A program made the translations under genes and the position numbers. This document shows positions 1-64,000 of a stretch of DNA of 64,000 nucleotides, one piece after another (position 1 is the stretch's first letter; every line of letters starts with the position of its first letter). Under the pieces are notes generated by a model. That model was given only the letters and a program-made list of their open reading frames with translations, was not told the origin of the DNA and ran no database searches. This DNA comes from Hyphomicrobiaceae bacterium. Lineage in GTDB: Bacteria > Pseudomonadota > Alphaproteobacteria > Rhizobiales > Hyphomicrobiaceae. The DNA is taken from the NCBI GenBank assembly GCA_031429105.1, contig JANOYV010000090.1:2161-66160 (forward strand), written 5' to 3'.

Positions 1-914
1 GGGCCACCCGCAGCCCTGATCTGATCGGCATTCGTTGGGGCCAAGCGTGTGAGCCCGAGGCGGCTCGAAGCGACCAGATCGCCAATCAACGCCGTGATCA
101 TGCGGCGGCTGATGTCGTAGTGGCGGCGGCCAGCATCACCGTGTTGAACGTCCGGTCGGGTCACGGCGACGATGCGATCTGCCAGCGGAACCGCAGCCAG
201 ATCATCGATGGTAATCAACCCGGCTCTCAACCCATCGTCGATATCATGAGTTGCATAAGCGATGTCATCGGCCAAAGCGGCAACCTGCGCCTCGCCACTA
301 GGCCAATCGTCAACATGAAAGTCTTGCCATGTTTCAAGATCTTTGAGCACGCGCCTGCTTGGTGCGGCGCCTTGACCAGCCAGCGGTCCGTTATGCTTGA
401 TCAGGCCCTCAAGCGTCTCCCACGTCAAATTAAGGCCGTCGAAGTGGACGTATTTCCGTTCCAGTTTACTGACGACGCGTAGACTTTGCGCATTGTGGTC
501 AAAGCCACCGTGGCGCCCATTCGCTGAATCAAGGGCACGTTCACCCGCGTGTCCGAACGGTGGGTGTCCCAAATCATGGGCCAAAGCAAGGGCCTCGGCC
601 AAATCCTCGTCCAGACAGAGCTGCCGGGCAACGGTACGCGCAATTTGGGCAACTTCGAGCGTATGGGTCAGGCGCGTGCGATAGTGGTCGCCCTCGTGGA
701 ACACGAAGATTTGCGTCTTGTGGGTCAAGCGCCGAAACGCCGTCGCATGAATAATCCGGTCGCGGTCTCGCTGAAAATCGGATCGCGTCGGGCATGGAGT
801 TTCGCTATGGCGGCGACCGCGCGTTACTTGCAGGGACGCAGCGTAGGGGGCAATTGCCCGCGCACCCGGTGCCAGTGCAGCCCCATAATCATGATGTAGG
901 TTAGCCGCGATCAA
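1..914 (-). CDS. dgt: dGTPase-like deoxynucleoside triphosphate triphosphohydrolase (HD domain); 3' end runs off the window
   Basis: From my own reverse-strand translation. It is absent from the ORF track because it has no in-window stop and probably starts at the TTG at 914-912. Sequence reads ..PYAASLQVTRGRRHSETPCPTRSDFQRDRDRIIHATAFRRLTHKTQIFVFHEGDHYRTRLTHTLEVAQIARTVARQL..ALAHDLGHPPFGHAGE..LIKHNGPL. These are the classic dGTPase/HD motifs. It is divergent from erpA. Confidence 0.8.
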   Translation of the reverse strand, partial: MIAANLHHDYGAALAPGARAIAPYAASLQVTRGRRHSETPCPTRSDFQRDRDRIIHATAFRRLTHKTQIFVFHEGDHYRTRLTHTLEVAQIARTVARQLCLDEDLAEALALAHDLGHPPFGHAGERALDSANGRHGGFDHNAQSLRVVSKLERKYVHFDGLNLTWETLEGLIKHNGPLAGQGAAPSRRVLKDLETWQDFHVDDWPSGEAQVAALADDIAYATHDIDDGLRAGLITIDDLAAVPLADRIVAVTRPDVQHGDAGRRHYDISRRMITALIGDLVASSRLGLTRLAPTNADQIRAAGG

Positions 915-1073
915 GGGTCCGCCTTGCGTCTGTCGTTCATGATGCGATCCAGGTTCAGAACCTGCCGCCTTGAAAATCAACCGCCGAGTGCCATCTCATG
1001 CTAGTGGTGTTGTAGGCTAATGCTACGGCCTACGCGCCACATGCGCCAAGCTGTAAGAAAGAGCAATCGGGAC

Positions 1074-1430
1074 ATGCAGACCGCCGACATCACCCCTACT
1101 CAGTCGCTCCCGGTTACCGTAACCGAGCGCGCGGCCTTACGGATTAATGAAATCGTGGCCGGTGAGCCATCCAACAAACTGCTGCGTGTCAGCGTTGAAG
1201 GCGGGGGGTGCTCGGGCTTTCAATACAAATTCGACTTGGTCGAGACCGCTGCACACGACGACCTCGTCATCGAACGCAATCGTGCTTGTGTCCTGGTAGA
1301 CCCGGTTTCGCTCGAATTCCTAGCCGGATCGGAGATCGATTTTGTGGATGATTTAATCGGTGCTGCGTTCAAGATCCGCAATCCCAACGCCACTGCCTCT
1401 TGCGGCTGCGGCACCAGCTTCACGGTGTAG
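1074..1430 (+). CDS. erpA: A-type iron-sulfur cluster insertion/carrier protein (HesB/IscA/ErpA family)
   Basis: ORF 1020-1430 carries ..LRVSVEGGGCSGFQYKFDL.. and the C-terminal ..NPNATASCGCGTSF signature. The ATG at 1074 gives a typical 118-aa product. Confidence 0.85.
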   Translation: MQTADITPTQSLPVTVTERAALRINEIVAGEPSNKLLRVSVEGGGCSGFQYKFDLVETAAHDDLVIERNRACVLVDPVSLEFLAGSEIDFVDDLIGAAFKIRNPNATASCGCGTSFTV

Positions 1431-1431
1431 T

Positions 1432-1779
1432 TTAGCGCACCGGCGCCACGGTGAAGACCGCGATCAATATGACAAGAAATAGCAGCGGGGCGGCTGCGAC
1501 GAGGATCGCCAGCGGCCTTTGCCCCTCGCGCCGAAGTAGGAATGCCGAAAGGGTCGCTATTATCGGCAAAATCCACAACACGGCGTAGGGATAGTCCAAC
1601 GCTTCGGGATGAGAGGGCACGATCTGCCCAGTGCCCCACCGCAAAGGGCCAGCGACGAGCGGGTAAAGGATCGACCAGCCCCAGAGGGTCAGACCAATGA
1701 AACACGCGTTCAGCGCCGACACGACGTAGAGTCGGCGGTCGAGTTGGTCTTCCTTTGCACTTGTTGACTCGCTGCCCAT
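1432..1779 (-). CDS. hypothetical small integral membrane protein
   Basis: 115-aa ORF with about three hydrophobic helices. No family recognised. It is convergent with erpA with a 1-nt gap. Confidence 0.5.
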   Translation of the reverse strand: MGSESTSAKEDQLDRRLYVVSALNACFIGLTLWGWSILYPLVAGPLRWGTGQIVPSHPEALDYPYAVLWILPIIATLSAFLLRREGQRPLAILVAAAPLLFLVILIAVFTVAPVR

Positions 1780-1897
1780 CGCACGACCGACCTGCTGTGA
1801 CTACTCACAGATAAATATCGCGGGTTACAATAGACGAAGTGTATTTGTTCTTTCTTGAGGCATCGCCTAAAATACCGTGCAAATTGCGGGAACGTTC

Positions 1898-2680
1898 ATG
1901 AAAATAGCGACTTGGAACATCAATGGCGTCAAAGCGCGGATTGAAACGCTGCTGACTTGGCTCGCTGAAACGAAACCCGATGTTGTCTGCCTCCAGGAAA
2001 TCAAGAGTGTCGATGAGGGGTTCCCGACTGATGCAATTGAGGCCGCAGGCTATAACGTCGCGGTGCACGGCCAAAAGGGATTCAATGGCGTGGCAATCCT
2101 GTCGCGGACACGGCTCGAAGATGTGACGCGCGGTCTTCCCGGCGACCCATCCGACGAGCAGGCCCGTTATATCGAGGCGAGCGTCAGCGCGGGGGCGAGG
2201 TCAATTCGGGTAGGTGGGCTGTATCTGCCGAATGGAAACCCGCTGGGAACGGACAAATTCACCTATAAATTGGCCTGGATGACGCGGCTCGAGGCCCATG
2301 CTCGCGATTTGATCCAATCCGAGCAGACCTTTGTACTGGCAGGCGATTACAACATCATCCCTGAGCCCACCGACGCGAAATTTCCAGCCAAGTGGACCGG
2401 CGATGCGCTCTATCAGCCAGAAAGCCGGGCCGTGTTTCGACGCCTGCATGCGCTGGGACTGACCGATGCGGTGCGAAGTTGCCACCCAGGTTCCGGCGTC
2501 TACACGTTCTGGGACTATCAAGCCGGGGCTTGGCAGAAGGACGAAGGGATCCGCATCGACCACCTGCTACTATCACCGCAGGCAGCTGACCTGATGTCAG
2601 GCGTCGGCATTGATAAGTTTGCGCGTGGCTGGGAAAAGCCGTCCGACCACGTGCCGGTCTGGGTTACGCTGGATGTGTGA
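1898..2680 (+). CDS. xthA: exodeoxyribonuclease III (AP endonuclease)
   Basis: Motifs MKIATWNINGV.., ..VVCLQEIK.., ..LAGDYNI.., ..RIDHLLLS.., ..PSDHVPVWV. The start was moved from 1877 to the ATG at 1898, which gives the canonical N-terminus. Confidence 0.9.
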   Translation: MKIATWNINGVKARIETLLTWLAETKPDVVCLQEIKSVDEGFPTDAIEAAGYNVAVHGQKGFNGVAILSRTRLEDVTRGLPGDPSDEQARYIEASVSAGARSIRVGGLYLPNGNPLGTDKFTYKLAWMTRLEAHARDLIQSEQTFVLAGDYNIIPEPTDAKFPAKWTGDALYQPESRAVFRRLHALGLTDAVRSCHPGSGVYTFWDYQAGAWQKDEGIRIDHLLLSPQAADLMSGVGIDKFARGWEKPSDHVPVWVTLDV

Positions 2681-2714
2681 GACGTTAGGCTACCTACTGA
2701 GCGTACGTCAGCGT

Positions 2715-3833
2715 TCAGCGTGGCGGTGGCAGCACCGACTGCCCAGTTTCGCGCAATCCGAAGCTACCCGAATTGCCTTGCACGAAGCCACTACCGATGT
2801 TGGCGCCTGGCATCGGTGCCGCAGCATAACCTGAATTCGGAATGACCGGTGTTTTGGTCGGCGATTCCACGACTAAGCCTCGCGATGAATCACCCCGATT
2901 GCCTGGCAACACCGCTTCACCATTGCTGCACGTGCGCTGGGTGCGTGGCTGGATCGGTGCCAGCCCGTCGCGAGCAACACGATCTTCGCGTGGTCGACCG
3001 TACTTATTGCGCCAATCTGCGACGGCACCTTGCGTCTGACGGCGCACACCTTCTCCAGCGCCGCAGAAGATGTTTTGATACTTGTCTTCAATCCAGACCC
3101 GCTCTGCGGCCGGCGCATTCTCTACTGCAAGTGTGATCAGCAGCAACGCCTGTGTTTTGTCCTTCTCGACGAATTGTCCACGCCAATAGAGGTCGGCGAG
3201 GAACGCCTGCGCGCTCGTGTGACCAAGTTGGGCGAGCTTACGCAGCCAGTAGATGGATTCACGCGGGTTGGCGGTGACACCCTCGCCGCCCTGCAACAAC
3301 AATTTCGCCAATTCATATTGGGCATCTTCATCGCGCAATGATTTTGCAGCACTCCGCAGCAGATTTGCAGTCTGCTCAAGATCGGGAGATACGCTGGCAG
3401 CTGGGATACCGGAGCGGTAATAATCGGCCAGCGCCACCATAGACTTCGCAACGAACGGCGCGCGCGGATCATCGTCGACGTCGACATCAACATAGTCGGT
3501 GACGATCGACTGATAAAGCTCGAACGCGCGACCATGGTCGGTATGGATCAGTGTGTTATCGGCATAGATTCCGGCCAGATAAAACTGGGCAAGAAACACG
3601 CCCTTTTCGGCCGCGTACTCAAACGGCTTAATCGCCAACTCAGGGTGTCCACTTTGCATGGCGCCGCGGCCGTGCTCGTAAGCGGCTTCCGGCGACGCGA
3701 ACGTCATACCCACCGGTGTTTTCGCACCGGCCGGGCTGTATTGTGCGCGTGCTTTATCACCACCTGACGCCAACATCAGCGTTGCGATGCTCGCACTCAG
3801 GAGTGAAGCGCGCACGAGCCGCGCGCACTTCAA
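2715..3833 (-). CDS. exported Sel1/TPR-repeat protein, ExoR-like, with a long low-complexity C-terminal tail
   Basis: ORF 2715-3893 has Sel1-like repeats (..AAEKGVFLAQFYLAGIYAD.., ..AQYELAKLLLQGGEGV..YWLRKLAQLGHTSAQAFLADLYWRG..). The TTG at 3833 gives the signal-peptide-like MKCARLVRASLLSASIATLMLA.. and removes the overlap with ilvD. Confidence 0.6.
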   Translation of the reverse strand: MKCARLVRASLLSASIATLMLASGGDKARAQYSPAGAKTPVGMTFASPEAAYEHGRGAMQSGHPELAIKPFEYAAEKGVFLAQFYLAGIYADNTLIHTDHGRAFELYQSIVTDYVDVDVDDDPRAPFVAKSMVALADYYRSGIPAASVSPDLEQTANLLRSAAKSLRDEDAQYELAKLLLQGGEGVTANPRESIYWLRKLAQLGHTSAQAFLADLYWRGQFVEKDKTQALLLITLAVENAPAAERVWIEDKYQNIFCGAGEGVRRQTQGAVADWRNKYGRPREDRVARDGLAPIQPRTQRTCSNGEAVLPGNRGDSSRGLVVESPTKTPVIPNSGYAAAPMPGANIGSGFVQGNSGSFGLRETGQSVLPPPR

Positions 3834-3849
3834 CCCGACAGGGGCGTGG

Positions 3850-5574
3850 TTATATGTCCGCGTAACAGACAACTTCAGCCTTTCCGCCAGCATGGGTCAC
3901 GGCACCTTTGACGGCCGGTCCAACCTGGTCTGCGTATTTGCGTAATGCGCCTGTTTGGTAATTGTTAGGCAGCGGCTGCCATGCTTTACGGCGGGCAGCC
4001 AACTCCGTGTCGGAAAGCTTAACGTCCAGGGTGCCTTTATCGGCATCAATGACGATGATATCGCCGTCCCTTAATAGTCCAATGGGCCCGCCAACAGCTG
4101 CTTCTGGGCCGACGTGGCCAATGCAGAAGCCCCGTGTTGCGCCGGAGAATCTGCCATCGGTAATAAGTGCGACCTTATCACCCATGCCGCGCCCATAGAG
4201 AGCCGCTGTGGTTGACAGCATTTCTCGCATGCCGGGTCCGCCTTTCGGCCCCTCGTAGCGGATGACGATGACTTCGCCTTCGAGAATCTTGTCGCTTTCG
4301 ACTGCGGCAAACGCGTCCTCTTCGCAGTCAAAGCAACGGGCTGGGCCAGTGAACTTGAGTTCCTTCATGCCAGCCACTTTTACGATCGCGCCGTCTGGCG
4401 CCAACGAGCCGCGCAAGCCGACGACGCCGCCCGTTGGCGACAGCGGGTTCGAGGTCGGGTACACAACTTTCTGATTGGTGTTGAACTTAACCCCCTTGAG
4501 GTTTTCAGCAATGGTCTTGCCGGTAACCGTGATGCAGTCGCCGTGGATGAAGCCACCGTCCATCAGTGCCTTCATGATTTGCTGGACGCCGCCGATATCG
4601 TGGACATCCTTGGCGACGTACTTTCCGCCTGGTTTCAGGTCCGCGATGTAGGGCGTCTTTTTAAAGATCTCGGCAACTGCGAACAGGTCGAAGTCGATGC
4701 CGCATTCGTGCGCCATTGCAGGCAGATGAAGTGCACCATTAGTCGAGCCACCAGTTGCCGCAATTATCGTTGCTGCATTCTCGAAGGCCTTGCGTGTTGC
4801 GATATCGCGTGGGCGAAGGCCTTCGGCGACCATACGCATCACGGCTTTGCCGCTTTCGACGGCCCAGTGATCGCGCGCGAGATCAGGTGCAGGTGCGCCA
4901 GCCGACCCCGGCAGCGCGAGGCCAATGGCTTCTGAGACGCAAGCCATCGTGTTGGCCGTGAATTGTCCACCACAGGCGCCAGCGCTCGGGCAGGCTACGC
5001 ACTCAAGTTCGTGTAGATCAGCGTCTGACATCTTGCCGGCAGAGTGCTGTCCGACGCCTTCGAACACATCGACGACGGTAACATCGCGCCCCTTGAACTT
5101 GCCGGGCAGGATCGAGCCGCCATACATGAATACTGCCGGCACATTGAGGCGCAGCATTGCCATCATCACGCCGGGTAGGGACTTGTCGCAACCAGCGATG
5201 CCAACCATCGCGTCATAGCTGTGGCCGCGCATGGTGAGCTCGATCGAGTCAGCGATGACTTCGCGACTAACGAGCGAAGACTTCATGCCCTGGTGGCCCA
5301 TGGCGATGCCGTCGGTCACGGTGATGGTGCAGAATTCACGCGGCGTGCCACCAGCTTCGTTCACGCCCTTCTTAGCGGACTGTGCCTGCCGCATCAGCGC
5401 AATATTGCAAGGCGCAGCCTCGTTCCAACAGGACACAACGCCAACAAACGGTCGATGGATCTGCTCCTCGGTCAACCCCATGGCATAGTAGTATGAGCGG
5501 TGCGGCGCACGTGACGGTCCCTCCGTCACGTGACGGCTTGGCAATTTGCTCTTGTCGAATTTGTTCGTCGTCAT
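3850..5574 (-). CDS. ilvD: dihydroxy-acid dehydratase
   Basis: 574 aa with IlvD/Edd motifs ..[16 protein letters not shown].., ..VTDGIAMGH.., ..GCDKSLPG.., ..[12 protein letters not shown].. Confidence 0.95.
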
Positions 5575-5668
5575 ATTTATCCCGCCTCCCGGCGTCCCTC
5601 TGAGTGAGTTGTGCGTCGGCCACTAAACGTCGCGCGCAACGTCACCCTAGAGTTGCCGAGCATGGCAC

Positions 5669-5866
5669 TCAATAGAGCTGACTTAGACATCCATTAATGC
5701 GAGCCCAATTGGCAATCGTCGCCCCAGGCTCAGCAATCGAGACTATTTTGTCGTCCAAGTTTGTGACCCAAAAGTGGCATGCTCGTTTCACTTTGTGGCG
5801 AATGTGCAACAACGCATAGGTGATCAATCCGGCTCTCTCCGGCTGCGAGAAACTTATTCTCTGCAA
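5669..5866 (-). CDS. hypothetical small protein (weak call)
   Basis: 65-aa ORF in a lower-GC spacer between ilvD and the DUF2939 gene. No recognisable motif and no clear SD. Confidence 0.2.
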   Translation of the reverse strand: MQRISFSQPERAGLITYALLHIRHKVKRACHFWVTNLDDKIVSIAEPGATIANWARINGCLSQLY

Positions 5867-5958
5867 TGTGGCGAGATGACCGCAATTTGCACTGAAACAG
5901 CCATCACGCCGTCAGATTTGTGGCATTAACCAAACTTCGGCTTGAGGAAAGGTCCGTT

Positions 5959-6576
5959 ATGGGTTTGCGCCGCATTTTGTTGAAATGTGTCCTCGTGGGG
6001 CTGGTCGCGGGTGCGTACATCGCTTCGCCGTTCGTATCGGCTTGGAACCTCCGAGAAGCGATCAAGCGCAATGATCCGGCCGCGATCGAAGCACGGGTGG
6101 AGTGGCCACGCGTGCGCGACAGCTTGCGCGCATCGCTCAGTGCCAACGCAGCCTTGTTTCCGGCAGCAAGCGCTGCTGGCGAACAGATCCAGCCCTCGAT
6201 GTGGCAGCGGATCAAGGGTGCCTTCGGCGCGACCATGTTGGATCGGTTCATTGAAACCTATGTGACGCCCGAAGGTTTGCCGAAATTATTCGATTATCGC
6301 CGGATGTGGCGCGAAACGGTCGCCAATGATTTATCCGAATCCGACGTCGGCACGCGCATGGAGCGGGTGCAGCGGTTTTGGGCACGGATCAAGCGCGCCG
6401 AATTCCAGACCCTCACGCGCGTCGAGATCGAGATGGAAGACAACAAGTCGCCAGACCGGCGTTTTGTCAGCGTGATGGAACTCGATGGAATGGGTTGGAA
6501 GCTCACGAGCCTGCGCGTCATTGCTGTTGACCCAGCGAAGCGCTTAGCCGAGCTCGAAGCCAAGCAAACCCGCTAA
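5959..6576 (+). CDS. DUF2939-like membrane-anchored protein
   Basis: ORF 5920-6576. The ATG at 5959 is preceded by GAGGAAAGG. It has an N-terminal TM helix followed by ..SPFVSAWNLREAIKRNDPAAIEARVEWPRVRDSL.., a pattern I associate with DUF2939. Confidence 0.55.
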   Translation: MGLRRILLKCVLVGLVAGAYIASPFVSAWNLREAIKRNDPAAIEARVEWPRVRDSLRASLSANAALFPAASAAGEQIQPSMWQRIKGAFGATMLDRFIETYVTPEGLPKLFDYRRMWRETVANDLSESDVGTRMERVQRFWARIKRAEFQTLTRVEIEMEDNKSPDRRFVSVMELDGMGWKLTSLRVIAVDPAKRLAELEAKQTR

Positions 6577-6586
6577 CGCCTGCTTC

Positions 6587-9274
6587 CTAATCTTCGATCC
6601 GTTTTAAGGCCGCTTCGAGTTTCTTGAGCGTTGCAGTGAATGCTTCGTGGCGCTCTCGCAGTTCTTCCACCACCGTTTCGGGCGCCTTCGCCATCAACTC
6701 GGCATTGCCAAGTTTCGCCATGACTTTGGCAAGTTCGTCCTGGGTCTTGGCCTGCTCTTTGGCGATTCGTGCGCGTTCGGCGCTCATATCGATGACGCCT
6801 TCGAGCGGCAACGCAACCGTTGCGTCTTCGAGCACGATTTGCGCGGATCCCTTTGGGGCAAGCTTGGCAAAGGAGATCTGGTCGAGCCGCGCCAATCGCT
6901 TAATCGTGTCTTCATGACGGATAACGCGATCTGCAACAGACTTTTCATCACCTAAGACCGTGAGACCGATTTTTGCAGCGGCTGGAACTTTCATCTCAGT
7001 GCGGACGGAACGCACTTCGCTGATCACCCGCACAACCCAGCCGATCTCGGCTTCGACCGCTGCATCAACAAGCCCGTCGAACGTCGGCCAGGCGCTGTGG
7101 CAAAGTAAACTCGCGCGCTTTTCGCCATGCTCGACCATGTGCGCCCACAGTTCCTCCGTAATGAAGGGCATGAAAGGGTGCAGAAGCTTCAGGATCTGGT
7201 CGAGCGTCCAAGCGACCATTGCCCGGGTCTCGGCCTTGGCCGTTTCATCATCGCCGATCAGCACCGGCTTGATCAGTTCAAGATACCAGTCGCAGAACTG
7301 GCCCCAGGTAAAATCATAGATGGCGCCGGCAGCCTCGTTGAATTTATAGGCCTCGATGCCAGCGGTGACGGCGGCCGCTGCCTTTTGCGTCTCGCCCGCG
7401 ATCCAACGGTTGATCGGCAGTTTAACGGAGGCCGGATCAAAACCCTTGACCCGCACGCACTCGTTCATTTCGGCAAAGCGCGAGGCGTTCCACAGCTTGG
7501 TTGCGAAGTTGCGATTGCTCTCGGCCGTCTTGAGTCCGAGCTTAGGATCGCGGCCTTGGGCTGCCAACAAGGCAAGCGTGAAACGCAAAGCGTCGGCACC
7601 ATAGACGTTGATGACGTCGAGCGGGTCGATGACGTTGCCGAGTGTCTTCGACATTTTGCGACCCTTCTCGTCGCGCACGAGACCATGCAGATAGACCTCG
7701 TGGAAAGGCACTTCGTCTTGCGTGAACAGCCCAGCCATCATCATACGGGCGACCCAGAAGAACAGGATGTCGAAGCCGGTGACGAGGGTGGCGTTGGGAT
7801 AGTACTTGGCAAGATCAGGTGATTGTTCCGGCCAACCCAGCGTCGAGAACGGCCACAGGGCGGATGAGAACCAGGTGTCGAGGACGTCAGGATCGCGCTT
7901 CAAGGGGACGGCTTTGCCCCACTTTATCAGCGCCTTACTCATGGCATCCGTTTCATTGCGGGCTACGTAGTAGTTGCCTTCGTGGTCATACCAGACCGGG
8001 ATCTGGTGGCCCCACCACAGTTGCCGCGAGATGCACCACGGCTCGATATTCTCCATCCAGCGGTAGAAATCCTGCTCGCGATTGAGCGGCATCATTTTTG
8101 TCTTACCGGTACGAACAGCCGTCATCGCGCGTTCAGCCAGCGGCTTGACGTTTACGTACCACTGATCAGTCAGATAGGGCTCGACCGGCACGGCCGATCG
8201 ATCGCCATGTGGCACGACATGCGTATGCGGTTCGATCTTTTCAACGAGGCCCAGCGCTTCGAGGTCGGCCACGATTTGCTTGCGTGCGATGATCCGGTCC
8301 AACCCGCGATAGGCAGCGGGTGCTGCATCGTTGATGCGGGCGAAGTCGTCAAAGATATTGATCTGCTCAAGATTATGGCGACGGCCAACCTCGAAGTCAT
8401 TGAAGTCGTGCGCCGGCGTGATCTTGACCGCACCAGAGCCCTTTTCGGGATCGGAATAGTCATCGCCGACAATTGGGATGTCGCGACCAACCAGCGGCAA
8501 CACGACGAATTTGCCGATCAGATGCTGATAGCGCTCGTCCTTTGGATTGACCGCAACGGCCGTATCGCCCAGCAGCGTCTCAGGCCGCGTCGTTGCAATG
8601 ACGATATAAGTCGCCGAGTCTTCCGGGTTGAAGGTCACGCCCTTCAACGGATAACGGAAGTGCCACAGGTGGCCCTTGATTTCCTTTTGCTCGACTTCGA
8701 GATCGGAGATCGCGGTCTGGAATTTTGGGTCCCAATTGACGAGCCGCTTGGCTTTGTAAATCAGCCCTGCCTCGTCAAGTTTGACGAAGAATTCTACAAC
8801 GGCCTTGGATAGACCCTCATCCATTGTGAACCGTTCACGGCTCCAGTCGCACGATGCACCAAGCCGCTTCAGCTGATTAACGATCGTGCCGCCGCTCTCG
8901 GCCTTCCACTCCCAGACTTTCGCAAGGAATTTTTCGCGGCCAAGATCCCGGCGTCCCGGCTGCTTATCAGCCGCCAACTTACGTTCGACGACCATTTGAG
9001 TCGCGATACCGGCGTGGTCGGTGCCCGGTTGCCAGAGCACATCGCGGCCACGCATCCGCTCGAACCGACACAGAATATCCTGCAGCGTATTGTTGAGTGC
9101 GTGCCCCATGTGAAGCGAACCTGTCACATTGGGCGGTGGGATCACGATACAGTAGGGCGCGTTTTTACCCCCGCTCTGGTTCGGCGCACGGCCGGCCTTA
9201 AATGCCTGCGCCTCTTCCCACGCCGCATGAATGCGCGCTTCGACGGCTGCTGGCTGATAGTGCTTGTCGAGCAT
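6587..9274 (-). CDS. valS: valine--tRNA ligase
   Basis: 895 aa with a class I HIGH-type motif (..PPNVTGSLHMGHAL..), a KMSKS motif (..GRKMSKTLGN..) and a C-terminal coiled coil. Confidence 0.97.
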   Translation of the reverse strand: MLDKHYQPAAVEARIHAAWEEAQAFKAGRAPNQSGGKNAPYCIVIPPPNVTGSLHMGHALNNTLQDILCRFERMRGRDVLWQPGTDHAGIATQMVVERKLAADKQPGRRDLGREKFLAKVWEWKAESGGTIVNQLKRLGASCDWSRERFTMDEGLSKAVVEFFVKLDEAGLIYKAKRLVNWDPKFQTAISDLEVEQKEIKGHLWHFRYPLKGVTFNPEDSATYIVIATTRPETLLGDTAVAVNPKDERYQHLIGKFVVLPLVGRDIPIVGDDYSDPEKGSGAVKITPAHDFNDFEVGRRHNLEQINIFDDFARINDAAPAAYRGLDRIIARKQIVADLEALGLVEKIEPHTHVVPHGDRSAVPVEPYLTDQWYVNVKPLAERAMTAVRTGKTKMMPLNREQDFYRWMENIEPWCISRQLWWGHQIPVWYDHEGNYYVARNETDAMSKALIKWGKAVPLKRDPDVLDTWFSSALWPFSTLGWPEQSPDLAKYYPNATLVTGFDILFFWVARMMMAGLFTQDEVPFHEVYLHGLVRDEKGRKMSKTLGNVIDPLDVINVYGADALRFTLALLAAQGRDPKLGLKTAESNRNFATKLWNASRFAEMNECVRVKGFDPASVKLPINRWIAGETQKAAAAVTAGIEAYKFNEAAGAIYDFTWGQFCDWYLELIKPVLIGDDETAKAETRAMVAWTLDQILKLLHPFMPFITEELWAHMVEHGEKRASLLCHSAWPTFDGLVDAAVEAEIGWVVRVISEVRSVRTEMKVPAAAKIGLTVLGDEKSVADRVIRHEDTIKRLARLDQISFAKLAPKGSAQIVLEDATVALPLEGVIDMSAERARIAKEQAKTQDELAKVMAKLGNAELMAKAPETVVEELRERHEAFTATLKKLEAALKRIED

Positions 9275-9384
9275 CTTGGAAAACCTGTTGCGGGCACAAA
9301 AAAGGGAGGTGCGGTCCTACGCCCCCCCTTCTAGTCATGTCAATGCACGGGCGCCACAAGCAGTGTCGGCGATCATTTGGACGC

Positions 9385-10449
9385 TTAACCGCCCAGGCGG
9401 TCCTGATGCGCACTCATTTCCTGGCGCAATGCCTTCTCGACCATTTCCGGCAGATGGCTATCGAGCCAGTCGCGGAGCATCGGCCGCAGCATTTCGACAA
9501 TCGCATCGTCGAGTGATTTGCGGCCGGTGCCTGAGTCACTCGATACCGCGGGTGCGACCGGTGCCGAAACAGCGAAGCCCATTGCCAAGGCCCCAAGTGC
9601 CGATTGGGCCGCAGCGACCGGATCACGCTCAAGATCGCCGACGACTGCATCATCCAACGGTGCAGTTGAAGCTGCGACAATCGAAGCACCGTTCAGTGCC
9701 GTTGCTGTTGGCGCGCTCGCGGTCGAAGTTGGAGCTGCCGGTTCAGCCACCGATGCACGACTTGGAGTTGGCACGCGAGCCGGTTCAACCGTACGGAATT
9801 CGGCCCCCATCGAAATTGGCGCCGGGCGTGGACTGGTCATACCTATAGATTCTGCGGTCGACGGGATAAACGCACCAAAATCTGACGTGGACTTGGAAGC
9901 GCTGGGTGCTGAAATTGCCGCCGGAGGTGCGGAAAATGCAGGAGCAAGCGATGGCATAGCGTTGGATGTTGATGTCGATTTCGAGCCAACTAGTGGGGTC
10001 GCAGACGTTACCGGCCCACGCTCAATCATGGGAGTTGGTTCAGGCTGAGCCGGACGGAATGTCGGTGGCGTAGCGGATGGTGACGCAACCGATGTCGAAC
10101 CGCCGAAGCTTGGCATTACAGGTGTCGGCGCCACGTCAACGAGGTCGGCCATGTCATCGTGGAACGAGGCCGTCGAAATTGAACTCACGGGCACCGCCGT
10201 TGGCGCCAACTCGCGAACGATATCGCTTAACCTGGTCGGTGAAGCCGATGGCGTCGCCGGGCGATGAGATTGCGCTGCCGATTTAGGAGATCCGCCGTCG
10301 GTAACCGAAGTCGCCGCAGCGATTGCCGGCCTAGCGGGGTCGCTAGCTTGAGCTGCGACTGGTTCTTCCGAAATGATTTTTCGGATCGAGGCAAGGATGT
10401 CTTCCATGCTCGGCTCAGCCATTTTTTCTTTGCTCTGCTGCATGCTCAT
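9385..10449 (-). CDS. popZ: PopZ-like polar organising protein (DUF2497)
   Basis: The N-terminus ..EPSMEDILASIRKIISEE.. and C-terminus ..LDDAIVEMLRPMLRDWLDSHLPEMVEKALRQE.. match the two conserved ends of Caulobacter PopZ. They are separated by a roughly 270-aa Pro/Ala/Ser/Thr-rich linker. The gene is adjacent to valS. Confidence 0.75.
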   Translation of the reverse strand: MSMQQSKEKMAEPSMEDILASIRKIISEEPVAAQASDPARPAIAAATSVTDGGSPKSAAQSHRPATPSASPTRLSDIVRELAPTAVPVSSISTASFHDDMADLVDVAPTPVMPSFGGSTSVASPSATPPTFRPAQPEPTPMIERGPVTSATPLVGSKSTSTSNAMPSLAPAFSAPPAAISAPSASKSTSDFGAFIPSTAESIGMTSPRPAPISMGAEFRTVEPARVPTPSRASVAEPAAPTSTASAPTATALNGASIVAASTAPLDDAVVGDLERDPVAAAQSALGALAMGFAVSAPVAPAVSSDSGTGRKSLDDAIVEMLRPMLRDWLDSHLPEMVEKALRQEMSAHQDRLGG

Positions 10450-10705
10450 TCGTTCCCACGTCGCTTGTCTCAGCGGGCCTGCATGATGAATTCAGTGCCA
10501 GAGCCCCGTCGATAGCCGTACCGCACCCCAACACCAGCTTCAACGGACCCGGCCACGTTGTCCTCGTTATTTGTGGCGTCCACACCAACGAAGAGACAGG
10601 CATCCGTCGGGTCCGGTATTGCCCGCCGTGCACCACGATTGTGTTGGGTTAACAGTGCCCCGCGGCAAACATAAGGCATGACTGCCGATGCTAGCGTGCA
10701 CCGCC

Positions 10706-12175
10706 CTACTTTACCGGTTGATGGCGACCATGAGTTTCCCAGAGATCATGCGACTCGCGCCGACCGTCAGCATGCGAGATGCTGAGCCCCCACCACTTCC
10801 GCCGCACATCGCTGTAGTGTGCCTCAGCGTCATAAACCTCGGCGCCAAGGCCCAGAACCTCTGCGTTCATGCGGCCAACGGTCACAAACACATTGTAGGC
10901 GCCAACGACAAGATCACGCTGGTCGGTAACGAGTGTCACTTGCGCATTCAGCAAAGCCTGCTCTGCGTTGAGAACGTCAAGCAACGTGCGCTGACCTACT
11001 TTTTCTTCCTCGCGCACACCGTTCAGAGCTGTCTGACTAGCTTTCACCGAAATCTGATCCGACTGAAGTCGCGCCCTAGTCGCCTGCAGTACCGACCATG
11101 CAGCAATGGCGGTTGCCGTCACCTCGGTGCGGTTTTGTTCGACCTCCTGGAGCCTACTCACATGCGTGTGCTTCGCCTGACGGACGCGTGCATGGACTTC
11201 GCCTTGCTGATAGATCGGCACGTTGAGGCGGCCAACGAGACTCGACGTCTCCGACTCGTCGGTGAGTTTGGATGGCTCAAATCGCTTCGTGTAATTTCCT
11301 TCGAGCTGCAGCGTTGGCAGCAACTCGCCCCAAATCTTATCGACGGTATGCCGCGCGGCCTGCTCACGATAGAGCGCACCGACGACATTGGGATGTTCTT
11401 GGGTCGCAATTGATGTTGCCTCGGTTACCGACTTGGGCAACATCTTCTCAGGTAGCCGTGGCTCAACGAGGTTGCTCGGCGGACGCCCGACGACGCGCTC
11501 ATAGGTCGCCCGACTGGTCTTTAGGTTCGCCCTCGCCAGATCAAGCGCTGCAACTGAGATTGCCCGCGATGCCTCAGCCTGCGCGACGTCCGTCCTTGTC
11601 ACTTCGCCGACGGCGAACCGATCCTGAGTGGCTTTTAATTCCCGACTAAGAACGGTGACGTTGTTCTCACGCAGCCGCACGAGTGATTGATCGCGCACCA
11701 CGTCCATATAGGCCGTCACAGCCTCCTGCAGAACCGTTTGCTCCTGCGCGCGCAACGTTTCGCGGCCGGCCCGAACCAGAGCCTCTGCCTCACGGACAGT
11801 ATTGATCGTGCGAAACCCACGAAATAAAGGCTGCGTTGCATTGATATTGTAACCACTCGGGTTCGTCTGCCCATTGGACGTCGAACTCGGCACGGTGGTT
11901 GAACGTTGAACGCCGATATCGGCGGAAGCTGCCACATTCGGACGATAGCCCGACAGGGCCCGCGGAACTTCCTCGTCGGTCGCCCGCAGTCGCGCACGCT
12001 CTGCATCAAGCTTGGGATTGTTCTTGTAGGCAGAGTTCATCGCCTGCTTGAGCGATTCAGCCGACACGGGTGCCGCAACAACGCCGACGAAGAGAACAGC
12101 CAAACCCGCCAAGGCAACACTGGCGCCCAGCCCACCTCCAACGTATGTCAAAGTCTGTCGCAGACTTACAGCCAT
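10706..12175 (-). CDS. tolC: TolC-family outer membrane efflux/type I secretion channel
   Basis: ORF 10706-12208. The ATG at 12175 has GGAG 6 nt upstream. A signal peptide is followed by ..AESLKQAMNSAYKNNPKLDAERARLRATDEEV.. and the duplicated OEP repeat architecture. Confidence 0.9.
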   Translation of the reverse strand: MAVSLRQTLTYVGGGLGASVALAGLAVLFVGVVAAPVSAESLKQAMNSAYKNNPKLDAERARLRATDEEVPRALSGYRPNVAASADIGVQRSTTVPSSTSNGQTNPSGYNINATQPLFRGFRTINTVREAEALVRAGRETLRAQEQTVLQEAVTAYMDVVRDQSLVRLRENNVTVLSRELKATQDRFAVGEVTRTDVAQAEASRAISVAALDLARANLKTSRATYERVVGRPPSNLVEPRLPEKMLPKSVTEATSIATQEHPNVVGALYREQAARHTVDKIWGELLPTLQLEGNYTKRFEPSKLTDESETSSLVGRLNVPIYQQGEVHARVRQAKHTHVSRLQEVEQNRTEVTATAIAAWSVLQATRARLQSDQISVKASQTALNGVREEEKVGQRTLLDVLNAEQALLNAQVTLVTDQRDLVVGAYNVFVTVGRMNAEVLGLGAEVYDAEAHYSDVRRKWWGLSISHADGRRESHDLWETHGRHQPVK

Positions 12176-12446
12176 CTTGACTCCAATCAGGCGCGTCAAC
12201 CCAAGCACAGCGAACGGTAAACCTTACGCCCGCCCCCAACCCGCTTAGATCGATTCCCCTGGGGCCTAACGCCCGCATCCCAATATTATTAACAAGTTAG
12301 TAACTTTCAAGCTGAGTCGAATAAAGCGTATTCAGCAGTCGTTCAATTGGTTCTGCGTTGCCAGTGGCTCGCATCCCACACCTACGACAAATCGGATTAT
12401 CCCAACAATTACCTGTTTTGCTGACCTTGTTCCAGTCCGTTGACGC

Positions 12447-12974
12447 CTAACTCGACGGTCGATGGCGCATCCGATCCAGCGCTCCCTGCAAAATAATTCC
12501 GGCTGCCATCTTATCGATCACCTCGGCACGCCGCTTTCGAGTTGTGTCAGCTTCAAGAAGCGTGCGCTGCGCGGCAGCCGTCGACAGCCGCTCGTCCCAC
12601 AACAGTATCGGTAATTGCGACAACTTGTTGATATTACGCGCAAAAGCACGCGTTGCTTGCGCCCTTGGGCCTTCCGTTCCGTCCATATTCACGGGTAGAC
12701 CCAGGACAAACCCTGCAATGCTGTGCTGCGCTGCGATTGCCAATAGTCGCGCTGCGTCGGGCGTAAATTTCACACGCTTGATCGTCTCAAGCGGGGTCGC
12801 AATTGTTCGGGAGACATCCGACAGCGCCAGGCCGATCGTCTTCGTTCCAAGGTCAATGCCGATCAGACGGCAGCCAAGCGCTAAGAGATTCGCAAAATCA
12901 GCAGCGCCTTCAAGCGTGATGCCCATTGCAATTTGAGCGGTGATTCCCGTTGAGACCGGTTGATCTTGTGTCAT
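12447..12974 (-). CDS. ruvX: YqgF/RuvX putative pre-16S rRNA nuclease (Holliday junction resolvase-like)
   Basis: ..RLIGIDLGTKTIGLALSD.. and ..GLPVNMDGTEGP..WDERLST.. motifs. The alternative ATG at 12926 would give a more typical 159 aa. Confidence 0.88.
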   Translation of the reverse strand: MTQDQPVSTGITAQIAMGITLEGAADFANLLALGCRLIGIDLGTKTIGLALSDVSRTIATPLETIKRVKFTPDAARLLAIAAQHSIAGFVLGLPVNMDGTEGPRAQATRAFARNINKLSQLPILLWDERLSTAAAQRTLLEADTTRKRRAEVIDKMAAGIILQGALDRMRHRPSS

Positions 12975-13160
12975 GCGCCCTTATGGCTGGCGATATCGAT
13001 CCAGAGCCCATATATATCGCAAGTCGGCTTGTCGAGGCTGCGGGCGCCGCAGCATCGCCGACGCGAAGCAAGGAAATTACCCGCTTTCGAAGCCCAATCG
13101 ATCAGATCGCCCCACGAGTGACAGCTGCATGCATGAGTTGCAAGGAATCGGTCGCCGTAC

Positions 13161-15488
13161 ATGACCGATCAATTAGAGAGGGCCCTCATGCGGGCGCCTA
13201 ACAGCTTCGCACCGGTCGTTGCCTTTACGGCAACGACGTTTCTGTCGGCGTTGTTGCTGTTTTCAATCCAACCGATGTTCGCCAAGATGGTTTTGCCGGT
13301 ACTTGGAGGCTCCCCATCGGTATGGGCGGTGGCGATGTGCTTTTTTCAAGCAGCACTCCTTGCTGGTTATTGCTGGGCACATGTACTGACGACGTACCTG
13401 CCGCGTTACGCGGTGGCCACTCATTTGGCGCTGGGTGCGTTGGCGCTTTTGGCGCTGCCGATTAGCTTGCCGGCCTCGGTTGGGGAACCACCCACCGGCA
13501 ATCCGTACTTCTGGCAACTGGGGCTATTCACGCTGAGCGTCGGGCTGCCGTTTGTTGCGGTCGCGGCCAATGCGCCTCTCATGCAAACGTGGTTCGCAAC
13601 GACAAGCCATCCGAATGCACGTGATCCCTACTTTTTGTACGCCGCCTCCAACCTTGGCAGCCTCATTGCACTACTTGGCTATCCACTGATTTTGGAGCCA
13701 TTGTTAGGCGTTCGTGCGCTGAGTTGGATTTGGACGGTTGGTTTCGTTTTGCTGTTGTTGGCCATCGCTGGTTGCGCTTGGGTCGCGAACCTCGGATTTG
13801 GACGGGCATCAAGCACGACATCAATAGGCACAAGCAGCGGTCAAGAAGAGATTGCATTTCCGACGTGGCTGCAGCGCGCCGGATGGGTTGGGCTGGCGCT
13901 GGTGCCTTCAGCGCTGCTGACGGCGTTTACCACCCACATCGCAACCGATGTCGCATCGGCCCCGCTGATCTGGGTGATCCCGCTCTCGCTCTATCTTTTG
14001 ACATTTGTACTTGTGTTTCGCGAACGTGCGGTGATCCCGACACGCCTGCTGCTCATCGTACATATGGCAGCTGTCGTGATCGCGCTCGTACAGCTGTCGC
14101 AAACACGACACGATGGATGGTTCATCTCGGCGGCAACCGGCCTAGCCGTTTTCTTCTCAAGCGCAATGGTAGCCCATCGCACACTCTATGAACTGCGACC
14201 CTCAGCCCGCTACCTCACCGAATTCTATCTGTGGATGGCGCTCGGTGGCAGCCTTGGCGGATTGTTTGCCGGCTTGATCGCGCCGCAGTTATTTTCGGAA
14301 GTTTACGAATATCCCATTCTGCTGGCGCTCAGCATGGCCTGCCGTCCAGGCGCTCTCAAAGTAGTGCGCGGAAGCGGCGAAGGCATGCGGCTCTGGTTAA
14401 TTGCGGCAGCTGGCATCCTTGCGCTCTTTTGGTTTCCGTGGGCGCTCGAAAAGCTACCTGTTTCAGCCGACGTCGCCGACACGATCCCACGCGCCTTAGC
14501 GACTGTCCGCGCGACCTTCGATCGCTGGGGACATGCTGCATTTCTATGTGCACTCTTTGGCTTATCAATGCCGTTGTTGTGGTGGCATCCGCCGCGCCAG
14601 CTCGTGGTCGGGCTGCTGATGGGGGCAACCGTTGTCTTGCTGCCGTCCGCCGTCAAGCAAGGTGAGGCACAACGCAGCTTCTTCGGCGTTTACCGCGTAA
14701 CAACATCCTACGACAATGAGTTCAACATTCTGAAGCACGGCACGACGTTGCACGGCGCCCAGCGCGTGCGAGAGGCCGATGGCACTTTGGTTGTGGATAC
14801 GACACCGGCGACCTATTACTACCCCAAAAGCCCAATGGCGCATTCGATCGACTTCGTGCGCGCGGCCCTCGCAGCCGACGGACGTAAGGGCCGTTATGGG
14901 GTGATCGGTCTCGGCACGGGGTCACTCGCCTGTTATGCGCAGGATGACGAAGCGTGGCGCTTCTTCGAAATCGATCCGGTCGTGGTCGGCATCGCACAGA
15001 ACGCCGAGAACTTCTCTTTCCTAGAGACATGTCAACCAAACCTCGACGTTGTGATCGGCGACGCGCGATTGACAATGGCGAAGCAGCCAGACGCCTCGTT
15101 TGATTTGATCATCGTCGATGCGTTCTCGTCAGATGCCGTGCCGGTCCATTTGATGACAGCCGAAGCACTTCGCCTCTACGCATCGAAGCTGACGCCGACT
15201 GGTGTCGTGGTGCTCCACATCTCGAACCGATACCTCGACTTAGATAGCGTGCTCGGCGCGACGTTGCCGCTGGTTCCGGAGTTAGGTGGCGTGCTGCTGT
15301 CAGACGATGAAGCCGATGGATCTTACGCGCAGTCAACATCGACGGTTGCTGCATTTTCCAAAAGCCCAGCCGCACTTGAGGTGTTTCGCGCGTCGCCTGA
15401 GGCCCGCCCGCTGGACGCGAAAACCGTAAAGCCCTGGACCGATGATACGTCGGACGTGCTGGGGCCATTTTTATCGAAGTTAAAGTAG
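13161..15488 (+). CDS. fused polytopic membrane domain / spermidine synthase-like (SAM-dependent aminopropyltransferase fold) protein
   Basis: 775 aa. The N-terminal roughly 480 aa is highly hydrophobic with many TM helices. The C-terminal part has ..GVIGLGTGSLACYA.. and ..FDLIIVDAFSSDAVPVHLMTAEAL.. typical of the spermidine-synthase fold. Confidence 0.8.
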   Translation: MTDQLERALMRAPNSFAPVVAFTATTFLSALLLFSIQPMFAKMVLPVLGGSPSVWAVAMCFFQAALLAGYCWAHVLTTYLPRYAVATHLALGALALLALPISLPASVGEPPTGNPYFWQLGLFTLSVGLPFVAVAANAPLMQTWFATTSHPNARDPYFLYAASNLGSLIALLGYPLILEPLLGVRALSWIWTVGFVLLLLAIAGCAWVANLGFGRASSTTSIGTSSGQEEIAFPTWLQRAGWVGLALVPSALLTAFTTHIATDVASAPLIWVIPLSLYLLTFVLVFRERAVIPTRLLLIVHMAAVVIALVQLSQTRHDGWFISAATGLAVFFSSAMVAHRTLYELRPSARYLTEFYLWMALGGSLGGLFAGLIAPQLFSEVYEYPILLALSMACRPGALKVVRGSGEGMRLWLIAAAGILALFWFPWALEKLPVSADVADTIPRALATVRATFDRWGHAAFLCALFGLSMPLLWWHPPRQLVVGLLMGATVVLLPSAVKQGEAQRSFFGVYRVTTSYDNEFNILKHGTTLHGAQRVREADGTLVVDTTPATYYYPKSPMAHSIDFVRAALAADGRKGRYGVIGLGTGSLACYAQDDEAWRFFEIDPVVVGIAQNAENFSFLETCQPNLDVVIGDARLTMAKQPDASFDLIIVDAFSSDAVPVHLMTAEALRLYASKLTPTGVVVLHISNRYLDLDSVLGATLPLVPELGGVLLSDDEADGSYAQSTSTVAAFSKSPAALEVFRASPEARPLDAKTVKPWTDDTSDVLGPFLSKLK

Positions 15489-15495
15489 CCGATGC

Positions 15496-16983
15496 CTACT
15501 CGTCTTGATCCGCGCGCCGTTCATCCATTCCTGGTGCCAATTGCGTTTCCTGACGACCGTCAGCGTGCGTAATTGAAAGGCCAAACCACTTCCGACGAAC
15601 TTCCTGATAGTGCGCTTCAGGGTCGTAAACATCATTGCCCAACGCCAGTCCTTCAGCGTTGAGGCGACCGATGCTCGACAACAACGTGTATGCCGCGACC
15701 ACCAGATCACGACGGGTTGTGACGAGTTGAGCTTCGGCCGAGAGCAGTTCTTGCTCAGCATTGAGCACGTCGAGCAACGTGCGTTGTCCAACTTTTTCTT
15801 CCTCGCGCACGCCTTCAAGGGCCACGCGATTAGCCTCGACCTGAACCGTATCCGATTTCAGCTGTGCGCGGGCCGATGTCACCCGTGACCATGCCGATGT
15901 CGCACCGGCTTGGCTTTCGGCACGCGCCTGCTCGATCTCCTGGATGCGCGACACGTGCGTATGCTTTGCTTGGCGCACGCGCGCCTGGGTCTCGCCACCT
16001 TGGTATAGCGGAACGTTAACGCGACCAGTGATGCTCATCGTCTCTTGTTCGCTCACAAACTTCGACGTTTCGTTGCGATGCTGATAGCTCGCCTCAAGCC
16101 GGACGTCAGGCAGCAATTCGCCCCAGATCTTGTCCACGGCATGTCGTGCCGCCTGCTCGCGATATTGGGCTGAGACGACATTGGGGCTCTCGCGTTCGGC
16201 GATACGAACGGCTTCATCCACGGTCTTCGGCATTGTCGGAAGCCGCGTTGATGGGTCTGTCAATTGACCAGCTGCATGACCAACGACGCGCTGATAGGTG
16301 GCCCGACTGGAGCGAAGATTGGCCTTCGCGCCATCGAGCGCCGATACCGCCTTAGCGCGACGGGCGCGCGCTTGGGCGACATCGGTTTTAGTTACTTCCC
16401 GCACCGATCGGCGGGTTTCGGCTGCATTCAAATCTGTCGTCAGCACCACGACGTGGTTTTCGGCGAGCCGGACGAGCGCCAGATCGCGGACCACATCGAC
16501 GTAGGCCGTAACAGCGTCGAGCAGCGTGGTACTTTCAACTTGCCGCAGATTTTCACGGCCAGCCCGCACAATGGCTTCCGCTTCCCGCACCGTGTTGACG
16601 GTTCTGAAGCCGGTAAACACCTGTTGCGTCACGTTCAAGCCATAGCCCGTTGGCTTCGTATCGCCGGCACTGGTCGTCACAGGCTTGCTGGTCAACGATT
16701 GCGCGCCGACGTCGGCAGTACCCTGAACCGTGGGCAACCAGCCTGAACGCGCGCGCGGCACTTCCTCATCGGTCGCCCTGAGGCGGGCGCGTTCGGCGTC
16801 GATCTTTGGATTGGTCCGATACGTGTTGTCGAGCGCTTGGCGTAGACTTTCAGCCTGCGCCGACGTCGCTCCAATCATCGAGCCCGCAACCGCGAACAAC
16901 GCGATCAAGGAAATTGCAAGCACTGGCGCACGGTATCGCCGTACCCAGCGCTCCTGATCGACAACCCGCACCATTGATCTCAC
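15496..16983 (-). CDS. TolC-family outer membrane channel, paralogue of 10706-12175
   Basis: 495 aa with ..AESLRQALDNTYRTNPKIDAERARLRATDEEV... It aligns along its whole length with the first TolC, including a 20-nt identical stretch actttttcttcctcgcgcac. Confidence 0.9.
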   Translation of the reverse strand: MRSMVRVVDQERWVRRYRAPVLAISLIALFAVAGSMIGATSAQAESLRQALDNTYRTNPKIDAERARLRATDEEVPRARSGWLPTVQGTADVGAQSLTSKPVTTSAGDTKPTGYGLNVTQQVFTGFRTVNTVREAEAIVRAGRENLRQVESTTLLDAVTAYVDVVRDLALVRLAENHVVVLTTDLNAAETRRSVREVTKTDVAQARARRAKAVSALDGAKANLRSSRATYQRVVGHAAGQLTDPSTRLPTMPKTVDEAVRIAERESPNVVSAQYREQAARHAVDKIWGELLPDVRLEASYQHRNETSKFVSEQETMSITGRVNVPLYQGGETQARVRQAKHTHVSRIQEIEQARAESQAGATSAWSRVTSARAQLKSDTVQVEANRVALEGVREEEKVGQRTLLDVLNAEQELLSAEAQLVTTRRDLVVAAYTLLSSIGRLNAEGLALGNDVYDPEAHYQEVRRKWFGLSITHADGRQETQLAPGMDERRADQDE

Positions 16984-17151
16984 CCGTGTTCACAAGGCGC
17001 AGACCAGCAATTGCCGATCACCGCGCCAACGCGTCCTCTGCGCACGCCTCGACCGTGATCGAGATGTGCTCAGGGCGGATTGGCTGCTGATTCGCTAAAT
17101 GAAAGGTAAAGCCTGACGCCAAGCCCCGTTTGACGTGCGGCCACGAAGGCC

Positions 17152-18690
17152 TTGTGTTCGCTGGCAGAGCGCGCCACTTACGCGAGGGTACTTGGAAAGT
17201 TCGAGGAGCACTGGTTCGTGGCGGCATCCGGTTTGCCAAACATTGCCGGTACGGCGCGCGATGCAGTGCGCAACACCGCCGCGTATTTGGCCGAGGTCAA
17301 CACTCCGACTATCCGATTGGGCGTGACCGGACTATCGCGCGCAGGCAAGACCGTGTTCATTGCAGCGATGGTGCGCAACCTTATCGAGGGCGGTCGCCTG
17401 CCGTTCTTCGGGCCCTACGCACAAGGTCGCATCACGCGCGCCTACCTCGAGCCGCAACCGGATGATGCGGTGCCGAGGTTCGACTACGAAGGCCATTTGG
17501 TAGCAATTGGCGGCGCACCGCCGATCTGGCCGCAAAGCACGTCTCGCGTGTCACAACTGCGGGTCACGCTGGAATATTCGCCAACTGGCTCGTTGCGTCG
17601 TTTGCTCGGCCGGGCGCTGGGCAACAACAAGTTGCATATCGACATCGTTGATTATCCTGGCGAGTGGCTGCTGGATTTGGCGCTTTTGGAGCAAACCTAC
17701 GCCGACTGGTCGAACGCGTCGATCGAGGCTGCCAGACGTCCAGAGCGGTTGTCGGCGGCGGCACGATGGCTCGCGCACCTGGCAACGCTTGATGGCACAG
17801 CGTCCGCCAGTGAACCTGTTGCCTTCGAAGCGACGCGCATCTTCACCGATTATTTGAAGGGCGCACGGGCAACCAACGCTGTTGCAACTTTGGGTCCAGG
17901 CCGCTTTTTGCTGCCGGGCGAACTCGCGGGCTCTCCCCTTTTAACGTTCGTGCCGCTGCTGCCCGGGGCCGCCGAAGCCCCTACGCGCGGCAGTCTGGCC
18001 GCAATGATGCAGCGCCGGTTCGAAAGCTACAAAGCACAAGTCGTGCGTCCTTTTTTCGTCAACCACTTCAGCCGACTCGACCGCCAGATCGTGCTCGTTG
18101 ACGCGCTCTCGGCGATCGATGCTGGACCAGCCGCGGTCGTAGATCTGACGACCGCACTTACCGGCGCTTTGAATGCATTCCGCCCCGGCGCATCCTCCTG
18201 GCTGTCGCGGATCGTCGCGCCGCGCATAGACCGCATTTTATTTGCCGCAACGAAGGCGGATCACCTACCCAGAGCCAGCCATGATCGTCTTGAGGCAGCG
18301 CTCGGCCTCGTAACAACCAGAGCGATCGTGCACGCGCGGTTCGCCGGCTGCGAGGTGAAGGTACTGGCGCTCTCGGCCCTGCGCGCGACCCGCGAGACAG
18401 AGGTTCGCCAGAATGGCGAGTTATTGCCGTGCATCGCTGGCGTACCATTGCCGGGTGAAGTCTTCGAGGGGCGAACGTTTGATGGCACCAAGGAAGCCGT
18501 ATTCTTTCCAGGCGATCTGCCCAATGACCCGGCCACCGCGCTCGCTCATGGTCGGGGGGCGGATGTGCGCATCATCAAGTTTCGACCACCCCGCATTGCA
18601 GCCAGCCCGCACGCCGTCACGCCACCGGAATGGCCGCACATCAGGCTCGACCGTGCACTCGATTTCTTGATCGGAGACCGGCTCGCATGA
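17152..18690 (+). CDS. ycjX: YcjX-like P-loop NTPase
   Basis: ..IRLGVTGLSRAGKTVFIAAMVRNL.. (Walker A in the YcjX context), ..DIVDYPGEWLLDL.., ..ATKADH... The start codon is uncertain. Confidence 0.85.
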   Translation: MCSLAERATYARVLGKFEEHWFVAASGLPNIAGTARDAVRNTAAYLAEVNTPTIRLGVTGLSRAGKTVFIAAMVRNLIEGGRLPFFGPYAQGRITRAYLEPQPDDAVPRFDYEGHLVAIGGAPPIWPQSTSRVSQLRVTLEYSPTGSLRRLLGRALGNNKLHIDIVDYPGEWLLDLALLEQTYADWSNASIEAARRPERLSAAARWLAHLATLDGTASASEPVAFEATRIFTDYLKGARATNAVATLGPGRFLLPGELAGSPLLTFVPLLPGAAEAPTRGSLAAMMQRRFESYKAQVVRPFFVNHFSRLDRQIVLVDALSAIDAGPAAVVDLTTALTGALNAFRPGASSWLSRIVAPRIDRILFAATKADHLPRASHDRLEAALGLVTTRAIVHARFAGCEVKVLALSALRATRETEVRQNGELLPCIAGVPLPGEVFEGRTFDGTKEAVFFPGDLPNDPATALAHGRGADVRIIKFRPPRIAASPHAVTPPEWPHIRLDRALDFLIGDRLA

Positions 18691-19721
18691 GTGACGCCAT
18701 ACCCCCCAGACGGCCGCGCGTATTTGAGCCCGACGATCCGTCGATCATCCCTGCACCCGCAGAACCGGCAGATGACCGCAGTGCCGCGCCGCCGTCACGA
18801 CCAGGCGCTTTTTCCGGGCCGGGCCGGGCCGATCTTGCACGCGGATTTGCATGGGGATCGATGTTCGTCGCTGGCGCCTTGTCACTTGCTGGGCTCGCTG
18901 CCAGTTTGTCATTCGCCAACTTTGTGACGGTGGCCTTCCAGCGCGACGATTGGATCGGCTGGACGGCAGTCGGGTTGGCTGGGGTTGTCGCGTTGGCTGG
19001 CATGGTGATACTCGGTCGGGAGTTGGTCGGATACTGGCGACTGCGACGCTTGGGCGAACTGCGCAAAACCGCTGATCGTGTGCTGCTTAAGCCCGATCTG
19101 AAAGCGGAAGCGGACATTGCACAACGCTTGATCCAGTTGCTTGATGGGCGACCTCAAATGACTTGGTCGCTCGCCCGCTTCCGTGAGCACCGCCGTGATG
19201 TGCACGACCCAGGCGATCTCTTAGCATTGGCTGATCGGGAACTTATCGCCCCGATCGATAACGAGGCCCGACGACTGGTCATGAGCAGCTGCAAACGGGT
19301 TGCAGCCGTGACGGCGATGTCGCCCTGGGCGTTGATCGCGTTTGGCTTCGTGACAGTTGAGAGTTTGCGAATGATGCGCAAGCTTGCCTCTCTCTATGGG
19401 GGACGGCCGGGCTTTCTGGGTACGGTCAAACTTGCGCGGGTTGTGGTTGGCAACTTGATTGCATCGGGTGGTGTCGCACTGACCGACGACCTGCTAGGCC
19501 AATTCATCGGTCAGGATGTCTTGCGTCGCCTATCCCGCCGATTGGGCGAAGGGGCCTTCAACGGCGCCCTCGTTGCCCGTCTGGGCACCGCTGCCATCGA
19601 GGTTGCGCGCCCCTTGCCGTTTATCGAAACAACGCCGGTTCGCGCGCGCGATTTCGTAGCGGAGTTGTTTCGCAAAGGCCCACCGACGGCAGCGGAATCA
19701 CCTAAAGATAAGCAATCATAG
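18687..19721 (+). CDS. ycjF: YcjF-family (UPF0283) membrane protein
   Basis: The ATG at 18687 overlaps the ycjX stop (ATGA). ..AVTAMSPWALIAFGFVTVESLRMMRKLASLYGGRPG.. matches the YcjF signature region. Confidence 0.8.
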   Translation: MSDAIPPRRPRVFEPDDPSIIPAPAEPADDRSAAPPSRPGAFSGPGRADLARGFAWGSMFVAGALSLAGLAASLSFANFVTVAFQRDDWIGWTAVGLAGVVALAGMVILGRELVGYWRLRRLGELRKTADRVLLKPDLKAEADIAQRLIQLLDGRPQMTWSLARFREHRRDVHDPGDLLALADRELIAPIDNEARRLVMSSCKRVAAVTAMSPWALIAFGFVTVESLRMMRKLASLYGGRPGFLGTVKLARVVVGNLIASGGVALTDDLLGQFIGQDVLRRLSRRLGEGAFNGALVARLGTAAIEVARPLPFIETTPVRARDFVAELFRKGPPTAAESPKDKQS

Positions 19722-19725
19722 ACTT

Positions 19726-21633
19726 CTACGTCTGTGCGCCCGCCGCAAGCTTGCGCTCCCAGACCAGTGCAAGTTCGTCGACGCGCCGCAAAATCGCCGG
19801 CGGGTCGCGATCCTCCATTGTCGCAAGCAACCAGCTCAGGGTCGGTCCAGCCGTCCTGGCCGTGACCCAGCTCAGCCCCGCTGACAGCAACAATCCGAGC
19901 AGAATGGGGGCGGTCCATGCCATCAGGCTGTAGGACACGACATAGCAGATCAAAGCCGCTGCAATCCCAAGCGCGATGTGCCAGCGATGAAACAACACCG
20001 CATCGGTGATACGCACCCGTCCGTCATCCCGGCGCTGCGCGCTCCAACCGGCGTCACGACCAACCAATATTTGGGCCACAGCAGACGTTTGGGTTACCAT
20101 CAAGATTGGCGCGAACAGCATTGAATAGATGGTTTCCGTTGCGACGCCCGCGACCGCGCGCGCTGCCGCCATCGGGTGTGCCGCCCGCCGGGCCCGCTCA
20201 ATCTCCAAAATGAGCCCGAGCACTTTGGGCAAAAGCACGACGGCCATTGTTGCCATGAACAACCGAAAGGCAGCGCCCGGATCGATCACCGGCCAAATCG
20301 GGATCAACGATTTAGCATCACGAAAATAGCTGGGCACCAACTGTTGACCCTGCAGCGCAAGGACCAGTCCAACGATCAACGATAGTGCCCAAATCGCCGA
20401 TACGGCATAGGCACAAATCCCCATCCCAAGATGGATGCGCCCCATGGCCGTCAGACCAGGTTTCGTGACGATTGCAAGATGCTGCAGATTACCCTGCGCC
20501 CAGCGCCTGTCCCGAACCGCCAACTCAAGCAACCCGGGCGGCGCCCCCTCGTAGGAGCCTTGGATCGTCGGGGCCATGTGCACTTCCCACCCGGCGCGCT
20601 GCAACAAAACGGCCTCGACAAAATCATGGCTGAGGATGTTACCGCCAAACGGTGCCTGGCCTGGCAACTCGGGCAAACCGGCTGCTGTCGCAAACGCTGC
20701 CGTTCGAATAATCGCGTTGTGGCCCCAATAGTTGCCCTGGTGGCGATGCCAAACGGCCAAGCCGACGGAAACGGCTGGACCATACGTGCCAGCCGCAAAC
20801 TGCTGCAGCTTCTGGAACGTCGTGCGACCACCGGCTAGTTTCGGCACGGTCTGGATCAAGCCGACCCGGGGGCGCAGTTGCATGGCGCCTGCAAGCCGAA
20901 CGAGCGTATCACCCGACATGACACTATCAGCATCGAGGATAACGAACGTCTGATAAGCACCGCCAAAACGTTCAAGCCAAGCCTTGATGTTGCCAGCTTT
21001 TTTGGCCGTGTTTTGCGCCCGCCGCCGATAGTATACATTGGCATGATCGGTAAGGGCCTGGCTCAGTTGCCGGTACGCATCGGCTTCACTGGCGGCCGCT
21101 ATCGCATCACGCGTATCGCTTAGAATAAAAACGTCGAAGCGGTCGCTCGCATCATGAGCGCTGAGGTCTTCAACGATGGCGTTGATACAGGCGGCGATTC
21201 GGGCAGGTGCCTCCTGGTAGACGGGAAACAGCAAAGCCGTGCGTGTGCCTGTGGCCAAGACCGCATTTGCCGCTGGCAACTCGATTGATGGATCGTGATC
21301 GCGTGCAAACAAGGGCAGAAATCCCATCGCTGCCGAAAGCGACCCAAACGCGATCCAGCTGAACGTCAACGTGGAAAAAATCAGAAATAGAAACTGGATC
21401 GGCGTCATCCTGACGAATGACAAAACAGAATAAAGTTCAACTGCAAAGGCGACCGTCAGAAGGCTACCGCCAAACAGCAACGCGGCGCGCGGCACCCATA
21501 ACCCCGGATCATCGCTGGAAGGGGCGACCTCGATTGAATGGTCGAAATTTTGGTCCGGGACTGGTAAAGCGCGCTCCGCTGGTAACCAGCAAGGTCCGAT
21601 GTCACGCGGTTGCTCCGCCCCATCAGCGCTCAT
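19726..21633 (-). CDS. opgH: glucans biosynthesis glucosyltransferase H
   Basis: GT2 core (..VFILSDT.., ..FVILDADS.., ..RDRRWAQGNLQH..) flanked by TM segments. The ATG at 21633 forms an ATGA overlap with the upstream opgD stop, so the ORF-track start at 21711 is rejected. Confidence 0.9.
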   Translation of the reverse strand: MSADGAEQPRDIGPCWLPAERALPVPDQNFDHSIEVAPSSDDPGLWVPRAALLFGGSLLTVAFAVELYSVLSFVRMTPIQFLFLIFSTLTFSWIAFGSLSAAMGFLPLFARDHDPSIELPAANAVLATGTRTALLFPVYQEAPARIAACINAIVEDLSAHDASDRFDVFILSDTRDAIAAASEADAYRQLSQALTDHANVYYRRRAQNTAKKAGNIKAWLERFGGAYQTFVILDADSVMSGDTLVRLAGAMQLRPRVGLIQTVPKLAGGRTTFQKLQQFAAGTYGPAVSVGLAVWHRHQGNYWGHNAIIRTAAFATAAGLPELPGQAPFGGNILSHDFVEAVLLQRAGWEVHMAPTIQGSYEGAPPGLLELAVRDRRWAQGNLQHLAIVTKPGLTAMGRIHLGMGICAYAVSAIWALSLIVGLVLALQGQQLVPSYFRDAKSLIPIWPVIDPGAAFRLFMATMAVVLLPKVLGLILEIERARRAAHPMAAARAVAGVATETIYSMLFAPILMVTQTSAVAQILVGRDAGWSAQRRDDGRVRITDAVLFHRWHIALGIAAALICYVVSYSLMAWTAPILLGLLLSAGLSWVTARTAGPTLSWLLATMEDRDPPAILRRVDELALVWERKLAAGAQT

Positions 21634-23189
21634 GCCTTGGTCCAACGGTAGAGCCAACTTTCGGAAATCGGTTGTTCGTTCATGCGCAGGAACAATCGAA
21701 GCTCGACCCATTCGGAGGCTGCAGGTTGCAATTCAAACGTGCATCGCAGACCGCCGATATCGCCATGTCGCTGCACCAGCACATTGGTGACTGTGGCCCC
21801 ACCACTTGCGCTAATGTCAGCCACCGGCAGGTCCTTTAAGTCCTTGACCCCAGGTCCGTCAAAGTCGATCGAAAAAACGACCGCACCCTTGCGGGTGAGC
21901 CCAACCCGTGTCTTGCGGACGCGCCCACCCGTCCATGCCACCGGCACGGCGTCGCCCCAATGGAGGCGATAGGCCAGTTTGTAGGGCTTTTCTGCTTCGA
22001 TCGGCTTCGTCGGTCGCCAAAACACGGTAATATTGTCGTGGATTTCGTCTTCAGCTGGGATTTCGAAGAGTTCAACCGCCCCATCTCCCCACGCGCCCTT
22101 CGGCTCGACCCAAACCGTGGGACGGCGCTCAAAGCGGCCATCCAAGTCCTCGAAGTTGTTGAAGCTGCGATCACGCTGGCTTAGGCCAAAGCCTTTCGGG
22201 TCTCGATCAACGAACGCGCTGGTTTGCAGTTTGCGCGGGTTGGTCAGTGGCCGCCACAAGCGCTCACCCTTGCCATTGAGAATGGCGAGCCCCTCACTAT
22301 CGTGCACGGACGGACGCAAATCGTTGCCGTTCCGACGCGAAGCCGACCCGTGCAGGAACATGCTCGTCAGCGGCGCAAGCCCCAAGAATTGAATTTCGCG
22401 CCGAGGGAACAGCGTCAACTCCACGTCGATCACCGTGGTTGTTCCAGGCCCGATGACAAAACGATAAGCGCCCGTTGTCGACGGCGAGTCGAGCAAAGCC
22501 TGCACAACGATTTCTGTTGCTCCAGGCTTTGGCTTTTCAATCCAAAACGCGCGAAACAGCGGTACTTCTTCGCCGCCCGGCCGACCTGTGTTGACAGCTA
22601 ATCCGCGCGCCGACAAACCGTAGCTTTGCCCCCGACCGACGCTGCGAAAGAAACTCGCGCCTTGGAAGACTGCGTATTCGTCGAAGAAGTCTGATCGATT
22701 GATCGGGCCATGCACTCTGAAACCGGAAAAAGCAAACGGTGCTCCCTGGGGCGCATTGGGGATTTGACCACCGACTGTGAAGAGAGTGCCGTCCGCCTTC
22801 AAAGCGCGCGCCCGCCCGCCTTCGACGACAAAAATATCGACCGGCGCATCGTAAAGCCAGCCATAAGCGAATAACTGCAATTCCGCATCGAGTTTCTCGC
22901 CGCGCCACAAGCCTTGATCGGCCCTGAAGCGAATATCGCGGTACTGTTCGGCTGAAAGTTTGCTGAAAGGCTCTGGAACATCCACTTTTGGCTTCTGGAA
23001 TGGGCGAACCGCCAGCGCTTGCGCCAGCTTGCCAACATGGTCAGGACTCAACACATCGCCCGTGTCAGTGCTCGTGCCTTGCGCATGCGCCGAAGCAAGC
23101 CCCCCCAACATATCCAGCGTCGCCTGCAACAGCATCGTTGAAGCCCCAGCCCCCACGACCGACCGCCGACTTAACCGCTTCCCTGACAT
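21630..23189 (-). CDS. opgD: periplasmic glucan biosynthesis protein, OpgG/OpgD family (twin-arginine signal)
   Basis: 519 aa. The N-terminal ..LSRRSVVGAGAS..AHA is a Tat-type signal. The MdoG-family body (..FRADQGLWRGE.., ..FFRSVG.., ..SAFVD..PKGFGL.QRDR.F..) is translationally coupled to opgH. Confidence 0.88.
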   Translation of the reverse strand: MSGKRLSRRSVVGAGASTMLLQATLDMLGGLASAHAQGTSTDTGDVLSPDHVGKLAQALAVRPFQKPKVDVPEPFSKLSAEQYRDIRFRADQGLWRGEKLDAELQLFAYGWLYDAPVDIFVVEGGRARALKADGTLFTVGGQIPNAPQGAPFAFSGFRVHGPINRSDFFDEYAVFQGASFFRSVGRGQSYGLSARGLAVNTGRPGGEEVPLFRAFWIEKPKPGATEIVVQALLDSPSTTGAYRFVIGPGTTTVIDVELTLFPRREIQFLGLAPLTSMFLHGSASRRNGNDLRPSVHDSEGLAILNGKGERLWRPLTNPRKLQTSAFVDRDPKGFGLSQRDRSFNNFEDLDGRFERRPTVWVEPKGAWGDGAVELFEIPAEDEIHDNITVFWRPTKPIEAEKPYKLAYRLHWGDAVPVAWTGGRVRKTRVGLTRKGAVVFSIDFDGPGVKDLKDLPVADISASGGATVTNVLVQRHGDIGGLRCTFELQPAASEWVELRLFLRMNEQPISESWLYRWTKA

Positions 23190-23444
23190 CGCGTTCTAAC
23201 CAAGCTTCCGATTCAACAATAATGCAGCGGTCGCTGCGGCATTCTTCCGACTCACTGTCCCCGCCGCGCAGCTCTACAGGGCAGCCAGTGCCAGAATTGC
23301 GGCACCGCAGCAAACTAAGCGATGCAGTCCGATCACAGCTGGATAACTGCAACAATCCCCGGCCTTGCGGTTCGGTTGCTGCGATATAGAGTCAACGCGA
23401 CCACCGCAACGAGTAATCCAGCTAGTGTAAAGGTGTGCACCATT

Positions 23445-23867
23445 ATGCCCATTCAGGAACAGACGATGATCGACGCGATCATGCACTTGCGTGGTCAGAT
23501 TGACTTCCTCTGGCAGTTCTTTGTCACTGTGCAATTGGCATTGTTCGCGCTGATTTTCATATATGACGAAGCAGTTGACAGCCTCAACGGTTTGGCCCGG
23601 GTGCTCGCCTTGTTCGGGCTCGGAATGTTCAGCTGGATCAATGGGAACGCGTTACGTGGCGCCTACCGGTTGATTGCCGCAGTTCATGAGCAATACAAGT
23701 TCGACTATGGCCAGGTCGGCCGCTTCAAGCCGGCCTTCCAACAAGCATTCGTTGACGCAAATTACGCGGGTCGCGATGAAATGGTTCTCTTAACCCACAG
23801 CGTGGCCTTTGCGGTCGTTGCCTTGGCGCTCTTGTTTCCAAGTTTCATTCAGCATCGGCGGCACTGA
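23445..23867 (+). CDS. hypothetical membrane protein
   Basis: ORF 23322-23867. The ATG at 23445 has AAGGTG upstream. There are three or four hydrophobic helices and no family recognised. Confidence 0.5.
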   Translation: MPIQEQTMIDAIMHLRGQIDFLWQFFVTVQLALFALIFIYDEAVDSLNGLARVLALFGLGMFSWINGNALRGAYRLIAAVHEQYKFDYGQVGRFKPAFQQAFVDANYAGRDEMVLLTHSVAFAVVALALLFPSFIQHRRH

Positions 23868-24162
23868 TCCGGTTGCGACAATTTGCTACACTTGGATTCG
23901 GACCTTAGGTTCTGCAGTCGGAATTTTTCGCATCGCGTTTTTTGAACCGCGTTTTATTTCAACTCTGGTTAATGATCGAAATTGCATACCCAATTGCCAA
24001 CAAAGCTCCACAGCGTGCCAGAACAAGCACGGAATATAGTGTGGCTAAACTTGATTGAACGAACAATACTGCGTTCGGGGGCATCGTTGATGTGCAGATC
24101 GTGCAGCAAAACCCAATTTGATCGGCGTCAACAATTTGCAGATTGTGTGATTGGAGGGGGGC

Positions 24163-24378
24163 GTGAATCTAACTCCACGGGAGATCGAAGTCCTCAGATG
24201 GATCGCGACTGGTAAATCAGATTGGCAGATTGGCCAAATCCTGAGCATTTCAGACAAAACAGTGAATTTTCATGTCGAAAACATGAAGCGGAAGTTGGGC
24301 GTCGCCACCCGCATTCAAGTGGTGGTCCAGGCCGTCCACGAAGGTAAGATCTACCCGGACCCAAATACTGCAGCGTGA
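24163..24378 (+). CDS. stand-alone LuxR/GerE-type HTH DNA-binding protein (about 71 aa)
   Basis: ..LTPREIEVLRWIATGKSDWQIGQILSISDKTVNFHVENMKRKLGV.. is the complete C-terminal HTH of quorum-sensing-type LuxR proteins. An in-frame TGA at 24148-24150 precludes an N-terminal receiver or autoinducer domain. GGAGG at 24153-24157 precedes the GTG at 24163. Confidence 0.7.
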   Translation: MNLTPREIEVLRWIATGKSDWQIGQILSISDKTVNFHVENMKRKLGVATRIQVVVQAVHEGKIYPDPNTAA

Positions 24379-24452
24379 GTGGTGTTTTTGCTCCCTTCGC
24401 CGTGGTACGGAATGATCCGCCTCGAACGAACCATCGATCCGCCTGGAACGAA

Positions 24453-25628
24453 ATGCTGATTTCTTTTTTTACGGAATTGCGAACGGCAAAAGTACCGGTG
24501 TCGGTCACTGAGTACTTGGCACTGATGCAGGCCATGGATAGCGAACTCGCACAGGGCAGCATCGAAAAGTTCTATTACCTTGCACGCACGTGCCTAGTTA
24601 AGGACGAGCGTCATCTCGACCGATTTGATCAGGTTTTCAGTCGTGTTTTCAAAGGTCTTCAAGCAACCGACGAGGCAATCAACGCGACCATCCCTGAGGA
24701 GTGGCTGAGAACCATTTCAGCCCTGCATTTGTCCGAACAGGAAAAGCGCCGCATCGAAGCGCTCGGTGGCTGGGACAAGATTATGGAGGAACTGCGTAAG
24801 CGTCTGGCCGAGCAAAAGGGGCGTCACCAAGGCGGATCGAAATGGATCGGCACCGGGGGCACTTCGCCGTATGGGGCAGACGGCTACAACCCCGCCGGCG
24901 TCCGGATCGGGCAAAAAGCAAATCGGAACAATCGCGCCATCAAAGTGTGGGATCAGCGCGAATACCAGGATCTTGATGATGGCGTTGCACTTGGAACCCG
25001 CAACATAAAGATTGCTCTGAGACGTCTACGGAAATTCGCTCGCGATGGCGCGCCCGAGGAATTGGACCTCGATGGCACCATCAAAGGCACAGCGCATAAG
25101 GGCTATTTGGACATTCACCTGCGGCCTGAGCGACGCAACACGGTTAAAGTGCTGCTTTTGTTGGACGTCGGCGGCTCGATGGACTGGCACATAGAAACAG
25201 CGGCTCAACTGTTTTCGGCCGCACGCACCGAGTTCAAGCATCTGGAATTCTTCTACTTCCATAATTGCCCCTATGAATTTCTTTGGAAGGACAATAGCCG
25301 CCGCTGGACAGACCGCACGCCCACGCACGAGGTGTTGCGGACATTCCCAGCCGATTACAAACTGATCTTCGTTGGCGATGCGTCGATGAGCCCATACGAG
25401 ATTTCTGTGCCCGGTGGCTCCGTTGAGCATATGAATGAGGAGCCGGGTGCTGCTTGGCTCAAGCGCATGACGGATGTTTATGAACGCAGCGTGTGGCTAA
25501 ACCCGGTTGCTGCCGATACCTGGGGATGGACTCCGTCGATCCGCATGATCCGCGAGTTGATGCACAACCGCATGTTCCCGCTAACGATTGGCGGCATTGA
25601 ATCGGCCATGCGGGCCTTGACGCGATAA
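24453..25628 (+). CDS. VWA domain protein, CoxE-like
   Basis: The N-terminus MLISFFTELRTAKVPVSVTEYLALMQAM.. and ..VLLLLDVGGSM.. (MIDAS-like DxGxS region) are typical of VWA_CoxE proteins. An alternative GTG at 24375 would overlap the LuxR stop (GTGA). Confidence 0.8.
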   Translation: MLISFFTELRTAKVPVSVTEYLALMQAMDSELAQGSIEKFYYLARTCLVKDERHLDRFDQVFSRVFKGLQATDEAINATIPEEWLRTISALHLSEQEKRRIEALGGWDKIMEELRKRLAEQKGRHQGGSKWIGTGGTSPYGADGYNPAGVRIGQKANRNNRAIKVWDQREYQDLDDGVALGTRNIKIALRRLRKFARDGAPEELDLDGTIKGTAHKGYLDIHLRPERRNTVKVLLLLDVGGSMDWHIETAAQLFSAARTEFKHLEFFYFHNCPYEFLWKDNSRRWTDRTPTHEVLRTFPADYKLIFVGDASMSPYEISVPGGSVEHMNEEPGAAWLKRMTDVYERSVWLNPVAADTWGWTPSIRMIRELMHNRMFPLTIGGIESAMRALTR

Positions 25629-25706
25629 GTCGCGATAAACAGCAATCTTGATCACATCACACCGCGATGGATTGACGGCACCCCCATTTTCGGACCACCT
25701 AGCCCC

Positions 25707-26255
25707 ATGAAAACAGGAATCAAAATTCTTGGCCTTGCCCTCGTCGCAGTGCACCTTGGTGGTTGCGGCAGCGGGGGTAGCGGCTTGGGTCTGAGCACCG
25801 GGTCACTATTTGCCGGTGGAAAAGCTGAAAGTGTAGCTACAGCCGCACCTATCGAAACGCCAAGTATGCGTGCAGCGCAAGTGGCCGCCGTTTCAGCGCG
25901 CAGCGCAAAGTGTGGCTATAACTACGATCCAACGCGTTTAAAATCAGGCTTTCTCGCGTCCGAAGCACAATCTGGCGCCGCCGCCGACATGGCGAAACTC
26001 GAACGCGAGTACGACGCCATTCGGGTCAAAGTGGCAGCAGCAATCGCAGCCGACCCTGAATTTTGCACTGAAGTAAAAACACGGAGCATTAAGGCCGACC
26101 TGACGCGGCATATGGCTGGCGATTACTCAGCACCAGTCAATAAAAGTGCTATCGATGAACGATTGCTCGCTTCGGGTCCACGCACGCGGGAAGTTTTGAA
26201 TCCAGAGTTCCTCAACGACAAATATGCATCAAAGACCAAGCGCGTTGAAGAATAA
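25707..26255 (+). CDS. hypothetical lipoprotein
   Basis: MKTGIKILGLALVAVHLGGCGSGG.. contains a lipobox (LGGC). The remainder is unassigned. Confidence 0.65.
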   Translation: MKTGIKILGLALVAVHLGGCGSGGSGLGLSTGSLFAGGKAESVATAAPIETPSMRAAQVAAVSARSAKCGYNYDPTRLKSGFLASEAQSGAAADMAKLEREYDAIRVKVAAAIAADPEFCTEVKTRSIKADLTRHMAGDYSAPVNKSAIDERLLASGPRTREVLNPEFLNDKYASKTKRVEE

Positions 26256-26279
26256 CTGGCTCGACACAGCGTCTGGACC

Positions 26280-26654
26280 GTGTTGTTGATGTTGCAGCAA
26301 CTGCTTCTCGCGGAGGTCATTTTAAAAGGCAGCGCGGGCATTGTCCTCGCGCTGGGTCCAGGTCACGCTTCCGCGATGTTGGGGATGCCATCAGTCGGCA
26401 ACGGGTTCTGGTCGCGAATGGTCGGGGCCCTTTTGCTTGGCCTGACCGCGGCTCTCCTCTTCCAAGGCATGGTCCCTTCGGTGCGGATGATCACACCGGC
26501 CGGACTGATCGCAATTAATCTTTTCGGCGCGGGCATGATCGTTAGCTTGCTGGTCCTGGGAAAGGCTTCCTTAACCCGCCGGGGCAACGTCCTACTTTGG
26601 GTCATTGCCATCAACTTAGGCTTGCTCAGCCTGTTTGAAATTTCCTTTATTTGA
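26280..26654 (+). CDS. hypothetical small membrane protein
   Basis: 124-aa ORF with four hydrophobic helices. It lies 24 nt after the lipoprotein gene. Confidence 0.5.
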   Translation: MLLMLQQLLLAEVILKGSAGIVLALGPGHASAMLGMPSVGNGFWSRMVGALLLGLTAALLFQGMVPSVRMITPAGLIAINLFGAGMIVSLLVLGKASLTRRGNVLLWVIAINLGLLSLFEISFI

Positions 26655-26747
26655 TTGGTTAGCAGCGGTTCGCGCTGACCGTCCCCTGGCACGCGACTTG
26701 CTCCCATTTCGAGCAGGATCAAGTTGTTGAGACGGGGATAGACTGCA

Positions 26748-28055
26748 ATGACGGGCATGATCGAGGGTTTGACTAGCCCAGAGGCACACGGGTTTTTCCG
26801 CGCGGAACGTTCGACGGATCGGCTTATCATTGGGTCAACGCCTTCAACGTCGCCGGTCGAATCGGTCGCCACAGAGCCGATCACTTTTGAAATCGTGCGC
26901 TCGCGCGCTGGGCTAGAAGCACTATCAATCGAATGGATCGCTTTGTTTGAACGCAGCGGCCGAGCCCATCAGGTCTTCCAAACGTTCAATTGGAACTGGC
27001 AGTGGGCTGAGGCATTCCTGTCATCGAGTGCACACGTCAGCCCTATCGCAATCCTGACGGGTCGCTCCGGTGGACGCTTGGTCACGCTGTGGCCGATGGT
27101 GCTTGAGCGGCGCGGCCCTCTCCTGGAGCTTTGCTGGATGGGTGAACCCGTTAGCCAATACGGCGATGTTCTGCTGGACAAAGACATCGCCGACCCCCTC
27201 TCCATCCTGCGATTGGGTTGGGAACATATCATCGCAAATTTGAAACCTGATTTGGCACGCCTGCGCAAAGTACGCGCTGATGCCGTCATCGCGCCGTTGC
27301 TTGATGCGCTAAACTCTCTGCATACCGCTGAACTGGATGCTCCTTATGTCGATCTAACGAAGGCAGCCAATTTTGCCGCCTACGAGGAGCGGTTTCCCAA
27401 TCGGGCACGCCGCAATCGTCGCCGACAAATGCGACGACTGGAAGAAGCGGGCGCCGTTACGTTCCAGCATTTGGGCGAAGGTGCCGAGGCAAGCGAGTTT
27501 GCGGAGACTGGCATTGCCTTGAAGCGCCAGTGGTTGATTGAGCGCGGTTATGTCTCGCCAGCTCTGGCCGATGCGCGGATGAGCCGGTTCATGAAAGCTG
27601 CGACCGATACTACAGCGCATTCGACCGCAGCCAGGGTTTCGGTATTGCACGCTGGCCACCAGACCGCTGCCATTCAGATTGGCTTCGATTGTCGAAAAAC
27701 ACGCGCACTGCATGTGATTGTCTACGACCGGCAATTTGAAAAGATGGCAGCTGGCGTTTTGCATCTTGAAGAAACCATTCGTCACGGCTTTGACGAGGGA
27801 CTTGAGCGCATCGATTTGCTGGCACCAGCAGCCGCTTACAAACTCGAGTGGGCTGACGGTAAGGTTGCCGTTGTCGATCACGCAATCGGGTTGTCGGTTA
27901 AAGGGCGGATCTATGCCCGGGTTTATCTTGGCTACTTGCGTAACCACCTCAAGGCCGCCGTCGAGCGACTGCCGCACAAGGTGCGCCAAGTCATGGTCAC
28001 GTCGCATCTTCGATCGGCGGCCAAGCGGATCACTAGCGTGTTCGCCCTCGCCTGA
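26748..28055 (+). CDS. CelD/BcsL-like GNAT-fold acyltransferase (FemAB-like)
   Basis: 435 aa. The ..LEALSIEWIALFERS....VFQTFNWNWQWAEAF.. opening and overall length are typical of the CelD-like acetyltransferase family. Confidence 0.65.
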   Translation: MTGMIEGLTSPEAHGFFRAERSTDRLIIGSTPSTSPVESVATEPITFEIVRSRAGLEALSIEWIALFERSGRAHQVFQTFNWNWQWAEAFLSSSAHVSPIAILTGRSGGRLVTLWPMVLERRGPLLELCWMGEPVSQYGDVLLDKDIADPLSILRLGWEHIIANLKPDLARLRKVRADAVIAPLLDALNSLHTAELDAPYVDLTKAANFAAYEERFPNRARRNRRRQMRRLEEAGAVTFQHLGEGAEASEFAETGIALKRQWLIERGYVSPALADARMSRFMKAATDTTAHSTAARVSVLHAGHQTAAIQIGFDCRKTRALHVIVYDRQFEKMAAGVLHLEETIRHGFDEGLERIDLLAPAAAYKLEWADGKVAVVDHAIGLSVKGRIYARVYLGYLRNHLKAAVERLPHKVRQVMVTSHLRSAAKRITSVFALA

Positions 28056-28075
28056 GCAAAGCGCGAACTTCGCCG

Positions 28076-29182
<1,107 letters not shown>

Positions 29183-29270
29183 TCAAACAGCGCAAATTCC
29201 GATTGCCGATGCCGAACGGCCTGATCGGCGCTTGCATCCTGATCACGACGATGCGTCGTGCAAGCTCCGG

Positions 29271-29591
29271 TCAGAACTGCTTCGCTGGCACCCGGACTTG
29301 AAGACCGTCAAGCTCAGGCGTAATTTTGATCTGGCATGCCAGCCTGCTCGTTTCCTGAACATCAAAGGCAAAATCGAGCATATCTTCTTCCATAACGGCT
29401 GGCTTGCCGACTTTAGCGCGCCAGGCATCATCAATGTAGACGTGGCAGGTTGCACAAGCACATGCACCGCCGCACTCGGCGTCGACGCCAGTGATGGTAT
29501 TGATTTTCGCCGCCTCCATAACCGTCAGGCCAACTTCGGCCTCTACGGTCTGCGCGCTGCCATCTGGTTGGACGAACGTAATCTTTGCCAT
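29271..29591 (-). CDS. 2Fe-2S ferredoxin, adrenodoxin/putidaredoxin type
   Basis: MAKITFVQPDGS..ECGGACACATCHV..RLACQI... The ATG at 29591 gives 106 aa, so the 171-aa ORF-track version is an upstream extension. Confidence 0.9.
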   Translation of the reverse strand: MAKITFVQPDGSAQTVEAEVGLTVMEAAKINTITGVDAECGGACACATCHVYIDDAWRAKVGKPAVMEEDMLDFAFDVQETSRLACQIKITPELDGLQVRVPAKQF

Positions 29592-29710
29592 GCCACGAGC
29601 CTTGCCTGCGGGATCCTTGAGGGTCAAACCCTCCAAGTCAGCGTGCGTCGCCGCACAGCCGACCAATGGCGTACCTGTTAGCCAGTCAGGATCAGGATGA
29701 CAAGGCGACG

Positions 29711-30094
29711 TTACAGCGCTTCCGCCTTGATGAAGGCGCACGCCTCGTCGAGCGCAAGTTGAATCTTGGCTACTCCAAACGGCCATGACGCAGTGTCTGT
29801 GACCAGAAGTTCGGCTTCCGCAGCAGCACGGGCCACGCCGTGAGCACCGATAGCGCCAGCAGAGCCTTTTAGAGTGTGGGCGGCGTCGCGCCAGTCTTTA
29901 GCTGTTACCGCTTGTTGCAGCCGCCCGACGATCAATGGCGCCTGACCTGAGAACAATTGCAGAACTTCGAGTTCCAGATCCCGATTGCCAAGCGTGAACC
30001 GCCGCAAATGCACCAGATCCACCGGCGCCTTAGCAGTCGGCTCACTTGTCGCAACCGTCGGTCTGAACTCTCTGCGCGTTTCCGCCTGCAACAT
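29711..30094 (-). CDS. single-domain histidine phosphotransfer (Hpt) protein
   Basis: 127 aa with ..AAHTLKGSAGAIGAHGVARAA.. (the HxxKG phospho-His motif). Confidence 0.75.
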   Translation of the reverse strand: MLQAETRREFRPTVATSEPTAKAPVDLVHLRRFTLGNRDLELEVLQLFSGQAPLIVGRLQQAVTAKDWRDAAHTLKGSAGAIGAHGVARAAAEAELLVTDTASWPFGVAKIQLALDEACAFIKAEAL

Positions 30095-30432
30095 ATCGAC
30101 ACCATCCCCGCCACTTCCAATTCAATGTTGCACACAGCCCGATAAGACCGCGTTAATCGGCCTACCGATCTTTACCGATCAACTGCAACACACCGGAAAC
30201 CGCATCCAATCCTGTTGACATCGCATAGTGATCCTTGCTTTCGCCCTAAACGGTCGATAGTCGGCAGGAGGTGTCAAGTTGAGCGGTATTGGGGTAAGTT
30301 CTTCTCACCACAAAGTATTTAGGTGTTTAGTGCATGCGGGCAGTTTATTCGCATGATGCATTGGGGCAAGGTACGGGGATGTGGTTGATTCTGATCAAGG
30401 GTGACATCCCTTGTTCACAGCCAGGCGGGTGA

Positions 30433-33243
30433 ATGGGGCAGGATACGAAAACCGTACGACCGGTTTCGTCAGCATCGGATGCTGGCGGAGATGAGCCGCG
30501 CGCCGTCAATATTGCGTCCGGGGGACCGCCCCCGCTGCCGCAGCGCGCCCCCGATCAAGGCCAAAAACGTCTCAATTCTCAGCAAGACGCTTCGACCGAT
30601 GAGCCAGAACGCGATGACGATCCCGATGGTGATCGACGCAAAGCGCGGCGGCGCCCCGCCGGTCCGTCGCGCGGCAGAATAGCGGCCAACGACGACGCCC
30701 CTTCGATCGGTGGCCTGATCTACGCACTCAATCAGAAACCCTCAAGCCGACCTTATGTTGTAGCAGCAGGCGCCAGTGGCCTTTGGGCAGCAGCCAGTTT
30801 GGCTTTTGCATGGACCTTGTTCGGTCAAGATCTAATTAGTGGCAAGGCCGTCATTGAAGTCTTCAATCGCACGAACATCCTGCCGGCAATTGCGACGCTA
30901 TGTGGTCCGATTGCGCTGTTCTGGTTCCTGGCTCTCCTCGCATGGCGAGCCGACGAGCTGAAGCTGCGTTCTACGGCCATGACAGAAGTGGCAGTTCGCC
31001 TCGCTGAACCCGATCGCATGGCCGAGCAATCGGTTGCCTCGCTTGGGCAAGCGGTACGGCGCCAAGTGTCGTTCATGAACGATGCGGTCGGGCGCGCATT
31101 GGGTCGAGCCGGCGAACTCGAGGCACTCGTCCACAACGAAGTCACCGCCCTTGAGCGATCCTACGAAGATAACGAGCGTCGTATCAGATCGCTCATTCAA
31201 GAGCTCACTGGCGAGCGTAATGCGCTTCTCACCACCGGTGATCGCGTTTCCGAGACGCTGCGCAGTCTTGGCAGTGAAGTGCCGGGGCTGATCGATAAGC
31301 TATCGAACCAGCAGGTCAAGCTTGCGCGTATCATCGAGGGCGCTGGACAGAACCTCACTCAACTCGAGTCGGCGATGGCGACCCAAACTGGCAACCTTGA
31401 GAACGCGTTGGGTTCACGGACTGACCAGCTACAAAACGTGCTGGAAAGCTATACCTCGGCACTTGGCGGTGCGCTCGGCAATCGAACGACGCAGATGGAA
31501 CAGATGTTCCAAAACTATATGTCGTCAATCGATACCACAATTGGCGGCCGGACAGAGACGCTGCAAAGCGTGTTTGAGGAGTATGCACGCGCGCTCGATA
31601 CGACCCTCGCCAACCGGGCCCAAGCCCTCGACATGCAGCTTGTGGAGCGAACCAAGACGCTCGACAACGCCTTCTCGGAGCGACTGCGATTGTTTGATGA
31701 ATCGATCCTGCGGTCGACAATGGCGATCGATGGCGCCGTCGGTGAAAAGGCCAATGCCCTTACGTCGGCAATGGAACACCATGCCCGCAACATGAGCGAG
31801 ACGATTGGCAAACAGGCCGTCGAGCTCGACGAAACGCTAATGCATGGCATCAACGCAGTGCGCCGGACGAGCGAAAACATTACCAAGCAATCGATCAAAG
31901 CGATTGAAGGTCTTGCCAACCAATCAGACCTATTGAAGAGCGTATCCGAGAACCTGCTTGGTCAAATCAACAACGTGACGAACCGGTTTGAAAACCAGGG
32001 CCAGTCGATCATGAAGGCGGCAAACGCCTTGGAGACCGCGAACTACAAGATCGACGTGACCTTGCAGAACCGACAAGTCGAACTCAGCACGACGCTTGAT
32101 CGCATGTCCGGCAAGGCCGAAGACTTGTCGCGTTTCATGCAAGGCTATTCGACCACGCTCGAAGGCTCGCTCAGCGATGCCGAGAACCGCACGCGCCTGC
32201 TGACCGACGAGTTATCACGCGGCGCCGAAGCGCGCTCACGCTCAACCATCGCCGATATCGAAAGGCTCCGCGCCGATGCGTCCGTCGAGACGGATCGGGC
32301 ACTCGATGATCTGCGCTCGAAATTCTCCAACGTCAGCCAGGAAGTTACGCAACGACTCGGTTCCATGACCGAGCAATTCACCGCATCATCGACTGAGATG
32401 CGTAATCGGGCCGCGGCTGCCGCCAGCGAATTCGAGGCAGAGCAGGCTCATATGCGCGCGCAGCTGCAGAGCATGCCCACCACTTCTCGCGAGAGTGCCG
32501 ACGCCATGCGACGCGCTCTGGGCGACCAGCTCAGAGCATTGGAACAGCTGTCCAGCTTGACCAATCGCGAGGCGGCCCGTCGCGATATCGCCCCACCCGT
32601 TGAAGCCCCCACCCCCGGCCCAAGTTCACTTGTTGGGCCGGGCATGCCGCTTCCAGGCCGCGACGGCGGTCGATCCCTGAGTACACTTGGCAACAGCCTC
32701 GCCCAGGAAATGGGGCAGCGCGCTCACCCCAGGCCACCTGCTGGCGGAGCCCCGGCGCCGCAATCATCCCCTCAGGTCACGCATGACTCCCGAAATTCTT
32801 GGTCGTTCGGCGATCTATTAGCACGAGCTTCGCATGATGAAGATGGCTCCGGACCGTCGAGGTCGGCTGGTCAAATTCAACAAACGACAAGAAATGCTGC
32901 TTCGACCGGTGGCGGTGGACTTAATGTTGATGTCATATCGCGTGCCCTCGATGCGGCAACTGCATCTGCAATCTGGTCGCGATATCGTGCAGGCCAACGT
33001 GGCGTCATGGTACGCAGCATCTATACTGCGGAAGGACGTGCCGCATTCGACGAAGTCGCACGTCGCTTCCGCGAGGAGCCGGACTTCCAACTCACCGTCA
33101 ATCGATATCTAGCCGACTACGAGCGCATTCTGGGCGAGAGCGACCGCCGCGATCCGACGGGTCGTCTCACGCAGAGCCAACTCACGTCAGATACCGGCCG
33201 TGTGTACTTGTTTCTGGCCCACGTGAGCGGTCGACTGAACTAA
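30433..33243 (+). CDS. large membrane-anchored coiled-coil protein with apolipoprotein-like 22-residue repeats (possible GPR/RgsE-type polar growth protein)
   Basis: 936 aa. It has a basic/acidic N-terminal tail and two TM helices (..YVVAAGASGLWAAASLAFAWTLF.., ..ILPAIATLCGPIALFWFLALLAW..), then a long helical repeat region, a Pro-rich linker and a globular-looking C-terminus. Confidence 0.85.
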   Translation: MGQDTKTVRPVSSASDAGGDEPRAVNIASGGPPPLPQRAPDQGQKRLNSQQDASTDEPERDDDPDGDRRKARRRPAGPSRGRIAANDDAPSIGGLIYALNQKPSSRPYVVAAGASGLWAAASLAFAWTLFGQDLISGKAVIEVFNRTNILPAIATLCGPIALFWFLALLAWRADELKLRSTAMTEVAVRLAEPDRMAEQSVASLGQAVRRQVSFMNDAVGRALGRAGELEALVHNEVTALERSYEDNERRIRSLIQELTGERNALLTTGDRVSETLRSLGSEVPGLIDKLSNQQVKLARIIEGAGQNLTQLESAMATQTGNLENALGSRTDQLQNVLESYTSALGGALGNRTTQMEQMFQNYMSSIDTTIGGRTETLQSVFEEYARALDTTLANRAQALDMQLVERTKTLDNAFSERLRLFDESILRSTMAIDGAVGEKANALTSAMEHHARNMSETIGKQAVELDETLMHGINAVRRTSENITKQSIKAIEGLANQSDLLKSVSENLLGQINNVTNRFENQGQSIMKAANALETANYKIDVTLQNRQVELSTTLDRMSGKAEDLSRFMQGYSTTLEGSLSDAENRTRLLTDELSRGAEARSRSTIADIERLRADASVETDRALDDLRSKFSNVSQEVTQRLGSMTEQFTASSTEMRNRAAAAASEFEAEQAHMRAQLQSMPTTSRESADAMRRALGDQLRALEQLSSLTNREAARRDIAPPVEAPTPGPSSLVGPGMPLPGRDGGRSLSTLGNSLAQEMGQRAHPRPPAGGAPAPQSSPQVTHDSRNSWSFGDLLARASHDEDGSGPSRSAGQIQQTTRNAASTGGGGLNVDVISRALDAATASAIWSRYRAGQRGVMVRSIYTAEGRAAFDEVARRFREEPDFQLTVNRYLADYERILGESDRRDPTGRLTQSQLTSDTGRVYLFLAHVSGRLN
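31408..31869 (+). repeat. seven consecutive in-frame 22-codon (66-nt) repeats inside the 30433-33243 CDS
   Basis: LGSRTDQLQNVLESYTSALGGA / LGNRTTQMEQMFQNYMSSIDTT / IGGRTETLQSVFEEYARALDTT / LANRAQALDMQLVERTKTLDNA / FSERLRLFDESILRSTMAIDGA / VGEKANALTSAMEHHARNMSET / IGKQAVELDETLMHGINAVRRT. Weaker copies flank both sides. Confidence 0.6.
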
Positions 33244-33260
33244 AGGGCGACAACACACCC

Positions 33261-34247
33261 GTGCCTGGTTCAAACGCAGTCCTACAAATCAAAGCTTCCA
33301 TTGAATGCTGGCCGATTGACGGCACATTCACGATTTCGCGTGGATCAAAGCGCGAGGCCGTGGTTGTCGTTGTCGAGGTCTCGAATGACGAACATTCTGG
33401 TAGGGGCGAATGCGTGCCCTATGCCCGCTATGGTGAAACTGCCGAAGCAACGCTCACGGAACTCCTTAAACTTGGTCCCGAAACGTCACCGACGATTGCA
33501 CTCCAATCGCTGGTCGGCAAAGCTGCCCACAATGCTCTCGATTGCGCACTTTGGGATTGGCAGGCCAAGCGCACTGGTATTGCGCCATTTAAGCGCGCAG
33601 GTCGGCCCACACCGCAACCGATCCTCACATGCTACACGATCAGCCTCGATACACCGGAGGCGATGGCCGTCGCAGCCAAACGAGTTGCGCAACTGCCTCT
33701 GCTCAAGCTGAAGCTGGGACGCGACGGCGATGCCAACCGTATGCGTGCTGTTCGTGCCAGTCGACCGGACGCGCGTCTCGTGGCTGATGCCAACGAGGGC
33801 TGGGATGTAGCCACTCTTCCCGACTTGATGGACGTTGCCGCCGAATGTCGCCTTGAACTGATCGAGCAACCCCTGGCCGCTGGGGCCGATTCTTTCCTGG
33901 CATCGATCGTACATAAGGTGCCGATTTGCGCCGATGAATCGGCGCACGATGCAGCAAACGTCGCGGCCTTGGCTGGACGCTATGACGCCGTCAACATCAA
34001 GCTCGACAAGACCGGCGGCTTGACCCCGGCACTGGAGATGGTTGAAGCAGCACGCGCGGCCAACATGCGCATCATGGTTGGGTGCATGGTCGCCACTTCC
34101 CTTTCGATGGCACCGGCCCTCGTACTTTCAGGTGACGCCGACTGGGTCGATCTTGACGGTCCACTCCTGCTCGCAAGCGACCGTCCGCACGGCCTCGTCA
34201 TTCGGGATGGTTGGATCGAACCGGCACTGCCGTCACTTTGGGGGTAG
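33261..34247 (+). CDS. enolase-superfamily dipeptide epimerase / N-acyl-D-Glu racemase-like (MR/MLE family)
   Basis: 328 aa with ..WPIDGTFTISRGSK..GRGECVPYARYGET.., ..LKLKLG.., ..ADANEGW.., ..IEQPL.., ..ADES.., ..NIKLDKTGG... Confidence 0.8.
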   Translation: MPGSNAVLQIKASIECWPIDGTFTISRGSKREAVVVVVEVSNDEHSGRGECVPYARYGETAEATLTELLKLGPETSPTIALQSLVGKAAHNALDCALWDWQAKRTGIAPFKRAGRPTPQPILTCYTISLDTPEAMAVAAKRVAQLPLLKLKLGRDGDANRMRAVRASRPDARLVADANEGWDVATLPDLMDVAAECRLELIEQPLAAGADSFLASIVHKVPICADESAHDAANVAALAGRYDAVNIKLDKTGGLTPALEMVEAARAANMRIMVGCMVATSLSMAPALVLSGDADWVDLDGPLLLASDRPHGLVIRDGWIEPALPSLWG

Positions 34248-35418
34248 ACCGCCGCAAAGCCAGTGCGGCGCCGAGGCTGACGCCGGCGAGCACGGCCATT
34301 CCAAGATAACTCAAACCACCATAGCGCTGATAGGCAAAGCCCGCAAACAACATCGCGAGCCCCATGCCAATCCCGGCCGTGACCGTTGAATACAGCGCCT
34401 GGGCGGTGCCAGCTTGCCCCTGCGGAACACGTGCCTGGATGTAATGCATAGCCCCCAGATGGCTCGCACCATAAGTGAGCCCATGCAGGACTTGCAGAGC
34501 AAATAGTGCTGACAACGGTGGATCGAGGGCCATCATAGACCAACGGAACAACGACACAGCCGCTCCGATCACAATCAGATCGACTACACGGATCCGCGCG
34601 AGCACCTGCTTCGACCACCAGAACAGTGCAATTTCTGCGACCACGCCGATTGACCACAACAGGCCAATCCAACTGGCGGATACACCCGTCGTGCGCCAAT
34701 GCAGCACGCCAAACGCGTAGAAAACGGCATGCGCCGACTGCGCAGCACCTGCCGCCAGTAGAAACAAAAGCAAAGGTCGCGACGAGATGAGCGCGCTGGC
34801 GGCTGCCAAATTCAGGCCGGATCCTGCAACGCGCTGTTTATTGACATCGGTTGAGAGCTGTCTTGCTGGGCGTGGCAACGCAAGTGCTGCACACAGCGTT
34901 GAAACCGCCCCAATCATCAGCAAGCCAACGATCACGTCTGAACCTTGCCAATCAATCAGTGCGGCACCGGCAAATGTAATCAGAATAAATGTTGCAGACC
35001 CCCACAGCCGCATCCGCCCGTAGTCGTGTCCGCCACGACTAACACCAGCCATGGCAATCGTCTCGATCAGCGGCATGATCGATTGGATCGCGACCAGAAA
35101 TACGGTTGCACACAGCAGGATCGGCCAAAAACCGCGCGCGCCCCACAGCAACACCAGCATACCAACCCCGATCGCGCTAAGGGCGATCACCACGAGCCTG
35201 TGATCGCCGTGCCGATCAGCATGAATGGCAATGAGCGGTGTCAGAAGGAGCCGCGCAATCAGCGGAACCGACGAAACCATGCCAATTTCGGCCGCGGTCA
35301 GTCCTCGTGCATCCAACAGCACCGGCAGATACGGTAGCGATGTTCCGTAGACCAGGAACAAGGCGCCGAAAAACGCACTAATTCGCCACGCAAACCAACG
35401 ATCATCGGTTCCCACCAC
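34198..35418 (-). CDS. MFS transporter (MFS_1_like/HcaT-like)
   Basis: 406 aa with 12 predicted TM helices and ..LPYLPVLLDARGLTAAEIGMV... Its 3' end overlaps the convergent epimerase gene by 50 nt. Confidence 0.8.
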   Translation of the reverse strand: MVGTDDRWFAWRISAFFGALFLVYGTSLPYLPVLLDARGLTAAEIGMVSSVPLIARLLLTPLIAIHADRHGDHRLVVIALSAIGVGMLVLLWGARGFWPILLCATVFLVAIQSIMPLIETIAMAGVSRGGHDYGRMRLWGSATFILITFAGAALIDWQGSDVIVGLLMIGAVSTLCAALALPRPARQLSTDVNKQRVAGSGLNLAAASALISSRPLLLFLLAAGAAQSAHAVFYAFGVLHWRTTGVSASWIGLLWSIGVVAEIALFWWSKQVLARIRVVDLIVIGAAVSLFRWSMMALDPPLSALFALQVLHGLTYGASHLGAMHYIQARVPQGQAGTAQALYSTVTAGIGMGLAMLFAGFAYQRYGGLSYLGMAVLAGVSLGAALALRRSTPKVTAVPVRSNHPE

Positions 35419-35591
35419 GGCACTCCCGCATATCGCTTCAACGGATAACCGGCAATCACTTGCCGCACTAGGCTCACAGAGCGCTAATCAACCAGGCGCT
35501 GATGGCATCCGACAACGGTGCGGAGGCACCGAATCACGTATTGCTGGTGTGTCTTAACAGTGGCTCCAACAATCGCCAGCGGACCGTCGCC

Positions 35592-36206
35592 ATGAATCAG
35601 TCGAAAAAATTCCAATCCGCTGCCTTTCCAGGCGGCGCCGATATTGAGACCGAGTACCGGTCCATCGAAGCGGCACTGCTAGAGAGTGCCCGTGGGCGGT
35701 GGTTTTTGGCCGAGCATGGTCGCCGTGCGCGCCGTCTCGATAGTGCCATGCTGGAAGATGCGCTCGGCAAGCTCCAGTCATCGCTGCGCCAGCCCCCCGC
35801 ACTGTTGGGCCAGTTGCAGACCGAGGTGTCCAACTTGAAGAGCGCATTGCAGGCGGCTCGTGGGCGCGTTACAGCGAAGCCCAACGCACAAACCGATGAG
35901 ACCGCTCCGGCCGAGATCCTTAAGTCCGCCGAAGCCCTGCATCAACTCGCTTGGTCACTGCAAGCGGCGCCGATCAACGCCGAGGCGTGCAAGCGGATTG
36001 CGCGGCATGCTAGTGAAATCCACGCCCACAGCGCGCGTCAATCGGCGCAGTCAAAACGCGCAATTGACGCTGCGGACGCGCTCGACGCCGCCATCGCTCG
36101 GCTGGATGCGGTCTTGCAGACAATCAAGCACGAAGCCGAAGTCGACGCGGCTACGGCTAGTGCCGACGATGTCGCGCGCTTCAATGCACTGCTTACGCCG
36201 CCATGA
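35592..36206 (+). CDS. hypothetical alpha-helical protein
   Basis: ORF 35502-36206, with the ATG at 35592 (MNQSKKF..) preferred. It contains ..IEAALLESARGRWFLAEHGRRAR.., which looks like a conserved motif I cannot place. Confidence 0.45.
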   Translation: MNQSKKFQSAAFPGGADIETEYRSIEAALLESARGRWFLAEHGRRARRLDSAMLEDALGKLQSSLRQPPALLGQLQTEVSNLKSALQAARGRVTAKPNAQTDETAPAEILKSAEALHQLAWSLQAAPINAEACKRIARHASEIHAHSARQSAQSKRAIDAADALDAAIARLDAVLQTIKHEAEVDAATASADDVARFNALLTPP

Positions 36207-37179
36207 TGATCTGAGCAAAATCTGCCGGATCGACGTTTCCACCTGAGAGTACGCAAGCAATAGTACGGTTCTTGGTCGGCAGTTTACCGGCCAACACGGC
36301 TGCAAGCGCAGCAGCCCCACCAGGCTCCAACACAAGTTTCAATTCATGATAGGCAAAGCGCATGGCGGCGCGCGCCTCTTCATCGGTGACCACAAGACCA
36401 CTCTTCATCGTCTGCTGCCCAATTGCAAACGTGAGTTTACCCGGCGAATTTGCCATCAGGGCATCGCAGATCGAGCCAGACATGGTAGGGTTCTTTTCCC
36501 GAGCGCCGCTGACGAGTGAGCGCGAGAAATCGTCGAAGCCAGCCGGCTCAACGGTATGCACATCCGAGCCAGGGTTGGCATGTTTCACCGCCAGCGCAAC
36601 GCCAGATGCCAACCCCCCACCGGAGCAGCAGATGATGACCGCGTCGGGCGTTGCCCCAAGTGCTTTGGCTTGCGCCATTAGTTCGAGACCGACCGTGCCC
36701 TGCCCGGCAATGACATTAAAATCATCGAAGGGATGCACGAAGGCAGCCGCTCGTTCGGTACAAATGCGCTGCGCAATGGCATCGCGGTCTTCGGTGTTGC
36801 GATCATAGAGGACAACCTCGGCGCCGAATGCTTTGGTTCGGTCTCTCTTTAAGCGTGGTGCGTCTGCTGGCATCACGACAACTGACTTCATGTTGCAGAG
36901 CGTCGCTGCCGCCGCGATCCCCTGCGCGTGATTGCCGGATGAACACGCGACAACGCCACCGGGGAATTTGGCGCGATCAATTTGCACCACAGCGTTGTAG
37001 GCCCCGCGGAATTTGAATGCCCCGACACGTTGCAAGTTCTCGGCTTTTAACAGCACCCGTCCGCCTGAGCGCTGATTGAGAGCGGGATGCTCAATCAGGG
37101 GGGTGCGCACGGCGAGCTTAGCAAGTCGGTCCGCAGCAGCCAGGATATCGTTATGGGTTGGCAAAGTGATTGACGGCAT
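36193..37179 (-). CDS. PLP-dependent threonine/serine ammonia-lyase family enzyme
   Basis: ..LLKAENLQRVGAFKFRGAYN.. (PLP-lysine motif) and ..SSGNHAQG... The ATG at 37179 is preferred over 37230. Confidence 0.85.
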   Translation of the reverse strand: MPSITLPTHNDILAAADRLAKLAVRTPLIEHPALNQRSGGRVLLKAENLQRVGAFKFRGAYNAVVQIDRAKFPGGVVACSSGNHAQGIAAAATLCNMKSVVVMPADAPRLKRDRTKAFGAEVVLYDRNTEDRDAIAQRICTERAAAFVHPFDDFNVIAGQGTVGLELMAQAKALGATPDAVIICCSGGGLASGVALAVKHANPGSDVHTVEPAGFDDFSRSLVSGAREKNPTMSGSICDALMANSPGKLTFAIGQQTMKSGLVVTDEEARAAMRFAYHELKLVLEPGGAAALAAVLAGKLPTKNRTIACVLSGGNVDPADFAQIIMAA

Positions 37180-37319
37180 GTTGCCTCGGGCAAGGTTGAA
37201 GACCTCAGTCACTTGAATAGAGATCAACAATCAAGGTGGGTCAACCCGGTCACGCAAAACAACGAAAAAGGCCAACCCGTTTCCGGATCGGCCTTTCAAA
37301 ACCTGCCATACGCCTCAGA

Positions 37320-38588
37320 TTACCAACGGGTCTTTAGCGCAACCGAAAGGATATCTGTCTTCGCTTCCACGTCGGCGACGACGCGAAGACCCTGTTGCGA
37401 CAACCGGTCCAGCTCGGCATCCTTCAGGAAGATGTGCGTGTAGGCGAAATCAATCGTGGTCGAAGCGCTGTACTTGTAGGATGCGCCGATGCTGGCCCAG
37501 ATACGATCTGAATCAGGGATACCGACGATGCGCTTCGTGGGGTCATCAACGGGCGAGATTTCGTAGCCGACGCCGGTGCGCAGGGTGAGTGCTCTATTTA
37601 CGTCGTACTCGCCACCAACCGAGAACAGCCAGCTGTCGCTCCACTTCGCATCAATAACAACGTCCGCACCGACCTGCCGCTTCACACGGAGTTCGTCGAA
37701 GACGCTCCAGCTGGTGTATTCGACCGTGCCGAGCAAGCGCATGTTTGGCGCCATCGCCTGACGCAAGCTGAGGGTAACGATGTCAGGCAATTTGACATCG
37801 ACCGTGCCATTCGTCGGTGCAGCAACCGGCGAGAAGAACGTGCCTTCGAGTTTCTCAGTCATGCGCGAGCGATAACCGAGGCCGATGTTTGTGCCGGGCG
37901 CTGGGGCGAAGTTGATACCAGCCGTCGCGCCGAACGCGAGGTCGTTGCCTTCAAACCCGGCTGAGCCAGGAATTAGAGCGCCGCCGCCTCCGAGTGCCGC
38001 AAACTTAAACTGACCGCTGGCATACATCATTTGAGCGCCGACACCGACGGTGATGGCTGGCGATACGCGATAGGCAATCGTCGGGTTGACGTTGACGGTG
38101 AACAGGTGCGACGTGCGACCCAGAACAGCGCCCTTATAATTGTTGTTCTCTGGTTCCGTCGTCAGGCCGAACGGCGAATTGATACCAAGACCGACGAACA
38201 GGTTCGGGTCAAAGTTCCTGAACTGGTAGGTCATGTAGCTCGCGGGCACAATCGCCAGCCCAGCAATGCTGCCACTGTTCGAATTCAACCCGCCCAGCTG
38301 AACGGCCGTGCCGCCCTTGGTGTGAACCTCTGCATCCGGAATGATCAAGGCATAGTTTGATTCAGTATTGAACCCTTCCTTGGAGGCCGTAGCCGCCGGG
38401 TTCCAGAACATGGTGCCAATGCCGCCGCCCATGGCAGCACTACCGGCGAAGGACATACCCTGAAATTCCGTCGACTGCTCGCGCACCGCGAAACCACCAG
38501 CGACAGCAACAGCAGCACTTGAGATCAGCGCGGTAACCGCGACTGTACCCAGAAGCGCTGACCGCCTATTTCCCGAAAACTTGTACAT
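37320..38588 (-). CDS. OmpP1/FadL/TodX-family outer membrane transporter
   Basis: MYKFSGNRRSALLGTVAVTALISSAAVAVAGGFAVREQSTEFQGMSFAG.. followed by beta-strand periodicity that ends in an aromatic residue (..ALKTRW). The ATG at 38588 is preceded by GGGGGG. Confidence 0.85.
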   Translation of the reverse strand: MYKFSGNRRSALLGTVAVTALISSAAVAVAGGFAVREQSTEFQGMSFAGSAAMGGGIGTMFWNPAATASKEGFNTESNYALIIPDAEVHTKGGTAVQLGGLNSNSGSIAGLAIVPASYMTYQFRNFDPNLFVGLGINSPFGLTTEPENNNYKGAVLGRTSHLFTVNVNPTIAYRVSPAITVGVGAQMMYASGQFKFAALGGGGALIPGSAGFEGNDLAFGATAGINFAPAPGTNIGLGYRSRMTEKLEGTFFSPVAAPTNGTVDVKLPDIVTLSLRQAMAPNMRLLGTVEYTSWSVFDELRVKRQVGADVVIDAKWSDSWLFSVGGEYDVNRALTLRTGVGYEISPVDDPTKRIVGIPDSDRIWASIGASYKYSASTTIDFAYTHIFLKDAELDRLSQQGLRVVADVEAKTDILSVALKTRW

Positions 38589-38839
38589 GATCCCCCCAAG
38601 GCATTTTTCGCCGCGGCGCCAACGCATACATTCGGATCGGCCATCGCGATGGATTAAAACTTAGTCAAGAAGCTGCCACAGTTGCAAATGCCGAATGGTC
38701 TTTGGCTGCACACCTGCCCTGATTCTTGGCAACATGTGCTCATCAGGCCACGGATATAAACGTTCAATGGCGTCGTTGCCTTCCAATGCGGCATAAATGT
38801 TTGGCCCAATCGAATGGGAAAAGCGGGATGTGCCAAGAA

Positions 38840-38870
38840 AAAACCGGCCCAGGCGAACTGGACCGGTTTT
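38840..38870. terminator. bidirectional intrinsic terminator-like hairpin
   Basis: aaaaccggcccag-gcgaa-ctggaccggtttt: 13-bp arms with a single C/A mismatch and a GCGAA loop. An A-tract precedes it and a T-tract follows it, so it reads as a hairpin plus U-tract on both strands. Confidence 0.6.
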
Positions 38871-39093
38871 CAATTCAGCAAGCTCAGCAGCCCCGCGCCA
38901 AACCTGCTTCCCCGACATCGCGCTGCAAGTTGACCTCGTCCCCCCAGATCCGACCAACTGCGCTGCGACCCAACACCTGACAGAGCGACTGCCCTACTTC
39001 AATCGGTTGTGGTCAGCCTGCAAGGTAATAGTGTGAACCCGGTGCCTGGACGCCACAGCCACGTCCAGTTCCAGTTCCAGTACCGCCGTCAAT

Positions 39094-39594
39094 CTAGCAT
39101 TTATCGAGTCCAATATTGATGCGAGTGATATCGAAACCAGTCGGTGTGATGCTGATCGACTGCTTGCAATTGGTTGTGGTTACGGCCATTGCGGCGGTGA
39201 ACGTCGGCCCCTGGATCGAGACATTGAATCCGTTCCCGGTGAAGCGTCCAGCAACCGAGCCGATCGCCGCGTAGGTTTTTTCTTCCCATTCGCCGGTCAA
39301 CTGCCCGTTGGCGTTGTTAAGCTTTGCGGTCGCATCGATCTTGTAGCTCGTTGAGGCGCACCGCAGGTTCTGCTTGACCTGAGCTCCACCGCCGTCGACG
39401 AAATAGGTCGCCACGCACTTGACTTGCTCGGTCGCCCCATTGGTCATAGTAATCGAGCCCCAACCCGACCAGCGGCCAACTAAATCATTGATCGGAGCGG
39501 CAATTCCGGCGCCCGTCGCAAAAAACACAGTGCTAATCGAAGTCACTGCTGCGACTAATCGAACGACGTTTGACCTTATCCTGCTTGAACGCAT
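39094..39594 (-). CDS. hypothetical exported protein
   Basis: The ATG at 39594 is preceded by GGAGGAG. A signal peptide (MRSSRIRSNVVRLVAAVTSISTVFFATGAGIAAP..) is followed by a beta-rich body with four Cys. No family recognised. Confidence 0.6.
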   Translation of the reverse strand: MRSSRIRSNVVRLVAAVTSISTVFFATGAGIAAPINDLVGRWSGWGSITMTNGATEQVKCVATYFVDGGGAQVKQNLRCASTSYKIDATAKLNNANGQLTGEWEEKTYAAIGSVAGRFTGNGFNVSIQGPTFTAAMAVTTTNCKQSISITPTGFDITRINIGLDKC

Positions 39595-39770
39595 GATCGT
39601 CTCCTCCGGCCTGAGGGCCCCGGCGCAACCAGTTTGTTGCACGCTAATGCAGTTCGCTGCCTAAATCCGTGCTCCAAAAGCAACGCTGTTCAACTGTATG
39701 ACACGCACTCAGCCCAAAGCTAACTTATGTCAGGCGTCAAGCGCCGAGCTGCCGTTGCGGTGGAGTACGC

Positions 39771-40595
39771 TCAAATGCAGGGCGGACAGCGCTTTATTGC
39801 GAATAAATGGTCGACCGGACCATTGCCAGCGCCGATTTTCAGATCGCGCCCAGCCTCGAGTGCCAACCAGACGTAGGTTTTGGCCCGCTCGATCGCATCA
39901 ACTAGCGGGACACCCTGAGCGAGCAAGGCTGCGATGGCAGCCGACAAGGTGCACCCTGTGCCGTGCGTCGCGGTCGTTGCCACTCGCGGTCGCTCGAAGC
40001 GCGTGATGCCGCTCGCCCGTGCGAGGATATCAACGGAGGTCGGACCGCTGCCATGGCCACCTTTGATCAGTACCGCCTGGCAACCCAGCGTCAACAGCGC
40101 CTGCGCCTGATCAACCGCTTCCTGATCCGTCGTGGCAATGGGGCGGTCAAGCAACCGTGCCGCCTCGGGTAAATTTGGCGTGAGCAAGAGCGCGCGCGGG
40201 ATCAAACGATGCCGGATCGTTTCAACAGCTGGCGGGTCCAGGAGATTGTCGCCGCTGGTCGCCACCATCACCGGATCAACGACGAGTGGAATACCGGGGG
40301 CCGTCGCCAATCGGGCCACCACCGCATCGACGATGGCGCGCGTTGCCAGCATGCCCGTTTTGATTGCTGCGACGGCCAGATCGGAGAGTACCGAGTCGAG
40401 CTGGGCCGCAACGAAATCGGCTGGCACTGAATGTATAGCCTGAACACCGCGGGTATTTTGCGCGGTCAATGCCGTGATCACCGATGCGCCATAAACCCCG
40501 AGCGCCGAGAATGTCTTCAGATCCGCCTGGATGCCAGCACCGCCAGAGCTATCCGAGCCGGCGATGCTCAGCGCAATCGGAGTTGTAGTGGTCAT
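39771..40595 (-). CDS. thiD: hydroxymethylpyrimidine/phosphomethylpyrimidine kinase
   Basis: ..ALSIAGSDSSGGAGIQADLKTFSALGVYG..TALTAQNT.., ..KTGML.., ..HGTGCTLSAAIAA... ATGA overlap with the upstream ccdA. Confidence 0.9.
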   Translation of the reverse strand: MTTTTPIALSIAGSDSSGGAGIQADLKTFSALGVYGASVITALTAQNTRGVQAIHSVPADFVAAQLDSVLSDLAVAAIKTGMLATRAIVDAVVARLATAPGIPLVVDPVMVATSGDNLLDPPAVETIRHRLIPRALLLTPNLPEAARLLDRPIATTDQEAVDQAQALLTLGCQAVLIKGGHGSGPTSVDILARASGITRFERPRVATTATHGTGCTLSAAIAALLAQGVPLVDAIERAKTYVWLALEAGRDLKIGAGNGPVDHLFAIKRCPPCI

Positions 40596-41407
40596 GGCTT
40601 CGGCAATGTTTGTTTCATGATATCGCCCTGAAGCGATTTCGAGGTGAACAACTCTTCAACTGCCGCTAACCCAGGAAACGTCTCCAACGTCCATTGTGCT
40701 AGCGCAGTCAGACTGAACCAAGGGAAGATGTTTAAGATCGCAATGCCGGTCAGCACCAGGATTACCCCCATAACCTTCTCGACCAGTCCTAGGTGCCGTT
40801 TGAAGCGTTGCATGAACGACAGAAAGGGACGGATCGCAATCGCGGCCAGAACAAATGGAATGCCAAGTCCCAGCGAGTACGCACCTAGCAATCGCGCACC
40901 CGCTCCCGCACTTCCCTCATTGGAGGCCACAGCCAGCACGGTTGCCAAAACCGGGCCGACACACGGCGTCCAGCCAAACGCAAAAGCGAGGCCGATAATG
41001 TATGCGCCGATCAGGCTTACACCTTGGACGTCGGTGTGGTACCGCGCTTCTTGATACAGGAACGGAATGCGTAAGACCCCGAGAAAATGTAGACCAAAGA
41101 CAATAATGACTAGTCCGGCTGCAATCGATAGTTGGCTCTTGTAAGTTCCAATCAGACCGCCGAACAGCGATGCACTGGCGCCTAGCCCCACAAACACAGT
41201 AGAAAACCCGGCGACAAAAAAGAGCGAGCCGATGACGATCCGCCGCCATACCCTCGGATCTAATCCTTCGGCTACCGTGCCCTGACTGATCGTCGTGCCA
41301 CCAAGGTAGCCTAGATACGGTGGCACCAGGGGCAACACACACGGGGATAAAAAGCTCGCAAGGCCTGCCAGCACCACGCCCAGATAAATGTTGAGGTCGG
41401 CGAACAT
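40592..41407 (-). CDS. ccdA: cytochrome c biogenesis thiol-disulfide transporter CcdA (DsbD core family)
   Basis: 271 aa, polytopic, with ..SPCVLPLVPPYLGYL.. and a second ..TPCVGPVL.. Cys motif. Confidence 0.85.
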   Translation of the reverse strand: MFADLNIYLGVVLAGLASFLSPCVLPLVPPYLGYLGGTTISQGTVAEGLDPRVWRRIVIGSLFFVAGFSTVFVGLGASASLFGGLIGTYKSQLSIAAGLVIIVFGLHFLGVLRIPFLYQEARYHTDVQGVSLIGAYIIGLAFAFGWTPCVGPVLATVLAVASNEGSAGAGARLLGAYSLGLGIPFVLAAIAIRPFLSFMQRFKRHLGLVEKVMGVILVLTGIAILNIFPWFSLTALAQWTLETFPGLAAVEELFTSKSLQGDIMKQTLPKP

Positions 41408-41506
41408 AAGCGCCAGTCCCTAGCTGTGGTCGAATGCACGATTGCCGGTCAACGGCGGAGATAGAGTAGTCTCAGCCCACCGGCAATTCACCTTGCCGTC
41501 AGGTCG

Positions 41507-42181
41507 TCAACGCCGGATCGCAGACAATGCCGCTGTAATCTCGCTTAAATGCGACACGACTGCATCTGCCCCAAGTTCCCGCACTGGCGTATGCGTGTAT
41601 CCGAAATCCACTAAAATAACAGGTACGCCAGCCGCGCGGGCTACGCCATAGTCCGCAGGACTATCGCCGATCATCACCGTTTGTTGTGGCGAGACGCCCA
41701 ATTCAAGCATGTTGTGCCGCAACATGGCCGCATCGGGCTTTTTCGCTAACCGCTCGGACGCGCCCACCACCGACTTGAAATGTTGATCAATCGCCAAGGC
41801 CTTGAGGGCCACTACCGCGACATCCTCAGCCTTGTTGGTACAGATCCCGCAGGCGACGCCGCGTTCGTTCAATGCGCCCAGCAGATCGTGTGCGCCTGGA
41901 AACAAGCCACGCCCTTGCGCCGATACATCAATGTAAGCGGTCATGAACCGCCCCAAGATCTCGCGACGGGTCTTAGCGTCAGCCTCAAGGCTCACCGCTG
42001 CCAGTGCTCTATCGATCGCGGCCATCGCGCCCCCGCCGATCAGCTTGATGACAGCCGCGGTATCGAACGGTTTGGCGCCTAAGGGCTCCATGGCGGTATT
42101 CAGCGCGATTGCGATGTCGGGCGCGCTGTCGACCAGCGTGCCGTCCAGATCGAAGATGACGGCGCGGGGCCATGTGCTCAT
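41507..42181 (-). CDS. gph: HAD-family phosphoglycolate phosphatase
   Basis: ..AVIFDLDGTLVDSAPDI.. (DxDGT motif), ..ICTNK.., ..MIGDSPADY... Confidence 0.8.
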   Translation of the reverse strand: MSTWPRAVIFDLDGTLVDSAPDIAIALNTAMEPLGAKPFDTAAVIKLIGGGAMAAIDRALAAVSLEADAKTRREILGRFMTAYIDVSAQGRGLFPGAHDLLGALNERGVACGICTNKAEDVAVVALKALAIDQHFKSVVGASERLAKKPDAAMLRHNMLELGVSPQQTVMIGDSPADYGVARAAGVPVILVDFGYTHTPVRELGADAVVSHLSEITAALSAIRR

Positions 42182-42187
42182 GAAGGA

Positions 42188-43387
42188 CTAACCTCGGGTG
42201 AGAGCTACGATGCCTGGCAGTTCACGTCCCTCGAGCCACTCGAGGAAGGCGCCGCCAGCGGTCGAAACGTATGTGAAATCTTCGGTGACGCCCGCCATGT
42301 TGAGGGCAGCCACCGTATCGCCGCCACCTGCCACTGAAACCAAGGTTCCGGCCTTGGTCATCGCCGCAGCAGTCTTGGCAAGCGCGAAAGTACCAACGCC
42401 AAACGGTTCGATCTCGAATGCGCCGAGCGGCCCGTTCCATAGCAACGTATGACATCCAGCCAGCACGTTGGTCAGGTAGGCGACCGACTTCGGCCCGATG
42501 TCGAGGATCATTGCATCAGCTGGACAAGCCGAAACATCAACAACGGCTGACGCCGCACCAGCCTTGAATTCGCGGGCGACGACAGCATCAACTGGCAGCA
42601 CGATCTCAGCACCGCGCGCCTTGGCGGCCGCGACAATATCGAGCGCCGCCTTGGCGAAGTCTGGTTCGCACAGCGATTTTCCGACAGCGAACCCCTGGGC
42701 GTGCAAAAACGTATTCGCCATGCCGCCGCCGATGATCAGCTTGTCAACTTTGGCGAGCAGGTTCTTAAGCACTGGGATCTTGGTCGAGACCTTCGCGCCA
42801 CCAACGACCGCCGCCGTTGGCCGCTTTGGTTTATCGAGTGCCGCCCTCAACGCGTTGATCTCTTCCATCAGCAGCGGACCCGCATATGACGGCAGATGAT
42901 GCGTGATGCCCTCGGTCGAGGCGTGCGCACGGTGCGCACATGAAAACGCATTGCCTACGTATAGATCGCCCAACGCTGCCAACTCTTTGGCAAACGCTTG
43001 ATCGTTGGCTTCCTCACCCTTGTGAAACCGTAGGTTTTCGAGGACGGCAATGCCGCCAGGTTGCAGCGCGTAGACGACCTTCACAGCCGCTTCACCGATA
43101 CAATCGCTTGCGAAGGCAACGGGCTGGCCTATTAAACGCCCAAGCTCGGCAGCTATCGGCGCTAGCGACAAAGTTGGATCAACGCCCTTGGGACGGCCGA
43201 AATGCGAGAGCACGATCACTTTGGCGCCGCGACCTGCCAAGTTTTTCAATCCAGCAACAAGCCGCTCCAACCGGGTAGCATCCGTCACCCGACCACCATT
43301 GACCGGCACGTTGAGATCGCAACGGACCAGCACGCGCTTGCCGCGCACATCGACACCGATCGTGGTCTTGAGCTTGTCGAGGTTCAT
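42188..43387 (-). CDS. pgk: phosphoglycerate kinase
   Basis: MNLDKLKT..VRGKRVLVRCDLNVP.., ..VLSHFGRPKG.., ..GGGDT... The ATG at 43387 removes a 39-codon extension that would overlap the upstream gene. Confidence 0.95.
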   Translation of the reverse strand: MNLDKLKTTIGVDVRGKRVLVRCDLNVPVNGGRVTDATRLERLVAGLKNLAGRGAKVIVLSHFGRPKGVDPTLSLAPIAAELGRLIGQPVAFASDCIGEAAVKVVYALQPGGIAVLENLRFHKGEEANDQAFAKELAALGDLYVGNAFSCAHRAHASTEGITHHLPSYAGPLLMEEINALRAALDKPKRPTAAVVGGAKVSTKIPVLKNLLAKVDKLIIGGGMANTFLHAQGFAVGKSLCEPDFAKAALDIVAAAKARGAEIVLPVDAVVAREFKAGAASAVVDVSACPADAMILDIGPKSVAYLTNVLAGCHTLLWNGPLGAFEIEPFGVGTFALAKTAAAMTKAGTLVSVAGGGDTVAALNMAGVTEDFTYVSTAGGAFLEWLEGRELPGIVALTRG

Positions 43388-43484
43388 GCGCTGCGTCCGT
43401 ATTGAACTGTGGGCGTTTGCCCGAAGTGTTAGGCGGGGGATAGCCCGACGTCCCATTGGACGCAAGCGCACGCCTGCCGCAGGC

Positions 43485-44723
43485 CTACCGGTTGGCCCGT
43501 GCAATCACGGCACGCAACAGCACATTGGCACCCGGCATCGTGTCGTCCAGCGTCGTGTCTTCGGCCTCGTTGTGGCTAATGCCATTCTTGCACGGCGTGA
43601 AGATCATAGCCGATGGGCAGACGGTTGCCATGTGGTAGCTGTCGTGACCAGCTTGCGACCTGATATCCATCGTTGGGTGACCAAGTTCGGCTGCGGACTC
43701 GCGGATCAAGCCGATTAATGCTGCATCGAACGCCATCACGCCAAAGCCCCAGCGCTCGGCAATCTCGACGCTGCACTGACCGCGCCGCGCGCAATCAGGT
43801 AATGCCGTATCAATATCGGCGACCATCTTTTCGAGTTCAGATGGATTGGGATGGCGCAGATCGCAGAATAGTGTCGCGCGCTCCGAGAGGATGCCCGGCA
43901 GGTTTGGCCACAGATCGAGCCGGGCAGCCGTCGTTTTACCCTCGGCGTGCGCGTAACGCCAGCCGATGTCGTCGATCGCGACTGCCACGTGGGCGGCAGC
44001 AACCAGCGCATTGCGCCTCAGGGCCATGTCGGTTGGCCCGACGTGGGCCGTTTCACCGGTGATCTCGATGCGCATGCCGCGCGTCGGGAAACCGCCGGTG
44101 ACGATGCCGACTTTTATGCCCGCCGCATCCAACTTCGGGCCTTGTTCGATGTGCAGTTCGAAGTAGCTATCGGGCTTACGGTCGCCAACCGGTGCTGCAC
44201 CAGCATAGCCGATCCGTTTCAGTTCGTCGCCGAACCGGTGGCCGTCCTTGTCCATGCGGTCGTTCGCCCAATCAACGGTTGCTTGGCCCGAAAATGCAAG
44301 CGAGCTCATCATCGGCGGATAAAATCTCGCCCCCTCCTCGTTGGTCCAGTTGACGACCTCGATTGCGCGCTTGGTCTTGAGGCCGAGATCATCCAGCGTG
44401 CGCAATACTTCGAGACCACCGAGCACACCGAGGATGCCGTCAAACCGGCCGCCAGAGGCTTGGGTATCCAAATGGCTACCAATGAAGACTGGTGGCAACG
44501 AGGCATCTGTGCCTTCGCGGCGGACGAACATATTGCCCAGCTGATCGACCGTCACGCCGTAACCGGCATCGCGCGCCCAAGATGCAAACAGATCGCGCAT
44601 CGCCTTGTCTTCGTCTGTGAGCGTCAGCCGACGCAAACCGCCCCTTGGGCCGGTGCCGATCTTCGCAGACGCTGCTATCGTCGACCATAACCGGTCACCA
44701 TTGATCGAAAGGTTTGTGCGCAT
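43485..44723 (-). CDS. M20-family Zn-dependent amidohydrolase (N-carbamoyl-L-amino-acid hydrolase / allantoate amidohydrolase type)
   Basis: 412 aa with ..INGDRLW..GGLRRLTLTDED.., ..GSHLDTQASGGRFDGILGV.., ..WTNEEGARF.., ..HIEQGP... Confidence 0.85.
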   Translation of the reverse strand: MRTNLSINGDRLWSTIAASAKIGTGPRGGLRRLTLTDEDKAMRDLFASWARDAGYGVTVDQLGNMFVRREGTDASLPPVFIGSHLDTQASGGRFDGILGVLGGLEVLRTLDDLGLKTKRAIEVVNWTNEEGARFYPPMMSSLAFSGQATVDWANDRMDKDGHRFGDELKRIGYAGAAPVGDRKPDSYFELHIEQGPKLDAAGIKVGIVTGGFPTRGMRIEITGETAHVGPTDMALRRNALVAAAHVAVAIDDIGWRYAHAEGKTTAARLDLWPNLPGILSERATLFCDLRHPNPSELEKMVADIDTALPDCARRGQCSVEIAERWGFGVMAFDAALIGLIRESAAELGHPTMDIRSQAGHDSYHMATVCPSAMIFTPCKNGISHNEAEDTTLDDTMPGANVLLRAVIARANR

Positions 44724-44849
44724 TTACCTGGCCCTATTTACCTGATTTGGATTGGCCAAAGTCTAAGGCCTTTCCGGCGTGTGTCGCCTGAAAATTATGG
44801 GGCGGTCGGTCGCAGGGTCCGTTGTTGTGGTTCGTCACGTAGACCGCAC

Positions 44850-44981
44850 ATGCAAAACTCATCCCTCCTCGTTGCCCTTGCCGCCTTCGCCATGCTGATC
44901 GGCGTACCACTCACCCTCTGGGGCCTCGTTGCCCTCACAAATCGCAAATACGTTGCCAAGCGGAAGCGTCCGAAATCGTGA
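44850..44981 (+). CDS. candidate 43-aa single-TM small protein (weak)
   Basis: MQNSSLLVALAAFAMLIGVPLTLWGLVALTNRKYVAKRKRPKS has a hydrophobic helix plus a basic tail. There is no convincing SD. The ORF-track version starts at 44781. Confidence 0.25.
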   Translation: MQNSSLLVALAAFAMLIGVPLTLWGLVALTNRKYVAKRKRPKS

Positions 44982-45128
44982 TGCTGCCCCTGCTGTCGGT
45001 CAAGAAATGTGTTTGGGGCAGCCGTTAGCCCGACTCGGGGAGCCACCGGTAATCCTTGAATTGTGCCGCTTGCCGTAGCACACCCTCATATAAACTTCGG
45101 ACATCTGGGTGGGGCGGGCGCCATAGTG

Positions 45129-45716
45129 ATGGAAAAGGATCGGCTACTGGCATTCAGCGATGGCGTCATCGCCATTATCATCACGATCATGGTGCTTGAG
45201 TTAAAAGTTCCGAGCGGGGCTGCCTGGGCGGATCTACTCAAACTCCTGCCCGTCTTTTTCAGCTACGTGCTGAGCTTCATTTACGTTGCGATCTATTGGA
45301 ACAATCATCATCATATGATGCACACCGTGACCAAGGTCACGGGTGGTGTTTTATGGGCCAATACGCACTTGCTATTTTGGCTATCATTGATCCCGTTCGC
45401 AACCGGCTGGATGGGTGAGAACAATTTCGCCTCGTTGCCAGTTGCGGTCTACGGCGTTGCACTGCTGATGCCCGCGATCGCTTATGTAATCTTACAAACA
45501 ACGATCATCAGGACCGAAGGGCCGACATCGCTTTTGGCAGCACTACTGGGTAACGACCATAAAGAAAGGTTGTCGCCCGTCCTTTATCTGTCGGGAATTG
45601 CGTTAGCCTTTTACGTGCCGTGGTTATCCTTCGTGCTGTATTGCATCGTTGCCTTGATGTGGCTCATCCCGGAGCCGCGCATCGAGAGGCATTTGGATCA
45701 GCGTAGCTCGGAATAG
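45129..45716 (+). CDS. TMEM175-family (DUF1211) potassium channel homologue
   Basis: MEKDRLLAFSDGVIAIIITIMVLEL.. carries the RxxxFSD signature in helix 1 and has six TM helices. The ATG at 45129 is preferred over 45063. Confidence 0.8.
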   Translation: MEKDRLLAFSDGVIAIIITIMVLELKVPSGAAWADLLKLLPVFFSYVLSFIYVAIYWNNHHHMMHTVTKVTGGVLWANTHLLFWLSLIPFATGWMGENNFASLPVAVYGVALLMPAIAYVILQTTIIRTEGPTSLLAALLGNDHKERLSPVLYLSGIALAFYVPWLSFVLYCIVALMWLIPEPRIERHLDQRSSE

Positions 45717-45746
45717 CGGCGGAACCCTATCATTTCACTATCAGTC

Positions 45747-46682
45747 TCACCGCCGCGGCGCGCTCGTCTTGGCGCCGGTTCCACTCAGCGCATAATTCAG
45801 CATTTTGTAGGCAAGCGCCGCCGCAGTGTAATCGTAGGCATGGAAACCTTCGATCGGGGCCAACTCCACGAGGTCCATGCCGACGACGTTGCCGACTTCG
45901 CAGGCCCGTCGCAGGATCGCAAGCGCGTGCAGGTACTGCAGCCCACCCGGTGTCGGCGTACCGGTGGCGGGCATGATCGCCCCGTCCAGCCCATCAATGT
46001 CGAAGGTGATGTAGATCGGTTTGCCGCGCAGCGGCTTGACGATCTCTTCGATGTCCCAGCCCGCCTGATCCTTGCCCCAGTGCATGTGGATGCGATGGCG
46101 GTTCTTCTCCAGAAACGCCACTTCGCCCGACGAGATTGCACGGATGCCGACCTGCACCATTGATATATGGTTGAAATCCAGCACACGGCGCATGGCAGCC
46201 GCGTGCGAATAGTGCTCGCCCAGGTAGCCATCACGTAAGTCCGCGTGGGCATCGAATTGCAGCACAACGAGATCCGGGTAGCGCTTTGCAAACGGGCGGA
46301 TCGCGCCCGCGGTGAGAGAATGTTCGCCGCCAATCACAAACGGGACCTTGCCCGCCTCAAGCACCGCCTCGACGATGGTCTCAAGTTGATCTAGCGCTGC
46401 CGCAACAGGCGTTGCAATTTTCGGCTCGGCAATCGCAGCGATCCCGTAGTCAGCATAGGGCTCGCGCCACAGCTCCTCGTCGAACAATTCGAGCTGCTGG
46501 CTTGCAGTCATAATAGCTGCAGGCCCGCGCGCTGTGCCGGACCCATAGCTGACCGAGGCCTCGAGCCCGAATGGAATAACGACCGCCTTGGCCTCGTGGG
46601 GGCGGTCCGCATCCAACCGCAATGGGTCCAGAAACGATAGTTCGCCCGGCAGATATTTCAGTTCGAATGTCTTCGGGGCCAT
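45747..46682 (-). CDS. speB: agmatinase (arginase/ureohydrolase family)
   Basis: ..IGGEHS.., ..VLQFDAHADL.., ..ITFDIDGLD.., ..VGMDLVE.. form the Mn-ligand motif set. Confidence 0.88.
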   Translation of the reverse strand: MAPKTFELKYLPGELSFLDPLRLDADRPHEAKAVVIPFGLEASVSYGSGTARGPAAIMTASQQLELFDEELWREPYADYGIAAIAEPKIATPVAAALDQLETIVEAVLEAGKVPFVIGGEHSLTAGAIRPFAKRYPDLVVLQFDAHADLRDGYLGEHYSHAAAMRRVLDFNHISMVQVGIRAISSGEVAFLEKNRHRIHMHWGKDQAGWDIEEIVKPLRGKPIYITFDIDGLDGAIMPATGTPTPGGLQYLHALAILRRACEVGNVVGMDLVELAPIEGFHAYDYTAAALAYKMLNYALSGTGAKTSAPRR

Positions 46683-46686
46683 CGAC

Positions 46687-47874
46687 TTATCCGTTCCGTG
46701 ACGCTTTCACTAACGCGCCGCTGAACACGGATTCAAACGGATCATCGAGCAATATCACTTCATCATACCGGCCATAGCCGTTGAACTGACCGGCAATTGC
46801 GCGTCCGTAGGCGCCCATGTTACCGATTTCGATGTAGTCGCCTTCACGGATACCTGACGGCAAGAGGAATGGCCCCTTCATGTAATCGATCGAGTCGCAG
46901 GTTGGCCCCCAGAATGCAAAGGGCTGCAGCGGGCCGGTGTCCTCGTTTGTCCGACTGACGAGGCGGGTCGGGAACACGAACCCTAAGTGTGCTGCGTCAA
47001 ACAGTGCGCCGTAGCTGCCATCGTTGATGTAGAGATCACCACCCCGGCGCGCATCAACGCGCACGATTAAGCTTTCAGCTTCCGCTACGAGCGCGCGCCC
47101 CGGCTCGCAGATCAGACGGCAGGCTTCCGTCACCGGCATCGTATCCATGCCAGCCTTGATCGCGTCCATGAACTTTATCATCGGTGCCGGATGACTATCG
47201 GAATAAACTGATGGGAAGCCACCACCGACATCGATGCCGTCGATCACGACACCGGCCTTGACGATGAGCTTGTGCACTTCGTCCATCGCCGTGATGTAGG
47301 CGTCAGGCGTTGTCGTTTGCGAGCCGACGTGGAATGCGATGCCAAGTTCATCAGCTACAAGGCGGGTACTGACCAATAACTTGGCGGCCGGCGACCCGGC
47401 GATACCGAACTTGCGTTCTAGAGGGATGCGGCTGTTCTTGGCTGGAACCGCAACGCGCACGAATAGTTGCAGATCTTTGGCCTGCTTGCCGTCAGTCGCC
47501 GTTTCTTCGACGATCTTGGCAAGCTCGTCTTCACTGTCCAGGGCAAAGCAGCGCACGCCAAACTCGTGGTAGGCGCGCCGGATTGCATTGCGCGACTTCA
47601 CCGGATGCATGAAGTGGAGTTCGACGTCTGGAATAGTCGCTGCGTCCTCCAACTCCGGGATCGAGGCGACATCGAACTGCTTGATGCCCGCACCGAACAA
47701 AGCACCGAGCAGAAACACCGAGCTGTTCGCCTTGTAGGCGTAGGCAACCTCGCCCGGGAAATGCTTCAGATACCAGCGCGCCGCGCGCGCTGCCGCATGC
47801 GGTCTAACACCGAACACCGGACGATCCGGTTGGTGCTTCTCAAGGTAGGCCATTGCTGACGCGTATTTATCCAT
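46687..47874 (-). CDS. type III PLP (alanine racemase fold) basic amino acid decarboxylase, ornithine/lysine/arginine type
   Basis: ..YAYKANS.. (PLP Lys), ..HVGSQ.., ..DVGGGFP.., ..EPGR.., ..GPTCDS.D... The ATG at 47874 has GGAGG 9 nt upstream. The gene ends 4 nt before speB. Confidence 0.85.
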   Translation of the reverse strand: MDKYASAMAYLEKHQPDRPVFGVRPHAAARAARWYLKHFPGEVAYAYKANSSVFLLGALFGAGIKQFDVASIPELEDAATIPDVELHFMHPVKSRNAIRRAYHEFGVRCFALDSEDELAKIVEETATDGKQAKDLQLFVRVAVPAKNSRIPLERKFGIAGSPAAKLLVSTRLVADELGIAFHVGSQTTTPDAYITAMDEVHKLIVKAGVVIDGIDVGGGFPSVYSDSHPAPMIKFMDAIKAGMDTMPVTEACRLICEPGRALVAEAESLIVRVDARRGGDLYINDGSYGALFDAAHLGFVFPTRLVSRTNEDTGPLQPFAFWGPTCDSIDYMKGPFLLPSGIREGDYIEIGNMGAYGRAIAGQFNGYGRYDEVILLDDPFESVFSGALVKASRNG

Positions 47875-48108
47875 TGCATGAAACCTCCGCCGGTCAAGGG
47901 GTGCCCGGGTGCATAACCGGGAGCGTTGAAGAGTGGGGGCCGCGCAACGGAAACACATCTGCCGTAGTGCTTGGCTGGCGCGTCACATAGGGCTGGATGC
48001 GGGCGCTGTAAAGGGCGCAACCATTGCTTAGTTTACTGCGCGCTTGCTGTAGACCCGCAAATCGCACTATTTGCGGGTCAGCGATCCCCTTCGTTTGGAG
48101 TAAAGCCC

Positions 48109-49194
48109 TTGCGCGACTATTTGACCTTGCACGCGAGCCAGAGCCTGGCCCTTGGTGGGTTTGTGATCGGGCTGTTGCTTGGTGCCTTGGTGTTTCGCAC
48201 CAATTTTTGCGCCATGGGCTCGATTTCAGATGCCGTCTCGTTCGGTGACTACCGACGCTTGCGGGCGTGGCTCCTGTCAGGTGCCGTCGCCATAATCGGT
48301 GCACAGTGGTTGCAGCATGCGGGCGTAGTTGATCTGTCCAAGTCGATGTATCTCAGTCCGACGTTGAATTGGCTGGGCCACCTGTTTGGCGGTCTCCTAT
48401 TCGGCTTCGGCATGGTCTTTGGCGGCGGCTGCGGCACCCGCAACTTGGCCAGGGTCGGCGGCGGCGATGTCCGTTCGCTTATTACACTCGTGGTGCTGGG
48501 GATTTCTGCCTACATGACCATGACCGGAATACTGGGCCCCCTGAGAGTTGCCATGGAGCAAGCAACCGCACTCCCTCTGGGCGTTGCTAGTCAAAGTTTG
48601 GCCGACATTGGTGGCCGCCTTTTCAACGCGAAGTCCGGTGCCGCAATCCCGATCACCACCGCCGCCGTTGTCGGGATCATAATCGCCGCTTGTTTCACGG
48701 ATGCGAAATTCCGAGCCTCGCCCGTGCACATTCTATCTGGCATCGGAGTGGGCCTTTGCATCGTGGCTGGCTGGGCCTTGACCGGGCTCACCTTTGACGA
48801 ATTATCGGACAAGCCCGTTGCCCCCGTGTCGTTGACCTTCGTGCGCCCGACCGGCGACACCTTGGAATGGCTGCAGCGCTCGACGGCATTAGGATTGCCC
48901 GGCTTTGGCGTTACCTCAGTGTTCGGCACGATCCTGGGTGCGTTCGCAATGGCGATGGCATCCGGGCAGTTTCGCGTCACCACGTTTTCAGATCGAGGCG
49001 ATACCTTGCGGCATCTCGGAGGTGCCGTCTTAATGGGCGTGGGCGGCATCATGGCACTTGGCTGTACGATCGGTCAGGGCATCACTGGAATGTCGACGCT
49101 TGCGTTAGGCGCATTTCTGACATTCGCCGGTTTGATTGCCGGTGGCATACTCGGCATTCGCGCTCTCGAAGCACTGTTAATACGCGACACCTAG
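48109..49194 (+). CDS. YeeE/YedE-family sulfur-compound (thiosulfate-type) transporter
   Basis: Two repeats, each with a conserved Cys context (..FRTNFCAMGSISD.., ..GGGCGTR.., ..ALGCTIGQG..). The TTG at 48109 follows GGAG. The ORF-track start at 47971 adds a non-hydrophobic, Cys/Arg-rich extension. Confidence 0.8.
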   Translation: MRDYLTLHASQSLALGGFVIGLLLGALVFRTNFCAMGSISDAVSFGDYRRLRAWLLSGAVAIIGAQWLQHAGVVDLSKSMYLSPTLNWLGHLFGGLLFGFGMVFGGGCGTRNLARVGGGDVRSLITLVVLGISAYMTMTGILGPLRVAMEQATALPLGVASQSLADIGGRLFNAKSGAAIPITTAAVVGIIIAACFTDAKFRASPVHILSGIGVGLCIVAGWALTGLTFDELSDKPVAPVSLTFVRPTGDTLEWLQRSTALGLPGFGVTSVFGTILGAFAMAMASGQFRVTTFSDRGDTLRHLGGAVLMGVGGIMALGCTIGQGITGMSTLALGAFLTFAGLIAGGILGIRALEALLIRDT

Positions 49195-49212
49195 CGCACT
49201 GTGGCACAGCGA

Positions 49213-50895
49213 TTATTTTGCCAAAGCACCGACTCGCCCGATTGGGAGGGTCTTGCCCTGACTGAGCAGAGGGCGCTGCAAGACACCGGACAGTTTGCGC
49301 GCAGAAAATCCGGTGCGCTGGGCTGCGTAAACGAAAGCCTCGGCACTATCGACGGTGCCATCACCGTTGCCGATGGGTGCGAGGTCGGCGTGCCCTGAAA
49401 GTCCTGCAATCCAGTACCGCGTGAATAACGATAAGCCCGTCTCCGCATCAACAAGCGTGCGCTGGTCGCGGTCGGATGCTGTCACCACGGTCAGACCACG
49501 AATGGCAAGCCGTGGCATAACATTTACCCGCGTTTCAGGCGCATTCGGCGCCATGATCGGACTCGATGGAGCGTTGGCGAAATCGACCTCCAGCACAAGC
49601 GTGACGGGACCAGCGCCCATCCGCATCAAGTTCTGATAAAGCGCATCAACCGCATATCCGGTGGTCCGCTCCCGGCGAAAAACCGCATCCGACGGCAACA
49701 AATAAGCTTCTCCATCCTCGCCGCTAATTGCGCCCAGACCCGACATGAACACGAAGATTGGACTGCCTGCTGCGTCCTTCAATCGCTCAGACAACAAACC
49801 TTTTGGGTGCCCGCTGCGACCAAAGACACCTTCCAATTCTGCCCGCGTTGGATCTTTCAGCTCGATCACTCGGTTGCTGCGAAATCCCAATCTCTCGGTC
49901 AATAGCGCGTGGACGCCTGCGGCGTCGCGATCCGCGACCGGACGGCGTGGCAGCCCGTTTGAATAGCCAGTAACGCTGATGACGACAGCAAACGCACCAT
50001 GCGGGTCGCTGGGCCGAACATCGCGACGAAACAAATTGCGGGTGCCACGCAGGACGTCACTCATCACTAAGCCCGTGGCCTCAGGCTTGGTGCGCGCGAT
50101 CCGGCGTGTATCGGGGCACAGTGTTAGATTTCCGGCCTTTTCGATACGGGCAATGTCATCAAGCCCCAACTGCCCTGTGTAAGGAACGCACGCCTTGCAC
50201 CAAGTCAGGCCGAACCGCTTTTCAAAACCCGTTACATCCTCACGATTAAGGTCGGATGGCTGATCCAAGCACGGCAATTCACATTGCGCTATCTCAACCC
50301 GAGCACCATTGCTGCGCACCAGGATTTCTCGCAGTTCAGCAGGCAGGCAAAGCGAGGAGGCGTCCGTCGCCAACGGCGATGCCAGCGGGCGTGCCGTATC
50401 GCTCGCGCTGGAAGCTAAGATTGCAGGGCTTGGAACAGACTTGACGATGGCATCAATCGGTGTGCGCATGACGATGATCGAAGGGCTTGCCGCTGCATTG
50501 CCAAACCGATCAAGGTATCCCCCGCCCGCACTCCAGGCAGATCGACATTGGCGCCACAAAACGGCATGGAGCGCCCAGTCCTGAGCGACGTCATCGCTCT
50601 TCAACTGCATATCATCGCGCAAACGACGCAGTGACTTCACCGTGGCCTGGGTCATGCGCCCACTCTGGCGACCTTCATAAAGGCCCAGTTGCCGCAGGCA
50701 ATATTGAACACGGCCGGCGCGTAGCAGTGGCCGCTTGTAGATCTTCGCCAAACCGCCGGTGGTGGACGCCCCATTGAAACCCTTAATCGAGCCCTGGCCT
50801 GCACTTTGGGCATAGGCGGTCGCCGTGCCAACGAGCACCGCGATCACGCAGCCTACGGCCCAATTCTTTGCACACGGTCGCGGATCGCGATCCAT
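49213..50895 (-). CDS. exported caspase-fold pseudoprotease with a peptidoglycan-binding-like module
   Basis: A signal peptide (..VIAVLVGTATAYAQ) is followed by the PG_binding-like ..RVQYCLRQLGLYEGRQSGRMTQATVKSLRRL.. and a Cys-rich linker (..WCKAC..). The C14-like core (..AFAVVISVTGY..IFVFMSGLGAISGEDGEAYLLPSDA..VTLVLEVDFA..VVTASDRDQ..) has Leu (49735-49737) where the catalytic His sits and Phe (49579-49581) where the catalytic Cys sits. Confidence 0.7.
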   Translation of the reverse strand: MDRDPRPCAKNWAVGCVIAVLVGTATAYAQSAGQGSIKGFNGASTTGGLAKIYKRPLLRAGRVQYCLRQLGLYEGRQSGRMTQATVKSLRRLRDDMQLKSDDVAQDWALHAVLWRQCRSAWSAGGGYLDRFGNAAASPSIIVMRTPIDAIVKSVPSPAILASSASDTARPLASPLATDASSLCLPAELREILVRSNGARVEIAQCELPCLDQPSDLNREDVTGFEKRFGLTWCKACVPYTGQLGLDDIARIEKAGNLTLCPDTRRIARTKPEATGLVMSDVLRGTRNLFRRDVRPSDPHGAFAVVISVTGYSNGLPRRPVADRDAAGVHALLTERLGFRSNRVIELKDPTRAELEGVFGRSGHPKGLLSERLKDAAGSPIFVFMSGLGAISGEDGEAYLLPSDAVFRRERTTGYAVDALYQNLMRMGAGPVTLVLEVDFANAPSSPIMAPNAPETRVNVMPRLAIRGLTVVTASDRDQRTLVDAETGLSLFTRYWIAGLSGHADLAPIGNGDGTVDSAEAFVYAAQRTGFSARKLSGVLQRPLLSQGKTLPIGRVGALAK

Positions 50896-50972
50896 TCGCT
50901 AACTCGTCTCAGTAACTAGCTGCGATATCGATACAATTTGAAGCAACGAAAACACCTCGCTCCAGGTACACG

Positions 50973-53303
50973 CTACCTGACATCGTAGACAATCGCGGTT
51001 CGAGCTTGCAGCTCTGGTACCGCGCGCGCATCGGTTGGAGCCACATCTGCCGAGCGCCCCTTAGCGCGCCTTTGCGGCCGCGCACGCGGCGTCTCAATCG
51101 ACTTCTGGAACCGCGCCGTTGTACCTGGAAGCTGAGCTAAATGCGCGCGCCAATCCCCCAACATAGTAAAGCGCTGCCGCTCGAAATCGTGCTGTAGACC
51201 CTCCGGCGATTTGGACCCGGTCTGACAAATGCCGATCAGCGTCTCTCGCCCTTTGTCACGCAGGCGGAACTGGTAGGCCGCACCGCCGGACGGCAACAGC
51301 AGTTCCTTGCCCGCGACCAGCAAGTTGTTCTGCTCAAACTCGTTCGGAAACAAAACCGTCGCCTGGCCCGAACGATCAAGGCTGATCAACGTCAAGTAGC
51401 AATCCTGATTGGCACGTGCATGGAAAGTCGCAAGATCGCCCGACTGGTAGATGTCCGATTTGGACCACAGCAGCAACTCAAAGTCTGCACGAGGCTCCAG
51501 CGGCACTTCAACTTTGACAAGTGTTTCCGGGGCTCCGCCGTCTGGTGCAAGACGCATTAGAATCCGGTCAGCTTCTGCCCTTGATGCCGCAGCCGCCATT
51601 ACACGGCGCCCCGAAACTGCGAGTTCTGTCGGCAGTCGCATCAGTCGATCGCGCGTCTCCGGTACGGTCAATCCGGCTTCGGCAGCTAACCGCGCGAGGC
51701 CCACGTCCTTGGCGTATTCTCGACCGAGTGCTGCAACGGGCTCAAGGCCGTCGATCAGCAAATTTGGATCAATGCCAGCCTTACGCTGCGCTGCCGCGTA
51801 CCGTTCCTGATCCTCAAAGACCAAGGTATCAAGCTCGGCCTCAGGTGCGTAAAGCTGGAGGACCATGTCCTTAAGCTCACGCGACGCCGCCGGATCAGTT
51901 TCAATGGCTCCACGCATACTATCCTTGACCGCAATAGGCCCGACACGATGACACCCCATGCACGACTGCCCGTTGCCGACCGGGCCAGCCATTGCCATTT
52001 CGTCGCGTTCGACGGCTTCGGGGCTGAAATCAACCCGGTCTCCACGCGCATCATTCAGCGAATAGGCAAAAAAACCATTTGGCAACGTGAACATCGCCTT
52101 CACGCCATCATGCTTGAACGGCACTTTCACAGTATTTGATGCCGTCGGCCCCAGCGGATTGGACGCCAGTTTCTGCCGCCCCTCGCTCGTTGCAAAATCG
52201 TAGGTCAGCCATAGGCTACCGGTTCGCGTCGGATGTCGTTCAACAAGTCGATTGGCCCGCGTAACGGTTGAGACTGCAAGCCCCGCCCGTCTGGCCCTCC
52301 CCGATTTGATGTTAGCGTCAATGTCGACATTCAGGATCCGTTGCAGATTCGCCAACCGCCCTGGCAGACCAAGCAATCGCGGATAGAGCGGGGTCGTCAT
52401 GGCGGCATGGGCGAACCAATCGCCACGCAGTGCAGGCATGGGCGTACCGGTCTGTCGCCGCACGATCTCGCTAAGGCGCGCCGAAGCCAGCGTCGCATAG
52501 GGTTGGGCCTGGATCAGTTTATCCCAATGAGCGCCAACCCAGCCTAGTTCGCCCAGATCAAGTTTCAGCACAGTACCCTCGGAATCGATTACCTCGAGTC
52601 TAATCGGCTCCGGACCCCATGAAAGCGTATTAATGACCTTCGTGATGGCTTGACGATAGCCCGCTAGTGCATCGGAATCGACACAGTTGTTGGCTAAATG
52701 CGTCAACGTTATAAATCGTATGTCTTTACGCTTTTCTTCCGCAATCGAAGCCAGACCAGCCAAAACAGCTTGATCGACTTGCCCCTGAGTGATCGTCCGA
52801 CGCGCTGTACAGGTTTGCGTCGGTTGCGCCAGATCAAGTATCCAGTCGCGGACGGCTTGGATTGCTTCAGCAGTCGGCGCCACATCGAGATCGACGGTCG
52901 CGTGATTGCGCAACATGATTGTATAGAGCGGTGAAGCGTCGGGAACGCCAGGCGTCACCAATGTTGCCTCACGGGCCACATAGTCGAGCGCCAGAATGTT
53001 TGCAAATGGCCGGGCGGCAGCTGGAATCTTCAGACGCCCGGTTTGATGGCAGCGCGCGCAGTGGCCGTCAAACACGGCATAAGCCTTTGCCGCCCGGACA
53101 TCGCTCGGCGGCTGCGGCACAGGGTCGGCGGCCAATCCCGCTGGAATCTCAAGTGGGGCGACATCAGGCGGCGTTTCAGGCGCAGCCGACAGTGACTGCA
53201 TGGCCAACAGGCTTAGCGCGACCGCAGTTAAAGCAGCGGCGACCCCGTTCCAACCAAAAAACACCTGCGCCAATTTCCGCATTTCCACAACGCACCCACT
53301 CAC
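50973..53303 (-). CDS. exported protein with two CxxCH haem-c attachment motifs and a DUF4384-like C-terminal domain
   Basis: 776 aa with a signal peptide (MRKLAQVFFGWNGVAAALTAVALSLLAMQSLSA). CARCH lies at 53046-53060 and CMGCH at 51948-51962. The C-terminal ..LLLWSKSDIYQSGDLATFHARANQDCYLTLISLDRSGQATVLFPN.. resembles DUF4384. The start is the GTG at 53303 or the ATG at 53282. Confidence 0.7.
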   Translation of the reverse strand: MSGCVVEMRKLAQVFFGWNGVAAALTAVALSLLAMQSLSAAPETPPDVAPLEIPAGLAADPVPQPPSDVRAAKAYAVFDGHCARCHQTGRLKIPAAARPFANILALDYVAREATLVTPGVPDASPLYTIMLRNHATVDLDVAPTAEAIQAVRDWILDLAQPTQTCTARRTITQGQVDQAVLAGLASIAEEKRKDIRFITLTHLANNCVDSDALAGYRQAITKVINTLSWGPEPIRLEVIDSEGTVLKLDLGELGWVGAHWDKLIQAQPYATLASARLSEIVRRQTGTPMPALRGDWFAHAAMTTPLYPRLLGLPGRLANLQRILNVDIDANIKSGRARRAGLAVSTVTRANRLVERHPTRTGSLWLTYDFATSEGRQKLASNPLGPTASNTVKVPFKHDGVKAMFTLPNGFFAYSLNDARGDRVDFSPEAVERDEMAMAGPVGNGQSCMGCHRVGPIAVKDSMRGAIETDPAASRELKDMVLQLYAPEAELDTLVFEDQERYAAAQRKAGIDPNLLIDGLEPVAALGREYAKDVGLARLAAEAGLTVPETRDRLMRLPTELAVSGRRVMAAAASRAEADRILMRLAPDGGAPETLVKVEVPLEPRADFELLLWSKSDIYQSGDLATFHARANQDCYLTLISLDRSGQATVLFPNEFEQNNLLVAGKELLLPSGGAAYQFRLRDKGRETLIGICQTGSKSPEGLQHDFERQRFTMLGDWRAHLAQLPGTTARFQKSIETPRARPQRRAKGRSADVAPTDARAVPELQARTAIVYDVR

Positions 53304-53375
53304 TCAGTCCGCCCCAGCGGCGTGACATATAGCGACCGCCCACGGTAGCGAATAGTGCAACAACTGAATTTGCTC

Positions 53376-55289
53376 TCAGCCCGTTATCGCAAGTGCCTTT
53401 AGGGCATCCCTTGTTGTGCGGTCAAAAAGGCCCGTGACACGACCCTTGTAGACGCCCATCGACGTCAGGCGTTTTTGGGTGGCACGTCGTGTTGCAAAGC
53501 TCCAATGATCTTTCATGATCATTGCGTCGGCTGAAGCGGCAGCTTGAGTCCGTGCACCGCCATCACCTTCCACTTTCAGCGCTTGGAGCGATGCGACAAG
53601 GTATTCCGCCGCTCGTCCCGGGTTGCGTTCTACAATCCGGCCCTCGTCGTGCAGGTTGGCGAGTTCGCGCAGAGCGCCCGAGTGCCGCTTTTCCACCGCA
53701 GCGTTGAGCCAACGGATCGCTTCGACCCCGTTGGTTGGACCGCCTTCGCCGCGCATATGCATAAGGGCAAGATTGAACATAGCTCGCGGTTGGCCTTTCT
53801 CTGCTGCAAGCTCGTACCATTTTCGGGCCTCGACATGATCTCGAATGACGCCTTTGCCTTGCGCATACAAATAGCCAAGGCTTGCCATGGCGTGACTATC
53901 GCCTTTGTCGGCCGCCAATCGATAGAGGCGTAAGGCTTCGACCAAATTACCAACGACACCATCGCCGAACTCGTAAAGTGTGCCAAGCGAGGCCTGAGCC
54001 GCCGTGTGATCTGCGTTGGCCGCTTTCTCATACCATGCTGCTGCCTCCGCAATGTTGCGGGCGACACCACGGCCTTTGTCGAACATGCGCGCAAGGTTGT
54101 ACATGGCTGTAACGACGCCGCGTTCAGCCGCGACCCGATAAAGCCGTGCCGCCTCGACGAGCATCTCTGGCTTATCGCCAGCTGCCTCAAGTTTGACCGC
54201 GCGCTCGAACGCACCATCGGCCCCGCCTCGACCGGCCGAAACATCGTTCGAGCCGGTTTGCCACCACGACCAGCCCGTTGGCCGTCGCTCAAGTTGGGCT
54301 AGCTTATAGTGGGCGAGTTCCTCATAAGCCCCGCCTGGATAACTCTCGATGTAACGCTTGAGCGCCGCTGGGTCCTCGGTCGCCTTCACACGATCCCATG
54401 CTGCGATCTCGCTCAGGCGACGCTCGTTTGCTTCTCCCAGTGGTAAAGACGGTCGGCCGCTTGGCTCCTGAGCAACGGTTTTCGCCCGGAAAATGAAGTT
54501 ACCGATCAGAGACGAGTGTTCCCACGGGATTTGTCGGTTCTGGGTCACGGCCAGAACCATCTCACGGGTTTGCTTGAAGACCTCTTCAACAGCCAAGCCA
54601 GGAATCGGGATCGACCGCGCCAGCGCTGCGGTAAATGGGCTGTGTCCATCGCTCCCATCCTGTGCGACCTCGCCTGGCGCGGTCGCATATGCGATCAGCG
54701 TTCCAGCAGGCGCAGATACCGGCGCCAACCCTCGTGATAACGAGCGAACCTGCGATTCATAGGGATTGTTGCGGCACGCATCGAGGATCGCGATGTTGAT
54801 CCGGCTGGCCGCCCCCTTCATGCTGGCCAACAGCTCGGACAAATTGATGGCCTGGAGTGCCACTTCACCCTCGGCGGTGATATCTGCGCCAACGGGGATT
54901 AGATAATTCTGTCCCCCCACTTGCACACCGTGCCCAGCATAATAGAAAACCCCGACTGAGTCAGGACGCCGCAATCGTCGGGCAAATTCCGTAAACGCCT
55001 GTCGCATCGTTTGCATGTTGGCGTCGGTGTGTTTGATAACATCGAAACCGACGCCCTTCAGCGTGCGCGCCATTAGCTCGGCATCGTTCTTCGGGTTGGC
55101 GAGCCGGGCTGACGCATACTCGCTATTGCCGATCACTAACGCAACGCGCGTTTCCGCCCGCAATGGTCCACTTGCAGCGATAGCCAGGGCGAGCATTGCG
55201 CCGACGATCGCCCGGCCCACACCGACCCGATATCGTTTCCAAAGTGGCATTATACCTTCACTGCGATCGGTTGCCGTGGCAGCACCCAT
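53376..55289 (-). CDS. exported caspase-family (peptidase C14) protease with Sel1 repeats and a C-terminal peptidoglycan-binding-like module
   Basis: A signal peptide is followed by ..RVALVIGNSEY..FYYAGHGV.. (His codon 54930-54932) and ..NIAILDACRNNP.. (Cys codon 54774-54776). At least four Sel1 repeats follow (..AMYNLARMFDKGRGV.., ..ASLGTLYEFGDGV.., ..ASLGYLYAQGKGV.., ..AMFNLALMHMRGEGG..). The C-terminus is ..LTSMGVYKGRVTGLFDRTTRDALKAL... An alternative ATG lies at 55250. Confidence 0.85.
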   Translation of the reverse strand: MGAATATDRSEGIMPLWKRYRVGVGRAIVGAMLALAIAASGPLRAETRVALVIGNSEYASARLANPKNDAELMARTLKGVGFDVIKHTDANMQTMRQAFTEFARRLRRPDSVGVFYYAGHGVQVGGQNYLIPVGADITAEGEVALQAINLSELLASMKGAASRINIAILDACRNNPYESQVRSLSRGLAPVSAPAGTLIAYATAPGEVAQDGSDGHSPFTAALARSIPIPGLAVEEVFKQTREMVLAVTQNRQIPWEHSSLIGNFIFRAKTVAQEPSGRPSLPLGEANERRLSEIAAWDRVKATEDPAALKRYIESYPGGAYEELAHYKLAQLERRPTGWSWWQTGSNDVSAGRGGADGAFERAVKLEAAGDKPEMLVEAARLYRVAAERGVVTAMYNLARMFDKGRGVARNIAEAAAWYEKAANADHTAAQASLGTLYEFGDGVVGNLVEALRLYRLAADKGDSHAMASLGYLYAQGKGVIRDHVEARKWYELAAEKGQPRAMFNLALMHMRGEGGPTNGVEAIRWLNAAVEKRHSGALRELANLHDEGRIVERNPGRAAEYLVASLQALKVEGDGGARTQAAASADAMIMKDHWSFATRRATQKRLTSMGVYKGRVTGLFDRTTRDALKALAITG

Positions 55290-55309
55290 CGGACCGGCCC
55301 TGTGGTGAA

Positions 55310-55323
55310 ACGAATCTATTCGT
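55310..55323. promoter_or_regulatory. perfect 6+2+6 palindrome ACGAAT-CT-ATTCGT (candidate operator) containing a GANTC site
   Basis: Read directly from the sequence. It lies 21-73 nt upstream of the candidate starts of the caspase gene. GAATC is at 55312-55316. Confidence 0.3.
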
Positions 55324-55398
55324 GCACAACCATGTGCTCAGACGTAGTGCCCGGCCAGAGGCGCTGTTGCATTGTCCACGACGTTCATGGATCAAAGC

Positions 55399-55413
55399 TT
55401 AATCAAGTATTAA
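55399..55413. promoter_or_regulatory. TTAA-N7-TTAA (CtrA-box-like) motif in an AT-rich divergent spacer
   Basis: ttaatcaagtattaa read directly from the sequence. In this AT-rich context a chance occurrence is plausible. Confidence 0.2.
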
Positions 55414-55541
55414 TATATATAAATAGAGTATTAAATTTCAAAATGGCCAGTTAAGGGCGTTTGACACCACTATTAGACTAACAAGACGTTATCGGTTACA
55501 AAAGAGATAACTGATCGATGCGATGAGTTGGCGGGGCAATC

Positions 55542-55709
55542 ATGGATCTTCAAGCAGCACAACAGATAAATGGTCGGCGTTGGTCTTGGATCAAAGTAAC
55601 CGCGTTCCTGTGTTTTGCGATCGCTTGCGGATTATTGCTGGGCTCGCTGACGTCTGCACCGACGACCAAGTATTCGGGCGTCAAACCACAACAGACATCG
55701 ATCAGATAA
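55542..55709 (+). CDS. candidate 55-aa single-TM small protein (below the ORF-track cutoff)
   Basis: From my translation: MDLQAAQQINGRRWSWIKVTAFLCFAIACGLLLGSLTSAPTTKYSGVKPQQTSIR. A G-rich SD-like GGCGGGG lies 5 nt upstream. A hairpin terminator follows about 80 nt downstream. Confidence 0.3.
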   Translation: MDLQAAQQINGRRWSWIKVTAFLCFAIACGLLLGSLTSAPTTKYSGVKPQQTSIR

Positions 55710-55789
55710 GATTTACGGGCTCATCCAACTGAGACTGAGGCGTGGCCGGCGCCATATCCGGCCTCCCATTCGACTGATCTTCCAACAGA

Positions 55790-55820
55790 CCCCACTCCTC
55801 TTGCTAAGGAGTGGGGTTTC
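55790..55820 (+). terminator. intrinsic terminator-like hairpin
   Basis: ccccactcct-cttgcta-aggagtgggg followed by tttcc. It lies between the small ORF and the 3' end of efp. Confidence 0.55.
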
Positions 55821-55833
55821 CGTTGAGCGCACG

Positions 55834-56403
55834 TCAATCCTTTGCGCGCTCGACGTAGCTGCCATCCTCGATTGTCACCACAACGCGAGTGCCGGTGCCG
55901 ATATGCGGCGGCACCATGATGCGAGCACCATTCGACAGGATTGCCGGTTTGTACGATGACGACGCCGTCTGGCCCTTCACAACTGGATCCGCTTCAACGA
56001 TTTCCAGCGTCACGCGGACCGGCATCTCAATTGAAACCGGGTTGCCGTCATGCGTGCTGACCGAGCACTTCATGCCTTCTTGCAGGTAAATCGCCTGATT
56101 TCCCAAAATGTCCTTGGACACGGTAATCTGCTCAAACGACTCCGGGTGCATGAACACAAAGCCCTGGTCGTCTTCGTACAGGTAGTTATAATCCTGCTCT
56201 TCGAGGTAGGCCCGCTCAACCTGGTCGGTGGTCCGATAGCGCTCGGTCACCTTGACGCCATCCGCAATGCGGCGCAATTCCAAGTGCGTAACCGGCGTGC
56301 CCTTGCCCGGATGAATGTTCTCGGCGTGCATAACCACGGCCAATTTGCCGGCAAGATCGAGTACATTGCCCTTGCGGATCGAGCTAGCTATGACCTTCGT
56401 CAC
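55834..56403 (-). CDS. efp: translation elongation factor P
   Basis: 189 aa with ..[22 protein letters not shown].. (the conserved PGKG loop lysine) and the KOW plus two OB-domain layout. Confidence 0.95.
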
Positions 56404-56544
56404 AAAACGTCTCCCATATCAGCGCGCAGCAGGATTGGAGCGCACGCCGTGTGCCTCCACAATCGTTGCTGGCGGTCGAATTGGCGCTGTCATTAGCCTG
56501 TTATTCGGCCAAGGCCAAGGGGCGCTCGCCCAAGGTTCGGCAGA

Positions 56545-57603
56545 ATGATCGACAAGCGCCGACGCTCACCCTGGTGGACCCCTTCGGTTCATGCTGATCG
56601 CAGACCGATCTTGTTAGCCCGCAACCGCATCAAATCTGCAATCAGGCGGTGGTTCGAAGACCAGGGCTTCGTCGAAGTGGAAACCGGCTGTCTGCAAGTG
56701 TCGCCGGGCAATGAAACGCACCTTCATGCCTTCAGGACTGAATTAATCGGCACTGACCTCACAGCGCTGCCCTACTATCTGCACACATCCCCGGAATTTG
56801 CCTGCAAAAAGTTACTGGCGGCGGGCGAAGCGAAGATATTCACCTTCGCGCCAGCCTTTCGCAACCGCGAGCGGGGTGCACTTCATGCGCCCGAATTTAC
56901 CATGCTGGAGTGGTATCGGGCGGGTGCCCCTTACGAGCAATTGTGGGACGATTGCGCTGCGATCCTGAAAATCGCGGCAGATGTGTCCGGACAAACCGAC
57001 TGGACCTATCGTGGCCGGCCCTGCGATCTAACCCAATCGCACAACTCGACGACGCTCGATCAGGCTTTTCTCCAGTTTGCCAACATAGCGCTCTACGAGA
57101 TGTTCAATGGGACGATGCCGGATGCGCCGAAGTTTGCGCGCGCCGCTCAAGGAATTGGCGTCAAAACGGCTGGCGATGACACGTGGTCGGACATCTTCGC
57201 ACGCATTTTAACGGAGCGGATCGAGCCGCGCGTCGGGCTCTACCGCCCTGAGATCTTATGCGAGTATCCAACCCATGAAGCAGCACTCGCCCGACCCACG
57301 GTGCACGACCCGCTCGCAGCCGAACGATTCGAGTTGTATGTCTGCGGCGTCGAGCTCGCCAATGGTTTTGGTGAATTGACTGATCCGACCGAACAGCGCC
57401 GCCGCTTCATGATCGAAATGGACGAAAAAGCCCGTATTTATGGCGAGCGCTACCCCTTAGACGAGGATTTTCTTTCAGCTTTAGCACACATGCCTCCGGC
57501 ATCTGGCTGTGCCCTGGGATTTGATCGGCTTGTCATGCTCGCGACAGGCGCACCGACCGTCGACCATGTTCTCTGGACGCCGCTTGCCGAACCGGGCAAA
57601 TAA
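56545..57603 (+). CDS. epmA: EF-P--(R)-beta-lysine ligase (truncated LysRS paralogue, GenX/PoxA)
   Basis: ..LLARNRIKSAIRRWFEDQGFVEVETGCL.., ..YLHTSPEF.., ..FAPAFRNRERGALHAPEFTMLEWY.., ..ELANGFGEL.. are class II aaRS motifs without an anticodon-binding domain. It is divergent from efp. Confidence 0.85.
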   Translation: MIDKRRRSPWWTPSVHADRRPILLARNRIKSAIRRWFEDQGFVEVETGCLQVSPGNETHLHAFRTELIGTDLTALPYYLHTSPEFACKKLLAAGEAKIFTFAPAFRNRERGALHAPEFTMLEWYRAGAPYEQLWDDCAAILKIAADVSGQTDWTYRGRPCDLTQSHNSTTLDQAFLQFANIALYEMFNGTMPDAPKFARAAQGIGVKTAGDDTWSDIFARILTERIEPRVGLYRPEILCEYPTHEAALARPTVHDPLAAERFELYVCGVELANGFGELTDPTEQRRRFMIEMDEKARIYGERYPLDEDFLSALAHMPPASGCALGFDRLVMLATGAPTVDHVLWTPLAEPGK

Positions 57604-57610
57604 CTAACCC

Positions 57611-58690
57611 ATGACTGGTGCTGCGCGAACCCTGACGACCATCGATCAACTGCATGCGGCGGGTGTAATCCCCCAGGCGCAACTGTCGCCATTGCGCGAG
57701 GTCGCAAACCGATACGCGGTCGCCCTGACACCAGCACTGCTTGCGACGATTGAACCTGGCGCGGCAACCGACCCGATGGCGCTGCAGTTCGTGCCCGACG
57801 CGCGCGAACTCAAACAACGTGCCGATGAGACATCCGATCCCATCGGCGATCAGTCGAACAGTCCGGTCAAGGGCATCGTGCATCGCTATCCTGATCGGGC
57901 CCTATTGAAGATTGCCAGTGTTTGCCCGGTCTACTGCCGCTTTTGTTTCCGGCGCGAGGCGGTCGGGCCTGAACACGGTGATAGCTTGTCGTCGGTCGAA
58001 CTGGCCACCGCCATCGCCTACATTGCGAACACGCCGACCATTTGGGAAGTTATCTTGACCGGCGGCGATCCGTTGATCCTGTCACCGCGTCGCATTCGGG
58101 ACGCGACACGGGCACTCGCCGCCATCCCGCACGTGAAGGTCATCCGCTGGCACAGTCGCGTGCCGGTAGTGACACCCGAACGCGTGACGCCCGAAATGGC
58201 GGATGCGCTCAGATCACCTACGCAGGCAGTCTATGTGGCCCTCCACGCCAATCACCCGCGCGAGTTCACCAAGGACGCGCGCGCCGCCTGTGCGACGCTG
58301 GTAAATCACGGCATCGTCATGGTCGGCCAAACTGTGCTGCTGCGTGGCGTCAATGACGACGCTGAAACGCTCGATGCCCTGATGCGCGCCTTCATTGAAT
58401 CGCGTGTGAAGCCCTACTATTTGCACCATCTCGACCGTGCCCCCGGAACGGCGCATTTCAGAACCACAATTGCCGAGGGCCAAAGCTTGATGCGCCGTTT
58501 GCGTGGGCGGCTCTCCGGCTTGGCGCAGCCGACCTATGTCATGGATATTCCAGGCGGCCACGGCAAAATGCCGGTCGGGCCGAGCTACTTGGAGGATCAC
58601 CAGTCCCAGCGTTACACTGTGACGGACTACAACGGCGTTCAGCATGCCTACACGGACTGCCCCTCATGCCTGACTGAAGGTTCGACATGA
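57611..58690 (+). CDS. epmB: lysine 2,3-aminomutase-like radical SAM enzyme (EF-P beta-lysylation)
   Basis: ..ASVCPVYCRFCFRRE.. (CxxxCxxC) in the KamA-family context. It starts 7 nt after epmA. Confidence 0.85.
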   Translation: MTGAARTLTTIDQLHAAGVIPQAQLSPLREVANRYAVALTPALLATIEPGAATDPMALQFVPDARELKQRADETSDPIGDQSNSPVKGIVHRYPDRALLKIASVCPVYCRFCFRREAVGPEHGDSLSSVELATAIAYIANTPTIWEVILTGGDPLILSPRRIRDATRALAAIPHVKVIRWHSRVPVVTPERVTPEMADALRSPTQAVYVALHANHPREFTKDARAACATLVNHGIVMVGQTVLLRGVNDDAETLDALMRAFIESRVKPYYLHHLDRAPGTAHFRTTIAEGQSLMRRLRGRLSGLAQPTYVMDIPGGHGKMPVGPSYLEDHQSQRYTVTDYNGVQHAYTDCPSCLTEGST

Positions 58691-59895
58691 CCAATGCCGA
58701 CGCAATTTTGGTAGGAGGCGGGCTCGCCAACGTACTAATCGCGCTTAAACTCCGGGCGGAGCGGCCCGAGACAAATATTCTTGTGCTTGAGCAGGGACCG
58801 ACCCTGGGCGCCAACCATACTTGGTCGTTCCACGACACCGATCTGACGCCCGAACAACTGCAGTGGATTGAACCACTGGTAATCGCCAGCTGGCCGCGCC
58901 AGGAGGTTAGATTTCCGACAGGTCGGCGGATCTTGGAAACCGGCTACAAATCGATTTCTTCCGAGCGTTTACACGCGGTCGCCATGGAGGTACTCGGCCC
59001 CTCGGTGCGGCTGAATTGCCCAGTTCGAGATGTGCAGGCCAACACCGTCACGCTTGGCGATGGCACCAGCTTGCAGGTCCCCCTCGTCATCGACGGTCGT
59101 GGCGCCTTGCAAAAACAGCCTTTGGCTCTCGGCTACCAGAAGTTTGTCGGGGTCGAGATCGAGACCGCCGTTCCGCACGGGCAGGCGCACCCGATCATCA
59201 TGGACGCAACAGTCCCCCAGACCGACGGCTACCGGTTCGTCTACACGTTGCCGTTCTCACCCACCCGTCTGCTGATCGAGGATACCTACTACAGCGACAC
59301 ACCGGATCTCGACCCCGGCAGCTTAGGGACCGGCGTCGAGGCCTACGCTGCCGCGCAAGGTTGGAAGGCTGCCAAGATTATCCGTCGCGAAGCTGGTGTG
59401 TTGCCGATCACGCTCGCTGGCGATATCGATGAACACTGGCGCACGATGGGCCTGGACATCCCCCGCTCGGGCCTGCGCGCGTGGCTCTTCCATGCGACGA
59501 CCGGCTACAGCTTTCCAAATGCTGTCCGTCTCGCCGAGGAACTTAGCCGGGCACCGAACCTGTCATCGGACGCGATCGCTCGCCTGATCGAGAAGCGCTC
59601 TCGCGAGACCTGGAAATCCCAGGCCATCTTCCGGTGGCTGAACCGTTCCCTGTTTCTGGCAGCCGACCCGCCGGGGCGCGTGCGCATCCTCGACCGCTTT
59701 TACGCGAAACTCCCGACGCCGGCGATTGAACGGTTCTATGCTGGCACGTTCCGCAAATCGGACATTGCCATGCTGATGGCCATCATGGCGACCAAACCAC
59801 CTGTGAACATTGGTCGCGCGATTTCGTGCCTCAGCGAAAGCTCTTCGTGGGCGTTTGCCGCGAAGCATCGTTCCACAACGTCCGAATTAGGGTAA
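58687..59895 (+). CDS. crtY: lycopene beta-cyclase (CrtY type)
   Basis: ..AILVGGGLANVLIALKL..GANHTWSFHDTDL.., ..IMDATV.QTDGYRFVYTLPFSPTRLLIEDTYY.., ..LPITL.G.., ..FHATTGYS.. align with Pantoea CrtY as I remember it. ATGA overlap with the epmB stop. Confidence 0.9.
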   Translation: MTNADAILVGGGLANVLIALKLRAERPETNILVLEQGPTLGANHTWSFHDTDLTPEQLQWIEPLVIASWPRQEVRFPTGRRILETGYKSISSERLHAVAMEVLGPSVRLNCPVRDVQANTVTLGDGTSLQVPLVIDGRGALQKQPLALGYQKFVGVEIETAVPHGQAHPIIMDATVPQTDGYRFVYTLPFSPTRLLIEDTYYSDTPDLDPGSLGTGVEAYAAAQGWKAAKIIRREAGVLPITLAGDIDEHWRTMGLDIPRSGLRAWLFHATTGYSFPNAVRLAEELSRAPNLSSDAIARLIEKRSRETWKSQAIFRWLNRSLFLAADPPGRVRILDRFYAKLPTPAIERFYAGTFRKSDIAMLMAIMATKPPVNIGRAISCLSESSSWAFAAKHRSTTSELG

Positions 59896-59904
59896 GCTCG
59901 CCCA

Positions 59905-60846
59905 ATGGATGCCATCGTCGAACATAGCCGCAAACTGATTGAAAAGGGCTCGAAGAGCTTCGCCGGTGCCGCGCGCCTGTTCGACGACGACACGCGCGCA
60001 TCTGCTTACATGCTTTATGCGTGGTGTCGCCATTGCGACGATGTGATCGATGATCAAGACTTGGGCTTCAAGCGCGCCGACGGCAGCCTCGTGCCGCAAA
60101 CCGAGCGGCTCGCTGACCTGACCGCGAAAACGCAAGCCGCAATCGTTGGTCAAGCAGACGATCCGGTGTTTCAGGCACTAGCACGCGTGGTCGCCAAACA
60201 TGAAATTCCAGCACGTCATCCCATGGAGCTGATCGAAGGCTTCCGCATGGATGTGGAGGGACGTCACTATAAAACCGCCGACGATACCTTGTCCTACTGC
60301 TACCATGTCGCTGGTGTCGTTGGCGTCATGATGGCGATGATCATGGGCGTGCGCGACCGGGCAACATTGAACCGCGCATCAGACCTAGGCCTCGCATTCC
60401 AGTTGACGAACATTGCCCGCGATGTCGTGCCCGACGCCATCGAGGGGCGGGTGTATCTGCCGTCCGACTGGCTCGATGAGGCAGGCCTGACAGCGTCTGA
60501 CATCGCGAAACCGGAAAACCGCGAGGCGGTATTCATGGTCACGCGTCGCCTACTTGATTTGGCCGATAGCTATTACAAGTCTGCCCGCTACGGCCTACCG
60601 GATTTGCCGATCCGCGCGGCCTTCGCCATTGCTGCTGCACGCCGCATTTATCGACAGATCGGCTTGCTCGTGCGCAAGCGCGGCGCTCACGCATGGGATA
60701 CTCGTGCCGGCGTCAGTAAACGGGGCAAGATCGCGCAAGCTGTGCTTTCCAGCGCCTCGATCGGGCGGGCCCACGCGAGCCGGGCGGTCAAAGCCCAACC
60801 GACCCGCGATGGTCTGTGGACCATGCCAGGATTAGGCACGATCTGA
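59905..60846 (+). CDS. crtB: phytoene synthase
   Basis: ..GSKSFAGAARLFDDDTRASAYMLYAWCRHCDDVIDDQ.., ..YCYHVAGVVGVMMA.IMGVRD.., ..DLGLAFQLTNIARDV... This is a near-colinear match to CrtB. Confidence 0.93.
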   Translation: MDAIVEHSRKLIEKGSKSFAGAARLFDDDTRASAYMLYAWCRHCDDVIDDQDLGFKRADGSLVPQTERLADLTAKTQAAIVGQADDPVFQALARVVAKHEIPARHPMELIEGFRMDVEGRHYKTADDTLSYCYHVAGVVGVMMAMIMGVRDRATLNRASDLGLAFQLTNIARDVVPDAIEGRVYLPSDWLDEAGLTASDIAKPENREAVFMVTRRLLDLADSYYKSARYGLPDLPIRAAFAIAAARRIYRQIGLLVRKRGAHAWDTRAGVSKRGKIAQAVLSSASIGRAHASRAVKAQPTRDGLWTMPGLGTI

Positions 60847-60851
60847 ACACT

Positions 60852-61607
60852 TCAAGATGATCGTGTGCGGGTAGCCCGCGCTGCCGGCAACCGCCACCAG
60901 GGAACGCCTGGATAGAGATGGTGTTCGTGGTGATAGCCGAAATGAAAACACGTCAACAGTGACAGCCACGCCGGATAATCATTGCTGCGCGCCTTGTGAC
61001 GGTCAGGGAACGCGGGATCATCCGGCACGTGCGGCAGGTAGGTGCCGAACGTGAACAGCTGCAGCGATGATAGCACCGCTGGCAAAGCCCAGAACAGCAG
61101 GACGTTCTGAACCGGCGCTCCAAGCAGCAATATGTAGGTCCAGTTCATCACCGCGAGCAAGCCGAGTTGCCCCCAGGAGAAATACTCGCTGAAGAACTTC
61201 AAATACCACGGCCAGAATTTATGCGGGTGGGCATCGTGGAAGTCGGGGTCACCGGCCGTCCCCGCATGGCGATGATGCAGATGATGCTTCGGGTTCAAGG
61301 CTTGGAAATTGAAGCACGCGTAAAGCACCAGGCAGATCTGCCCGATCACGCGATTGAGCCGCGGTTGAAACGGCACCAGCGATCCGTGCATGCAGTCGTG
61401 GGCCACAATGAATAGCCCGACGCACAACCACGTCTGCAGCAGCACCACACCGACGGCGGGCAGTACCCCAAGGCTGGCCCACGAATAGAAAAATACCGCT
61501 CCAATGTGGACGATCAACCATGCAACGATCACGGCAATTGCCAGCGCTAGCCCGATCGCCGCCTGACGGCGCGGTGCCAGATCTAGTGATGTCGCGTTTG
61601 TGTCCAT
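60852..61607 (-). CDS. crtW: beta-carotene 4-ketolase (CrtW type di-iron oxygenase)
   Basis: His boxes ..AHDCMHGS.., ..HHLHHRH.., ..HHEHHLYP..WWRLP.. are colinear with Paracoccus CrtW as I remember it. The ATG at 61607 (MDTNATSL..) lies 7 nt after the permease stop. The ORF-track start at 61658 would overlap the permease gene by 44 nt. Confidence 0.9.
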   Translation of the reverse strand: MDTNATSLDLAPRRQAAIGLALAIAVIVAWLIVHIGAVFFYSWASLGVLPAVGVVLLQTWLCVGLFIVAHDCMHGSLVPFQPRLNRVIGQICLVLYACFNFQALNPKHHLHHRHAGTAGDPDFHDAHPHKFWPWYLKFFSEYFSWGQLGLLAVMNWTYILLLGAPVQNVLLFWALPAVLSSLQLFTFGTYLPHVPDDPAFPDRHKARSNDYPAWLSLLTCFHFGYHHEHHLYPGVPWWRLPAARATRTRSS

Positions 61608-61614
61608 GGAGCCC

Positions 61615-62841
61615 TTATATCGTGCGTCGCGCGACCATGTGCGCGACAAACAGCCCACTCAGACCAATGCCGCTTAGAACAATCCACGGCACGACCATGG
61701 CAGATAAGGCATCGGCACGTGAAAAAATCGAGGCATAAGCCTCCAAGGCCCAGGTGTTTGGCGTCACCCATCCCAACGCCTGAACAGGCGGCGGCATCAG
61801 ATAACGCGGCACCATGCTGCCGCCAACCGCAGACACCACCAGGATTAACATTTGTCCGAGCGTTTGGGCTTGCTGCTTTGATCGACACATTGTGACAAAC
61901 GCCATGGCAAGACCGCTGGCCGCCAACGCAGCCGTCAGTGATGTCACCGTCCATGGACCAATATGCTGCCCCAGGGCCACACCGAACACGAACCAAGCCA
62001 CGAGATAAATCACCAGCACCTGCAGAAATCCCTGCAGAATTAGAAACAGGAACTTGCCATCAATCAAAACCCCGACGCCGCCAGGGCTCGACGCTAGCCG
62101 GTCGAGCAGGCCACTTTCTCGTTCTTCGAGAAAGCTCATGGCGCCTGTTAGAGCCGAGAATAGCAAAAACAGCATGGCGACACCGCCAGCATAGTAGGTC
62201 ACGGCGGGTGCTGCCTCCACACGGGCGACCGCATCAAGCCGTTCAAACAGCTTATCTAACCGAAAGCCTTGCGGATCGGCTTTGGCATTGGGCGCGCGCA
62301 TCGCCTCCAAGCCCTTTTGCATACGCACTTTCTGTTCGGCACTGAACGGGGCAATTTTTCGATCAATGAGATCCCCAATACTACGAACGGCAGCATCGGG
62401 AAGTGCTGCAAAATAGGCTTTTTGGAGCGCCCCTTGCAGCATCGTCACGGCGATCTCGCGGCCAGGATCACCGACAAGCACGAGTGGGGGCGCGCCTTCG
62501 GCGCCTAAATCGTCCAAGGGGCGGCCGTCACGACGAATGATCAAGCCGACATCGGCCTCTCCTTGGCGCACCATTTCTTGAATCTTTTCGGCAGATTGAA
62601 TCAATCCACCAACTTGGGAGAGGCGGGGATCGGCCAGTAGCTGGTCCGACAACCGCTTTGACGTCGCATCGGCCCGCAAATCCGCAATTGCCAATCGCAG
62701 ATGCAAGTCGCCGCCGCTGGCGCCAGCAAAAATATTGGCAAAGATCACGAACACGATTCCGGGCAACAAAAAGCCCATGGCCAGTGCCGCGCGGTCTCGC
62801 ATCAGACTGAGCGCCATGACCTTGAAGACAGCGAAACGCAT
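61615..62841 (-). CDS. ABC-2 type transporter permease
   Basis: 408 aa with an N-terminal TM helix, a large extracytoplasmic loop and a C-terminal cluster of five or six TM helices (ABC2_membrane layout). It directly abuts the ATPase gene. Confidence 0.85.
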   Translation of the reverse strand: MRFAVFKVMALSLMRDRAALAMGFLLPGIVFVIFANIFAGASGGDLHLRLAIADLRADATSKRLSDQLLADPRLSQVGGLIQSAEKIQEMVRQGEADVGLIIRRDGRPLDDLGAEGAPPLVLVGDPGREIAVTMLQGALQKAYFAALPDAAVRSIGDLIDRKIAPFSAEQKVRMQKGLEAMRAPNAKADPQGFRLDKLFERLDAVARVEAAPAVTYYAGGVAMLFLLFSALTGAMSFLEERESGLLDRLASSPGGVGVLIDGKFLFLILQGFLQVLVIYLVAWFVFGVALGQHIGPWTVTSLTAALAASGLAMAFVTMCRSKQQAQTLGQMLILVVSAVGGSMVPRYLMPPPVQALGWVTPNTWALEAYASIFSRADALSAMVVPWIVLSGIGLSGLFVAHMVARRTI

Positions 62842-63807
62842 CTACGATGCCTTTCGCGCGTTACTGACGAACAGATGGAGCAGCGCGGTAAGATCGGGTT
62901 GGCGGACATGCACCTGTTCGATGATAGCACCCGCGCTCATCGCTGTACCGATGATTCCGTCAAAGCTGGCGCTGGTTCCATGCACCATACCGGTCCAAGT
63001 CGAACTGCCCTGTGATCGTGCGAGCCCTGCGACCGCAAGTGCATCGACCACATCGGGGTGACGCTGGATCGCACGTGGACACAGCGAGAGCGTCAATTGA
63101 CGCCGCCCCTGGAACAGCTCTGCAATGAGTTCACGCGGTCGCCCTTCAACCTTGACGACACCGTTGACCATCACCGCCACGCGGTCGGCCAACGCCTCCG
63201 CTTCGTCCATGTCGTGCGTCGTCAATAGTATTCCAAGACCGCTCAATCGCAGGTCGCGCAACAACTGCGTGAGACCCGCGCGCGCCTCGTAGTCGAGCCC
63301 CACCGTCGGCTCGTCAAGCACCAGGATTTTTGGATTGTGCATGAGGGCAGCAGCAATGTTGATGCGACGGCGCATGCCTCCCGACAACGAGCCAACACGG
63401 TCTTTGGCGCGCGCGCTCAGCCCCACCTTTGCCAATGTCGCTAGGGCCAATCTCGATATGTTCGGCGTTTTGACGCCCATCAGCCGACCAAATGCTTCAA
63501 GATTTTCCGAAGCGGTCAATTTCTCGAATAACGCGATGTGTTGGGGAACAATGCCACAGATACGACTGGCATCTGGCTCCGCAGCCGGGTCCAAACCGCC
63601 GACAAGGATCGAACCGCTGTCCAGTTTCAACCGCCCCGACATCGCCTTGACGAGGGTCGATTTGCCAGCCCCGTTGGGGCCCAGCAGCACCAGAATTTCG
63701 CCAGCGTGAAGCGATAAGGTAAGACCTTGTAGAACCAACCGTTCGCCGTAGGAGCTGCACGCCGATTCCATCTGCAAAAGTGGCGGCGATGGCGGCGTGT
63801 CACGCAT
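62842..63807 (-). CDS. ABC transporter ATP-binding protein
   Basis: Walker A ..GPNGAGKST.., signature ..LSGGMRRR.., Walker B ..ILVLDEPT.., H-loop ..TTHDM... Confidence 0.9.
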   Translation of the reverse strand: MRDTPPSPPLLQMESACSSYGERLVLQGLTLSLHAGEILVLLGPNGAGKSTLVKAMSGRLKLDSGSILVGGLDPAAEPDASRICGIVPQHIALFEKLTASENLEAFGRLMGVKTPNISRLALATLAKVGLSARAKDRVGSLSGGMRRRINIAAALMHNPKILVLDEPTVGLDYEARAGLTQLLRDLRLSGLGILLTTHDMDEAEALADRVAVMVNGVVKVEGRPRELIAELFQGRRQLTLSLCPRAIQRHPDVVDALAVAGLARSQGSSTWTGMVHGTSASFDGIIGTAMSAGAIIEQVHVRQPDLTALLHLFVSNARKAS

Positions 63808-64000
63808 CGGGCTCTAACCTTGTGGGTAGCCCAAGCGGACCGCGCATCAAGGCTGTCAGTCCAGCGACGTAGCCGACTAGCATTCCATCACCGGCTGCTA
63901 AATCTGGAACGTGTGAAAGTGCTGCCTGCATTTGGGCATCGGCTTGTGCCAACGCTGCCTCAAATCCAATGAGCTTTACTAATGTCGCCTTATCGCCGTC
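63800..64000 (-). CDS. 3' end of an unidentified gene (possibly the C-terminal domain of a TetR-like regulator); 5' end lies outside the window
   Basis: From my translation: ..DGDKATLVKLIGFEAALAQADAQMQAALSHVPDLAAGDGMLVGYVAGLTALMRGPLGLPTRLEPDA*. The stop overlaps the ABC ATPase start (ATGCGTGA). The functional guess is weak. Confidence 0.35.
   Translation of the reverse strand, partial: DGDKATLVKLIGFEAALAQADAQMQAALSHVPDLAAGDGMLVGYVAGLTALMRGPLGLPTRLEPDA

Follow-up and report, generated by a model that had tools for sequence, protein, structure and literature searches.

A two-CxxCH/DUF4384 protein is the constant element of related loci that carry caspase-type proteases and a dead caspase

Three neighbouring genes for exported proteins

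The stretch of DNA analysed here (64 kb; hereafter, the window) comes from an uncultured soil alphaproteobacterium and carries three neighbouring genes on the minus strand, on which all features given below also lie. Gene A (53376-55289) encodes an exported orthocaspase-type protease of 637 aa, gene B (50973-53303) an exported two-CxxCH/DUF4384 protein of 776 aa, and gene C (49213-50895) an exported pseudo-orthocaspase of 560 aa. Coordinates, the shared strand and the gaps of 72 nt (A/B) and 77 nt (B/C) reproduced exactly those of an earlier note made from the sequence alone. B probably starts at the ATG at 53282, 21 nt further downstream; this is the start chosen in the public gene call and gives a protein of 769 aa and an A/B gap of 93 nt. 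The upstream region of A is conserved among relatives. A sigma-70-like promoter match (TTGAAA-18-TATATT, 55412-55441) is located ~120 nt upstream of A, within ~110 nt of non-coding sequence (about 55400-55520) that has hardly changed among six relatives, and none of four terminator-like matches falls in the A/B or B/C gap. The short gaps, the single promoter-like site upstream of A and the gaps free of terminator-like matches thus support an operon-like layout.

Each of the three products carries a single hydrophobic segment at the N terminus, with small residues at -3/-1 sites after it, and a heuristic scan found no further TM-like windows in any of them, in agreement with the signal-peptide-like starts noted earlier. 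The mature forms of A, B and C contain 1, 8 and 8 Cys, respectively, counts that would fit an oxidising compartment.

In A, a signal-like segment (residues ~21-45, heuristic) precedes a C14 domain (residues 47-265, nt 54495-55151) that matches Peptidase_C14 (PF00656) with E 1.6e-42 and 146.2 bits, well above the gathering score of 21.4. The dyad motifs YAGHG and DACRN are intact, 14 A-type caspases all share H120 and C172 as well as D69 and D170, and the catalytic Cys is the sole Cys of the mature protein. Sel1 repeats follow in 4 stretches (residues ~384-566, nt 53592-54140; E 2.4e-38). The active dyad and the four or more Sel1 repeats ascribed to A were therefore recovered. Its peptidoglycan-binding-like tail (residues 602-632, nt 53394-53486) fared less well, as PG_binding_1 scores 19.8 bits there, below the gathering score of 23, although PF01471 is found in many A homologues. 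Among solved structures, the MALT1 paracaspase is nearest to A in sequence (E 6.5e-13). Orthocaspases, metacaspases and paracaspases cleave after Arg/Lys, and A would be expected to do the same, assuming the P1 specificity of its family; the invariance of D69 and D170 and the kinship with Arg-specific MALT1 point indirectly in this direction. The A family comprises at least 6,779 proteins, mostly encoded without B.

From N to C terminus, B consists of a signal peptide, a cytochrome c-like domain, a domain of ~430 aa with a second CxxCH, a DUF4384 beta-sandwich, an Arg-rich loop and a terminal strand. The family of B is large, widespread and unannotated, with 2,237 cluster representatives at E<=1e-30. 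The two haem-c attachment motifs, C82-A-R-C-H86 in the cytochrome c-like domain (53046-53060) and C448-M-G-C-H452 in the ~430-aa domain (51948-51962), hold up as described earlier: both are invariant in 36/36 homologues, down to 33% identity, and we infer that B binds haem at these two sites. A putative sixth haem ligand near the first motif is H134 in 25/36, and M135 replaces it in other clades (10/36). Cytochrome c Pfam models match residues 71-103 only and below threshold (Cytochrome_CBB3, 20.1 vs 27 bits; Cytochrom_C, 20.2 vs 21.3), and such weak matches occur in 35/36 family members; no curated cytochrome c family in Pfam or NCBIfam scored above threshold on B, and no relative was found in the PDB. 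The region around the second motif defines a ~430-aa protein domain with a conserved haem site, which corresponds to no Pfam family and for which a PDB sequence search and Foldseek returned no match, that is, no solved structural relative.

The C-terminal part of B was correctly called DUF4384-like. PF14326 matches residues 619-692 with E 1.9e-15 and 57.1 bits (gathering score 27), within a beta-sandwich spanning residues ~600-725 (nt 51129-51506), and the match recurs in 36/36 family members; C635 and C693 of this region are invariant. Foldseek returned only weak Ig-like and macroglobulin-domain-like matches for the sandwich. Between DUF4384 and the last strand lies a disordered Arg-rich loop ('...RARPQRRAKGR...', residues 728-760, nt 51024-51122) with pLDDT <50, after which the C-terminal strand (residues 766-775, nt 50979-51008) is modelled at high confidence; its R768 is nearly invariant. 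An Arg/Lys cluster occupies the loop position in 36/36 homologues.

C begins with a PG_binding_1-like three-helix bundle (residues ~56-123, nt 50527-50730): the AF2 model shows the bundle at residues 60-123, but the Pfam call is weak (PG_binding_2, E 0.078). The Cys-rich linker with WCKAC was found as described, as a domain with six invariant Cys (residues 183-260, nt 50116-50349). The remainder (residues ~295-556, nt 49228-50013) scores 18.9 bits with Peptidase_C14, below the gathering score of 21.4. Nevertheless, hhalign against A-type caspases gave a probability of 97.6% (E 3e-12), and Foldseek aligned the AF2 model with MALT1 and caspases (E 5e-9, TM about 0.65-0.69), so that we regard the caspase fold of C as established from profile alignment and modelling, despite the sub-threshold Pfam match. 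As claimed, both catalytic residues are missing. The His position is Leu ('SGLG'), as in 22/23 aligned family members, and the Cys position falls in an alignment gap, with zero Cys past residue 260; more distant members of the family retain the His, not the Cys. The acidic positions of the specificity pocket are kept, D324 aligning with D69 of A and E436 with D170, and all four are invariant in their own families. By alignment, C is not a recent paralogue of A, since the two are 18% identical and differ in architecture.

Caspase-like proteases are used by several defence systems, and one could imagine a conflict or programmed-cell-death module in which the exported caspase kills or lyses the cell, or attacks competitors, upon envelope damage or phage. 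A gives a weak match (6.4e-11) to the generic PADLOC 'caspase' model and sub-threshold matches to the EACC1-associated caspase model. However, no system-specific component was matched, PADLOC returned nothing for B or C, and NCBIfam NF047832 (EACC1-associated caspases) scores A at 52.4 and C at 34.3 bits against a cut-off of 140. The locus is also flanked by efp/epmAB on one side and by YeeE, ornithine decarboxylase and agmatinase on the other, in stable housekeeping synteny and with flat GC content, and no mobile-element, NTPase or toxin partner was found at it. We consider such a role very improbable.

The two-CxxCH/DUF4384 protein is the constant element

Across about 100 related loci, from metagenome contigs with shared ancestry, B is the constant element. 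The full A-B-C triad occurs only in the window and in L005, L007, L011 and L013, that is, in close relatives with B identity of at least 67%; it does not co-occur beyond them. Syntenic relatives have B and C without A (L009, L010, L099), A and B without C (L004, L006) or B alone (L012). A without C is also present in L017, and A without B in L097 and L098. Independent look-ups that started from C found B immediately upstream in 6/6 cases, in three genomic contexts, and at least four of these lacked A; the B-C pairing persists at B identities down to about 31-37%. C is a small family dedicated to B as its partner, and the dead caspase is genetically locked to B, not to the active protease A.

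This distribution bears on the proposal that B, using its haems to sense redox or envelope stress, gates A, with C acting as a regulator or decoy of A, for instance in a heterodimer like cFLIP/caspase-8. In its favour, the operon-like layout would put the active protease, its dead paralogue and the cofactor protein on one transcript. Nevertheless, C follows B, often in loci without A (at least 4/6 look-ups, and L009/L010), so that regulating or decoying A is unlikely to be its primary role; A also occurs without C (L004, L006, L017) or without B (L097, L098), and the low identity and distinct architecture of C argue against recent paralogy.

Among 56 loci with full flanks, the neighbours of B were an S8 subtilase in 18, a caspase in 7, a C-family gene in 6, caspase plus C family in 4 and caspase plus S8 in 2; 19 had none of these, and in this class partners may lie at other sites of the genome. 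On the B tree, at least five separate clades include members with a caspase-fold neighbour. At the density that a survey reports for Alphaproteobacteria (PMC3501461), ~0.41 caspase homologues in every 1,000 proteins, ~0.05 caspase genes would be expected among 112 flanking genes, against 19 loci observed, although these loci are phylogenetically non-independent. Chance adjacency of three unrelated exported-protein genes might account for a triad restricted to close relatives, in which A and C are each dispensable in syntenic genomes. It would not account for the 6/6 B-C pairings in three contexts and at low identity, nor for caspase neighbours that exceed the background expectation by orders of magnitude (with the same non-independence of loci), and is extremely improbable.

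The proteases beside B differ, being Sel1-, TPR- or PG_binding-type caspases or S8 subtilases, all exported, and a peptidoglycan-binding-like module recurs with B, either fused to the caspase, as here, or as a separate OmpA-like gene. Comparing the neighbours of B across clades thus reveals a recurring set in which B is joined by a peptidoglycan anchor and by an exported protein that is either a protease or a pseudoprotease. The genes of another B clade are arrayed in the order ECF sigma, anti-sigma, S8 subtilase, OmpA-like protein and B, with overlaps or short gaps; HMMs of these four neighbour families found no homologue in the 64-kb window. At L096, an A-type caspase gene is followed by one for a 232-aa protein that consists only of a signal peptide, DUF4384, poly-Arg and the terminal strand; it is 38% identical to residues 602-775 of B, has an Arg/Lys cluster at the loop position and lacks a haem motif. 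At L001, a FecR-domain gene overlaps B, and at L002 a cytochrome b561 gene lies upstream of B.

The sister-clade ECF sigma/anti-sigma operons are typical envelope-signal modules and, with the FecR-domain overlap, would suit the gating of A by B. However, the window has none of that module's genes, and, taken with the separate occurrence of A and C, we judge this gating scheme improbable.

A possible partner for bacterial caspases

B may primarily be a periplasmic redox enzyme or electron carrier, with the proteases and the pseudoprotease belonging to the same envelope regulon or acting in maturation or turnover, and with no specific B-protease mechanism. The two invariant haem sites and the large conserved domain are consistent with this, as are the size and spread of the family, the one third of full-flank loci in which B stands alone and the cytochrome b561 gene at L002. 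It leaves unexplained why C is found only beside B (6/6), why a haem-less DUF4384 protein follows an A-type caspase at L096 and why unrelated protease types are repeatedly found beside B in separate clades. We consider this explanation unlikely.

Our own proposal, which we hold tentatively and at somewhat less than even chances, is that A, B and C form one operon, whose three products are exported by Sec, associate with the cell wall and centre on B. Caspase-fold partners would recognise B by its DUF4384 domain and Arg-rich loop. C, with an acidic pocket but no nucleophile, would bind B without cutting it, and its putative N-terminal PG-binding module would tether B to peptidoglycan. A, an optional addition, would nick B within the Arg-rich loop or cleave proteins held by B, and the cut would change the state of B or release it. 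The haems would serve a redox or ligand-dependent function of B's own. Since B is the constant core and different exported proteases stand beside it in different lineages, bacterial caspases may have in B a natural partner or substrate, with its Arg-rich loop as a candidate docking or cleavage site. The L096 pair, published fusions and the C-terminal domain of Csx30 speak for DUF4384 as the protease-linked part. In contrast, B homologues that lack a neighbouring protease gene (19/56 loci) have the Arg-rich loop as well, which counts against it as a protease site; its role may be a different one, for example in binding anionic polymers of the envelope.

A more far-reaching version of this proposal would make two-haem DUF4384 proteins redox- or ligand-sensing hubs of an unrecognised envelope pathway. 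The Ig-like DUF4384 domain and the Arg-rich loop would dock exported caspase- or subtilisin-type proteases in trans, as Ig3 of MALT1 might in cis, and the haem state would decide whether proteolysis proceeds. The output in one clade would be the ECF sigma/anti-sigma switch; in the clade of the window, the peptidoglycan-anchored dead caspase would hold the hub in place. In full, including docking, haem gating and outputs, this is a doubtful scenario; if true, it would provide the first defined physiological partner of bacterial orthocaspases.

Orthocaspases and pseudo-orthocaspases are abundant in bacteria, above all in Alphaproteobacteria of the Rhizobiales type, and, to our knowledge, their substrates and physiological roles are essentially unknown. 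Our analysis nominates a concrete, testable partner, namely the DUF4384 module with its exposed Arg-rich loop on a large unannotated family of exported two-haem proteins, and places members of this family from other lineages in ECF sigma operons. Should the link prove functional, caspase-type proteolysis in the bacterial envelope would be connected with redox cofactors and with anchoring to peptidoglycan.

Comparison with known systems

In line with the earlier note, no characterised system matching A-B-C was found in PADLOC, NCBIfam, Pfam, the PDB or the literature. MALT1, which among solved structures is nearest to A in sequence and to the C model in fold, is a eukaryotic, cytoplasmic protein in which the caspase domain is followed by an Ig3 domain. 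It cleaves after Arg, and its catalytic Cys is preceded at position -2 by an Asp, as in D170-A-C172 of A. Its Ig-like domain is fused in cis, and an interaction of the DUF4384 sandwich with a caspase domain in trans would be speculation by analogy. Envelope signalling operons with ECF sigma and anti-sigma factors resemble the arrays in which one B clade is embedded, but such genes are not present within the 64-kb window; the main text of PMC7826278 was not found to describe an ECF sigma context of B homologues.

Surveys of prokaryotic metacaspases report Sel1 in 6% and a putative PG-binding domain in 1.6%, and note multi-caspase operons in Alphaproteobacteria (Asplund-Samuelsson et al. 2012, PMC3501461). 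A, with its putative PG-binding tail, has exactly the architecture of these catalogued Sel1/TPR/PG-binding orthocaspases; the surveys, however, list architectures only and describe no partner or substrate like B.

The association of DUF4384 with caspases, mentioned in the earlier note, is real. Some Csx30 proteins, which are cleaved by caspase-like Csx29, end in a DUF4384 domain (bioRxiv 10.1101/2022.08.17.504292). As in the type III-E CRISPR Craspase, where caspase-fold Csx29 (TPR-CHAT) cleaves the separately encoded Csx30, DUF4384-bearing in some cases, in a flexible linker, a caspase and a DUF4384 protein are encoded side by side here. Craspase is, however, cytoplasmic, RNA-guided and linked to cas genes and RpoE, whereas our locus has export signals and no cas genes, and we take the resemblance as no more than a hint of a protease-substrate relationship. 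Alphaproteobacterial fusions of trypsin, a pseudo-p20 with a QC dyad and DUF4384 (Klemencic et al. 2019, PMC6426788) likewise combine an active protease, an impaired caspase domain and DUF4384 in Rhizobiales-type bacteria. In contrast to those fusions, the parts are separate genes here and the active protease is itself a caspase; C lacks both dyad residues and adds a putative PG-binding domain and a six-Cys domain, and DUF4384 forms one protein with a two-haem domain of ~530 aa. Associations of proteases, pseudo-caspases and DUF4384 are thus already known, and A-B-C is a variant of them.

Layout of the cluster and its upstream region

The three genes described in the earlier note were recovered at precisely the coordinates given there, with their main domains or folds and signal-like N-termini. 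All three are encoded on the minus strand: gene A (53376-55289; 637 aa), encoding an exported caspase-like protease; gene B (50973-53303; GTG start, 776 aa), encoding an exported protein with two CxxCH motifs and a DUF4384 domain; and gene C (49213-50895; 560 aa), encoding an exported, catalytically dead caspase. The public gene call of B uses an ATG start located 21 nt downstream of the GTG, giving a protein of 769 aa. The gaps between A and B and between B and C are 72 and 77 nt, respectively, and none of the four terminator-like matches in the region falls inside either of them. Upstream of A, a 540-nt intergenic region follows efp and the efp hairpin, and it holds the single sigma-70-like promoter match found in the cluster region (55441-55412). 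On its 3' side, C faces a convergent YeeE/Sulf_transp gene. GC content is flat over the whole window, and both flanks consist of housekeeping genes, namely efp/epmA/epmB beyond A and those for YeeE, ornithine decarboxylase and agmatinase beyond C. We regard a defence or cell-death module as very improbable here, since PADLOC gave it no support and the locus lies in housekeeping synteny.

The region 5' of A carries further features. A non-coding stretch of approximately 110 nt (window positions ~55400-55520) is near-invariant in six relatives despite their diverged flanks; it contains the promoter-like site at 55412-55441 and an inverted repeat, GTTATC-N12-GATAAC, at 55488-55511. This stretch may be a binding site for a regulator. 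Between efp and A, in divergent orientation to A, a 55-aa ORF (55542-55709, plus strand) encodes one hydrophobic TM-like segment and has no Pfam match. The region it occupies is conserved in six relatives, and in one relative, locus L013, a 75-aa gene is called at this position. An Rfam search of 48800-56600 returned nothing relevant. Approximately 8 kb from the cluster there is a gene for a DsbD_TM/CcdA-type cytochrome c biogenesis or thiol-reductant transporter (40592-41407, minus strand), and the ORFs at 58687-61658, after epmA/epmB, resemble by eye lycopene cyclase, phytoene synthase and a desaturase/ketolase-like membrane protein, and may be carotenoid genes.

Anatomy of the three exported proteins

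According to a heuristic script, each protein has a single hydrophobic segment at its N-terminus, with small-residue -3/-1 sites after it, and lacks any further TM-like window. By the same script, the mature forms of A, B and C contain 1, 8 and 8 cysteines, respectively, the single cysteine of A being the catalytic one. In Pfam searches, A matched Peptidase_C14 (residues 47-265, 1.6e-42) and four Sel1 stretches (2.4e-38), while its PG_binding_1 match (residues 602-632) scored slightly under the gathering threshold; this domain (PF01471) is present in many A homologues. The dyad, H120 and C172, is invariant among 14 A-type caspases, and among solved structures MALT1 comes closest to the caspase domain (E 6.5e-13). 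Ortho-, meta- and paracaspases cleave after Arg or Lys. The A family is very large: a cut-off of E<=1e-30 retrieved at least 6,779 members.

C presents a different picture. Its Peptidase_C14 score in Pfam is sub-threshold (18.9 bits), yet hhalign identifies the C-terminal half as a homologue of A-type caspase domains (97.6%, E 3e-12), and Foldseek-type matches of the AF2 model (pLDDT 73.6) are to MALT1, caspases and metacaspases (E 5e-9). A Leu occupies the position of the catalytic His, the alignment shows a gap where the catalytic Cys would lie, and no Cys follows residue 260. Distant family members retain the His and also lack the Cys. The invariant D324 and E436 of C align with D69 and D170 of A, which are acidic S1-pocket positions of that protease. 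The N-terminal part of C comprises a three-helix bundle with a PG_binding_1-like pattern and a domain with six invariant cysteines that includes the WCKAC motif. The family is small, with 39 proteins in a word-indexed search. We rejected a recent duplication of A as the origin of C: the aligned domain is 18% identical, the domain order differs and C belongs to a separate, narrow family.

B matched DUF4384 (1.9e-15) in Pfam, and only sub-threshold cytochrome c models at residues 71-103. The two CxxCH motifs (C82/C85/H86 and C448/C451/H452) are conserved without exception in 36 homologues with identities as low as 33%, as are two more cysteine pairs, C165/C207 and C635/C693; the candidate sixth haem ligand is H134 in 25 homologues and M135 in 10. 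The AF2 model is confident (pLDDT 82.9, pTM 0.83), with residues 60-590 ordered, a beta-sandwich at 600-725, a disordered Arg-rich loop at 728-760 and a confident terminal strand at 766-775. Pfam scans of all 36 homologues revealed no family for residues ~160-600 and none of the planctomycete PSCyt/PSD families, and residues ~160-590 found nothing in NCBIfam, PDB sequences or PDB folds. The best PDB sequence hit with the B profile had an E of 0.2, and Foldseek gave no PDB match at E<=1e-3. Its weak Ig-like or macroglobulin-domain matches are confined to the DUF4384 part, so we draw no conclusion on a likeness to alpha2-macroglobulin.

The B family is large: when 1.84 billion cluster representatives were searched with the profile, 2,237 of them matched at E<=1e-30. 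Shorter variants of ~510-590 aa (for example P0120, P0360 and P0373) match the profile in two stretches, ~30-305 and ~510-771; judging from these alignments, they apparently lack the mid-protein part, including the second haem site. The Arg-rich loop was considered as a feature peculiar to protease-linked B genes, and this was ruled out because it is present in all B clades; B homologues without a nearby protease gene also carry it.

Neighbours of B homologues

The earlier note asked whether the A-B-C triad co-occurs beyond close relatives. A genome-contig search with the single B protein yielded 8 close relatives, and we compared these eight loci, together with further look-ups sharing the efp...YeeE context. 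The order A-B-C occurs in L005, L007, L011 and L013; within the same synteny, L004 and L006 carry A-B, L009, L010 and L099 carry B-C, and L012 carries B alone. Every gene combination is thus found in syntenic loci, and the triad is not a unit. In L011 (7782-11916) and L014 (4518-8554), the B and C homologues are each split into two ORFs, which could reflect assembly-error frameshifts or real pseudogenisation.

Sampling was widened by a metagenome scan with the B alignment, and 96 loci with a B homologue were annotated by HMMs and neighbour clustering. Among the 56 with full flanks, B stood beside an S8 subtilase in 18, a caspase in 7, a C-family gene in 6, a caspase and a C-family gene in 4, and a caspase and an S8 subtilase in 2; no such neighbour was present in 19. 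On the B distance tree, at least five separate clades have caspase-fold neighbours, and these are of differing types, including Sel1 and TPR caspases, a divergently transcribed C14+PG_binding_1 gene and two- or three-caspase clusters with an OmpA-like gene. Against a background of ~0.41 caspase homologues per 1,000 alphaproteobacterial proteins (Asplund-Samuelsson et al., PMC3501461), caspases are very strongly enriched beside B, with the reservation that the loci lack phylogenetic independence. Chance adjacency of the three genes is, in our view, scarcely credible. That B is a redox enzyme with which proteases are merely loosely associated is unlikely, but deserves to be taken seriously.

Individual loci illustrate this variety. 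In L001 (6271-10987), a divergent C14+PG_binding_1 caspase lies upstream of the B homologue, whose stop codon is overlapped by 4 nt by a FecR-domain gene. The B homologues of L082 (758-9760), L086 and L075 are flanked by two or three individual caspase genes whose dyads are intact, and by an OmpA-like gene. In L002, from a basal B clade without protease neighbours, a cytochrome b561 (Ni_hydr_CYTB) gene upstream of B (7088-7846) hints at an electron-transfer partner.

One B clade carries a five-gene array in the order ECF sigma factor, anti-sigma factor, S8 subtilase, OmpA-like gene and B (L038:3191-9166; also L029, L033, L036, L037, L039, L045-L048, L050, L056, L064, L073, L076, L079, L084, L085, L091 and L095). 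The first three genes overlap, the other gaps measure 84-131 nt, and a TPR-caspase is sometimes inserted before B. None of the ECF-module genes is present within the 64-kb window. The main text of the ECF reclassification paper (PMC7826278) mentions no subtilase, caspase or OmpA contexts, and we found no description of this array. Comparing the neighbourhoods, the recurring set consists of B, an exported protease or pseudoprotease and a putative peptidoglycan-binding module. In the window this module is part of the caspase proteins themselves, whereas elsewhere a separate OmpA-like gene encodes it.

We then asked which partners track B. Six look-ups begun from C homologues, spanning three genomic contexts and B identities down to ~31%, all showed a B homologue immediately upstream on the same strand, and at least four lacked A. 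This points to the C family as an old pseudo-protease lineage that diverged jointly with B. Two of the three A-based look-ups (L097 and L098) lacked B. In L096 (6001-8678), the gene directly downstream of an A-type caspase (53% identity to A) encodes a 232-aa protein that is 38% identical to B residues 602-775 and contains only a signal peptide, DUF4384, poly-Arg and the terminal strand, with no haem domain. Consequently, the caspase link belongs to the DUF4384 and tail module and not to the haem domains. Further downstream, L096 carries ornithine decarboxylase and multihaem cytochrome genes.

A B-centred association and known systems

The cluster is real, but it is not a fixed three-gene machine: A-B-C represents the form that a B-centred association of exported proteases with DUF4384 takes in one lineage. 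The earlier proposal that C acts as a regulator or decoy of A, with B as a redox gate, fits poorly with the finding that C accompanies B and not A, and we consider it improbable. Instead, we tentatively propose a mechanism built on the observed anatomy and linkage. B would be an exported haem protein, and its DUF4384 sandwich together with the exposed Arg-rich loop would form the element recognised by caspase-fold partners. C, being dead but retaining the acidic pocket positions and carrying a putative PG-binding module, would bind B uncut and keep it fixed to the cell wall. As a facultative addition with an expected Arg/Lys cleavage, A might nick the B loop or cut what B presents. The chief weakness of this docking model is that the loop also occurs in B homologues without a protease gene close by. 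What the finding offers is a specific, testable candidate partner of bacterial caspases and an undescribed haem domain, rather than a demonstrated new mechanism.

As the earlier note had supposed, the cluster corresponds to no characterised system: neither PADLOC nor NCBIfam produced a match at the level of a system, and our literature search found no description of the B family or of the A-B-C gene set. Its components do have relatives. DUF4384 is often fused to protease domains, and some Csx30 proteins, substrates of the caspase-like Csx29, have a C-terminal DUF4384 domain (bioRxiv 2022.08.17.504292). Caspases with Sel1 repeats or PG-binding domains, as well as multi-caspase operons, have been catalogued and are uncharacterised (PMC3501461). 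Alphaproteobacterial trypsin/pseudo-p20(QC)/DUF4384 fusions are described, and pseudo-orthocaspases with YS, YA, FS, QC or HA dyads are abundant in Rhizobiales (PMC6426788); in contrast to these, the C family has Leu or His with no Cys, a state that falls outside the listed dyads.
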